Origin: Octopus sinensis
Taxonomy: Eukaryota
DNA length: 64,000 nt
Direction: 5' to 3'
Assembly: GCF_006345805.1 (NCBI RefSeq)
Contig: NW_021835999.1
Span: forward strand, 124,001-188,000
The position numbers and the translations under genes were made by a program. This document shows positions 1 to 64,000 of the stretch, piece after piece (within the stretch, counting starts at the first letter, position 1; the number at the start of each line of letters is the position of its first letter). The notes under the pieces are model-generated. The model was not told the DNA's origin, did no database searches, and saw only the letters and a list, made by a program, of their open reading frames with translations.

Positions 1-410
1 CAACTTATTGGCGTACAGTCACACTTATTGTATAGTCTACTCTGTGAGATCCTGGATGGCCAGGAAATTCCAGATATGTTTTTTAGATGATTCATGTAAA
101 ACGAGTCGAGCCTCCCCAATTCCTCATTTGTTGTTCTCCATGTCCCAGAGTTGTATAAGAGGATTGGTTTGATAAATGTGTTGTATAGCATTATTCTTTG
201 TTTTTTGTTATTCCCTTTCCGTTATGGCCATAGGTTTTTCAGCCTGTTTAATGCCGCGTTTGGCAACATTTTTCCTCATATGATATCCCCACTGTCTCCT
301 AATAGAGAGCCGAGTTTATTAGTGTTTCTCTATTTCTCTTCGACTGGGTTATTCATTCATATTATTTCTGTCCATTCTGTTTTTTCCCTGTTCACGTAGA
401 GAAATTATTA
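1..410 (-). pseudogene. RTE-type non-LTR retrotransposon 3' RT fragment (copy A)
   Basis: Same sequence as 29311-29720, whose minus strand reads LYNTFIKPILLYNSGTW...WRLFGHILRLD, homologous to the C-terminus of the RTE ORF at 24431-27370. Confidence 0.8.
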
Positions 411-659
411 CCAAATATATCTGGTGAATTCTTTTGGTTGGGGTCATTCTGAGTGGGAAATCATGCCGATTTTAGAACACATAAGTTAATTATGTCTAGT
501 TTGAAATCTCATTGTTGATTAAACTTTATTTCGTTGTCTCTACAAAATAAAATCATTACATGTGTGATACATTAGTTTGATCTATTGATTAGCGTCGACT
601 TTATTTATTTTATTTATTTATTAGGACCAAAAACACTGTCATACTCATAATTAACTATT

Positions 660-2299
660 TCAGGTGATCCCAGTCTCTTTTAAAAACCTTCGCATCTTTT
701 CTCTGTATTCTACAGCGCATTGTCTAGGACAGGGGTGAAATTCCAATAATTTCAATAATTCAATTTGAAATTCCAATGGCGCATTCTCAATCGAAACAGT
801 ATGTGGTACTGCAGTTAATTGAAGTTTGAGTTCAATTTTTTTAGTTTCGTTAAATCGCTCTTCAAATTGTTTCAAAATATAATCGAATATAGTATTAAAT
901 GTATTTGGTGTAAGATCGTCATAATTAATTATTTTGTCATCAATGAGATTTTTGACTTTTTGAAAATGAAATAATTCATTTTTTTATGTGAATCTTCAGT
1001 AGGCGGCATTTATCCATAAAATCGTTAATTTTTTTATACATTCGGCAAATTGTTTGGTCTTCACCTTGCAAAGATATATTCAAATTATTGATATATGTGA
1101 GTACATCAACCGGAAATGCTAAGTCAATTAAGAATTTTTTTTTAATCCAAAAGACACTCTTTTTGCTTTGATGAGTAAAAGTTTGATATTTCTTTTCGTA
1201 AATCAAGCACACGACATGTTGTTTCACCTTGTGAAGCCATCGAACTTGTGCATGGTATAAAATGTCTTCAGCAGATATTTCGAAACTGTCTATGTCTCAA
1301 TGCATTGTTTCGGATATATATAATAATCTGTTTTACTTCATTAAGTGTATCTTCAAATTTTTTCATTTGTGAACAAAGTGCTTGTTGGTGAATAATACAA
1401 TGTACACCAATAACTGATTTATTGTTATACTCTTCTGAGACATATTCAGTTAGGCGTGCAACAAATCCTTGTTTTCTACCCAACATTGCTGGTGCGCCAT
1501 CTGTGCATATTCCTCTTAGACATGTCATGTCCAATTTGAATTCCAAACAACATTGTTTAACTATTTAAAATATATCTTGACCCCGTACATTTCCAGGTAG
1601 TGACTTCATGGATAGAAAATTCTCATGTATTTCAAAATCGAAGGATAGAGTACGAATAAATATGATCAGCTGAGCAGAATCACATATATCATTCGACTCA
1701 TCAATGGCAAGTGAAAATAATGTAGTTTGAGAATTTAATTTTTGTAGGAGTGATAGATTAAGATGCTCGGCAATATGAAACTGTCGGCGCTGAATTGTGT
1801 CACGTGAAAGTGGAATTGCTTCAAAGTTATGCTCCTTGTCGGGATCAATGCATTTAACTGATTCCATGATACATCTTTTCACAAGTTTGCAGTCTAAAAA
1901 AGGTTTTCCAGCAGATCCAAGGATATGAGCAACTCGAAAGGATGCTTCAACTCTTGCATTTGCCACATTTAAAAGTTTTTAAACATTTTTTTTGTTGTCT
2001 TAATTTGTATTTCAAATTTTCGACGGAATCTTTTCTTGAACACTTGGACTTGACAACTGGGTGGTCTAAATGTCTTTGAAAATGTTGTTTAGCATTGTCC
2101 CGTTTAATAGTTTTCACAATCTCATGGCACAATAAGCATTGCATGCTATTGTTGTCTGTTTCGACTACGAAGTATTCACTTTCCCAGTTGATATTAAATT
2201 TTTTTTTTCTTCATTAAAAGAACGTCGTCTTTTAACAGGTAATGACATAAATAAATTAAGCCGTTTATGATAATTCGCTAGAAAGTTTACAATCTCCAT
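660..2299 (-). pseudogene. hAT transposase remnant (GTF2IRD2/EPM2AIP1/SPIN-like), frameshifted and truncated, copy A
   Basis: Successive minus-strand ORFs: QCLLC..H BED-like finger, FSLAIDESNDICDSAQL, ICTDGAPAM, VHCIIHQQALC. Confidence 0.9.
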
Positions 2300-2840
2300 T
2301 TGAATATTGTCAATTTTTTTTGATATTTGTATATGCTAGATTGATTCCCATACTGTTAATCCGTTACCAATTGTCGGTTTAATGTATTGGGTGTATAGAG
2401 ATTCTAATCCGTAAGTTCCTTTGGCATCTTTAAGTTTCCAAGAAATGTTTTAAGAAAGTTTAGTTTCTTACTGCATTTTGTCAACACGTTTTCCGTATGG
2501 GGAGTAGAGGTTAGAAAGGTGTCAAAGGTGATCCCTTGTATTTTTAGAGTTTTATTTTGAGGAATTGATTTCCCTTTCATGGTCACATTTATCGACAAAT
2601 TCCCCAGTCTTTTGTTAGTTGTGAAAAAGATTAGCTCAGACTTTTCCGGGCTTGCTTTCAACAGATCGGCATTGAGACATATACACATGTTATTTATATT
2701 TTTCTGTAATCTTCTTGTAGCTTTGCTGACACATATTATATCATCCCTCGATGCAACGATTATATAATCCGCATATAATAGTAAAATGTCATTCTTTTTT
2801 TCAAGAAGAGGCATATCATTCAACATTAGGTTGAATAATA

Positions 2841-5170
2841 GGTATGCGGAAAGAAAGTCAAGCGGAAAAAACGTCAAGTGGAAAAAAAGTCAAGTCCGTA
2901 AGCGAAAAAAAGTCAAGTGGAAAAAAAGTCAAGTCGTCTTTGTTTACTTTATATTGTATCTTTTTCGCAATAATAGCAACTTTTAATTTTTAACAAATTT
3001 TTTCAATACTTGACTTTTTTTCCGCTTTACTTTTTTTCCATTTTTGAAATTTATTCCCTTATAAATTTTCGAAATTTAGCGCAAAACGGAAAAAAAGTCA
3101 AGTTCGTTAACGAAATTACGGACTGTAATTTCATTTAAATGTTCTGCCACAGCTAAGCAACACGTTGTGAAAATAAATTTTAAAAGCTTGGTTCAGAATA
3201 TCGGTTTTTTAAACTGATATCACTTGCAATTGTATGCGCAAACTTTTTTTCGTTCGCGTTAGCTTCTCGCCTGCCGAAATAGTTCGCTTCCTTTGTTTTA
3301 TCTATTCTGTTTCATTTCTTCCGGAAAATAAATCACATAAATTTTACAAAAATTCTTAGAGTAGTCCAGATTTTCTTTATTTTTAAAAATTTTTAAATAT
3401 TTAAAAAAGATTTTTATTAAACGTGATGAAAGGATTATTTAATTCGAATCAAAAGAATATTTAATATTCCATGCAATTGCTTGTAGGGTTTCTCCTATTG
3501 TCTTTTTTCTGTTTTGGCGATCCAGACATATATTTAGCAGCCTTTGTTGTCGATCGAGTGTACTCTTGTTTTTTCTTGTCGTAATTTTTCTTCCGATGGA
3601 ATCCTGGTCAATAATTGTTTTCGTCATTTTTTCTTCTTTTTGAAAAGAAGATATAATATTCCATATCGATGGATGACGATATCCCGTCAAATTGTATAAT
3701 TTATTGTTCCATCCTTCACAATAGTTGTTTGTTCTTTGATCATTATTGAGCGTGGCTTCATACACATTCCATAAAATTGGAGGGAACAATGGAGAAATGT
3801 GCTGTATTCTAACAGATAAAGGGTTTTCTTGTTTATTTAAGCAACGATAATAACCACGAACATATGTTCGATCAAAATAATCTACTATATATTTTGAATC
3901 TGGAACATCTTTTGGTATATTATCTATTAGGAATTCTATTCCTTCTTCCAGATCTTGAATGGGCAAAAACGCAAGAGCGTCTATCATAGCGCAAAAAATG
4001 TTGAAGTTAATATTTTCTTTATATTCTTTTACTAAATGCAATTCTTGAATTTTTCTCCAGGTTGACTGCCTTAGATGATAATAACATCCTCTAATATGTA
4101 TTCGTCTCCCAAATACTGCAAGGACAGCTCGAAATACCGAATCTTCAAAGTCTGCCATAATAGTTTCAAGACAAAATTCCAAATTCAAATTATGAATTGC
4201 ATTTTGAATAGTCTCAAAAAATTCTTCGTAAATCTTTCTTGATTTAGAAGGTAATATTCCATAAATAACTGTAATTGGACTGGAATTGAACTCAATTCTG
4301 ATAAAATATATTTGCTTGAATATGCATGGTGCCATAGAGAAATTTCCATCCATATACCATACTTTGGAATTTGCCAATAACGTTAAATTAGTATTGGTGC
4401 TGAATATTAAAAGTCTATCGTTTCTTCTTTGATTATCATAAATTAAAAAGTTTTCTGAATCCGGACCAAGAGTTGAAGTTAAAAATGATGGAATATCTTC
4501 TAGATCTAGAATATTTTTTGGAATATGTAGAGACAAGCGTTGATTTCTTATTGTTCGCTTGAAAGAATCTGCAGAAGGGAGAATAATTCTGGATGATGTA
4601 TCACATTGAGAAACAACATTTGAATAGATTTGTAAGGGATTCTCTTGGCTCTTTTTTTGCAAGAAGTTTTTGCCTTGTTGCACAACTTCGTCAGTTTTAT
4701 TTGAGTTTCGTCTAATTCGTGATTGTGAGAGGTTCCTTCTTTAGGAAACTCAAAGTTATGATCTGTTCTTAAGCTTCCTCTGCATCCTTGCGAAGACTTT
4801 TTAACACAATTAAAAATTATATAATTTTTTGAAGTTCTTAAATTGATTTAGGAAAAGCGATTATTTTAAGACGGAAAATAAGTCAAGTTCGTTAACGAAA
4901 TTACGGACTTGACTTTTTTTCCGTTTTGCGCTAAATTTCGAAAATTTATAAGGGAATAAATTTCAAAAATGGAAAAAAAGTAAAGCGGAAAAAAAGTCAA
5001 GTATTGAAAAAAATTGTTAAAAATTAAAAGTTGCTATTATTGCGAAAAAGATACAATATAAAGTAAACAAAGACGACTTGACTTTTTTTCCACTTGACTT
5101 TTTTTCCGCTTACGGACTTGACTTTTTTTCCACTTGACGTTTTTTCCGCTTGACTTTCTTTCCTACAATC
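2841..5170 (-). mobile_element. Mutator-like (MULE) DNA transposon with ~255-bp TIRs and an 8-bp TSD
   Basis: TSD GAATAATA at 2833-2840 and 5171-5178; empty site in copy B (~32141). TIRs ~2848-3102 and ~4907-5163 are built from AAAAAAAGTCAAGT repeats. Confidence 0.95.
3439..4830 (-). CDS. MULE transposase (FLYWCH/WRKY-like N-terminus in another frame, then DDE domain)
   Basis: Catalytic motifs YMDGNF, IMADFE, GCYYH, TNNYCEGWN. Upstream frame reads IFNCVKKSSQGCRGSL...SHNH; the frame changes near the A7 run at ~4650-4660. No upstream ATG found. Confidence 0.85.
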
Positions 5171-5525
5171 GAATAATAAAGGGGATAGGGGGAACCTTGT
5201 AGCACTCCATTCGGGGGATAGGGGGAAATCCTCAATTTATAAATGTACTAAGTCTCACAAATAACGATTTTAACTATTATAAAACCTTCTTATACCAAAA
5301 TTTAAAGTTTATCAATGACAATTTAAATTTTTTGGGGACTATTGGTTTGTATTTTTAAATCAGCTTTCATGGGAATTAATTTGAAAATGTTAGCAGGTAA
5401 AAGAGTGCGTGTTAAAAACATAGTTGGATTATTAAAAATATAATAAATATACTAGTTGTAGCCTTGATGTATTAAAGTTCTTTGAACTGCCGATTTAAGT
5501 AAAATAAATGCGGTTTTTCTTAGCC

Positions 5526-5533
5526 TATAAATA
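5526..5533 (+). promoter_or_regulatory. Candidate TATA box of the five-exon orphan gene
   Basis: TATAAATA begins 30 nt upstream of the ATG at 5556 and is conserved in copy B (32496-32503). Weak evidence in AT-rich DNA. Confidence 0.4.
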
Positions 5534-5555
5534 CCGATTTTACGAAAGATTATTA

Positions 5556-6123
5556 ATGTCGGCACAGAAGAATTGTGAATGCATGAGGATTCCATGTATT
5601 TGTGTAAAACAAGAATGCTCCCGTACTGAGTTTGAATTTATCTTGCCCAGGGGAAAAAACGACTGACAATGTATTGTCCTGTCAACAAAATGAAACACAA
5701 CCGATTAGATATAGTGATTTCAATAATCAAAGTTATTCGACTGGGTCGAATGATTTAAATAATTTCCAAAATTTGTATTCTCAGCAATCGAATCAGAATT
5801 TTCAACAACAGTCAAATCAAGCTTGGCAAAGAAAGCAAATTCGTTTATTATTTAAAATTATTTTGAGGTGTCATTGACTATTCAGACTTAACCGAAAAGG
5901 ATTTTAGCGAAGCATTCTTACCAAGTTTGGATTACAAAGTTGAAGAGAAACCAAATTCTCTTTGTAAGACCTTTTATAGTAAAAAATATAAAAAAGGTTA
6001 GTTTTTATCAGTTTTAAATTATATTTAGATAAGAAAGATGACCCGGGTAAATTTAATGATATTAATTAAACATATTTAGATGATCTTCCGACTTTCAGCC
6101 TTGATTGGCTTCTTGATGAATAA
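5556..6123 (+). CDS. Orphan protein, 149 aa, 5 exons (copy A): Cys-rich N-terminus, Q/N-rich middle, Lys-rich then acidic C-terminus ending DDLPTFSLDWLLDE
   Basis: GT-AG introns 5623-5650 (28 nt), 5843-5867 (25), 5997-6028 (32) and 6047-6079 (33), all phase 1. Splicing gives an open 450-nt frame from ATG to TAA. Confidence 0.8.
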
Positions 6124-6197
6124 TGGCTGTTTCTTCTTTGCTTTCTTTTCCTAATAAATGCTTTGACCTTTAATTAGTATTTACTTTGATGATTATA

Positions 6198-7012
6198 TGT
6201 CACCGTCCAGACCGGCCGGGGCGCCAGATCGGTCAGGTCAATTATCTAAATACAAAACAAATATTTTTCCTACAAAACATTTCATTGCAAAAAAATATTG
6301 ATAATAAAAAAATAAAATCTTATTAATAAAAAAGTTCTAAAAAGTTGAAAAGATTAGCATTAATCAATGGTTTTAGTTGAATTAACTCGAGACACTCTCG
6401 AAAAAATTAGGGAGTATTTGGAATCAGGCCACCTTGATGATTCCTTGAGTTCGGAAGAAAGGGCACGAATACGGAGATATGCCAAAAAATTTAGTTTCAA
6501 GGAGAACAACACCTACATTTCTAAAAATGGCTCAAAGTTGCGTTTTTTTTGTATCGAAGACACAGAACTTAAGAAACTACAAAACAAAGGCCTTTTGACC
6601 TCTTGTTCGGAACTGATTTGGAGAAACCAAATAAAAAACTAACAAATTCTGAGGTCGTGAAAAAAAGGAAAAAAGCCCTTGAAAATATTGTAAAATCGGG
6701 AGAAAAAATGAAAAGGCGGAGAAAATGGAAATATGATGAAGTTTAAAGTGGCGATGAAATTTTAATACGCCATGATGGGGATGCAAACCCGGGTTATAGA
6801 AAATACCCATTATACGACGAGATATCTGCACAAAAATATATTGTGAAAAATAGGGATCGAGAACTCGTAACGATAATTAATGAAGAGGATGAAAAAGATC
6901 AAAGGATACATATTAGCAGAGTAAAAACTTGTCGCCATACTTGTTGAATATATATTTGTGCACAAATTCTGGACTTCGGAACAAATGAAGGATTTTGTTA
7001 ATTGTTCAACTC
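6198..7012 (+). mobile_element. Ginger/gypsy-integrase-like element fragment, copy A only
   Basis: Begins with TGT exactly where A and B diverge. ORF 6367-6642 (RARIRRYAKKFSF) resembles the integrase N-terminal region seen at ~55600-55750. No catalytic core or second terminus found. Confidence 0.45.
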
Positions 7013-7499
7013 CAGAATCTATTGAAAATTCATGTAAATCGATTTAAAATCTACATCTAGATTATTCCCAGTCAGACAATTTGTTTCCAACTGCAAAGAG
7101 ATTCAATTTCAAAATCAACCCAATTGACAAAATTCAAGTTATTACAAAGCTATGAACAGGAGAAATATTTTATCGAATAATCGCGTTGAGATAGTTTTAA
7201 ATATTTTAATTTAACAGATAAAAAAATTTAAAAGGAAAATATCGACTGTACTAATGACTACACTAAAATTCTTTAGTCTTTTATTAATAAATATAAAATC
7301 CCTATAAAATCTTTTTTGTGGTTTTAATAAAATGAAATTAATTCAAGTTAATCCTAGTTCAAGGTTAATGTAACAAACTGCCCATAGGTATCGTATGGGC
7401 CATGTGAAATATTAAGTTTGAATACTTAATGCCTCGTATTTAACCTTCTCAGTCGCTTACCATTAATTTTCGATGCTACCGCAAGCAGCGTAAATCGAT

Positions 7500-8150
7500 T
7501 TAGCGCGATCGTTCTCAACCTGCTATCGACAGAACCGGTGACAGACGACAAAAAATTTAACGTTTCGAATGATGGCTATAAATTGATATTTACCGACATT
7601 GATGTTTACAGTAAATATGCAATCGATAAAACAGCTAAAAATAAATCTCCACCGTTTAAACTAAACGGATGAATAAAAAATGAACTTTCATCAATCAATT
7701 GAGTTTTAAGGACTTGCTTATAAGATGCGAATGTAGATTGATGGAATGGATTTTGTATTAGGGTTGTCATAAAAGGGACTCCTAAATACTTCCATGAGGG
7801 ATATGTTTCAATATTTCCTATTCCTGTTTTTAGTGTTGAAATAACATTTCCACGTGTTAAGTTCAGTTCCTGAGGAATAAGTGTCCGTATTGCTAATTAG
7901 CTTACTTGTGACATACATGTAACTGTATGTACTTAGCTGCATTGAAAGACAAAAATATTCGACCTAAGATAGGTTTAAAAAATAAAGAGGTTAAGAGTTT
8001 GTCAAGACATTATCTAATCCAAATGCAAAATCTTGACAGAAAGTGTAGAAGTTAGGTTTTTCCTTGCTGAATTTGATTTGCTTCCAAGCACACTGAGCTA
8101 TAAATTTACTGGGGTCCTTGAAGATGTCATATTTATGCAGGAGACATACT
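7500..8150 (-). pseudogene. Heavily decayed non-LTR RT fragment (also at ~39350-39990)
   Basis: Only LSFNAAK and WKYLGVPF motifs are recognisable among stop codons. Confidence 0.35.
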
Positions 8151-8367
8151 TTTTCAAACAGTAAAATTAATTGCTTTTAATACTTTTATGATAATTATGA
8201 ATTTAAGGATTTTTTATAACTAGAGAGATCCTGTTATTCTTGTATGTTCATTAGTTTGAGTTCTTTTATAAAATTCAGAAATTATTTAAAAATTAAATTA
8301 TGTTTTATTATGTATAATTCAATATGTTGATTTAAATAAAAAAATTTAAATATGATCGCACGTTAGT

Positions 8368-8668
8368 ATGGTCAGTGACGAGTTGAAAATCTCTCCTGGA
8401 TTCGTTTTCAGAGAACTAAGATCCCGTATAACCCAATAAAATGACCTTAGGTCTCCTTGGAACACCTCGACTCAGCCCTGGTGCAGCCGTCTACATGTCT
8501 GCTGTCCTGGAAGTCCTTTCGGAGTCAATAATTAAATCTGCAGGCAACTTTGCCATCGAAGCCAGCTCTGAATATATCACCCTCGATCACATCGTCGCCT
8601 CCATCAGAGCTGATCCTGACATGTTTCGATATTTCACCGAGAAAATTATTCCAAACTATTTTAAATGA
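8368..8668 (+). CDS. Short, tailless, divergent histone H2A (H2A.Z-like features), 91 aa, 2 exons (copy A)
   Basis: A 25-nt intron at 8426-8450 joins MVSDELKISPGFVFRELRS to RLLGTPRLSPGAAVYMSAVLEVLSESIIKSAGN...ITLDHIVASIRADPDM, which aligns to the H2A histone fold (AAVY..AVLE, AGN, H...IR.D). Confidence 0.88.
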
Positions 8669-9089
8669 CATTATTAATATTTTTTGTTATCCGGTTGGAT
8701 TAGCTGTAGGTCTGCCTCTATTCTTACATCTGAGAGGGTAGGCAGCCTTCCTAGTAAGGACTGATGAGTAAGTTTAGATGTAGTAGTTAAGGTGTACTAG
8801 TTTTTACAGATTTTGAGTTTAGTCATGTGTAAAATATTTTAATTGATTTGTTCAGCTCATTAAAAATGGCTATTTTTAGAAACACCTAAAATGTGCGTTT
8901 TAAAATGGGGCAAATTGCTTTATTAATTTTTGAGTAAAATTGATTTTTTGGGTGATAAACAAATCGAAATCGGTAAATTTCGTAAATATGATTTACTGGA
9001 AATGATTTTTCGATTGTAAAAAATTGACTTCAAATGTTAAAAAAATTACAAAAACGAAATATCAAAAAGTGTTAATTAAGTGAATTTAT

Positions 9090-9523
9090 CATAACTTATT
9101 TAACTGATGGCGATCCAGTTTCCCCTCACTATTGCTTGGGACACGTTCTGGAGGAGCCATCTCGTCTCCAGAGGATTGTGTGTTCTCAGGGTCTTGAGAC
9201 GTCCAATACACACGCCCAGACGGGATGACTATCTTTCCGTTTTTGGAAGGAAAGCCTCTCGTATGGGATTCAACATGTTCCGACTTCTTGTCCAAGACAA
9301 ATATGTTGGAAAGTGCCTGCAATGCTGGCACAGCTGCGGATAGAGCAGAGGACATCAAGAAGAAGAAATATGATGGGCTCACCGATCGCTACGTTTTCCG
9401 GCCGATTGCCGTCGAAACCCTGGGATCGATTGGGAAGGAGTCGTTGCGCTTCCTCATGTGTATTGGACGTCTCAAGACCCTGAGAACACACAATCCTCTG
9501 GAGACGAGATGGCTCCTCCAAAA
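9090..9523. mobile_element. CRE-clade retrotransposon 3' fragment with internal inversion (also 40925-41355)
   Basis: Plus strand RPDGMTIFPFLEGKPLVWDSTCSD...IAVET (restriction-like endonuclease, RLE). Minus strand AIVRGN terminus. 64-bp inverted repeat at 9149-9212 / 9457-9520. Confidence 0.85.
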
Positions 9524-9787
9524 CGAAATATTAGTCGGTAAACTCGCAATAAAATGAATTAAAAATGTTTTCTTTTACAAAAATACTTTTTGAAATTCTG
9601 GATAGTCATTTTATCACAAATTCAAACATTTAACATTGTTCTGTCTTAATCGAAAGTCTGTTTCTATTGCGAGGAGATTACTTGTTTGCTTCCCCAAACA
9701 TCCTTATGTTTGACGATGTTTCTGCCTCTTCCAGGGTTTAGCAGGGTGATTCCCTGGGCCCTGTGTTTTTTGCTTTGGGCGTTAATA

Positions 9788-10995
9788 CAGTACGACCCCG
9801 GTTTGGGGCAGACCCCATGGGTGGGGCACCCTCGGGTTTTGGGGCACCCCCGCTTTTAGGGGCAGTTTTTGAAAACAGTAAATTTTTCATTCTATTATTT
9901 ATTTTTGATGACCCCGGTTTGGGGCACTTATTTAATTTATTTAATTACAAAATGTTAGTTTATTTATTAATTATTAATTAATACTATTATTTCACGTGTT
10001 TATTTTGACTTTAGTATGGTTCGTAAAAAGAATTCAAAGATTAATTATGAAACAAAAATTAAAATCGCTAAAGATATAAAACATGGTCAATTTTCAGAAA
10101 GAGATCTTGCTAAAAAGTATAAAACGAGCAAAGGTATCTTTTTTAACTAATTATTAATTACAGGTACTATTTCTCGCATTAAACAAAATTTTGTTTATTA
10201 TTTTGACGCGGGATTAACTGAATCCGATAGAATCAAGGAATCACATGATCCAAATAATGAATTAGATAGATTAGTTTTTGAAACTTTTCTACGTCTGAGA
10301 GATGAATTTCTTCCAATTTCTGGAACTATCTTAAAACTGATTGCAAAAAAATTATCTAAAAAGATAAATTATGAATCATTTAAGGCATCAAATGGATGGC
10401 TAGACCGGTTCAAGAAAAGACACGAGTTGCTATTTAAAACTATAAGTGGAGAAAAGAATTCATCTGACCTTTCTACGGTTTCCAATTTTTTTGCTGATTA
10501 TGACAACTGTTTGGAAACTGTAGGAAGTGAAACTGTAGGAAGTGACAACTGTTTGGAAACTGTAGGAAGTGAAAATGAGGACAAAATTACTTATGATGGA
10601 TATGAATCTAAAAAATCATCAATTAAAGAAATCATAAACATCGTGAATTCTCTAGAAGATAATATTTTCAGTACATGTCCACAATTTTTGAAAATCTACT
10701 ACGAATTTAGAAAAACCTATCAGGAGAACTGAAAAAAAACCAATTCGGTGAGAAAATTACTGATTACTTTTAATAGTATTTTTTGTTGGATTTATTAAAA
10801 TTTTTAAATTTTATTAAGAAAGGACTATGTTAGAATTTTTATTAATATTAAATAATTTTAATTTATAGTCTAAAATGCAATAAAAATCTATTGAGGAGAA
10901 AATAAAAGCAAAAAATCTTTACCCTCGCATTTTGGGGCACCCCCGCTTTTTGGGGCACTATGATAAAAATGCTGCCCCAAACCGGGGTCGTACTG
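9788..10995 (+). mobile_element. pogo-family element, internally deleted, copy A only
   Basis: Perfect 23-bp TIR CAGTACGACCCCGGTTTGGGGCA, TA TSD, empty site in copy B (gcgttaatagtatcg). Confidence 0.95.
10016..10732 (+). CDS. pogo transposase DNA-binding half (HTH_psq + CENP-B HTH), no DDE domain, 2 exons
   Basis: A 30-nt intron at 10134-10163 removes an in-frame stop. FKASNGWLDRFKKRH motif present. The C-terminal KITDYF motif is one base out of frame at an A run. Confidence 0.8.
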
Positions 10996-11989
10996 TAGTA
11001 TCGTCCACTCTGTCCGATCCCCTATTAACATTTGGTACCTGAATGACGCAACGTTTTCGACGATTTCCGCTTTATTCTCCTATAAATGTGGAAAAATCCG
11101 AAATCGTGAACATTAATTTAAATCCTGTTCACTGCCGCAACTTCCATTTGCCGAAGAATTTTTTCCGACGTCCGAATTACACCCAAACCGAATCTGACGA
11201 TTCTCGGTGCTTCCATGGATCCTTCTGCTCTTGAAGGCTCCCTGTCTGAAAAAATTTCCAATCTATCCAAAGTGACTGAGAAGCTCAAAGACATCGACCC
11301 TCGTGTGGCTTTTTTCCTTCTCCGAAAATAATTTTCCACTTTTTTTAAACGCTGAGATGTGCGCCCTGTTTAAACAGGCATGACCTTCTTTCCGACTTTG
11401 ACCATATTTTCAGCCTCGGTACGAGCTCACTCTGCAATCTGGACCCAGACATTTTTACCTGTGCGCTGGGCAACCTTAGTATGAGATCTTATTCCGATCT
11501 GGCCCTTTCGGTATTCCTATCCTCTCACTCTTCTTCTCGTTCTCTCTCAGACATCGTTCTCAGAAACCACTTTGAACGCAAATTGTCTGAGGATACTTGG
11601 CTGCTTGTGGTCTGTAGGAAGCCCGGTTTGGTTCTATTCAGCGGCAGTGGAACGAGATCTCTCGTCGGGGGACTTTAGAAGCACTGGCCTCCGTCTATCA
11701 AGAGTAAGACACGATTCCAGAGAGTCATCCTGGCTCTTGACAATAATCGGACTGGGACGACAATGTCCGAGGGTCAGAGTTCTAGAGGTCCTTTTTCGGT
11801 AGGCATTAAGTGCCTCCTGAGCGTTTCCATATCCGATTGGAAGTTCCAATTGACGTTGTGGACCCCATAACGCCACGCTAAGACCGGAAAGGTAAGAGAT
11901 CCCCTTTTTAAACTGTGTCGTGCCAGAAGAACTCGTCGCCTCGCGGGCAGAGGACGGTAATGAGAATTGACCCCAGCTGGAAACTAGCC

Positions 11990-12060
11990 TCCTTCGGATT
12001 CGAACCCACGACTCTCCAGATCCATTATCCATAGCTAAAGCTTCGTGAGACCATTAGTTA
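11990..12060 (-). promoter_or_regulatory. tRNA-derived Pol III A/B-box-like sequence (possible SINE head; also ~42612-42682)
   Basis: Minus strand GTGGGTTCGAATCC (B box) with TAGCTATGGATAA / TAACTAATGGT upstream. No complete cloverleaf. Confidence 0.35.
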
Positions 12061-12388
12061 AATTATCTCAAATTTGACATTTATTAATTTAGCAGAATAT
12101 AATTTTTAAATATCTAAGTTGGATTCAGACAGTGACGGGATTTGTCGACATATCTGTTTCAAGGTCTTTGGTTAAGTTTGATATTAATTTACAATGACTA
12201 CATGAACGGGACTTTTACATTCCATACGAGACAGAGTAGTGGGAAAAAACAAACAAAATTGCAACATTTTTAGAAAAAAGAAAACATGTCATTTCATATT
12301 AATGTCTCGATAATTAAATACGAATATGTTTATATATAACCAATGACTGCCCAATACAATATTTTAATACAATATCTCAATAAGGTTA

Positions 12389-13075
12389 CCGTATTTTCTC
12401 GATTTTAACGCGTAATTGAAAATAACACGAAAGTAATTTCGGGCCAAAAACATCTGGAAAAACACAGTAATCGAATATAGTGCGCACTTAAAATGCGGGT
12501 TGCTTGCGTTTCAGATTTTTTTAAACGCAGTCAAAGTAAGGTGGTACAAGCGTGTTGAGTGACGTGTATTACCTTATCTTAACGAGGGTATGGCGACTTA
12601 AACGATCTTAAAGAGACAATCAATTATGTGCGTTGAACTTGTGTAAAGGATCAAAGGTATCACATGTGTTTAAACTACAAGTGTTCATCAAGAGTTCGGC
12701 AGATCAAAAGTCAATTGGGTTTCATCAGCGTTTCCTATATTTCGATGTTAGAGTGGTGCTTTGTCCTCATCTTGATTATGGACTCCATCAGTTTATGTTT
12801 GTAGTCCTCCATCATCTTTAGGACAATTGACGTTGTCTTTCTTACAGATAGGTTCTTTCGTTGTATAAACTTATAGCACCAACATGCAGACGATTTGAAG
12901 CCAGAATTCTTGTTGGTTTTATTCGTGATTTTCAGGTCAGGATACGCAGCTTGACTGTGCTGATGCTACACCCTCTAGCTCTTCTTTCAGCAATCGTTTT
13001 AAGACGTCCTTCCTCTAACTCTGAAAACATTGCTTTTTTTCCACGTCCTGATGCTTTTGCTATTACTATTTTAAA
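12389..13075 (-). pseudogene. Decayed Tc2/pogo-type transposon (also ~43010-43700)
   Basis: TA|CCGTATTTTCTCG terminus at 12389. Minus strand FSELEE..KTIAERRARG, GFKSSACWCYKFIQRKNLSVRKTT, IGNADETQLTFDLP. Confidence 0.7.
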
Positions 13076-13180
13076 ATTCAAAGTTGGAATGTGCACAATG
13101 TCTGTGAGTCAAAGTGAGTTTGACAATGCTTTTTTCAATCAATTTGTAATTTATTTTAGTTATTGATTATAACACGCACC

Positions 13181-13763
13181 TGTTCTCAAATGACCCGAGA
13201 GAAACATGATTCCTACTACGATTACAATAATGCAAAATGGTCGGCTTATAAGAAATACGTTGATACGAAACTTTCCACATTCTATCCGGGACTCAATTCC
13301 CTCGATATTACCGAATTGAGTGCCAAAAGGTTCCCCCTATCCCCCGTATGCAATAAGAAATTAAACTTTCTTAAAAAATTTCTTGGAAACTTGGAAGACG
13401 CCAAAGGAACTTACGGATTAGAGTCTCTATACACCAAATACATTAAACCGACAATTGGTTACGGATGTACAGTATGGGGAATCAATCTAGCATATAGAAA
13501 TTTTAAAAAAATCGACTGAGATTGGAGATTGTAAACCTCCTAGCAAATGCCACGGGAAACAAAATTCCACCAAAGGGACTAGAAGAAATCATGAAAGAAA
13601 ACGGTGGAGACCTCAGGAAAAAGTCCATGTTCGGGATCCCCGACCTCTTAGACAAAGCGCTGTAAAATACAGAGAAAAGATGCGAAGGTTTCTAAAAGAG
13701 GCTAGGATTACCTGAAATAGTTAATTATGGTTATGACGGTGTTTTTGTTCCTAATAAATAAAT
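13181..13763 (+). mobile_element. Internally deleted LINE copy related to the 2345-5240 fragment (also ~43811-44395)
   Basis: QGSPLSP-coding sequence fused directly to CNKKLNFLK..YIKPTIGYGCTVWG. Flanked by TTATAACA(C/T)GCACC repeats, a TSD-like pair. Confidence 0.6.
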
Positions 13764-14465
13764 TATAACATGCACCCCATCTATTGGAATTAATTATATA
13801 GCAAAAATCTGCGTAGCTCTTTTTTCAGCAATTGTTTTAATAACTTGCTCGTTTTGATGCCATGTTGCTTTTAAAATGTCCAAAATTGAACTGATATATG
13901 ATGAACTGAGACGAGTACGAGGCGAAAGGGGGGGCAGTAACAATCATAGCTTTCCATCGGCTTTATGAGATGAAGTAAAAACAAAAATTTATAATTTCCG
14001 AAAATTAACCAATCAAAGAAATTGAAGGCAATACAAAATGGCCGTTTCCATTTTGCATTATCGACGGTACATGGTGTTTTTATGCTGTGACTGGAAAAAT
14101 ACAGGCGTTGACTATTTTTCTAGATCGCAATTCTACTTTCCAGCTTATTAATTCAGGATTGTGATGTTAGTGATACTTTACAATCTTTAATATGCGTTTA
14201 TTTTAAATTCAAAGTTGGAAATTGCACAATGTCTGTGCGTCAAAGTGAGTTTAACAATGCTTTGTTCAATCAAATTTGTAAATTATTTTAATTATAGCAC
14301 GCACCCCATCTGTAGGAATAATTTATTCACAAACAAAGTCCAGAATATACAACATTGACCATTTCATGTATGATAATGCCCTCAAGACTGTAGTGACAGT
14401 CAGTGCCGATTAAATATATCTCTTTCATGGACACACGTACATATTTATGGAACAAAACAACTCAT

Positions 14466-15730
14466 TTATTGAATATAGTCATCAAAAAATGCATAATCTT
14501 CCAAGTAATTAAAATTCTGAGTATAATCACTGGTAGGGTGAGTGTTGAGGGGAGGAAAGGAATCCCGGAAAGTCTGAATTCCGACATTATAGGCAGTCTC
14601 AACCCCCGGACAGACCGGCGGGAGAGGAGGAGGGTGTCTGGAATGTCCCTTCCGTTTGCAATGCATTCCAAGGGACTGTCTTAGGCCGAACATTTTGCCG
14701 CAGACGTGGCAGACGTAGAGAGGACAGGAGTGGGGGGTGGAGGGGTACAGTCTGTACTTACACCGAGGACAGTACTCTGAACTGTGGACACGAGCAAAGT
14801 GCTGTTGTTACAACAAATTAACACTTTTTTGAGCAGACCAAATGTGGAGTATTTTTTGTCGCAGGTTTTACCGTCATTGCCCGGACAGCAGTACTGGAAT
14901 TGGTCCCCACTTTCTTCATTCGTCCATATTTTTTCCTATATTTACTCATTCCGCCTACCATGCACGACTTGTGCACAATCCGCATGTGCATTTGCAGGGC
15001 TCCGAAGTGGGCACAGAATCGGGAACACATAGGACACGTGTTTAGACATCCCCTCAGACCTTCCACGGGTGGATACACATCAATCATACACAACTAATTT
15101 GAACAATTTATTAAAAATTAACTAGCAACCAAATTTATTAAAAAAGAAAAATTAGTTAAATCCATAAATCTCGGATTGATGGAATTCTCTTAAATAAATG
15201 AAGGGGAGTGGAACAAACTGGATGGTTTTTCATATGAGCTATAGCTGTACACAGATGGGTAGTATGTGAAGCAATCCTCCAGAATTGTATCACGTCGTAT
15301 TGAATTGAAGGCATTTTTAATGTCAATTTTGACGATTACAAAAGGAGTGTTCTCGTTCTTTTCGGTGAATATTCGGACAGCATGAACTGCCGCTTCACAC
15401 ATGCAATTACATCGGCAACGGTACGTTTGGAATATATCAAGTCTAAGTCGAATACACGCTCCGATGCGAACAGTTTCGTCCTCCAAAAGTAGACTGTTGG
15501 ACGCCAACAAAAGAGCATTTAGCTAATCTCTCGAGTGGGGCTGGCAGGCGCAGTTCAAGGAAGCTAACTGCATTTGATCGGCTTGCGAGCGAAGACTCTC
15601 CAACAGGTGTAAACACTTGATGACATCCCAACTCTTCTGTATAAAAAGACTCTTCGGAAGGTCAAGTCCGAGCAATCTCCAGGCGTGAACAGCAACAGGG
15701 TATTTCGTAAGCTCGCCGAGTTTGGGTGAG
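14466..15730 (-). pseudogene. Rearranged RLE-type (CRE-like) retrotransposon fragments with C2H2 fingers (also ~45098-46360)
   Basis: CHVCGKMF...MHCKRKGH and CPMCSRFC..LQMHMRIVH fingers. VKIDIKNAFNSIRRD and LLLEDETVRIGACIRL match the CRE ORFs but in permuted order. Confidence 0.65.
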
Positions 15731-16404
15731 TTTATAAGAACAGAGCAAACAAAATTTTCAGCAAAATATTTTAAGTAAAGACTTAGAATATTTTGTTATT
15801 AACCCAATATTTTTTCTATAATAAACTTAAAAAACTCAACTGATTCGCCTTAAAAATGCCCTTATGCAGGCTTCGCCCGCGGAGTAACTAAAAAATATTT
15901 AGTTTTCTTTATAAAAATTTAAAAATCAGTAATTTTTGTATCAATTTTTCGTACCCATTTGAAACGGTGCAACAAGAAAACAGTTCTGCATCACACTCAC
16001 TTGAGGAGAAAGCACTCGTTTTGTTAAACTCATTCAAATTAGCAAATGATAGTTGCCTTTTAAAGAAATATTCAAACTTTCTACATTCGGACAAATAGAT
16101 TGTATCTCGAAATTGAAACCCCCTAGTATGACTTTCTAACCACCACTAGAGACACACCCTAACATTTAGTAAATAGCTTTGCGGATTGTAACGCCCATTC
16201 TTCAACATTAATGGAGCAGATAATTGCTTTCACTGCGTTTAATTTTGAGTTCGTTTCCAGATGAGAGGGACTTTAACTTTCACCAGTAAAACAAAGCTGA
16301 AAAACCTTCATGACCGTCCTTTTTATAGGTTCTGTGCCAGTTTCCTTGATTCCGGTCTAAGTGTTCAGTTACAAAACAGTCAAGCATAAGAATTTTAGCG
16401 AAAT

Positions 16405-19400
16405 TATCGAAATAAAAGTTAGTAAGAAAAAAGTAAGCAATTGGGTGGCTAAGGGAATTGTCGAGAGCCTGAGGGTCAGCTCAACGATGCCGCGCTGCGT
16501 ATTGAGTGGCAGTTTCCGCGGAGCACAGCAACCGAGATTCGCTGGAACAGCCAGCTCGTCTCCCTCCGGTCGTTTGTTTTTGTGGAGATTTTTCTACCAA
16601 TGGCGGTGAGGAGTTGAGTCGCAGCCTTTCCGACGATTCCAGAGGTTTCGAAGGCGAGGGGGGCAAACTCAAAAGCGTCCGAAATACACCGGTATTTCAT
16701 CATCTTTGTCTCTTCAGCCAGCGCACTGGCGGAACCCGGGTCTGCGACAGTCCTGGGAAGCATTGTCGCCGAAAAAGAGTCGACACACGTGGCATCCCAA
16801 ACCAGGGACTTGCCTTCCCTAAAAGGAAAGGTCGTCATCCCGTCGGGACGCTTGCCGTCGCTCCGGGAAAGGCCGACTGGCTCTAGGGTGGAAGGGAAAC
16901 CAGCCGACTCTAGAGCCCTCCTCACAACGTCATTCAGATGAGTGTGACGGGGAATTCTCCCGGCACTCTTCTTACACGACAAGGCGTGCAAGCCGTTTGA
17001 CAAAATTGAGGACCCGCACCGGCAAGGGTGGGGCTGGCAGATGTCCAAACCCAATCGTAAGCTGATCCCAATTTGCAAGGATTCGTCGTCCAGTAGTAAC
17101 CCCGTACTAGGAGTGGGGAGAGCTTTGAGCAAGTCACCCGTGTGCGGCTGACAGGCGCAGTTAAGGGTGGCCAGCTGGAGTTGGTCCGACTTGGAGCGAA
17201 GTTTTCGTAATGTGTTCAAGCAGAGAATTTCGTCCCAGCCCCTTTGAACTGAAGGGATCGTGGGAAAATCAAGGTCGAGTGAGCACCACGTACGGCATGC
17301 AGATGAGAATTCCGAGAGCTCATTAAGTTCGAGAGAGGGAAGTAGAACTGAGCAAACGGAATTCCTGGAAGCCGACATGGATGAGAGATAGCAGGGTAGG
17401 GCCAGGTCCGCACAAGGGCGGATCCCGATCCCCCCGAAGCGAGTTGGTAAACTGGCACGGGTAAAACCGTCACCAGTGAACCTCAAATTGAGGTGGAATG
17501 TTAGCGATTGGTGGACAAGATTATCGATTCTGGATAATGAGTCTGTGGCAGCGAAACACGGGGAGGAACGGAGAATATAGGTCAGTCTGGGGACGAAAAG
17601 AAAGTTCTTCAACAAGAAAAACGCAAGATGCGAGCCAAGCCCACGGATCCGATCAGTGAGTAGTTTAATTTCGTCCCATTTAGACGATAAGGCATTTTCT
17701 ATGCCATCAGCGGAAATTGGAGAGCCCAAGATAACTAGATCGCTGGTGGGCGTTAGCCTTAACCCAACGATCAGGCTGCTGAGAGAGGAGAATGTGTTGC
17801 GGAGAGCGGCGGGGGCAAGAGAAATGTTTACGAGTTCGCATTTTTCGCCGTTAAGAGATAGTCCGATCTTGGAGAAACCGGAAGTGATTCTCTTAACGTC
17901 TTCCATAACGACCTCTGTAGGTCCACCAATCGTCACGTCGTCCAGGTACCAGAAGTTAACAGTGGAAGAAAGGTTCCGTGCAATGTGGTCAACAGAGAGG
18001 GCAAACAGCAATGGGCCCAGTGGGTCACCCTGCTGAATGCCGCATTCTGACATGATGATCTGATCATGGATCAGAAGGCAGCTTGGGGCAGAGTATGCCA
18101 GCTTTACAATTGGGAAGAGAACGGGGCAACGTGCCGAGACCACTTCGAGCAGATGGTCCCGGCGGACGCAGTTGAATGCGTTGCTGACGTCCAGCTTCAC
18201 GATGAACTTGCAGTCTTCTGGCTTTGACTGGACAAGTTGGCGAGTGCCGTGCGCGAGAATTTCGCAGGCACCTTGGACGCCGACACCGTACTGGAAAGGG
18301 AGAAACTCCAGACTCAGGGGGGGAACCACCCTGCGGGACATTATCTTGGCCAAGAGTCTCCTGAAAACGTTACCGACCGCAATGGGCCTCACGCCACCAT
18401 CGGCTTTCGACAGGGCAATGAGGCCAGCAGAGAAAAGAAGATCTCTGGCGACGGTTGGAATCTCGCCCGAGACAATGTGCGAACAAAGACGAGTGACAGA
18501 AGATAGCAGGTCTTTTCCGGATTCGTGGGTTAATGGGCTCAGGAGATCGCGTAGGTGGATGGGCTTTACACCGTCTATCCCGCCGCTGCTACTGGGCGCA
18601 AAAGACCCGAGAGCGGCCGAAACCTCAGACGAGGTTATCGGGTTGGACGGAGCCGAAACTAACGTCGGTGTTGCACGGAGGTCGGTGGGAGCTTGGGGGT
18701 GTTTGCTGCGGAGTTGATTCAGGACAGCATCACACCGAGGAGCCACAGAGGAGTTGGATGAAATTGCGCGCACTGCTCCAGAGATATCGCCCTGGAGGAG
18801 TTTGCTTCGGACTGCCCGGGAAAAGCGCAATTCTGCGAGACCGGGCCGTTTTGAAGGTGCCTCCTTACAAGGGGGCGTAAGAGAGACAGACAGCCAATCA
18901 GAGTTGAACTCTGAGTGGACGTAAGATGTACAACGGTCCTTAATCCGCTGGGCAGAAGAAACGTGATTAGCAGCGCATGAGCGCATAGGAGAAGAATTGA
19001 GGCAAACGGGAAAGAAAGAGAACAGCTTGAACCAAGGGTCAGGAGCGCTGGAAGCCAGCGCCTGGTCGATCAAGGCTGCGAGGGACTTGGCCACAGTGGG
19101 TCTGGCCGATTTTGGAATCCTTACTGGGATGAATGATTCGCTTCGGAAAGCAGATAAGGATTTGAGGAATTGAGAAGGGGTAAAATGGCTCCCGGGAATT
19201 GGGGATATGCGTTTGGGTAGACCAAGGCAACTCGGGCACTTCCAGCATTGGATAACGGCCGAGCTGGCCCTGGAGAGCCCGACGCAGGATAGATGGAAGT
19301 ACAGATCGCAAGAGGAGCACAAGCGGCCCTTCTTGCGGGAATTGGATGATTTACAAGAGGAACAAGTTGCCATGTAAAGAATGATGCAATAAAGCGAAAG

Positions 19401-19520
19401 AAAAAGGAAAAGGAACGATTAATAGAATGATAACGACAGGATAGATTAATAGATGATAGAATAATGAAATGATAACAAAAATAATAAAAATAGAAACAGC
19501 AACAACAACCAACAACCAAA
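16405..19520 (-). mobile_element. Full-length CRE-clade non-LTR retrotransposon (CRE-1)
   Basis: Single intact ORF, ~150-nt pyrimidine-rich 5' UTR starting with GTT repeats. No convincing TSD; exact ends are approximate. Confidence 0.85.
16476..19373 (-). CDS. CRE ORF, 965 aa: PHD finger + RT + CCHC + restriction-like endonuclease
   Basis: C4HC3 CSSC..CSSC..FHLSC..CPSC; GGVRPIAVG; GIQQGDPLGPLLF; YLDD; CRCG..H..C; RH; KRPDG; WDAT. Confidence 0.95.
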   Translation of the reverse strand: MATCSSCKSSNSRKKGRLCSSCDLYFHLSCVGLSRASSAVIQCWKCPSCLGLPKRISPIPGSHFTPSQFLKSLSAFRSESFIPVRIPKSARPTVAKSLAALIDQALASSAPDPWFKLFSFFPVCLNSSPMRSCAANHVSSAQRIKDRCTSYVHSEFNSDWLSVSLTPPCKEAPSKRPGLAELRFSRAVRSKLLQGDISGAVRAISSNSSVAPRCDAVLNQLRSKHPQAPTDLRATPTLVSAPSNPITSSEVSAALGSFAPSSSGGIDGVKPIHLRDLLSPLTHESGKDLLSSVTRLCSHIVSGEIPTVARDLLFSAGLIALSKADGGVRPIAVGNVFRRLLAKIMSRRVVPPLSLEFLPFQYGVGVQGACEILAHGTRQLVQSKPEDCKFIVKLDVSNAFNCVRRDHLLEVVSARCPVLFPIVKLAYSAPSCLLIHDQIIMSECGIQQGDPLGPLLFALSVDHIARNLSSTVNFWYLDDVTIGGPTEVVMEDVKRITSGFSKIGLSLNGEKCELVNISLAPAALRNTFSSLSSLIVGLRLTPTSDLVILGSPISADGIENALSSKWDEIKLLTDRIRGLGSHLAFFLLKNFLFVPRLTYILRSSPCFAATDSLSRIDNLVHQSLTFHLNLRFTGDGFTRASLPTRFGGIGIRPCADLALPCYLSSMSASRNSVCSVLLPSLELNELSEFSSACRTWCSLDLDFPTIPSVQRGWDEILCLNTLRKLRSKSDQLQLATLNCACQPHTGDLLKALPTPSTGLLLDDESLQIGISLRLGLDICQPHPCRCGSSILSNGLHALSCKKSAGRIPRHTHLNDVVRRALESAGFPSTLEPVGLSRSDGKRPDGMTTFPFREGKSLVWDATCVDSFSATMLPRTVADPGSASALAEETKMMKYRCISDAFEFAPLAFETSGIVGKAATQLLTAIGRKISTKTNDRRETSWLFQRISVAVLRGNCHSIRSAASLS

Positions 19521-19738
19521 AAAGTTGAATATAAAATTATCTTTGAAAACTGGTTTTATGACTAGAATAAGATTCCATTTAAGAATAAATTTTGAAATAA
19601 CATTTCGGATGATTAGGTTGAAATCACTTTCGAATAAAATGATTTTTCTCAAGTTTAAGTAAAAAAAGCTACTTTCCGTGTACATGTGGAAATCATGTTA
19701 TTGAGAAATAAAAATTGGCAGCAATAAAAACTATAAAC

Positions 19739-20981
19739 TTAAACTAATTTATTTGTGTTATGTTCTCTCAATTTAATCTCCATCACTGTCCGCTTTGATT
19801 CCGTTCCACGGTCGTCCGCAGTCATGTCAATTCGCTTCCGGACACACCTCATCAACTCCTCAGTCCCACGTCTGTCCTTTCCAGATATTTCCACCACATC
19901 CATAAAGCCACTCTCTAAAAATAAAATCACCATCTCTTTAACCCGAAGAATTCCTGATAAACTCCAGTAAAGGCTCTCTCAAAACATAATCCTTGTCCTT
20001 GTCAATTTTATTAACCACCAGAATTCGAGGTTTGAGACTGAAGGAATCGTCGAACTCACAAACAACCTAAAATATAAGACAAAGGAGACCTTAGTGATTA
20101 AACGGACCGCTTCAATCGAGTCATATTCCGGAGAATCAGGACCCAATTGGAAGCCAGTAACATCGATAACAAAAAGAAAGACTCTAACCCGTGTCAATGT
20201 TTAAGAAATGTCATTTTGGGAGTCATTCCTATGAGAGAGGCCGATTTGTCATCCCCGACAATCCCTGGAAGATCCGCTACTAAAATTTGTCTCCCATCGA
20301 CAAACTCTGCCACCCCAATCTGAGGCGTGATTGTCGTGACTGTCAAATTATGCAATAAATTACAAGGATAGTCCCCTATTCTGGGTAAAGCACTGGTTAT
20401 AGCCGACAGAAGTGTCGATTTGCCTGCATTGGGAAGACTAGGGTTAGTCCCGGACGTACCCCACTAATCCAACGTCAGCCACCAGTTTGTAGTCCAACGT
20501 AATTGACTTGGTTTCCCCACTCCTCCCCACAAATCCGTTGGATTGATTTCCGCCTTCTCCTCCCGAAGACACGAGAAGTTTCTGTCCGTGAAAGTTGATT
20601 TCCCCTTATTGTCAATTTGAGGTAAAAAACCAATTATTTGGTTGGTCCCCGTCTTGACAATGACCCCCAAAGGTGACCGAATGTAGGAGGACTTCCCTGG
20701 GAGTCCTACCAGAGCACGGTAACTTGATATGTCAAAAAATATACTTGCTGTGTCCCCCAGGGTCTCCAAACACGGTTTTGGACTGAAGGGAATAAAGATT
20801 GCTGTCCCCGATAACAAATACGTCTCCCCCTCTTCCTCCAATCCCGCCGTTGAATTTGTTTCCGTTGCCCCCTTTGGCTCCCTTTACGCGAATACGACAA
20901 AAGTCGGTTAAAATGGGTTGAAGCTTAGAGTTGGATATTTTTATTTACTTGTTTGTTCAGTATGGATAAGTATCTTTTCAT
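19739..20981 (-). CDS. GTPBP10: Obg-family GTPase, GTPBP10 (ObgH2)-like, ~357 aa, 8 exons
   Basis: Seven introns of 25, 22, 26, 22, 24, 23 and 28 nt. Motifs GGRGGDV, KLVADVGLVGLPNAGKST, YPFTT, VADLPG, FLKH, GFQL, NKID. One missing base at ~20197 (cattg for catttg) restores a length of 1074 nt. Confidence 0.88.
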
Positions 20982-21229
20982 ATCTTCACAAGAAAATATT
21001 TTAATATATTTTTAAATGTGACAATAACTTTATTAGCTAAACCCAAAACCGAAAATGATAAGAAATTAATTAATTAATTGATTCTTGTCTTCGGAAAACT
21101 ATCGTCACTATTTGCACTTTCATGTTCATTGCGCATTTGTTTCATCCGGGTTATCTTTGTAAAATTGGTTTGTCATTTCAACCAACTTGCTAGTTTCAGT
21201 AATGAATTCTTCTAGTGTCTTCTTCATCA

Positions 21230-21730
21230 CAAGACACCACCCTGTATTTATTGAATTTTTCCACTTCAGTTTGCTTGAGTCTTTCTTGAGATGTAATTTC
21301 CAATACAATTATGATAATCTTAATCTTCGACTTGTCGTATATAACTTGTTGAGTCCAAAATATATAACTTGTTGTATATCTGGCTTATTGAACTGAACTT
21401 GGGTATCTATCAATATTGATCTATCCATCTATATCTCTAAATTTTGGGTCGATAAACTAAACTTTAACTTCCCAGTTTTCTTTACTCCAAACTGTATGGA
21501 AAAGTGCAAATGGATGAATTTTAAAACCTCGTCGTGTCTTCTTACATAGTCACTTTTTAGCATTTTATTGCACTGTGTATTCACGTGGTCTTCTTAGTTT
21601 TCTTGTAATGATCACACAGTGTATAAAAAAACAAATTTCTATCTTGCAAAAGGCAATACAAAGATTCACTTCTTGGTGAATTGTTCTCTTTGTTCAAACA
21701 CTCGACAGACATTTTGAGATCTACATTATA
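21230..21730 (-). pseudogene. R4/Dong-like non-LTR retrotransposon C-terminal (RLE) fragment
   Basis: YVRRHDEVLKFIHL, NKPDI and IIIVLEIT motifs with stops. Confidence 0.6.
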
Positions 21731-22091
21731 ATCCCTTCACTATTATTTTAAATAACTTAAATAACATTTTGTTAAGTTGACCAAATGATTATAATGAATA
21801 TTTATTCACAATTTTGAAATAGTTTAACTTACTTCAATATCTTTTTTGAGTCGGACTGGGATGATTATGAAATAAAAAATGAAATCAGATATTTCTAATA
21901 CTTTAAATATTTTTCAATTCCAGATTTTTAGTCAAAACAAATATTTTGGGGAGTCTTTATCCAACACATGTGACTATTTCAATCAATGAAATGAATTACT
22001 AACATTACTGAATGAATGACGACTACAAGCTGTGTTAAGCCCTGCTGTTCAAACATTACATTTGTTTTATGCGCAATTTACATGAGGAGAT

Positions 22092-22580
22092 ATGCACGGT
22101 CTGAGGAAAATTCTACTTCGATACCACCCCTTCTATTTTCCTCTTAATTTTATTAATTTGCTTGGAATTTCGTTTATCACGTTGGGGGTTGTTTTTATTC
22201 TGATCTATTTTGGACTCGAAAAAAGCTTTTCCACAGAAATGACTATTAAAAAAATATTAGAAATGTTTGGAACTTGTCTCCTCATTGCCGGTGGCTTGGC
22301 AATTTTTGTCGTATTTGTGACCATTATATATAAATCTGAGAAAAGTCATATCTCTCAAATGGCCAATCCAAAAATGTTGGAAAATGAAAAAGAGTTGACT
22401 AACAACATGAAACTAAAAATGTATCAAAGTTTTGTTCATTTTGCTTCTCGGTGGCTTGTGCCAGTCCCTAAAGAACCGAACTGGCATCTCAAAATTAAAA
22501 TAAGAGAGGCAAATGAAAAGATCAAAAATCTCCACGAAAACCCCGAATATGTCGTGGAAACAGTTCAGCTCGAACGTTAA
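22092..22580 (+). CDS. Orphan 162-aa protein with two predicted transmembrane helices
   Basis: Uninterrupted ATG-TAA ORF in AT-rich DNA. Hydrophobic stretches FINLLGISFITLGVVFILIYFGL and FGTCLLIAGGLAIFVVFVTIIY. Confidence 0.6.
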   Translation: MHGLRKILLRYHPFYFPLNFINLLGISFITLGVVFILIYFGLEKSFSTEMTIKKILEMFGTCLLIAGGLAIFVVFVTIIYKSEKSHISQMANPKMLENEKELTNNMKLKMYQSFVHFASRWLVPVPKEPNWHLKIKIREANEKIKNLHENPEYVVETVQLER

Positions 22581-22694
22581 GACAATTTTTATAACTAAAT
22601 TGAGTCTTTTTGTTTACTAATGCGAATATTAAGTATTTTCGTTGTTTTTTTGCTAAAAGAAATGATATTTTTTTAATATTAAATATTTAAATTC

Positions 22695-23043
22695 ATGGAC
22701 GAAAATGACGTGGTAAGGATCATTTATGAAATATAATTTAAGTTCAAAGTATATACTCAATCATTCTACCTACAATATCCACTGCATAATAAAGCAGAGA
22801 TAGAATATCAGGTAAACTGAATATTTGACGTAGTAGATCTCACTTATAAGTAAATAATGTATTTTACTATTTAAGAGCCAAAAATGTACTTCTCTTATGA
22901 ATGATACAAGACTAAAGACTAGTAATATTTATTGTTTATTAATAAGTAATTTCACACATCAAACAAATTGCATTGCAAACTGCCCAACAAATGAGTCAAA
23001 TTGAATATCTATTGTCAAGCATTAATTGTTTTCAATGCAGCTG
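22695..23043 (+). other. Possible micro-intron gene, frame not fully resolved
   Basis: ATG followed by several 22-30-nt GT-AG segments gives MDENDVFKVYTQSFYLQYPLHNKAEIEYQ. The later frame needs an extra base in an A5 run. Confidence 0.3.
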
Positions 23044-23874
23044 ACTCTAATAAATTTTGTACTCTAACTCTATATTTGTTAATTATTTCTTCATTTGTTG
23101 GTTACTTGGCTTACATAAAGAGGGTAGTGGAGACCTTCATTTTTTGAGCAATTAAAAATGACTCTACCCACATTAGAAATTTTAGATATCGGAAAATGAA
23201 AAAAGTTCGTTAAAGACGGCTGTATCACCCATAATTGACTTAAATACGCTTCTCGTGGGAATGCATTTTCTCCTGACTTTTTGACTGCAAAAGGATAAGG
23301 AAAAATTGTGTTAAATCGAAGGTAAATCTTATATAACTTGTTGATATAAATCTCTTGTTTCCATTGTTAATAATTGTGAAAAAAGCGTTTGTAACCACGT
23401 TTTAAGATTTTCTATAGATTATGCACCATTTAGAATATTTCATAGTGATTCCCAATTCGTTTTGATTTGGTACCCGTAAATATTAGATTTAACAGAATTC
23501 GAATTTTATTCAAACAAATGTTATTTTTTTATTATTAACATTTGTTTGAATATCACAGAGCTATTCACTTTCATAGTCCTATTTGGAATTTTGCCTTGTC
23601 TATCACACTTGTCAATTTATAATTATTTGTGCTTAGCTTATACAGTAGACTATTCATTTAACGAAAATGAAAATTGAGCATTCGTTAAATGAATTTAACG
23701 AAAAAAATTGTTTAATTAAAAATGTGTCATGTAATCGGTAATTTTAGGTTCCTTCTTTTTAATTTTTGCCAATATATTTCTCAAATTTGTAATTAGGTGA
23801 ATATGTTCACCAGATTCTTGCAAAAAATATTTTTCCTGAAAATTTTCCTGAAGCCCTTGATTCGGAGTCAAGAA

Positions 23875-24417
23875 CTAATGTTTTTTTTGGAGTACATTTG
23901 AAAAAAGGGCAGTTTCATCGCAGTTGTAAAAATTTTTCGATCCATATTTTTTTAACATAGCTGCAAAGCGTTCATATGAATCTATAAGCAAAACGGGATC
24001 CACTAATTGTTCTTCTCCAGAAATCGTGAGTGTTTTTATTTTATACTCTTCCTTAAAGCGTGAAATCCATGGGTGAGATGCTTTGAAATTTTCAATATAA
24101 AATCGTTGAGCAATTTTGAGTGCCATTTCGCGTACCATTTCATTAGTTATGGTGTGATTACAGAAACGTTTGTTCGGAATCCATGCATATAGTGGTTCAT
24201 ATATCTTATCAGTACAACTTTTAAATGTAATATTCTTTTTTTGTTTGTGACGCCTTGATCCATACAATTGCATTTTCTTCAACGTTGAATTGATCACTCC
24301 AATAGGCATATTAAACCGCTGAGCCAATTTTTCTTGAGTAACATCAGGATTATTTTTCTTGAAATCAATAACTTCCAGTTTTTGTTGAATTTGATAAGTT
24401 TTTCTTTTTTTCTTCAT
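23875..24417 (-). pseudogene. Tigger-like transposase, truncated after the first catalytic Asp
   Basis: MKKKRKTYQIQQKLEVI HTH, FKASHPWISRFK, FYNCDETALF, then a stop. Confidence 0.85.
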
Positions 24418-24430
24418 ATTGTTCACCCTT

Positions 24431-27370
24431 TTTCTTAAGCATTCGAAACAATCTAATGAACTAACAATCCTTACCTTCAATGTCAGAGGTCTGAAAACCG
24501 TGGCTAAGAGGCACCTTCTATGTACTGATCTCGAAAAATACCAGGGCTCTATATGCTGTCTACAGGAGACTAAAGTAAAACACGGACTTGACGAAATACA
24601 CGGAAATTATCGCCTAATACTGCTTCCCTCAGAATCTATACATTATGGACAAGGATTCGCAATACACAAGAACCACACCTCCAGACTATATCGATATTGG
24701 AAAGTCAGCGATAGGATCAGCGTCTTACAACTACGTACAATCTCAAGCAGCAAGTCGAGGAGACTCACGTCAATTGTCAATGTCTACGCGCCACACAGTG
24801 GACGTATTCAAAAAAATCCAGAAGAACTTGATATCTTCTATGAGGAATTAGGAAGGACATTAACAGACCTCGGCTCTTCGTACTTTCTGTTTGTTGCCGG
24901 GGACTGGAATGCGAAAGTTGGAACCCGTAAGGGAAACGAAAGTTTTATTGGCCATCACGGAAGAGGAATCAGAAACTATCCAGGAACTGTTCTAGCTGAA
25001 TTCTGTCGGGTCTTTGACCTATTCCTATGCAACACCGGTTTCCAGCATCCCGCGCGTCACAAAACGACGTGGACTGGCCAACGACCCTCACCGACCGCAG
25101 GGTCCGTCAACATTTTCAACCAAATTGACTACATCGTCTGTCGAGCCGGGGAAAAATCGCTTCTCCGAGACTCAAGGTCTTATGGAGGTGCAGCTACTTA
25201 CAGTGATCATAAAATTGTCTCTGCCAAGTTTGCTATGAAGACATCAATTGACCTACGACGAAGGGGGCCCAACGCTGATGTAAGGATAAGGCATAAAATC
25301 GAACAACTGTGCTCATCTACGCTGGTCAGAGACAACTACCAACTGTCAATCATGAAATCTCTTGGAAACATAAATGCCGAACTTTCTCCAGGAGGTGCCT
25401 GGGCGGAGACAATGAAAGGGATCCTCTTGGCAGCCGACGAGGCAATTGGCCTTCGGTCGCAAGTACTATGCAACAAAGGTATACACTCTGATCTCCCTGC
25501 CCTCATCAAAGAACAAAAGGAGCTAAGACTACAACTGGAAAACACATCTGATCCGAAGAAGAAACAAATCTTACAGAATAGACGTTCATCTACCCAGAAA
25601 AAAATCAAAATGTTGAACAAGACAAACTTCACTAACAAACTCGACTTAATAGCTGCAGGAATTGAACAGCTAAAGGACTCTTCAAAAATGTTTACGGCAA
25701 TCCGCCTACTCAACAGGAAAAAACAAACTAACAAACTCAAAATCCATGACAGCAATGGAAGATTCATCACAAATCCCAAAGAGCAGGCTGAATATATAGC
25801 CTCGTATTTCGAGAGTATATTAACCGCTCACGGAGAAATATCCGATTACACCAGCGGATACACCACTCATCTCAGCCTACCTATCACCACCGGTGAAGTA
25901 TCAACTGCAATAGCCAAACTTAAAAATGGCCGCTCCTCTGGACCGGATGGAATAAATTCAGAACTGTTTAAATACGGACCGCCTGCACTAACAGACAAAC
26001 TGGCGGAGCTACTCAATGGTATGTTTATGAAAAAGGAATTCCTCGGTCTTGATTCCGGATTATTAATACCGATCCAAAAGCCTAACAAGCAGGCTGGGCC
26101 TGTCGAAAATCTACGCCCTATAATCTTGCTAAACACCTTACGGAAACTTTTGGGATTAGTTACACTGAACCGAATAAGAGAACAAGTGGACAACTATCTA
26201 TCCCCGAGTCATAGTGGATTTAGGACAGGAAGATCCACCGCCGATGCTGTCTGGGCCCACAAGTGGTACTGCGCTATCACCCAGAGATACAAAAGTGCAA
26301 CAACAGTCCTGGGAATAGACCTGTCTAGGGCCTTTGACACGGTACGCCGTGGTCTACTCCTCAAAATACTGGAACAATTCCTGGACCCTGACTCTGTCAA
26401 TATGATAAGAGTACTACTATCGAACACAAAGCTCAAGGTGCGGGTCGGCACGGCGTTTTCCCGTGAATTCACGTGCAACGTCGGTACCCCTCAGGGAGAC
26501 GCCCTCTCGCCGTTGCTATTCGTGATCTATCTGGAGACGGCACTACGAGACCTTCGAAAATTCTATGCTGGCAATATCGTCGAAATTGTATATGCAGATG
26601 ACGTCGACTTCGTGTCAGACGACAAATCGGCCTTACTTCGACTCCTTGAAGTGGCACCTGCTGAGCTGAACAGATGGTTCCTTAAAATGAACGTTGGAAA
26701 AACCGACATCGTTGAAATCATGAGGATGGAGAGCAGCTCAAGTGAAGCCTGGCGCAAAACGAACAAACTCGGTTCTCTACTTGGGGACGGCCATGATATT
26801 GTCAGAAGAAAGGCTCTCGCTTGGGCCACGATGAACAAGATAAAGAAAGAGTGGATCGGCAAACGACGACTCTGTACGTCACTTCGTCTGAGGATGTATG
26901 AAGCCTTTGTCAAACCAATCCTGACATATAATTCGGCGACCTGGGGAATGTCTAGTACTGAACAACGTGGACTCGATTCTTTTCACCGCAGGCAACTTAG
27001 ATCCCTACTGGGATTGAACTGGCCTATAAGAATCAACCAGGAATCGCTATACAATAGATGCAGAACTGGCCCTCTGAGTGTGGAAATCGTCAATATGCGG
27101 TGGAGGTTATTTGGCCATATTCTACGAATGGACATGCTTGCCCCAGCTAACATAGCAATGGAGGGCTACTTCCTGAAAGAGGGATCGAGCTTCCGTGGAC
27201 GTCCACGTGTTACGCTGCCGGAAACACTTGACGGAGACCTGAAATGTGTGAAGAAAAGGCTAAGGAGTGGTGAGGATCTGGACGAGCTGAGGAAACTCGC
27301 TCACGACAGAGGAGGTTGGAGGAGGCTGGTTCAAAGGATTGTTTTTAATGCTGCACGAGTAAAATTATAA
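24431..27370 (+). CDS. APE endonuclease + RT ORF (no ATG at the 5' end, probably slightly 5'-truncated)
   Basis: TFNVRGL, LQET, GDWNA, IDYI, SDH; PQGDALSP; YADD; RTE-type C-terminus. No internal stops. Confidence 0.92.
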   Translation, partial: FLKHSKQSNELTILTFNVRGLKTVAKRHLLCTDLEKYQGSICCLQETKVKHGLDEIHGNYRLILLPSESIHYGQGFAIHKNHTSRLYRYWKVSDRISVLQLRTISSSKSRRLTSIVNVYAPHSGRIQKNPEELDIFYEELGRTLTDLGSSYFLFVAGDWNAKVGTRKGNESFIGHHGRGIRNYPGTVLAEFCRVFDLFLCNTGFQHPARHKTTWTGQRPSPTAGSVNIFNQIDYIVCRAGEKSLLRDSRSYGGAATYSDHKIVSAKFAMKTSIDLRRRGPNADVRIRHKIEQLCSSTLVRDNYQLSIMKSLGNINAELSPGGAWAETMKGILLAADEAIGLRSQVLCNKGIHSDLPALIKEQKELRLQLENTSDPKKKQILQNRRSSTQKKIKMLNKTNFTNKLDLIAAGIEQLKDSSKMFTAIRLLNRKKQTNKLKIHDSNGRFITNPKEQAEYIASYFESILTAHGEISDYTSGYTTHLSLPITTGEVSTAIAKLKNGRSSGPDGINSELFKYGPPALTDKLAELLNGMFMKKEFLGLDSGLLIPIQKPNKQAGPVENLRPIILLNTLRKLLGLVTLNRIREQVDNYLSPSHSGFRTGRSTADAVWAHKWYCAITQRYKSATTVLGIDLSRAFDTVRRGLLLKILEQFLDPDSVNMIRVLLSNTKLKVRVGTAFSREFTCNVGTPQGDALSPLLFVIYLETALRDLRKFYAGNIVEIVYADDVDFVSDDKSALLRLLEVAPAELNRWFLKMNVGKTDIVEIMRMESSSSEAWRKTNKLGSLLGDGHDIVRRKALAWATMNKIKKEWIGKRRLCTSLRLRMYEAFVKPILTYNSATWGMSSTEQRGLDSFHRRQLRSLLGLNWPIRINQESLYNRCRTGPLSVEIVNMRWRLFGHILRMDMLAPANIAMEGYFLKEGSSFRGRPRVTLPETLDGDLKCVKKRLRSGEDLDELRKLAHDRGGWRRLVQRIVFNAARVKL

Positions 27371-27414
27371 CTAATATGATTCTACGTATGTTGCAAATAA
27401 TAATAATAATAATA
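24431..27414 (+). mobile_element. RTE-clade non-LTR retrotransposon, near full length
   Basis: 13-bp TSD ATTGTTCACCCTT (24418-24430, 27415-27427) and a (TAA)n tail. Confidence 0.95.
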
Positions 27415-28650
27415 ATTGTTCACCCTTGCACACATGGTTTACTACAAAGAAATAGCGAGGAAAAATTATTTTAAAATTTTATCAAAAATTTTAATTTTCG
27501 TTATTTAAATATTCGTTAAATATATTTAAATATTCACTACTACAAAGAAAAAAAATTTTATTTTTGAATTTATCTAAGGAAAAACGTAAAAAAATATTTT
27601 GACTTTCGTAAAATGAATATTTTCGTTAAATTTTTTTTCGTTAAATGGATAGTCTACTGTATTTAGGGAATTCAGTCAAATTGAGAAAAAATACATCGAG
27701 GCGGAATGCACTTCAAGAACTCCTTTATTCGTTAGTATGTATAAAAAACCGTTTTTCTGTCCACAATTACTATTTCGAATTTGAAAGCGGCAGTTCTAAT
27801 CGGAAAATAGCCAAGTGAACTTTGAGTGTGTCGATTAAAGTCACAATCATCTAGAAAAATCGAAATATAATTAAAAGCGAGAAGTGGAGCACTCAATCAG
27901 TGCTTGAGATTAAAAAGATGTTTCTACTTGTGCTGAGAAAAGGTAGAAAGGGAATAGTGGTATAGCATTCAGCAAGCTCCAGTCAAGATAAAAAAGTGAA
28001 GCAGTATTTGGCTAGACGGCGGGTAGACTAAGTAATGATTACTAGAAAATGACTGCATATTTAGACTATCTTGATATAGCCATTAAAAACTTTTTAAAGA
28101 CTAATTTATTGATTTTGAAGTCTTTCTCATCTTTTCTCTTGGATTTCAAAGCCGTAATTGTTTAAACCGAGAATTTATTATCCAAAGTTTAAAAAATGTA
28201 GTCAGTTTTTGTTTTTGCATGAAAATTTTAAATATTATTTGCACGAGTTATGTACTGAATAATCGTTTTTTATTCGAGCTATTGTGTGATGTGTTCGTTT
28301 CATATTTACAATTAAGTGCTCTGTATGAATAATTTTTCAGTAGTCTAGGAATTTCTACTTTTTTAAAAGCAATAAATTTAGTTCAAAATCGAGGTTTTCA
28401 TTTAAAAAATATTTATTTTTAGTAGAGATACTAAAAATGTTTCAAAAACTTGAATATTCAATAACCGATTTGTTTTACTATTTCGGCAACTTTTGTGATC
28501 TAGAAAAGTGACAACCCAAAACAATTTTATTTTAATTATCGTTTCTAATCATATTTTAGAAAAACCATTGACAATTAAATCATAACTACCAAAAACTACT
28601 GACATTATACAAAATATCGTTGAGTTCAAAACCAAATAGAATCAATCAAG

Positions 28651-29183
28651 TTAAGCATTATTAAGGAAAGGCCGAACAGGTCTGGACATGGCATAGGCAT
28701 CTTCCCCGTCTGCGTAGTATTTGGGCTCCACATTGGTCACACTAAAACCAAGACTGTTGTTATAGAGATTGTAGGCAGGACGATTGGATATGCGGACATG
28801 CAAGGTCACCTTCTCTGCTCCAAAACACTCGTCCATTGCCTGGCAGGCCAATTCCATCAGTTTCCTGGCAATTCCGTACTTTCGGTATGTCCGCTTTACA
28901 GCCTGGGAATGTTTAAATGCACTACCAGGGAGGTGATATGTCCGTGGGGTGCCTGGACAGCCTCCTCTTCCATTTTGGCCAAGACATATCCCACGATTTG
29001 ATTCCCTGATTCAGCAACGTAGGAGATTTGTGGCCATGAAAGAAGATGGTAGGAGTAGTATTTAAGTTGGTAGTTCTCGGGGAGGCACAAAAGATTACAA
29101 TGCTGCATTTTTATTAAATCTTCCACCTTTTTTCTATGTGTTTATGACAAGGTTCAAACCTTAGCTCGCCGGATTGCAATCAT
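28651..29183 (-). CDS. NAA10: N-alpha-acetyltransferase 10 (NatA catalytic subunit, ARD1), 158 aa, 3 exons
   Basis: Introns 29127-29159 (33 nt) and 28903-28925 (23 nt) give [32 protein letters not shown]...[17 protein letters not shown]...LHVRISN...[11 protein letters not shown]. Confidence 0.96.
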
Positions 29184-29224
29184 AACAAAAACACACCTGC
29201 AACGTTTATTTATTTATATTATTA

Positions 29225-29720
29225 TCCTTTTAATTTTTTATAACCAAAATGTCCCTCGGTCTAACCTCAGGATGTGTCCAAAAAGTCTCCAGCAAGAGCT
29301 AATAATCTCGCAACTTATTGGCGTACAGTCACACTTATTGTATAGTCTACTCTGTGAGATCCTGGATGGCCAGGAAATTCCAGATATGTTTTTTAGATGA
29401 TTCATGTAAAACGAGTCGAGCCTCCCCAATTCCTCATTTGTTGTTCTCCATGTCCCAGAGTTGTATAAGAGGATTGGTTTGATAAATGTGTTGTATAGCA
29501 TTATTCTTTGTTTTTTGTTATTCCCTTTCCGTTATGGCCATAGGTTTTTCAGCCTGTTTAATGCCGCGTTTGGCAACATTTTTCCTCATATGATATCCCC
29601 ACTGTCTCCTAATAGAGAGCCGAGTTTATTAGTGTTTCTCTATTTCTCTTCGACTGGGTTATTCATTCATATTATTTCTGTCCATTCTGTTTTTTCCCTG
29701 TTCACGTAGAGAAATTATTA
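29225..29720 (-). pseudogene. RTE-type non-LTR retrotransposon 3' RT fragment (copy B)
   Basis: ORF 29238-29501: KPILLYNSGTW..LDSF...ISWP.RISQ..LYNKC...WRLFGHILRLD. Ends in an AT-rich tail just upstream of NAA10. Confidence 0.8.
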
Positions 29721-29969
29721 CCAAATATATCTGGTGAATTCTTTTGGTTGGGGTCATTCTGAGTGGGAAATCATGCCGATTTTAGAACACATAAGTTAAT
29801 TATGTCTAGTTTGAAATCTCATTGTTGATTAAACTTTATTTCGTTGTCTCTACAAAATAAAATCATTACATGTGTGATACATTAGTTTGATCTATTGATT
29901 AGCGTCGACTTTATTTATTTTATTTATTTATTAGGACCAAAAACACTGTCATACTCATAATTAACTATT

Positions 29970-31608
29970 TCAGGTGATCCCAGTCTCTTTTAAAAACCTT
30001 CGCATCTTTTCTCTGTATTCTACAGCGCATTGTCTAGGACAGGGGTGAAATTCCAATAATTTCAATAATTCAATTTGAAATTCCAATGGCGCATTCTCAA
30101 TCGAAACAGTATGTGGTACTGCAGTTAATTGAAGTTTGAGTTCAATTTTTTTAGTTTCGTTAAATCGCTCTTCAAATTGTTTCAAAATATAATCGAATAT
30201 AGTATTAAATGTATTTGGTGTAAGATCGTCATAATTAATTATTTTGTCATCAATGAGATTTTTGACTTTTTGAAAATGAAATAATTCATTTTTTATGTGA
30301 ATCTTCAGTAGGCGGCATTTATCCATAAAATCGTTAATTTTTTTATACATTCGGCAAATTGTTTGGTCTTCACCTTGCAAAGATATATTCAAATTATTGA
30401 TATATGTGAGTACATCAACCGGAAATGCTAAGTCAATTAAGAATTTTTTTTAATCCAAAAGACACTCTTTTTGCTTTGATGAGTAAAAGTTTGATATTTC
30501 TTTTCGTAAATCAAGCACACGACATGTTGTTTCACCTTGTGAAGCCATCGAACTTGTGCATGGTATAAAATGTCTTCAGCAGATATTTCGAAACTGTCTA
30601 TGTCTCAATGCATTGTTTCGGATATATATAATAATCTGTTTTACTTCATTAAGTGTATCTTCAAATTTTTTCATTTGTGAACAAAGTGCTTGTTGGTGAA
30701 TAATACAATGTACACCAATAACTGATTTATTGTTATACTCTTCTGAGACATATTCAGTTAGGCGTGCAACAAATCCTTGTTTTCTACCCAACATTGCTGG
30801 TGCGCCATCTGTGCATATTCCTCTTAGACATGTCATGTCCAATTTGAATTCCAAACAACATTGTTTAACTATTTAAAATATATCTTGACCCCGTACATTT
30901 CCAGGTAGTGACTTCATGGATAGAAAATTCTCATGTATTTCAAAATCGAAGGATAGAGTACGAATAAATATGATCAGCTGAGCAGAATCACATATATCAT
31001 TCGACTCATCAATGGCAAGTGAAAATAATGTAGTTTGAGAATTTAATTTTTGTAGGAGTGATAGATTAAGATGCTCGGCAATATGAAACTGTCGGCGCTG
31101 AATTGTGTCACGTGAAAGTGGAATTGCTTCAAAGTTATGCTCCTTGTCGGGATCAATGCATTTAACTGATTCCATGATACATCTTTTCACAAGTTTTCAG
31201 TCTAAAAAAGGTTTTCCAGCAGATCCAAGGATATGAGCAACTCGAAAGGATGCTTCAACTCTTGCATTTGCCACATTTAAAAGTTTTTAAACATTTTTTT
31301 TGTTGTCTTAATTTGTATTTCAAATTTTCGACGGAATCTTTTCTTGAACACTTGGACTTGACAACTGGGTGGTCTAAATGTCTTTGAAAATGTTGTTTAG
31401 CATTGTCCCGTTTAATAGTTTTCACAATCTCATGGCACAATAAGCATTGCATGCTATTGTTGTCTGTTTCGACTACGAAGTATTCACTTTCCCAGTTGAT
31501 ATTAAATTTTCTTTTTTCTTCATTAAAAGAACGTCGTCTTTTAACAGGTAATGACATAAATAAATTAAGCCGTTTATGATAATTCGCTAGAAAGTTTACA
31601 ATCTCCAT
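29970..31608 (-). pseudogene. hAT transposase remnant, copy B
   Basis: Same motifs as copy A (ORFs 31255-31608, 30873-31190, 30576-30854, 29970-30392). Confidence 0.9.
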
Positions 31609-32524
31609 TTGAATATTGTCAATTTTTTTTGATATTTGTATATGCTAGATTGATTCCCATACTGTTAATCCGTTACCAATTGTCGGTTTAATGTATTGGG
31701 TGTATAGAGATTCTAATCCGTAAGTTCCTTTGGCATCTTTAAGTTTCCAAGAAATGCTTTAAGAAAGTTTAGTTTCTTACTGCATTTTGTCAACACGTTT
31801 TCCGTATGGGGAGTAGAGGTTAGAAAGGTGTCAAAGGTGATCCCTAGTATTTTTAGAGTTTTATTTTGAGGAATTGATTTCCCTTTCATGGTCACATTTA
31901 TCGACAAATTCCCCAGTCTTTTGTTAGTTGTGAAAAAAATTAGCTCAGACTTTTCCGGGCTTGCTTTCAACAGATCGCCATTGAGACATATACACATGTT
32001 ATTTATATTTTTCTGTAATCTTCTTGTAGCTTTGCTGACACATATTATATCATCCCTCGATGCAACGATTATATAATCCGCATATAATAGTAAAATGTCA
32101 TTCTTTTTTTCAAGAAGAGGCATATCATTTAACATTAGGTTGAATAATAAAGGGGATAGGGGGAACCTTGTGGCACTCCATTCGGGGGATAGGGGGAAAT
32201 CCTCAATTTATAAATGTACTAAGTCTCACAAATAACGATTTTAACTATTATAAAACCTTCTTATACCAAAATTTAAAGTTTATCAATGACAATTTAAATT
32301 CTTTGGGACTATTGGTTTGTATTTTTAAATCAGCTTTCATGGGAATTAATTTGAAAATGTTAGCAGGTAAAAGAGTGCGTGTTAAAAACATAGTTGGATT
32401 ATTAAAAATATAATAAATATACTAGTTGTAGCCTTGATGTATTAAAGTTCTTTGAACTGCCGATTTAAGTAAAATAAATGCGGTTTTTCTTAGCCTATAA
32501 ATACGATTTTACGAAAGATTATTA

Positions 32525-33092
32525 ATGTCGGCACAGAAGAATTGTGAATGCATGAGGATTCCATGTATTTGTGTAAAACAAGAATGCTCCCGTACTGAGT
32601 TTGAATTTATCTTGCCCAGGGGAAAAAACGACTGACAATGTATCGTCCTGTCAACAAAATGAAACACAACCGACTAGATATAGTGATTTCAATAATCAAA
32701 GTTATTCGACTGGGTCGAATGATTTAAATAATTTCCAAAATTTGTATTCTCAGCAATCGAACCAGAATTTTCAACAACAGTCAAATCAAGCTTGGCAAAG
32801 AAAGCAAATTCGTTTATTATTTAAAATTATTTTAAGGTGTCATTGACTATTCAGACTTAACCGAAAAGGATTTTAGCGAAGCATTCTTACCAAGTTTGGA
32901 TTACAAAGTTGAAGAGAAACCAAATTCTCTTTGTAAGACCTTTTATAGTAAAAAATGTAAAAAAGGTTAGTTTTTATCAGTTTTAAATTATATTTAGATA
33001 AGAAAGATGACCCGGGTAAATTTAATGATATTAATTAAACATATTTAGATGATCTTCCGACTTTCAGCCTTGATTGGCTTCTTGATGAATAA
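32525..33092 (+). CDS. Orphan five-exon protein, copy B
   Basis: All splice sites and the frame are retained. Coding differences seen: L>S, I>T, Y>C and one synonymous change. Confidence 0.8.
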
Positions 33093-33346
33093 TGGCTGTT
33101 TCTTCTTTGCTTTCTTTTCCTAATAAATGCTTTGACCTTTAATTAGTATTTACTTTGATGATTATATAATCTTGAATTTGGTGATCTTAATAATAAAATG
33201 GTATGGTGTGTGTCTGTCTGTCTGTGTGTACACACCAACTTCAAATTGGCAAAGTACAGATAAATTGTCAAAATCTTTCCCCCTTATAATTAGCCAATAA
33301 TGGGGAACAAGCTTAAAATCATGAACTCCTCCAAGAATCTTCCACC

Positions 33347-33860
33347 CTACGATGTCCTCGACTTACATGATGAGGTCCTTGAAACCTTCCCCCCAAAAAA
33401 AAATTAAAAAAAATTTTCTGCATTTTGGTTAAAATGAACAACTACGATGTCCTCGACTTGCATGATGAGGTCCTTAAAACCTTCCCCCCAAAAAAAATTA
33501 AAAAAAATTTTCTGCATTTTGGTTAAAATGAACAACTACGATGTCCTCGACTTACATGATGAGGTCCTTGAAACCTTCCCCCCAAAAAAAAATTAAAAAA
33601 AAATTTTCTGCATTTTGGTTAAAATGAACAACTACGATGTCCTCGACTTGCATGATGAGGTCCTTAAAACCTTCCCCCCAAAAAAATTAAAAAAAAATTT
33701 CTGCATTTTGGTTAAAATGAACAACTACGATGTTCTCGACTTACATGATGAGGTCCTTAAAACCTTCCCGCCAAAAAATCAAAAAATTATTTTCTGCATT
33801 TGATTAAAATGAACAACGTTAATGTCCTCGACATTCATGATGAGGTCCATTAAAACCTTC
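33347..33860 (+). repeat. Tandem array of ~5.5 units of ~95 bp inside the Helitron
   Basis: CTACGATGTCCTCGACTT recurs at 33347, 33442, 33536, 33632 and 33725, with a degenerate unit at ~33818. Confidence 0.95.
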
Positions 33861-34133
33861 GAGGCAAAAATCTCACGTATTAAGAATATCCTTGATGAAA
33901 ACGACAGCGAGAATATTAACAATGATGAACTCCCAATTATTCGCGATAAAGAAATTCAATTCATCCTATGATTTTCTCTTTAAAATTAAATGAATATATC
34001 ATTATCTACCATGAATCAAAATTAAAGCTATTATCATATTTGACTTTGACAGAATGTGCAATTACAGATTGCACGACCTTGAATAGAGTGTGCAATTAAC
34101 AGATTTTGAAAAACACTTTGATAGTTGAAACCA

Positions 34134-37100
34134 ATAAAGCTAATTAAGATTAAGTGTCGTGGCTGCACCTCGGATTGCAAGCGAGTTACCTCGCAAGATT
34201 GCGATCGATATCCTCTGGTACAGCCAGCCGATTTGGCGGTGGTCCTTCGTGCACTTGTGGATGCACTTCCCGATTTCGGACAGGAGCGACACTCCGGCCG
34301 TCCCTATCACTCCACTTGTCTCCACAGCAATCGGGACAAAGTGGTAATTTGGTGGGAGAGAGGCGTATTTCTTCCGCTTCGTCTCCTCAGCCCGACGGGA
34401 AGCGAAGCCGGGGGAGGACGCAGACTGAGCAACGGTCCCGGGGGCAAAGGTGTCCGCGCAGGTAACGTCCCAAACGAGATATTTCCCCTCCGAGAATGGA
34501 AAGACCGTCATTCCGTCTGGACGCTTGCCGTCGCCACGGTCGAGGCCGGCAGGCTCTAGAACAGAAGGGAAGCCTGCGGCATTGAGGGCCTGTTTGACGA
34601 CGTAGTTCAGGCCAGTGTGTCTCGGGATACGCCCGGTGCTTAAGCGGCACGAAAGGGGGTGGAGACCATCGGGGCCAATCATGTGGCCGCACTTGCACCG
34701 GTGAGGGTGGCAGAGGGGAATTCCCAGACGAAGACAGGTCCCGATTCGAGTCGATTCATCATCCAAGAGGAGGCCAGCGGTGGACAGAGGGATGGCTTTC
34801 AACCAGTCTCCAGAATGCGGGTGACAGGCTGCATTCAACGAGGCGAGTTTAACTTGATCGGCGCTTCCTTTAAGGGACTTTACCACTTCTTTGCAGCGGA
34901 TGGAGTCCCAACTCCTCTGCAAGTGATCCTCCACGGGGAAGGAAAGACCTGAGGCGGTCCAGGCAGCGAGGGCAGAAGAAAATTCAGCCAGTTCAAAACG
35001 TTCAGGGGAGCGAAAAAGAACAGAACTGACAAAATTTCTTGATGCCGAGAGCGAAGATAGGTAGCATGGGATAGAAATGTATTTGCACGAGCGGATACCG
35101 ATGCCTCCGAAACGGAGGGGTAACATTGCGCGGGTAAGTTGGTCCCCGCCAAAGTCAACATTAAGAAGCTTCCCAACTGACTTCCAGATTACGGAGTCCA
35201 GGACGGACAAGAGATCTGGTTCCCGAAAGCATGGAGACGAGCGGAATAAGTAGGTTAGGCGGGGGATGAATAGGTAATTCTTTATAAGGAATAGCCCGAC
35301 ATGTGCGCCCAGTTGGGAGATACGCTCCAGTGTTTGAGCCAGCTGGCGTTTTTTACACTCGATGGCAGCGGAAATACCTCGACCAGAGATTGGTGAACCA
35401 AGGATGACCAGATCATCAGGGTCTGTCGCAGAGAGACCGACAACTTTCTCGGACAGGGACGTGAAGGCAGGATAAAATAAAGAATGATCGAGGGAGAGCA
35501 GGGTAAATTCCGACTTGGAGCCATTAAGGGATAAGCCAATTTGGCTAAAACCCGAAATAACATCAGCAACGTCGTTATGAATATTTTCGAGCGAGCCACC
35601 TAAGGTGACGTCGTCGAGATACCAGAAATTTAGCGGGCACGAAAGCCTTTGAGCAATATGGTCCACTGCGAGGGCAAATAGGAGAGGCCCCAATGGGTCC
35701 CCTTGCTGAACCCCAGACGCTGAGGACAACAGATTTTTTCCAAAAAGAAGATTCGAGGAACGCGCATAAGATAGATGGACAATTGGGTAGAGTGCCGGGC
35801 AGCGGGTGTGCACAACTTCCAGGATGTGGTCTCTGCGAACACTGTTAAAAGCGTTGCGCACGTCCAGCTTAACAAGATATGGAATTTTTGGGTTGCCATT
35901 GATGACCAACTCCCTCATCCCATGGGCAGAAGCCTCACAAGCACCGCTAACACCGACACCGAACTGATGTGGCAGCAGCTGAGAGCTCAAATCAGGGAGG
36001 ACAACACTGAGGATAATTTTTGCAGAGAGCCTCCTGAATGTGTTTCCCACAGCGATGGGTCTGATGCCCCCATCACTTTTATTAAGTGCCGTCAGGTTGG
36101 CCGAGAACAGTAGATCGCGTGCAAAAGATGGGATATTTCCAGAGACAATTCTGCTGCACAAGGATGCAATCGAGGACAGGAGGCGTGCACCAGATTCCCC
36201 TGTCATGGGCGCGACAAGATCCTTTAGGTGTATCGGCTTTAGGCCATCTACTCCCCCGCTACTGCTCGGTGGAAATGATCCAAGGCAGGCTAACACGTCA
36301 CTGGGAGAAACAATTCGTTCGGATTTGGCAATGTGAAGGGGTTCACGGATATCAGGTGGAGCGGGAGGATGTTTCAACTGGAGTGAATTCAGAACGGAAT
36401 CAGTATGCGGGGCAATGGATGCTGTGGATGAAATCAGGCGAACAGCCGCTGAGACATCTCCCTGCATTAGTTTGCTGTTAACTGACCGGGCTAAGCGTAC
36501 CCCTTCGTCTTGTTTAAGAGGCCCGCGAGATTTCGCGGTCGAGGGGCGATCCGGCGTGATACATGATAAGTCGAAGGGTGCCTTTATGAACGAACTGCAG
36601 CGGTCTTTAATCTGCTGAGCGGCCGATGTCCTATTTACTGACTCCGTTTTACGAGGGGCAGCTCCCAGACAAACAGAAGGAAACGAAAATAGTTTGCACC
36701 AAGTTTCTGGAAGATTGCTTTTAAGGGACTGATCGATTATGTCGGATAGCGTATCAGCAACGCAGATTCGCGCAGATTTGGGAATTCTTGCAGGGATTAC
36801 GCGGAAGCTTCGGGATTCGGAAAGAAGCGACAAAGAATTTTTCGGGCTGGATGGGCGCCGGGTGGGGAGAAGGCTTAGGGATCGACGTGTGTGGGAGGCA
36901 TGAGGGGCACTTCCAAGAAAGGATTGACGCCGAATCACGTTTAGTGAGTTTAACACACGAGAGGTGCAAGAGGCAAGAGGCGCAGGAGCGACCCGTTTTG
37001 CGAGAATTAACAGATTTACAAGATAAACAAAATGACATGGGGATAGAGAGATATAAAGTAAGATGAGATAGGAAAGAAAAAATGAGATGATAGAGAATGG

Positions 37101-37216
37101 GTTAGATAGAACGAAAAAAGATTGAAAAGAAGTGATAAGAGAAAGAAAACAAAGAATGAAAAAGAAAATTGAAAGAGAGAATGAAATGAACAACAACAAC
37201 AACAGCGTGCAACAAC
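34134..37216 (-). mobile_element. Full-length CRE-clade retrotransposon (CRE-2) nested in the Helitron
   Basis: 10-bp TSD GTTGAAACCA at 34124-34133 and 37217-37226. (GTT)n plus pyrimidine-rich 5' UTR; only 6 nt between stop codon and TSD. Confidence 0.93.
34140..37038 (-). CDS. CRE ORF: PHD finger + RT + RLE, one frameshift at ~36835
   Basis: The PHD (CLSC..CASC..HLSC..CPSC) is in ORF 36754-37038. The rest is in ORF 34140-37247 (GGIRPIAVG, GVQQGDPLG, YLDD, KRPDG). Confidence 0.9.
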
Positions 37217-37309
37217 GTTGAAACCACATTAGCACAATCATTAACACAATTTACGACCAATTGACAGCGCAATCAGAAGAATTTGCGTAAAAATATTAAC
37301 TATTTAGTT

Positions 37310-37545
37310 AAGTTTTTCGTAAAGATAGAATTTATTTTCGGTATGCCTCTTTTCCTAAACTTTTTTATTATTCAAAAATAATTTTTTCAATAGATAACCG
37401 AAGGAGGGAAGACGACTCTAAGAAAAGAAGTTTTTCGTAAAGATAGAATTTATTTTCTGTATGCCTCTTTTTTCCTAATATTTTTTATTATTCAAAAATA
37501 ATTTTTTAAATAGATAACCGAAGGAGGAAAAACGAAGCTGAAGAA
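37310..37545 (+). repeat. Two ~118-bp direct repeats inside the Helitron
   Basis: AAGTTTTTCGTAAAGATAGAATTT...GATAACCGAAGGAGG at ~37310 and ~37428. Confidence 0.85.
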
Positions 37546-37933
37546 AAAACGGTCAGCTTAAGGTAATTAATTAAATCTTTTTTGTGTGTCGCTTTTTTGG
37601 CTGCTGCTACTCTGCCTGCCGCATCTCCGGCTGCCCCATCTCCGGCTGCCCCATTTCCGCCAGTGGTTTGTCTAATCAAGGTCACTAAGCTAAATCTCCG
37701 GACTATAAAGGCTCTTAAGCATTATCTTAATTGGCTGTTAAAAAAATTAGACAGGTTGTTGCCGTGGCGGCAGAGATTTTTTTATACTATTTTACAAATT
37801 TTTAAAGTTTTTTTTTGTTTTTTTTATTTGTTTGTTTTTAAATTATTTATTTTTATTTGTTTTTTTTATTTTTTTTGTTATTTTCTAAAAATTCAACCGG
37901 ATTGAATTTTTAAACTCCTTAGATCCCTCTGGA

Positions 37934-38365
37934 ATGCCGAATCATCTTTTAAAGTTAAAGATAGGCGTTCCAGTGGTTTTATTACGAAATCTTGCGCCAC
38001 CTAAATTATGCAACGGAACGAGGTTAGTTATCAAAAATTTGATGGCTAACGTAATAGAGGCGACGACATTAACAGGTAAGTATAGAGGTGAGGATGTTTA
38101 TATTCTACGAATTCCGATAATTTCTGATGAATCACCATTTAGATTTAAAAGGCTGCAATTTCCTTTGAGGATGAGTTTTGCAATGACAATAAACAAGGCC
38201 CAGGGACAGTCATTAAAGGTAGTTGGGTTATTTTTAGAGAGTGAGTGCTTTTCACATGGACAGCTGTATGTGGGATGCTCGAGGGTAGGCAGAAGAGAAA
38301 ATTTATTCATATATGCCAAGGAAGGACGGACGACAAACATCGTTTATCAACAGGCGATAGAATAG
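37934..38365 (+). pseudogene. Helitron Pif1-like helicase C-terminal fragment
   Basis: [57 protein letters not shown]. Confidence 0.93.
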
Positions 38366-40209
38366 GGTTACATTAAACCAGGTAGTTTTATACATCTACA
38401 TAAACTTATAGTTGTTTGATGAAACAGGCCCTCCGCAGGAGCTAGGTCGCGGTGAGCGAAGCGAGCTGCCGAGCTAGTATAATATAAAATCGATTAGAGT
38501 AGATATTGTATTTAAAAATTAACTTGATTGAATTTGATGCATTTTTAAAATAACTCTATACCAGCAACGGAAAATAAATCAAAGTATTACAGAAGTACAT
38601 TTTTACAGAGTTGAAGTCCAAAAAAACACTCAAAAAACAACCCTTTAACGAAATACGTGTCCTTTATTTGAATACAGCGGGGAATTGAGATTCCAGGTTA
38701 TGTTTTCTTCAGTTATGCCGCTATAACTTCAAAAGCTAAAAAATTCCAAATCGTTATGATTTTTATTTCAAGCTAACTATCTCTCAAGATAAGCTTCATG
38801 ATATAATTGCTGCTTTTTTTGAAATATAAAACTTTAGCTTTTATTTAGGGATAGAATCTATTGAAAATTCATGTAAATCGATTTAAAATCTATATCTAGA
38901 TTATTCCCAGTCAGACAATTTGTTTCCAACTGCAAAGAGATTCAATTTCAAAATCAACCCAATTGACAAAAATTCAAGTTATTACAAAGCTATGAACAGG
39001 AGAAATATTTTATCGAATAATCGCGTTGAGATAGTTTTAAATATTTTAATTTAACAGATAAAAAATTTAAAAGGAAAAATATCGACTGTACTAATGACTA
39101 CACTAAAATTCTTTAGTCTTTTATTAATAAATATAAAATCCCTATAAAATCTTTTTTGTGGTTTTAATAAAATGAAATTAATTCAAGTTAATCCTAGTTC
39201 AAGGTTAATGTAACAAACTGCCCATAGGTATCGTATGGGCCATGTGAAATATTAAGTTTGAATACTTAATGCCTCGTATTTAACCTTCTCAGTCGCTTAC
39301 CATTAATTTTCGATGCTACCGCAAGCAGCGTAAATCGATTTAGCGCGATCGTTCTCAACCTGCTATCGACAGAACCGGTGACAGACGACAAAAAATTTAA
39401 CGTTTCGAATGATGGCTATAAATTGATATTTACCGACATTGATGTTTACAGTAAATATGCAATCGATAAAACAGCTAAAAATAAATCTCCACTGTTTAAA
39501 TTAAACGGATGAATAAAAAATGAACTTTCATAAATCAATTGAGTTTTAAGGACTTGCTTATAAGATGCGAATGTAGATTGATGGAATGGATTTTGTATTA
39601 GGGTTGTCATAAAAGGGACTCTTAAATACTTCCATGATGGATATGTTTCAATATTTCCTATTCCTGTTTTTAGTGTTGAAATAACATTTCCACGTGTTAA
39701 GTTCAGTTCCTGAGGAATAAGTGTCCGTATTGATAATTAGCTTACTTGTGACATACATGTAACTGTATGTACTTAGCTGCATTGAAAGACAAAAATATTC
39801 GACCTAAGATAGGTTTAAAAAATAAAGAGGTTAAGAGTTTGTCAAGACATTATCTAATCCAAACGCAAAATCTTGACAGAAAGTGTAGAAGTTAGGTTTT
39901 TCCTTGCTGAATTTGATTTGCTTCCAAGCACACTGAGCTATAAATTTACTGGGGTCCTTGAAGATGTCATATCTATGCGAGAGACATGCTTTTTCAAACA
40001 GTAAAATAGATTGCTTTTAATACTTTTTATGATAATTATGAATTTAAAGATTTTTTTATAACCAGAGAGATCCTATTATTCTTGTATGTTCATTAGTTTG
40101 AGTTCTTTTATAAAATTCAGAAATTATTTAAAAATTAAATTATGTTTTATTATGTATAATTCAATATGTTGATTTAAATAAAAAAATTTAAATATGATCG
40201 CACGTTAGT

Positions 40210-40510
40210 ATGGTCAGTGACGAGTTGAAAATCTCTCCTGGATTCGTTTTCAGAGAACTAAGATCCCGTATAACCCAATAAAATGACCTTAGGTCTCCTT
40301 GGAACACCTCGACTCAGTCCTGGTGCAGCCGTCTACATGTCTGCTGTCCTGGAAGTCCTTTCGGAGTCAATAATTAAATCTGCAGGCAACTTTGCCATCG
40401 AAGCCAGCTCTGAATATATCACCCTCGATCACATCGTCGCCTCCATCAGAGCTGATCCTGACATGTTTCGATATTTCACCGAGAAAATTATTCCAAACTA
40501 TTTTAAATGA
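40210..40510 (+). CDS. Short divergent H2A, copy B (identical protein)
   Basis: Intron 40268-40292. One synonymous difference (AGC/AGT) from copy A. Confidence 0.88.
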
Positions 40511-43500
40511 CATTATTAATATTTTTGTTATCTGGTTGGATTAGCTGTAGGTCTGCCTCTATTCTTACATCTGAGAGGGTAGACAGCCTTCTTAGTAAGG
40601 GCAGATGAGTAAGTTTAGATGTAGTAGTTAAGGTTTTTTATCAGATTTTGAGTTTAGTCATGTGTAAAATATTTTAATTGATTTGTTCAGCTCATTAAAA
40701 ATGGCTATTTTTAGAAACACCTAAAATGTGCGTTTTAAAATGGGGCAAATTGCTTTATTAATTTTTGAGTAAAATTGATTTTTTGGGTGATAAACAAATC
40801 GAAATCGGTAAATTTCGTAAATATGATTTACTGGAAATGATTTTTCGATTGTAAAAAATTGACTTCAAATGTTAAAAAAATAACAAAAACGAAATATCAA
40901 AAAGTGTTAATTAAGTGAATTTATCATAACTTATTTAACTGATGATCCAGTTTCCCCTCACTATTGCTTGGGACACGTTCTGGAGGAGCCATCTCGTCTC
41001 CAGAGGATTGTGTGTTCTCAGGGTCTTGAGACGTCCAATACACACGCCCAGACGGGATGACTATCTTTCCGTTTTTGGAAGGAAAGCCTCTCGTATGGGA
41101 TTCAACATGTTCCGACTCCTTGTCCAAGACAAATATGTTGGAAAGTGCCTGCAATGCTGGCACAGCTGCGGATAGAGCAGAGGACATCAAGAAGAAGAAA
41201 TATGATGGGCTCACCGATCGCTACGTTTTCCGGCCGATTGCCGTCGAAACCCTGGGATCGATTGGGAAGGAGTCGTTGCGCTTCCTCATGTGTATTGGAC
41301 GTCTCAAGACCCTGAGAACACACAATCCTCTGGAGACGAGATGGCTCCTCCAAAACGAAATATTAGTCGGTAAACTCGCAATAAAATGAATTAAAAATGT
41401 TTTCTTTTACAAAAATACTTTTTGAAATTCTCGCTAGTCATTTTATCACAAATTCAAACATTTAACATTGTTCTGTCTTAATCGAAAGTCTGTTTCTATT
41501 GCGAGGAGATTACTTGTTTGCTTCCCCAAACATCCTTATGTTTGACGATGTTTCTGCCTCTTCCAGGGTTTAGCAGGGTGATTCCCTGGGCCCTGTGTTT
41601 TTTGCTTTGGGCGTTAATAGTATCGTCCACTCTGTCCGATCCCCTATTAACATTTGGTACCTGGATGACGCAACGTTTTCGACGATTTCCGCTTTATTCT
41701 CCTATAAATGTGGAAAAATCCGAAATCGTGAACATTCATTTAAATCCTGTTCACTGCCGCAACTTCCATTTGCCGAAGAATTTTTTCCGACGTCCGAATT
41801 ACACCCAAACCGAATCTGACGATTCTCGGTGCTTCCATGGATCCTTCTGCTCTTGAAGGCTCCCTGTCTGAAAAAATTTCCAATCTATCCAAAGTGACTG
41901 AGAAGCTCAAAGACATCGACCCTCGTGTGGCTTTTTTCCTTCTCCGAAAATAATTTTCCACTTTTTTTAAACGCTGAGATGTGCGCCCTGTTTAAACAGG
42001 CATGACCTTCTTTCCGACTTTGACCATATTTTCAGCCTCGGTACGAGCTCACTCTGCAATCTGGACCCAGACATTTTTACCTGTGCGCTGGGCAACCTTA
42101 GTATGAGATCTTATTCCGATCTGGCCCTTTCGGTATTCCTATCCTCTCACTCTGCTTCTCGTTCTCTTTCAGACATCGTTCTCAGAAACCACCCTGAACG
42201 CAAATTATCTGAGGATACTTGGCTGCTTGTGGTCTGTAGGAAGCCCGGTTTGGTTCTATTCAGCGGCAGTGGAACGAGATCTCTCGTCGGGGGACTTTAG
42301 AAGCACTGGCCTCCGTCTATCAAGAGTAAGACACGATTCCAGAGAGTCATCCTGGCTCTTGACAATAATCGGACTGGGACGACAATGTCCGAGGGTCAGA
42401 GTTCTAGAGGTCCTTTTTCGGTAGGCATTAAGTGCCTCCTGAGCGTTTCCATATCCGATTGGAAGTTCCAATTGACGTTGTGGACCCCATAACGCCACGC
42501 TAAGACCGGAAAGGTAAGAGATCCCCTTTTTAAACTGTGTCGTGCCAGAAGAACTCGTCGCCTCGCGGGCAGAGGACGGTAATGAGAATTGACCCCAGCT
42601 GGAAACTAGCCTCCTTCGGATTCGAACCCACGACTCTCCAGATCCATTATCCATAGCTAAAGCTTCGTGAGACCATTAGTTAAATTATCTCAAATTTGAC
42701 ATTTATTAATTTAGCAGAATATAATTTTTAAATATCTAAGTTGGATTCAGACAGTGACGGGATTTGTCGACATATCTGTTTCAAGGTCTTTGGTTAAGTT
42801 TGATATTAATTTACAATGACTACATGAACGGGACTTTTACATTCCATACAAGACAGAGTAGTGGGAAAAAACAAACAAAATTGCAACATTTTTAGAAAAA
42901 AGAAAACATGTCATTTCATATTAATGTCTCGAAAATTGAATACGAATATGTTTATATATAACCAATGACTGCCCAATACAATATTTTAATACAATATCTC
43001 AATAAGGTTACCGTATTTTCTCGATTTTAACGCGTAATCGAAAATAACACGAAAGTAATTTCGGGCCAAAAACATCTGGAAAAACACAGTAATCGAATAT
43101 AGTGCGCACTTAAAATGCGGGTTGCTTGCGTTTCAGATTTTTTAAACGCAGTCAAAGTAAGGTGGTACAAGCGTGTTGAGTGACGTGTATTACCTTATCT
43201 TAACGAGGGTATGGCGACTTAAACGATCTTAAAGAGACAATCAATTATGTGCGTTGAACTTGTGTAAAGGATCAAAGGTATCACATGTGTTTAAACTACA
43301 AGTGTTCATCAAGAGTTCGGCAGATCAAAAGTCAATTGGGTTTCATCAGCGTTTCCTATATTTCGATGTTAGAGTGGTGCTTTGTCCTCATCTTGATTAT
43401 GGACCGCTGATACTCCATCAGTTTATGTTTGTAGTCCTCCATCATCTTTAGGACAATTGACGTTGTCTTTCTTACAGATAGGTTCTTTCGTTGTATAAAC

Positions 43501-46500
43501 TTATAGCACCAACATGCAGACGATTTGAAGCCAGAATTCTTGTTGGTTTTATTCGTGATTTTCAGGTCAGGATACGCAGCTTGACTGTGCTGATGCTACA
43601 CCCTCTAGCTCTTCTTTCAGCAATCGTTTTAAGACGTCCTTCCTCTAACTCTGAAAACATTGCTTTTTTCCACGTCCTGATGCTTTTGCTATTACTATTT
43701 TAAAATTCAAAGTTGGAATGTGCACAATGTCTGTGAGTCAAAGTGAGTTTGACAATGCTTTTTTCAATCAAATTTGTAATTTATTTTAGTTATTGATTAT
43801 AACACGCACCTGTTCTCAAATGACCCGAGAGAAACATGATTCCTACTACGATTACAATAATGCAAAATGGTCGGCTTATAAGAAATACGTTGATACGAAA
43901 CTTTCCACATTCTATCCGGGACTCAATTTCCTCGATATTACCGAATGGAGTGCCACAAGGTTCTTCCTATCCCCCGTATGCAATAAGAAATTAAACTTTC
44001 TTAAAAAATTTCTTGGAAACTTGGAAGACGCCAAAGGAACTTACGGATTAGAGTCTCTATACACCAAATACATTAAACCGACAATTGGTTACGGATGTAC
44101 AGTATGGGGAATCAATCTAGCATATAGAAATTTTAAAAAAAATCGACTGAGATTGGAGATTGTAAACCTCCTAGCAAATGTCACGGGAAACAAAATTCCA
44201 CCAAAGGGACTAGAAGAAATCATGAAAGAAAACGGTGGAGACCTCAGGAAAAAGTCCATGTTCGGGATCCCCGACCTCTTAGACAAACCGCTGTAAAATA
44301 CAGAGAAAAGATGCGAAGGTTTCTAAAAGAGGCTAGGATTACCTGAAATAGTTAATTATGGTTATGACGGTGTTTTTGTTCCTAATAAATAAATTATAAC
44401 ATGCACCCCATCTATTGGAATTAATTATATAGCAAAAATCTGCGTAGCTCTTTTTTCAGCAATTGTTTTAATAACTTGCTCGTTTTGATGCCATGTTGCT
44501 TTTAAAATGTCCAAAATTGAACTGATATATGATGAACTGAGACGAGTACGAGGCGAAAGGGGGGGCAGTAACAATCATAGCTTTCCATCGGCTTTATGAG
44601 ATGAAGTAAAAACAAAAATTTATAATTTCCGAAAATTAACCAATCAAAGAAATTGAAGGCAATACAAAATGGCCGTTTCCATTTTGCATTATCGACGGTA
44701 CATGGTGTTTTTATGCTGTGACTGGAAAAATACAGGCGTTGACTATTTTTCTAGATCGCAATTCTACTTTCCAGCTTATTAATTCAGGATTGTGATGTTA
44801 GTGATACTTTACAATCTTTAATATGGGTTTATTTTAAATTTAAAGTTGGAAATTGCACAATGTTTGTGCGTCAAAGTGAGTTTAACAATGCTTTGTTCAA
44901 TCAAATTTGTAAATTATTTTAATTATAGCACGCACCCCATCTGTAGGAATAATTTATTCACAAACAAAGTCCAGAATATACAACATTGACCATTTCATGT
45001 ATGATAATGCCCTCAAGACTGTAGTGACAGTCAGTGCCGATTAAATATATCTCTTTCATGGACACACGTACATATTTATGGAACAAAAACAACTCATTTA
45101 TTGAATATAGTCATCAAAAAATGCATAATCTTCCAAATAATTAAAATTCTGAGTATAATCACTGGTAGGGTGAGTGTTGAGGGGAGGAAAGGAATCCCGG
45201 AAAGTCTGAATTCCGACATTATAGGCAGTCTCAACCCCCGGACAGACCGGCGGGAGAGGAGGAGGGTGTCTGGAATGTCCCTTCCGTTTGCAATGCATTC
45301 CAAGGGACTGTCTTAGGCCGAACATTTTGCCGCAGACGTGGCAGACGTAGAGAGGACAGGAGTGGGGGGTGGAGGGGTACAGTCTGTACTTACACCGAGG
45401 ACAGTACTCTGAACTGTGGACACGAGCAAAGTGCTGTTGTTACAACAAATTAACACTTTTTTGAGCAGACCAAATGTGGAGTATTTTTTGTCGCAGGTTT
45501 TACCGTCATTGCCCGACAGCAGTACTGGAATTGGTCCCCACTTTCTTCATTCGTCCATATTTTTTCCTATATTTACTCATTCCGCCTACCATGCACGACT
45601 TGTGCACAATCCGCATGTGCATTTGCAGGGCTCCGAAGTGGGCACAGAATCGGGAACACACAGGACACGTGTTTAGACATCCCCTCAGACCTTCCACGGG
45701 TGGATACACATCAATCATACACAACTAATTTGAACAATTTATTAAAAATTAACTAGCAACCAAATTTATTAAAAAAGAAAAATTAGTTAAAGCCATCAAT
45801 CTCGGATTGATGGAATTCTCTTAAATAAATGAAGGGGAGTGGAACAGACTGGATGGTTTTTCATATGAGCTATAGCTGTACACAGATGGGTAGTATGTGA
45901 AGCAATCCTCCAGAATTGTATCACGTCGTATTGAATTGAAGGCATTTTTAATGTCAATTTTGACGATTACGAAAGGAGTGTTCTCGTTCTTTTCGGTGAA
46001 TGTTCAGACAGCATGAACTGCCGCTTCACACATGCAATTACATCGGCAACGGTACGTTTGGAATATATCAAGTCTAAGTCGAATACACGCTCCGATGCGA
46101 ACAGTTTCGTTCTCCAAAAGTAGACTGTTGGACGCCAACAAAAGAGCATTTAGCTAATCTCTCGAGTGGGGCTGGCAGGCGCAGTTCAAGGAAGCTAACT
46201 GCATTTGATCGGCTTGCGAGCGAAGACTCTCCAACAGGTGTGAACACTTGATGACATCCCAACTCTTCTGTATAAAAAGACTCTTCGGAAGGTCAAGTCC
46301 GAGCGATCTCCAGGCGTGAACAGCAACAGGGTATTTCGTAAGCTCGCCGAGTTTGGGTGAGTTTATAAGAACAGAGCAAACAAAATTTTCAGCAAAATAT
46401 TTTAAGTAAAGACTTAGAATATATAATGTACAGGTAAAAGTTTGTTATTAACCCAATATTTTTTCTATAATAAACTTAAAAAACTCAACTGATTCGCCTT

Positions 46501-47104
46501 AAAAATGCCCTTATGCGGGCTTCGCCAGCGGAGTAACTAAAAAATATTTAGTTTTCTTTATAAAAATTTAAAAATCAGTAATTTATGTATCAATTTTTCG
46601 TACCCATTTGAAACGGTGAAGCAAGAAAACAGTTCTGCATCACAATCACTTGAGGAGAAAGCACTCGTTTTGTTAAACTCATTCAAATTAGCAAATGATA
46701 GTTGCCTTTTAAAGAAATATTCAAACTTTCTATATTTGGACAAATAGATTGTATCTCGAAATTGAAACCCCCTAGTATGACTTTCTAACCACCACTAGAG
46801 ACACACCCTAACATTTAGTAAATAGCTTTGCGGATTGTAACGCCCATTCTTCAACATTAATGGAGCAGATAATTGCTTTCACTGTGTTTAATTTTGAGTT
46901 CGTTTCCAGATGAGAGGGACTTTAACTTTCACCCATAAAACAAAGCTGGAAATCCTTCATGACGTTCTTTTTATAGGTTCTGTGCCAGTTTCCTTGATTC
47001 CGGTCTAAGTGTTCAGTTACAAAACAGTCAAGCATAAGAATTTTAGCGAAATCATTAGAAATGATCAAATAATAAAACTTGGCTTATATTTACAATTTAT
47101 GATA

Positions 47105-48616
47105 CAGTATAACCTCCATTTGGGGCAGACCTCTGGCTTGGGGAACCTCTATTTTTGGGGAAACCTCTATTTTTGGGGTAGTTTGAAAAGGATATAATTT
47201 TTATGCGGTAATTTCCAAATTTAGAAATTACCGGAACCTCTAAGTGGGGCACAGGATTTTTAATTTATATACATATTTGCTATTAAAATTAAAATTAATT
47301 ATATAAAATTTCATTTGGAAGCCTCGTGTAATTTTTGTATTCTTGTTGTTATGGCTCGTAAGCTTAGTCTTGAGTTAAAGATCAAAATTGCCAAGGAATT
47401 AAGTGAAAATAAACATCTTACTGAACGAGATATTGTAGATAAGTACAAAATTAGTAAAGGTTTTTATTAATGTAAGTTTTTAGGCGCTGTGTCACGTATT
47501 AAAAAAATTATCTCAATTTTTTTAATACTGGGGCTGTTCAAACAGATTTTCCCAGAAATATTCAACGCTCTCCTCATACTTTATCCCAAAAATTGGATAA
47601 AATTGTTTTTGAGGCTTTCACCAAGACAAGGGAAGAATTTATTTAGACAAGGAAACTTTAACCCTGAAGAACATGGAGTTTCATATTCATCATCTAAAAA
47701 CAGTTGGATGACATCAGAAATATTTATTACATGGCTCACCATTACAAATGAACAAATGATTACGCAAAAGAGAAAAATTGTTTTGTTACTTGATAACGCA
47801 AGCTGTCACAAATATATCCATCTTTCCAACATTGAATTGTTTTTTCTCCCAAAAAATACAACCTCATTAATTCAACCGTTAGACATGGGTATTATTAAAT
47901 CTTTCAAGTCCAATTATCTTAACGCTTTATTGGATTTTACTCTTTATTTTGAGGACGTTGAGTTACAAATTGTTAATTTAAAAAAAATAAATCTTCGTCA
48001 TGTCATAATAATTGTTGGAAAAACATGGCAAAATTTAAATCCTGAAACAATAACGAATTGTTGGGAAACAATTAATAACTGTCGGCAACAGATTCCTAGT
48101 TCAAATTTTTTAGTTAACAGTGAGAAAGAAAATTTGGACACGATAATTGCAGACGTAATTGCTGAAAATGAAGAAGAAAATAATGATGAGTCAATATATG
48201 ACCAAACTGAATGCAACTGTTCACACTTGGACACGATAACAGCAATGAATAACCTTGAAGAGAATATTCACCGTTTGTTTCCCGATGCGTTAAAAGACTA
48301 TTACAATTTCAGAAAAATATTGGGCATACATATGAAGAAATCTGCAACAGGAAACAAAATAACAGATTATTTTCGTGTATAATAGAATAAAAATTTTTTT
48401 CTACTTGAAAAATACTCTAATTATCAATAAAATTAGTGGAAAACATGTTTAAATGTTCTTAAAAATACTTTATTTATTTATAAATTAATGAAAAATATGC
48501 TAAAACTATTAAAATTTTTATAAAAATAAAGAAAATTTCAGACCTCCATTTTTGGGGAAACCTCTATTTTTGGGGCAATTTTTTCAAAATTGATGCCCCA
48601 AATGGAGGTTATACTG
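47105..48616 (+). mobile_element. pogo-family element, internally deleted, with a 24-nt intron
   Basis: Perfect 23-bp TIR CAGTATAACCTCCATTTGGGGCA and TA TSD. ATG at 47351, intron 47460-47483. The CENP-B region is fused to the mid-DDE region (KNSWMT, LLLDNASCH, IQPLDMGII); ends KITDYF. Confidence 0.93.
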
Positions 48617-48639
48617 TATTATTCAGTTTTATAGTTGTT

Positions 48640-49330
48640 GGTTTTAGAGGTATGAGTCAATTTAGAGAATTGTTAGTAATAAAGTTTTAGATTATGGTAT
48701 TAGTAAGACTTTTTTGATGTAATCGAAAGTTGATTGACTGTTCAATACACTCATATGATTCATTATTCCAATCTCGTAATTTGTGGCCCAAGGGTGTCTT
48801 TTTTTACATTCTTGTAGACTAGCCAATCTGACAACCCCATCTCCATCGGTATACTTTATAGAAGGAGAATTGGGATAGGTATTCCAGGATGAATACCTAA
48901 AAAATCACTGAGCTATATACACAAGTCGATTGACTGTTGGTATTCCTTTGCTGTAAATGCAGTGAATTTCTACGTCTCGGGGCACTTTTGTATTTGAAGT
49001 AACATTTTTATATATATTTAGCATATCGAGCATTGCAGATTTGTCCACATCTTTTAGGTTCTGGGCATTCAGCAAGTCAATAATACTTTTATAAGGATTT
49101 CATAATCGTCTAATGAGTAGGTCTTGTCCCCTACTTGGACAACACTGTCTGAATCAGGAAAAAGTTCATATGTGCTTGGGAATGTTCGGAGAGCATCTCG
49201 AAGTGCATAATCACATGGAAAATGAAAGTCCCAAGAAACTCCTATCAATCGTTAACTCAACAAGTGATACCGATTAAAATTCCCCGGATACTTTCAGTGG
49301 AGCCGTTGTATGGACCAGAAATGCTGATAA
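48640..49330 (-). pseudogene. Decayed R4/Dong-like non-LTR fragment
   Basis: EIGI and KY.GI-like motifs among stop codons. Confidence 0.35.
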
Positions 49331-50199
49331 ATCTCCGAATATACTTTTCTCGCCACTCGCGAGTTTGCATCGTCAAAAATCGTGCAGTAATTATGCATCC
49401 ATAGCTGTGAGCCAAAAGGGTAACAGATACGTTATTAGATCTCTGATATGCGGTTTCTATCTGATTTTTAAACTGAATAAACGTATTTTCGAGATTATCT
49501 GCTGGTTAAAATTACCAGTTACTTATTCCGACTCGAAAGTCGTAAGGAATCCCCATAAGATTTAATTTTCTTTTGTAAGACAAACTGGACTTGGTGGAAG
49601 TTAAAAAGGAAATGAGCTGAGCAAAATTTCCAGTTGTATTCGTTACTGTGAAAGTTAAAACGAAAATAGCATACGCACGTGGGCACCGCCGAGATACTCG
49701 ACTGAACTAGGGTCTCCAAATTCACCGGTTTTTACATCCACGCCGGTTTGGTTCATTGGTGTTTTTTTGGAATCTGACCACCGGAGTCTTTTGTTTAGAA
49801 AAATTGAACTCACCTGGAAATGTAGAAATAGCATTGTTTTATAACTGGCATGAAAATTCGTAATGGTGCCCAAAGTAGAAAATAATGACCACTTTTTTGA
49901 AAGCAGAGATTGTAATGACTCGATTTATTAAATTTTGCGTACAACTTGGAGCCTCCATCTCCAGGTACTTGAAATTTTTAGGACAATATGGTCAAACTGA
50001 GAAACACAGGCGATAATTCAGCTATTTCTTTACTCAAAATGAATAATAAAAGAATTGTGACTGATGAAATTTGACCCATTAATAATTAGACCATTATTTT
50101 TATTGTATTTTGAGTGGTTATAGTCATTCTATTTTTCAATTGAAATAATTAAATACTACTTTTGTTTCGGTGAGGATTTTTGTATCAACCCTGATTTCA

Positions 50200-51960
50200 A
50201 CTTTTCCCGTCGACTATGTTGACTGAACAGAATGTCTATATATCCCATCACACCCACATGCCTTCCAGTCAGGAAGATACTTAATAACATTTCCAAAAAA
50301 ACTCTTCCGTAAACTCTGGAAACATAAGTTCAGCACAAGTAGTTCGTTTTCCAACAACGTCATAAGATTGAGGCCTCTCATTTCTCTCGCTCCAGACTTT
50401 TTGCCAAAAAGAGACACATTCTTCATCATCAAATCCATACAGCGTCAGTTCCTCTTTCATTGTTAAGTCTCGATAGAATCTTTTTCGATTTAATTCGAAG
50501 CACTGATTATCCTTACGAAATTGTTTCCTTAAATTATGAACTTGTATTTTCTTCTTGTTAATCCTAATCAGGTCTTGCAATAATATCTGAATCCTCGACA
50601 GCTCATCTTTCTTAGTTTTCTTATACCCATAGCGGCAAAAAACATCCATTACCTTTTGCTTTTTAGATGGAGGTAGAGTTTGATTTTTTTTGAGCAAATT
50701 TTAAAATATTGACAAATAGTTATTAACTAACTAAATTCCCGGCCTCGTAAATGGAAACACAGTTTCCACGTACTATAGCCAAGGAAATCCTTTCGAGAAG
50801 CCACTTGGACTCGCGTGGGTCTCCCCGTTTATGGGAGATCATGCGGCCAAGCTTTTTCAGAAAGGAAAGAGACTTTTCGCCGATGACGCCGGAAGTCTCG
50901 ACGGCGATGGGAGTGAACAGATACCGTTCAGAGAGCTCCTTGTACTTTCCAATCTTCATCTTCTCGGTTTTGCGAGAGACTGAGCCAGCCTCGACAGCTG
51001 AAGAAGGAAGGTTAAGCTCCGAGAAAGTGTCTGAACACGTCGCATCCCATAACAGAGACTTGCCGAACTCCAACGGGAAAGTCGATAGACCGTCGGCAGA
51101 TAATTTTGAAATTTATTGGAATGAGAATTCGGTAGAGTTTGATTGGAATGAGAATTAACGATTTCCAATTCTGCAGATAATTTTGAAATTTTCTTTTCAA
51201 TATTTTCTACCCATGTGCTCTGTGCTTTGTCTCTCATGGTTAGCGATAAATATGCACATTGAGCAGCATATAGAATATCAGAAATGCTATTGATATCATT
51301 AGGATGATTATCTTTCGTAATATAATATATCGCCGAATTCAATCATGTCAATATATCATTTTTCAAATATTTATCTTGAATCTTTGGAGTTGGTTTGCGT
51401 GAATCCCTTGGAATCGATTCAATATTCTTAATTTGTATATTCAACTCTTCTAGACACTTTCTAAAAGTGGAAATTTCTGAGCTCTCAACAAATTGCTTCT
51501 GATGGCAATTGCTTCCATAATGATTATCCACTCTCATTGGTTTAACCATTCCTTTGAGTTGACTGAGACTTGCACTCTTCGAGAATTTTGAATTAAACTT
51601 CTCACGGATAAGGTTCCATCCACCTCTTGGTATCCTCCCAATTCTTTGCTTCGTGGCAAAAACAATCTGAGACACCCACTCAGCTTCAGAAACACAAATA
51701 GCATCATCGATAATGGCCGAAAGGGAATGCAAGTTAGTTGGGATAGTAGGATTCCCAGCAAATGGATTGTCATGAATACTAGTCCTTGTGCTGTTATCCA
51801 GCCCCAGAGACAACACTCCTGCACTTGTGTTATTTTTATCCTTTTTCTTGATAAGAACGAACTTACACAACATCACAACAACTATCACGTTAAATTTTAC
51901 TGGAATATATACATTTAACAGAAACGAAAGCCTTGGGAGCAGAAATGGCTGTTTCAAAGA
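50200..51960 (-). pseudogene. R4/Dong-like retrotransposon N-terminal part, interrupted by a CRE fragment
   Basis: ORF pieces with ILYAAQCAY, FELNRKRFYRDL, FWQKVW and WKACGCDGIY, typical of the region upstream of the RT in this clade. Confidence 0.65.
50686..51130 (-). mobile_element. 5'-truncated CRE copy with poly(A) and a 14-bp TSD
   Basis: RLE ORF 50723-51073 (LLWDATCSD, IAVETSG, ISLAIVRGN). TSD GGTAGAGTTTGATT at 50672-50685 and 51131-51144. Confidence 0.88.
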
Positions 51961-52471
51961 ATCTCCATTGCGATTTTTGGGGCAACGTCTTATCGATCAT
52001 TAGCAGTTTTAGACGTAAAACTACCTTACTCTAATCGTTTTTGTTTAAAAATTAACTGTTTTAAAAAAATTTAACAGAAATACAAGTGTCAAATAACTTA
52101 AAAAGTGTGGGATATCAAATTATAAACATTTTTTAAATGTAGGTACCCTATATTCGAGCGGTGTTTTTAACGTGATAACGGAATTATTTATAGGTAATTG
52201 CTACTTATACAGGTATGGTCAAAGTCAATGAAATTGTTTTAAAAAGAAATTTTCCATACAAGAAAAAATACAACTTTATTAAAAAATTTAAAATTTTAGT
52301 ATAATTAGTGAAAACTTTCATGTTTTAATCATAATCTAAAAATTTATAAAATATCAAAAAAGCAATAAGTTATTTCTTATTTCTATGATATTTGATATCT
52401 AAAATTGACTTCTTTGTACCAGAAAGTATATTAAAAACACTTATAAAGAATTTTATCTTTCGATAGTTTGA

Positions 52472-53504
52472 ATGCTTGTTTTACTGTTATTGTTGTCGAC
52501 TGTAATAAGCAAAGGTAATGTTTTAATGATTTTTAATTTGTTTTTAGAATTAATTTTCTTGGCAAATGAGACACTTGTTGACGACCCAAAATGTCTAAAT
52601 TTGACTGGTAAGAATTTTTTAAAGATTTCTAGAATTAAATCAGGCATTTATGGTTGATCGATATAAGGCATATAGATTGAATTGCGAAGATATAGAATAT
52701 GACATTTGGTACCAGGGTTTGAGATTTGGAAAATATAGTATAGCCTTGCCACAAGGAATTTTTACTAAGACAATTAATTTGAATACTGTTGAATTTCATA
52801 GAAATAAATCTGGACAAAACTTGACCGAAACTATAGAAGTATTAATTTTTTGTACTCCATAGCAAAAAGATGAGAGATGGCGATAGTTATAATCTTATTC
52901 ATGTAAATACAAGTTATAACTTAAGTCATAATCACTACTTCTTCAGGTATTGGATGAAATCTGAAAAGCAACAGATATTTTTTGGTAATTTGTTAACAAT
53001 TGAAAATAGATTTCGACAATATTTTCATAAGTATTAAAACTATTTACCATTACAACAATTTCTTCCATTTCTTTATAAAAACAAAATCAGATAATTTCAC
53101 CTCTGGGCATATTTGCATGGATGAATATAATCTTTGTACAAATTTTGAAAACAGTTGCAAAGTAAATTCATTTTTAGAATTTGCTTCGATACAGCAATGG
53201 AATTCAAACGTAAACACTACAAATTTAACTCTGACATTTGATTTATCATATGGGCATAAAGAAATATATAAAATTGAAAGCAATGTGGAAAGAAACGGAG
53301 AATATTGGTTTGAAAGTGACGAAATTGACTTGCATCGTTTATTTATTTATTAAAATTATAGAAATCTACCTATATGGAAGAATGGCTACTTTTTTTATGG
53401 TCTTAATCTACATTCTAATAAGGAGTAATCGAATATACTTTAATATAATTAGTTTGCGTGTACTGGATGAGACGGAAAAAATTGCATTTCAATCGGTCAA
53501 TTAG
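52472..53504 (+). CDS. Putative secreted orphan glycoprotein, multi-exon; 3' exon structure unresolved
   Basis: Signal-peptide-like MLVLLLLLSTVISKE. Introns 52515-52547 (33 nt) and 52608-52632 (25 nt) splice in frame into ORF 52650-52862. Several N-x-S/T sites. Confidence 0.55.
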
Positions 53505-54036
53505 AACAGCCTGTTCTAGAAGTTTAATTAATTTTTAATTATTTAAATATAATCTTACGGGTTTCTAGTTTGCAACTTTCATAAAAATACGATTATTTTG
53601 TTTATTTTGAATTGTTCGACAGCTGTTTTTATTGTAGTTAATTAATTTGTGACATGGGCGGCTGGATACGTATGGGAAACCGGTTACATTTTTGACCTTG
53701 TAGATGTCAATTTTTAATCATCGAATAACTTGAAAGAATAATGCATTTTAACAAAAAATATTAAAATTAATCATTTTTTTAGTCTTGCCATTGGTACCGT
53801 CCAAATCTCTCCTTTATCATATTTTATCTATTAAATAAAAATGATTGATTTGCCTCGACTCGATTATTTGATAAAATGTTAATTATTTCAGCGCCCGGAT
53901 AGAAAGGAGACTCGAATTTATCCATCCCCTGTGTACGGGGATTTTTTGGTCTTCCATGTATCTGAACTAGATTGAACTCTTCGCATAGATCTCTCAGAGA
54001 CACATTCTTGAATTCTAAACCATTATCTAATTGCAA

Positions 54037-54360
54037 GAATCTAATTGCCTCCGCTGCGGAACCGGGCTCAGTTGCAAAGCAGGCGGAACTAACAAAACAG
54101 AAGAAGTACCGGGTCCTGGCCATGAATCACCTATTCGCTGCAGTCGCGGTGGAAACCTCTGGAGTCATCGGTCCGCAGACGCTATCGTTTCTCCGTCGCC
54201 TTGGATCTAAGCTCGTGGTTGCCACGAAAGATCCCAACGAGTCGATCAGACTCTTTCAAAGGATCTCATTGGCCATCATGCGCGGGAATTGCCAGTCGAT
54301 TCGCTGCGCATTTTAACTCTTTTCGTTTATTAACAATAAGTTTGTCATTTAAAAAAAAAA
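54037..54360 (+). mobile_element. 5'-truncated CRE copy with poly(A)
   Basis: AVAVETSGVIG...FQRISLAIMRGN, an A run at ~54350-54362, and an AATTGCAA repeat at both ends. Confidence 0.8.
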
Positions 54361-54388
54361 AATTGCAAAATTTTTCAAGGTCCATATA

Positions 54389-55225
54389 CAGTGGTCGTCA
54401 AAAAAAATTGCTCACCAATGTTTATGTCTATATAGCATTATTCTGATTTATTTTTTTTTGTAAACATCCTTAAGTAGTATTTTATTATTATACCTTAATT
54501 TTTATAATAAAATTTTTCTTTTTTATTTACAAACTTAAACAAAAACAAAAAATTGCAAGACAAAAAACATTAGCACAAATTTGGAAATCTCATTATCAGT
54601 AATTATTATGTCCTCCCCTTGCTAAATATAAAGAATAACTCCTTTTTCTCATTGAATTTTGCTACACGACAATATACCCCATTTTTATTCAAAGTTCTCA
54701 GAATTGTCCTTGGGGAAACATCAATATTGAAAGTTTCTTTAGTTTTGTTGGACAAATCCACTGCCAACAATGTAGGATGTGATTCGGTTTCATTACATAA
54801 AAATTGTATTTGGGGGGAACTTAGTTTCGGAAGACGTCCTGAGCCCGGTCTCCGATGCAGTGTTCCAAATTCTCGAAATTTTCGAATATTAAATGAAATT
54901 GTGGAATACGGCAAATTAAGTATTTTTGAGATTTCTCTGATTGATTTACCCTCTTTAAAGTACGCAATAATCATCCCTTTTTTAAATTCAGTTAACTGTT
55001 TCTTGGGAGAACGTGGCATATGCAATAACAAGAAAAGTGAGCAATGTTTTTTGTCACGAGATTTAAATTTTTATGCTTTAAATTCCTTATATTGAAATAA
55101 AATCGCATTAATAAATTAATATACTTAAGAATTAGAATAAAAAATGAAGCGTAAGATCAAATTTTTATTAATTTGTCAATAAAAGCATGAAAAAATGGCT
55201 GAGCAATTTTTTTTGACGAGCACTG
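54389..55225 (-). mobile_element. Tc1-like element, internally deleted (HTH domains only)
   Basis: 26-bp TIR CAGTG(G/C)TCGTCAAAAAAAATTGCTCA with TA TSD. ORF 54606-55031 has paired-like HTH, RRPGSGR and VSPRTI; no DDE. Confidence 0.93.
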
Positions 55226-56869
55226 TAGGTAGAAAAGTGATCTTAAGTTGTTGCATACTTCTTTTGAAGATTTATGAAAAAGTGTTCTGACAAATGCAAA
55301 TCTGAATAAATTGTTGAGAGACCTACTACCAACCTACTATAAACACCTACTACCAACCTACAATTATTATTTACGACTGAAAACTTTTTTAGATCTACAA
55401 GATCTAGCTGAAACCTTTCATTCGGAGAAGAAGCAAGGATATGATGATTCATATCACCAACCTACATTAAAAATTAAAAAGAATTAAAACTTTCAATGGA
55501 CAGGCAAATTTACTAGCTACATGCTCCATTTCAGTTTCATTGTCCAAAGTAATACAATCTGTGCATTAATCGTAAATCTAGAGTACCTTTCATTGATTAT
55601 TGCAAAATTCTCGATCTTTTTTATAAGTTTATATTTTGCTTGCCTAAAAAAATCTTCCTGGAATTTATTTTCCAAAGCATCTTTTAAACAACAGAAAACG
55701 AAGGTCTATTGTGTGAATAGATTTGGATTTCCAAGTGCCATTAAGTGGAAATTTCAAATATTAAGTGATCTACTTATTGAAAATTATCTATTTCGGATAA
55801 TAAGTTTAATTTAATAGATTTCGGAAAATAACTCTCTATTGCATATCAATTGAGACATAAGCAATCAGACAGAGGTTGGAATATAAAATTCATTGCTTTG
55901 ATGGCGACACTTTGAATGCTTATTTAAAAATTGATTTCGATTTCGCAAATTTAACATGCAACCCCGAACAAGGCGAGGGCAGTGGACAGACTGTATAGAT
56001 CTCGTTGCCCTAACCAATGTGGCGATGGAGGATTATTTCATATTCAAAGGAGAATGCTTTCGTGGTTGACCAAGGAAATCCCATTCCACAATGACTATTC
56101 TATTTATTATCCTAATAATGAGATTATGAAGATTTATGTGATATATCAGGTTTCTTATGTCTTTTCATTTCTATGTGTGAAATAGTTAGGACGCATTAAA
56201 AAAGATTTGGTTTGCGGTTCAATGACTCGTGAAATATCCAGTACAGACAAAATAAATAACTATAATCTACTCAAATATGGATATTCTCTTTTTTCTTATT
56301 CCTTAATTATATATTCGAATGTAAAAACCAATCCTGTTGGCCTCCCGAATAAATGGATGGAGTTAATACCAAGCACGAACTAGGATCTTTGGCTCCAATC
56401 GCATTGATATTTAGCAATATTTATGAAAAAACTTGGAGAAATTCTTTCAAATTATGACGAGAATCTCTATCGAAGACATCATGCAATGTTTTCGTTGAGA
56501 AATATAAATTCTAACGGGGCAGTATAAATTTTCAATTGACGTTATGTTTTGTTAGTATACAAAAAGGTTTAAAATGTGGTTCTTTTGTTTTCCATATTAT
56601 TAACCCCCAAGCTTGTTTTCCATAAAATTGTTTATGTTTGCAAATCTGAGTTAAAAGCTCCTATAGTTTACCAAACAATTATCCTTCTCTTTGAGCCCAA
56701 GACAATGTCTTCGACGAGCACACTTATCCATTTTACAGGGCAGGCCAGTTATGTCGTTGTTCTCGAGTCCGATCCAACGGTCTCACTCGGGGAAGCTTCC
56801 TCCGTCGATGCATTTGAAAACCGGGTCATTCGACGATCTTCGGGTGGGTAAATCCAAAACTTATATTCT

Positions 56870-57290
56870 GTACGAATGCTTTCCAATGTTTTCCAGATGA
56901 CCACAGACTGGATGTAAGCAAGTGTGGGTCCTTTGAGACCAATTGAGTTGTAGTAGTGTTTGTAGAATTTATTCACAACACCGTCCCACGTTAGTACCTT
57001 TCGTTGTGGATTACTCCCAGTTCACTGGCAAGCAAATCGTACTTATGAAGCTTTTGAACCTCAATTTTCTTTTAGTTTTTTTGGGCGGTGATCCCAATCT
57101 CAATAAGCGTGATTGTGTTCCTCATTTTGTCGAGAACAAGATGTCCGGCTTGTTATTTTCGACCCTCAGATCCGTACTTATTGTTTTGTTAATACAAATC
57201 TCATCATTTATAGATTTTATGATAATTTATTCAGTCCTTTATCATAGATGCAACTCAAAATAGTACCAAACACTGAAAATACTGAATTAA
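56870..57290 (-). pseudogene. R4/Dong-like retrotransposon 3' (RLE) fragment
   Basis: NKPDILVLDK..ITLIEIGIT, KYDLLASELG, TWDGVV, AYIQSVV. Confidence 0.75.
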
Positions 57291-57469
57291 ATTTATCATT
57301 TATGACGTGTAGTTTTCATTTGTTGTAATCATAGTTTTATTCATCCAGTCCTTAAATTAAAAGTTAATTTTCTAATGTCTTTGAATAACTATGTAATAAA
57401 AAGACTCGAATGAAAAGGAAATTTAATATTATCGAGAAGTATAGCAATAAGCAAGTTCCATGCGGATCA

Positions 57470-60400
57470 TCAAGAAGTGTCCTTGTCATTCACAGATTCG
57501 TCCTGCCAACTCAAATCACATCACTACCGGCAAAGAATTATTCGATACGCCAATCAATCGCAATCTCTTGGCACTCGAGGAAGCCATTATTTGTGGACTT
57601 ATTTTGACAATCAAAGGACCCCTGGAAGTCATAGGTTCCTTCACTTGTGGCACTACAAAAATAAACCACAAAACAACCTTCAGAACAATCGGCCTTAAGT
57701 TTCTCAATCGCTTCTGCAAACTTTCTCTTTTGTGCGTCGGAAGAGAATTTCATTTTGGAAACGTTGATGGAATTGAAACTGCCATTCAATTTGACACAAT
57801 TAATGAGCTCGTCCTCAATCAGCTTCTCAGTCTCCGGGTGGGATATTCGGAGGACCTCGTAGGGAACTCCCGGATGCTTGTCACTGGCGTGGTTGTTGGT
57901 GGTGTATGCGTCACGGAATCGAGTCAAACACACCGAGCACTTAAACCGAAGTGAGTAGTCAAAGTGCACTGCCAAATGCATCTTAAGACTGTGCCACTTG
58001 CTGGCAGAGTACGAACATCGAGAACAAGTGTACTGCACTTTCGAGTTTGGACTTTTCTCAGTCGAAGTGTTCGAGGTAATAAGCTTGATTTGTTTAGTGG
58101 ACTGTCCAACATCAGACTCCCCCGCTCTCTGCACTTTCAATGGCCCCAATCCACCAATCAGACTCGAAAAACTGTCGGCCGGCTTATTCACTTTTATTGA
58201 CTTGAGTATCTTTTTGAGGGCACAACTCAATTCCCCGTCCTTCCGTTCGTCACTGACTGTCAAAATGGCCAACTCCGAACTCCCATGCTGTCCTCGAATG
58301 TGACTTTCTGTCTGACTTGCCCGAGGGAATCCAAGATTGCACACACCACACACGTGCATGTTATAGCCAATGTGATCCATCACGTGCCCGACCATGTCCT
58401 CCCAACATTCCGTGCTAAACATACACCACAAACAAGTGTATATCCCACGCAACGAAGTGTGTTCCTCATTCAAATGCACTCCAACCTGTTCACAGGAAGG
58501 GAACATCCTGTCACAAAGTGGACATTTCCTGGTAATTGGGCCACTCTTTATGGATTCCTGCTCACTCTCAGGGACGAAAGGTGGTTCTGGGGAGTCGATT
58601 GAGACACATTTGTATCCTCCTCTGTGCTTGATGACCTTATAGTCCACTTGGGCTGCACATCTGGAGACCATCTCCAAGGCACGCTGGGCATCTTCATCTG
58701 ACAGTTCCTGGCTGACATAATCATTGGCCAGCTCCTTCGAAACTCCATGAAGTGCCTGGAGATGTCTCACAGTGTTGCTTTTCCCAGAAAAAAAAGAACT
58801 GCACTTGACACAACGGAATGGTTTGATGTTCAAATGTCTGAAGACGTGATGTTTCATTCGATAGACTGCCTGACAGTCGTGGATGCTCACTGCATATCCA
58901 TTGCACTCAATGCAGCTCAGCATGACTGTCTGATTAGTGGAAGGATTGTTGAGTCCCAATAGAAAGTCGTAGTATGACTCATTAAAGACCGACCAGTGCT
59001 TCGTTTGGGCAGTCGACTGGGGATGACAGTCCACCAAATGCTTCGAAATGTTTGAGGCGCGAATCCCTCGGTTGGGACAGAGAGGACATTTGAAGGGATA
59101 TATGTAGATATGCAACGACAGGATATGCCGAGTCACATCCGCCGTCAATGTCGTCTTGTACTGACAGTTCGTGCAGTAATACACATACCGACCACCTCCA
59201 TCCTCGGGGGCTCTTCGATACCACAAATTCGTAAAGAGAGGGTTCTCGATGGATAGAGGAGTACACCGACTGAATGTCTTCCGCTCTTCCTCAGTCAAGG
59301 CCTGAATCCTGGCCAAGGCTGCTCGGTGGAGTGCAATTCCCTCAGGCTTGACTCCACATTCCTGGTAGAAGGACAAATCAATGGAGGACTCATCCCCACC
59401 CAGCACAGAGCAATTGGTGAGGTACTGACAGTCTCGGCGAATCTGCACTGCCACGACCACATCCTGTCCCGATTCTGAAAACATGGATGTGGTGTCGAGG
59501 AGAGAATATTGGTCCAATTTGGCAATCCCTTCGTGACTTTGGTTGTAGTGGACCACCAGTCTGTACTCATCCGGACTCACAAAGTCACAACTCTGACACC
59601 GAACTCGCACATTCGACCGATGAACTCGTGAAATGTGTCGGAGAACTCCATCTCGGGATCTGCTGAGTGGTTCTTCTCCACAATACCCACAACACCACTT
59701 GACTGGCTTACTCAGGACTGGTGCCGGGCCTGTGCTGTTCACTCCAACAACAACAGTCGACCCCTCTCCAGGAAGCTCCAGAAATATAAGCGAATTGAGG
59801 TTGATTTCGTTGAGTTGTTCTCGATGGAATGACAGGTTGTGTTGGAATATGTCGGCCTGCTCTGATTTGGTTGTCATGCAGTAAATGCACTTAAAGTTCC
59901 ACAGGTCGCGGTGACTGCCCACCAAATGGCCTCGAATTAGGTCCAACGAATTCTCCACATGCTCACAATACCGACATTTGTACTCGCATATTCTCACCCC
60001 TACACTCACATATGCTAGTTCACCTGCACTGATTAGTGGAGGGCGGGACAGAACTGACTGATTGAATGACAAGGACACGGTTTTGTCGCCCGATTTGTGC
60101 ACTTTCACACTAAAGTGGGGGGTCGACATTTCCAACAGGTTTCCGTGGAGTTCGGAAATGTGTTTTTTGACTGACCAAATGTCGAAATCCTTAAAGAACC
60201 CGCAATGTCCACAGAAGAATGGCCTCGAATTGAGTTCTCCCACTCGACAACGCACTTGCAGGCCATTCTCCACTCGCCGATACTCAAACAACTCCGGGAT
60301 CTGACACTCATCATGTTGTTGGCAGTGCAGTTCATAGTCCGAAAGGGAATTGGACTTGAACACACACTCCAGACAGTCCATTCTGGTTAGATTAGAGTGC

Positions 60401-63241
60401 TCTGTCTCAAAATGAGTCCACACTTCATTCCGGTCCAATTCTTTGCCACAATGAAAGCACAGGACGACTCCACTCTCCAAATTGGGCGTCTCCTCCTTAT
60501 CCTCGGACATATAAGGCCAGGGAGCCACCCCTGTGATACACAAGTCTCCAATCTGAAGCAAAGTCCTGATCGGGTGTCCTTCTAAGAGTGAATCCACGTG
60601 CTGTGTTTGAATGTGCTCCACCAAAGAATGAGTCACCCCCGACTCACAGTAGTCGCAATAAACACACTGAATGTGACACTCCCTCTGACGCCCATTCAGA
60701 CATGCAGGCAGATGCCCCAATAACTCACATTGCCGTGCAGTCCTGAACTCACAAAAATGACATTTCAGTGTTCTGCCCTCATCCGCGGCCTCCGACAGCA
60801 TAATCCCCTCACAGTCCGCACTCAACTGTATTCGAGTGAACAATTGTTGGGAGTTGTGGTGACTCCACAAAATGTGTTCCTGCAGATCCTCGAGAGAGCA
60901 ACTCACACTGAGGCAGTGCAAACACACAAACTGGACATTCTTGGATACATTTTTCACGTTTTTTGAGGGACGACTGGTCTTCTCGGATAAAGTAGTGTTG
61001 ACAGAATCCACAAAGTACAAAAAAGTGTTCTGTTTTTTGGAGATTGACCGAATGAGTTGTGAAATGGCACTGTCCTCAATAATCCGCCCCACCGACCGTG
61101 CCGAGTTGTGGGCAGTGTCGCAGTGCTGTCGGAGAATGTACACCGAGCCAGTCGCAAAGTCGCATTCCTCACACACGAAGGGAGTCAATGTGGAGTGGGC
61201 AGACACCAGGTGGGTCACCGCCTCCTCGTAGGATCGGAAGAACAGTCCACAGTAATTACAAAACTGGCCACACTCCTCTGCTGGCTTCTTCTCCGAACAC
61301 ACCTCGTCCTCACTGTCAGTGCACTCAATGTTGAGTTTGAATGTGTCCTCCTTCGAGTGGTGGGTGACTGTGGTGTGGCACAACACGTCCTCGTAGTATC
61401 CATACACACTGGCCAGTCCCGAGTGTCTGTGTGCCGAGGACTGGTGACTGAACACCCCCCCAGGACTCGAGTCGACATGTCCACACACATTGCACGTGAA
61501 CAGGTTGATTCCATCGAAATGTGTGGTCACCATATGGCTCAGCAGATCTCCCACGGATGAACGGTCACAGCTGAAGGAACATCGGGCACAGCGGAATCTT
61601 TTGGAGGAACACAACTGGAATTTGAGGACCTGGTCGAAAAAGGTTCCTCCCTTCAGTTTCTTGCACTCGAGGAACATCGGCATGTACTCATTCTGTGAAT
61701 AAATCTCGACTTCTCGAGCACTCTCAGTCAGAATACTGTCATCAAGCACCAATTGGAAGCATGTCCTGTACTCCCGCACACTGATCAGTCCCAACAGACC
61801 TCCCTTCTCCGAATGGTCGACAATGGAGGACATAAACAAGTCAGACTCATGCTCAATCAGAATATGCAAATGCACTCGATCACGACAGTTGGACTTGAAC
61901 TGGCAATCCGAGCATGAAAATGGTTTCACAGTCGAGTGGAATTCAATCACATGATAAAGCAAGTGTTGCAAACTGCACGATTCGCTATTGAAATGGCAGT
62001 AGAGGCATTGAATAGTCTTCCCCCCAATGTGCACAGAGGGGAACAGTCTGTCCAGTGGGTAGACTACATGCTCAAAGTCCCGGGAGGTGGAATTGATGGA
62101 TTTATTGTAGAATCGGATGACTTGTAACTGCTTGTCCATCAAAATGGAGTCTCCACTGCTCTTGCTTTGGTAGGCCTCCAGCAATGACCCCACCAGGACT
62201 CCACAGTTCAGTTTCCGGTAGTGGATGGCTGGGATAATGTCACTAATGTCCCCCGAATAGGGCAGTTTCCTCCGAGGAATGAGACTGACTGGCTTGTGGA
62301 GGACAGACTGGTGTCTCTCCATCACTGACACTTCATTTGTGGAGAATCTGCACATTTGCAGCGAAATATCTTCATTTCTGAGTGAGCCACCAAAATGTGA
62401 CTCAAAAAGTCTCGATCGAGGACACAGGACAGTCCACAGTGGCCACATTGCCACTTTAAAGGGGATCTGTCCACCTTTGGGGACATATTTGGTGGTCTAT
62501 GAGTGACCCTTTTCTTGGACTCCTGTTTGGGAGGCTGGACTGGGACAGCTCTGGTAATATTGCCATATTTGGTCCCCCTGGGATCCCCAAACTTGATTTG
62601 AATGTCCTACAGTAGCACATAGTGGAGAATACAGAGGGGACAGTCTCGGGATGTCGGCCAGTGCAGTGCTGGAGGACTTTGGTGGACTCCATGGCCAGGA
62701 AGCCACAGTAGGGACATCCGTAGGGTCGGTAGTGGAGGTGTCTGAAGTAGCAGTGCCTCCTCACTTTGACGACCGACCGAGCATGGAAGGAACAGTACTT
62801 GCAGCGGAATCCACTCACTCCCACAATCTTCTCACATATCTCGTCTCTGTGTGGCTCATACTCGTGGACGGACTGACTCAACTCTAATCAGCAATTAAGG
62901 CTGGACACCACAGTCACAATTAATCCAATCAACCACAGCGATTGATTGCCCAAATCCGGCTGAACATGCCCCAATCAATAAAGCATGTCAACACTGAAAA
63001 TGGACCAAGCATGCTGTTCTAATAGGCTAAGCCTGCTGCCTTAGCTTACTAATAGGCCAGCAATGTAGGGCAGTCACCTTTGGTTTGGGTGATGTTGATG
63101 TTCTGTCGGGACTTTTGGCTATGGTTCCTGACTGTGTGGTCGACAAGGCTTTCAAGGGTCTGTGATGTGAGGTTGTGTGGAGAATACCTCCATCTCCTGT
63201 TTGCAGAAGAGACATGTTAGGTCTGGAGTGTCAACGGCCAT
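57470..63241 (-). CDS. Large multi-C2H2 zinc-finger protein, ~1,824 aa, 6 exons
   Basis: Introns 63160-63187 (28 nt), 62884-63077 (194), 62607-62632 (26), 57653-57677 (25) and 57503-57527 (25). Splicing completes fingers (CLFC..H..NH; CGHC..H..AH). One missing A at ~62356 gives 5475 nt. Many CxxC-x12-HxxxxH repeats. Confidence 0.85.
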
Positions 63242-64000
63242 GTCTAAAATGGTTAAATTAAGTAATATTAAAATATAAAGCAAGACAGGAGCACACACAT
63301 CAACTACCTCAAGTGAGCAAAGACGCCGACCAGCGCTGATATACGCACGATACGCCGCAATGGGCAAGACCTCGAGGACATCCCCAAGGACCACTGATCC
63401 CATTCACTGCTTGGAGTGCTGCTGGTCAATAAACCATTGTTTGCCAATAGAAAACACAATATCGACCCATTAAGCCTTACTGAGCTGTCATATTAGCCGC
63501 AATACGGAAAGGCAGTACAAGACAACAAGAACTAAGTCATTAAGCGCTGTGCTGTCTTTAATCCTTTGGGAAAGCTTCCGCATTAACGCAACTGCGAGAT
63601 GCAAATGCATATTGATGGGTCTGTCTTCACTCGGGACACTGTCAATCAATCGACGGGGATCTCCTGTCTATTCAATTGTTGGATAATTGTTATTCAATAA
63701 TCGAGGTATATAAGACTGCCCTTGAGAGTAAAACAGTCTCATCAGTTTTAATCTTCAAATCTCTTATTATGCACATCCGCATTATTCTATTACACATAAT
63801 ATATTCTCCACAAACAAGTCCAATCTCGTCTAACTAATGTAAGAGTCATATTAAACAAATTGTGGTCTCCAATAGAGCACTTGTACTTATCACTCTCTTC
63901 ACTCAGAGTGCCTCACTACAATATCTGCTTAATATATATCGATTGTGACTATTCAATTTAGCAGACTGTCTACACAATAAGAGGGTACCCCTATTTGCTG

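Follow-up and report, generated by a model that had tools for sequence, protein, structure and literature searches.

A candidate tailless, net-acidic short H2A encoded with a 25-nt intron in two copies of a segmental duplication

Two copies of a short two-exon gene, one on each unit of a segmental duplication, lie in the window (the whole 64-kb stretch of DNA analyzed); the positions of both copies and of the other elements discussed below are collected in Table 1. Removing the 25-nt intron yields exactly the 91-aa spliced protein proposed by the first-pass annotation, and a recount of its charged residues (10 K/R vs. 11 D/E, net charge -1, pI 5.75) agrees with the near-neutral charge reported there. 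The coding sequence has a GC content of 45%, compared to 25-31% in its flanks. The upstream block contains a TATAAAA at 8267-8273; TATA-like motifs are common by chance at 25% GC. No match to the Rfam histone 3' element was recovered, either at the gathering score or at E<=10, and tblastn detected no other histone genes (H2B, H3, H4) in the 64-kb window. With neither a stem-loop nor neighboring histone genes, the gene fits a replacement-type variant rather than a replication-coupled histone. A divergent H2B partner was considered on the minus strand upstream of the gene, where 7606-7770 shows a weak similarity ("SYKQVLK"), and failed on further comparison.

Table 1. Positions of the H2A-like gene copies, the duplication units and other elements in the 64-kb window.
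Feature	Position	Strand	Description
Copy A, proximal upstream block	8234-8367	+	identical in both copies; putative promoter and 5'UTR
Copy A, exon 1	8368-8425	+	58 nt, ATG at 8368; codons 1-19 plus 1 nt; read from the sequence; short N-terminal segment and helix alpha1 (MVSDELKISPGFVFRELRS plus first base of R20)
Copy A, intron	8426-8450	+	25 nt, phase-1, GT..AG, GTATAACCCAATAAAATGACCTTAG
Copy A, exon 2	8451-8668	+	218 nt including TGA; encodes L1, alpha2, L2, alpha3 and a short alphaC
Copy B, exon 1	40210-40267	+	
Copy B, intron	40268-40292	+	same 25 nt as copy A
Copy B, exon 2	40293-40510	+	one synonymous difference, AGC>AGT, Ser28
Duplication unit A	1-16413		self-megablast; carries copy A
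Duplication unit B	29311-47062		self-megablast; carries copy B
MULE-type DNA transposon	2848-5163		261-nt inverted repeats, 98.9% identity
Transposase ORF of the MULE-type transposon	3439-4683	-	414 aa
Inverted repeat arms	9144-9525		69 nt, 99% complementary, 244 nt apart; potential long hairpin
1.2-kb element	9776-11007		36-nt terminal inverted repeats
Non-LTR retroelement	16476-19373	-	intact-looking, 965 aa; reverse transcriptase
Claudin-like ORF	22092-22580	+	162 aa
Tandem array	33347-33870		period ~95 nt, copies 90-94% alike
Non-LTR retroelement	34140-37247	-	intact-looking, 1035 aa; reverse transcriptase
Zinc-finger ORF	57538-62881	-	very long, single-exon-like, 1638 + 141 aa

Units A and B are 98.5-99.7% identical and are interrupted by copy-specific transposon insertions; a genuine tandem duplication is one possible origin of this arrangement, and the serial assembly of two haplotypes is another. 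The MULE-type transposon is confined to unit A, with unit B contiguous at 32142-32149, indicating a recent insertion. The 1.2-kb element, ~1.1 kb downstream of the H2A-like gene, is also present in unit A only, and the opposing position of unit B (41618-41619) is contiguous. The inverted repeat arms sit within a retroelement 3'-end fragment ~480 nt downstream of the gene, while the tandem array occurs in unit B only.

A phmmer search of the PDB with the spliced protein recovered H2A.Z chains (E 5.6e-7, 72 ungapped columns). The relationship is also detected when splicing is not assumed, with exon 2 alone matching solved H2A chains at E 1.9e-5 and tblastn with H2A recovering exon 2 at 6.5e-7. 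An exhaustive HMMER search of 1.84 billion representative proteins gave 40 matches at E<1e-3, with 29-44% identity and no relative above 44%; 39 of these are H2A-type or carry an H2A-like domain (canonical H2A, H2A.Z, fused gene models and divergent forms), and the remaining one (P0014), a repeat protein of low complexity, has no H2A motif. A word-indexed protein search with the 91-aa protein found no match because it has no 5-mers in common with H2A. Scanning of metagenome contigs returned one ordinary H2A at 35% identity, and viral contigs (IMG/VR) returned nothing. None of ten distinct window proteins was present in an exact look-up of a 15-billion-protein collection, and missing orthologs or transcripts are therefore uninformative about expression.

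The score against Pfam Histone (PF00125) is below the gathering score (14 bits vs. a cut-off of 26.4; E 0.063), which reflects the extent of sequence drift. An AF2 model, built on an H2A alignment and hence leaning to the H2A fold, has a pLDDT of 87.3 and predicted helices at residues 10-20 (alpha1), 29-56 (alpha2), 64-73 (alpha3) and 75-85 (alphaC); the top Foldseek matches to this model are all nucleosomal H2A chains (TM 0.72-0.78). On sequence grounds the similarity goes beyond chance, and the homology of the 91-aa protein to H2A is real. Human H2A, H2A.Z, H2B, H3 and H4 served as references in these comparisons, and the H2A and H2A.Z stretches agree with database sequences. The H2A signature before alpha1, [AC]-G-L-x-F-P-V (PROSITE pattern), is not matched by the 91-aa protein, which reads D-E-L-K-I-S-P at this position.

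Another, tight group of proteins encountered in this work (P0007, P0012, P0029 and P0006) comes from GC-rich eukaryotes and has H2A-like domains that are rich in alanine and poor in arginine, frequently in pairs within one protein. AVLEV..SQ and RAD motifs occur both in these proteins and in the 91-aa protein. The four proteins make up a separate clade (100% support), the branch of which is long (2.6 changes per site). They are apparently another unexplored family of divergent H2A folds.

In the alignment, M1 and K91 match H2A residues 18 and 107, respectively, leaving the protein without a tail at either end and without the distal docking segment; the absence of the N-tail and the truncation of the docking domain at ~H2A residue 107 described in the first-pass annotation are thus upheld, as are all of the substitutions that it listed (E61>S, E64>K, E91>P, KKTR>SSEY, R29>F, R71>I and R81>D). 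Its statement that most of the acidic patch is lost needs to be narrowed. Loss has occurred, but at only three of the six positions (E56, E61, E64, D90, E91, E92), where S45, K48 and P75 are the replacements; E56 and D90 are kept, and E92 is kept as D (E40, D74 and D76 in the 91-aa protein). Basic residues still present are R32, R35, R42 and R88. Also kept are the alpha2 hydrophobic face, Y34, E40, the AGN motif and H66, with 8 of 11 nearly invariant H2A columns preserved.

We compared these changes with simulations in which an H2A or H2A.Z coding sequence diverged neutrally, with an AT bias, to the observed identity. The simulated sequences kept a mean of 4.6 of 11 basic residues (4/11 observed, P 0.49) and 16.6 of 24 hydrophobic residues (19/24 observed, P 0.18). 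Directed loss of basic residues and directed retention of the hydrophobic core were both rejected as explanations distinguishable from neutral change, and the substitution pattern is thus not evidence of directed change or of function.

The protein had also been called H2A.Z-like. Loop L1 does align gap-free to H2A.Z, with one gap against canonical H2A, and the label is appropriate for L1 length and the alpha1-L1 residues, but not for overall identity, the extended acidic patch or the docking region. Features common to H2A.Z and the 91-aa protein are the L1 length, SR in alpha1/L1, AAVY, and IT before alpha3. The residues that favor H2A.Z are restricted to alpha1-L1 (exon 1 and the first codons of exon 2), and an L1 of H2A.Z length is also found in some non-Z H2As among the matches. 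Identity is 24/72 (33%) to H2A.Z vs. 26/72 (36%) to H2A, and the top-ranked matches of exon 2 by itself are plant and canonical H2A. Where D/S extend the acidic patch of H2A.Z, the 91-aa protein has F78/R79, and it ends before the GGVIPHIH segment of H2A.Z, with neither the docking region nor the lysine-rich tail. In a maximum likelihood tree the 91-aa protein is placed alone, outside, with a branch length of 4.85 changes per site. The AU test accepts a grouping with H2A.Z (p 0.79) as readily as one with canonical H2A (p 0.80). We therefore set phylogeny aside as an arbiter between an H2A.Z and a canonical origin, as the free tree and the AU tests favor neither.

Based on these sequence features, the 91-aa protein is best described as a putative lineage-specific short/divergent H2A that is unusual in being both tailless and net acidic. 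As far as is known, the short H2A variants of mammals (H2A.B, H2A.L, H2A.P, H2A.Q) remain basic, whereas the 91-aa protein is net acidic (pI 5.75), ends earlier than they do (~residue 107) and has also lost the L2 KKTR; to our knowledge, there is no precedent for a net-acidic H2A in nucleosomes. The mammalian variants constitute a eutherian, X-linked, intronless clade whose members retain a tail at the N-terminus, rich in arginine in H2A.B and H2A.L, whereas the gene described here has an intron and its product has no such tail. Common to both are the missing C-terminal tail, the truncated docking domain and the reduced acidic patch, as well as a very long branch, multi-copy genes and lineage restriction (PMC7226823). 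The parallel with mammalian short H2As drawn in the earlier reading therefore stands for the C-terminal, docking and acidic-patch reductions, and the resemblance is one of analogy, not membership. Short H2A variants with a chromatin-opening effect are regarded as an innovation of eutherians (PMC7226823). Given a non-mammalian animal host with invertebrate-type transposons, descent from the eutherian clade is implausible, a judgment made apart from the tree, which included no short-H2A sequences. The independent derivation proposed earlier fits the finding of no close relative anywhere.

Oikopleura H2A.3 and H2A.4 offer a second comparison: they are orphan H2A paralogs without a stem-loop in a fast-evolving animal, and they diverge in L1, L2 and the docking domain, as here, but they are full-length and tailed and have documented stage-specific expression (PMC3156773). 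The best 60 PDB matches of the 91-aa protein are all H2A proteins, an H2A-type alphaC is predicted in the model, and Pfam reports only Histone, with no sequence signal for NC2alpha/DRAP1, NF-YC or CHRAC/POLE4. The latter are small, largely tail-less subunits of histone-fold heterodimers that function off the nucleosome, and they may provide a working model for the 91-aa protein.

We assign a probability of about one half to the reading that the gene is an intact, functional, lineage-specific, divergent short H2A. Neither copy has a stop, frameshift, lost start or lost splice site. Copies A (8368-8668) and B (40210-40510) differ at a single base (8476 C/T), which is synonymous, and the two copies thus encode an identical protein, as previously noted. 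This is also the sole difference between the copies over 446 nt (8234-8679, from 134 nt before the gene to 11 nt past it), vs. 12 differences in the flank at 8133-8233 and 10 at 8680-8806; the limits of this block were set post hoc, and gene conversion or a young duplication could also yield it. Indels account for ~1 in 6 of the differences between the copies (7/40 events), and there are none over the 72 aligned columns. Only 2-4% of simulated neutral lineages are stop-free at 35% identity, a proportion in which indels are not yet counted. The open reading frame, intact splice sites, freedom from indels, conserved block between the copies and elevated GC content of the coding sequence relative to its flanks argue against a decayed pseudogene. 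Copies A and B are too alike for dN/dS or a selection test.

A possible, if rather unlikely, alternative is that a once-functional divergent H2A variant is now represented by a silenced or never-expressed pair that is too young to have acquired lesions. Such a history would suit the transposon-laden neighborhood, the frame-shifted state of the neighboring long zinc-finger ORF and a residue-class pattern that is indistinguishable from neutral drift. It is harder to reconcile with two copies that are both lesion-free and with a 446-nt block that has one synonymous difference between flanks with 10-12 each, and divergence of this extent without lesions requires long-term selection.

The reading of an intact, functional short H2A also depends on the gene model, which would be wrong if the 25 nt were an unspliceable insertion breaking an intronless gene, or if the exons belonged to a larger gene. 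Introns of <30 nt are absent from nearly all animals, and an AG at 8365-8366 could act as an acceptor. Among animals, introns this short have been reported only for myxobolid myxozoans and Dicyema, in which the 5' signal is reduced to GTa and the 3' signal to a bare AG with a few upstream A (PMC13644364), and the median intron in Dicyema sp. is 27 bp (PMC6543705). The form of the 25-nt intron, which starts with GTA, ends with AG and has a run of A 8-11 nt ahead of the AG, matches these ultra-short introns (PMC13644364, PMC6543705). It contains an in-frame TAA, and the chance of GT..AG ends on a frame-restoring 25-nt segment is ~1% (a rough estimate based on base composition).

Homology provides a further line of evidence for the splice. 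The alignment to H2A.Z is ungapped and in register across the junction (72 columns), and the Smith-Waterman score to H2A.Z increases from 85 for exon 2 alone to 106 with exon 1 joined, a gain of 21 BLOSUM units that was matched by 2 of 5000 shuffled versions of exon 1 (P 0.0004); the gain against H2A is only 1. The in-register alpha1 homology of exon 1 thus supports splicing. With regard to a larger gene, an in-frame TGA is located 4 codons upstream of the ATG at 8368, and we found no histone-like coding sequence, whether a tail-like exon within 2 kb upstream or a docking continuation within 600 nt downstream; over this interval the description of the protein as tailless is sustained. We consider an error in the gene model to be very unlikely. 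If the gene is real, it would be a well-supported extra example of a 25-nt animal intron. The zinc-finger and claudin-like ORFs of the window were also examined for introns of this kind and gave only ambiguous candidates.

That the gene was carried by a virus or mobile element (e.g., a giant-virus histone or a captured gene) is highly improbable. The best structural matches include the H2A-like chain of Marseillevirus (TM 0.78), and a Pif1/Helitron-type fragment is present 1.8 kb upstream of copy B, but there is no relative in IMG/VR, the window has no viral genes, and the gene is without flanking terminal repeats. Furthermore, the copies reside within a 16-18 kb segmental duplication and are not separate insertions, and spliceosomal introns are rare in giant-virus genes. 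The least probable reading is that of an ordinary, sole H2A (or H2A.Z) in a very fast-evolving lineage: the probable host lineages, dicyemids and myxozoans, are fast-evolving, and the adjoining zinc-finger ORF is also without detectable homologs, but the missing tails, lost L2 anchors, negative charge and 4.85 branch far exceed the H2As recovered from 1.84 billion proteins, and there is no stem-loop or histone cluster in the 64-kb window.

If the gene is an intact, functional short H2A, its mRNA would be spliced from the two exons and translated, and the kept alpha2 hydrophobic face and AGN motif would permit head-to-tail pairing with an H2B-type partner, which the preservation of 8 of 11 nearly invariant columns makes plausible. 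In the 1997 work of Luger and coworkers, H2A R29, R42 and R77 reportedly anchor the three DNA sites of the dimer, and H2A residues ~105-119 are said to dock on H3-H4. Only R42 of these anchors survives in the 91-aa protein, and L2 is acidic or neutral. The resulting dimer would be without the H2A L2 and alpha1 DNA anchors and the H3-H4 contacts, and the lost anchors together with the missing distal docking segment suggest a weak grip on DNA at the outer turns and weak binding to the tetramer. This could have either of two outcomes: loose, under-wrapped nucleosomes, as H2A.B gives (PMC7226823), or a dimer off chromatin that ties up H2B. We infer both from the same features and favor neither.

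A broader and doubtful scenario is that a parasite with ultra-short introns (dicyemid/myxozoan) independently evolved a tailless, net-acidic short H2A that forms open nucleosomes or acts as an H2B-sequestering decoy, perhaps as part of a germline/soma-specific chromatin program. Chromatin diminution, which has been reported for dicyemid somatic cells (PMC6543705), is an example of a program that might use a short H2A. If true, the protein would have arisen in convergence with mammalian H2A.B/L/P and would be the most reduced H2A known, and such an independently derived H2A in a parasitic invertebrate would demonstrate that evolution has opened chromatin in this way more than once. It would also serve as a naturally occurring minimal H2A with which to determine the contacts that a histone dimer requires for entry into the nucleosome. 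If unexpressed, the gene would be a mere curiosity of a repeat-rich region.

The window as a whole is eukaryotic, AT-rich (37.8% GC) and transposon-laden, and its GC content and heavy repeat load resemble those of D. japonicum (36.7% GC, 49% repeats, LINE-rich; PMC6736024). Rfam and tRNA scans of the window gave no matches. The window's retroelements have best matches with identities of 45-64%. For the 965-aa retroelement protein, the closest named relative belongs to Octopus sinensis (64% identity), the host of D. japonicum, with the remaining named matches, other O. sinensis proteins included, at <=47%. Together with the intron form, these features make a dicyemid the likeliest source of the DNA. 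Octopus DNA itself would be expected to give a nearly identical retroelement match and octopus homologs of the zinc-finger ORF, and neither was obtained. Judged by these identities, there are hints of transposon exchange between parasite and host, if the source of the DNA is a dicyemid. A PHD finger match was found only in the 965-aa ORF, and a C-terminal segment was read as a putative restriction-like endonuclease.

The claudin-like ORF has a weak PMP-22/claudin match (E 5.8e-4, below the cut-off) that is confined to the C-terminal half of the family profile, and no exons were located upstream of it. The zinc-finger ORF encodes widely spaced C2H2-like fingers, and its 1638-aa part has no Pfam match and no homolog among 5.8 billion proteins. 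The frame of this ORF shifts at least 2 times near 62360-62520. One of these shifts resembles a missing A in an AAA run, and restoring the base gives a perfect finger (FRCKMCRFS...H...H), which suggests that the change of frame is either a long-read homopolymer error or a real frameshift.
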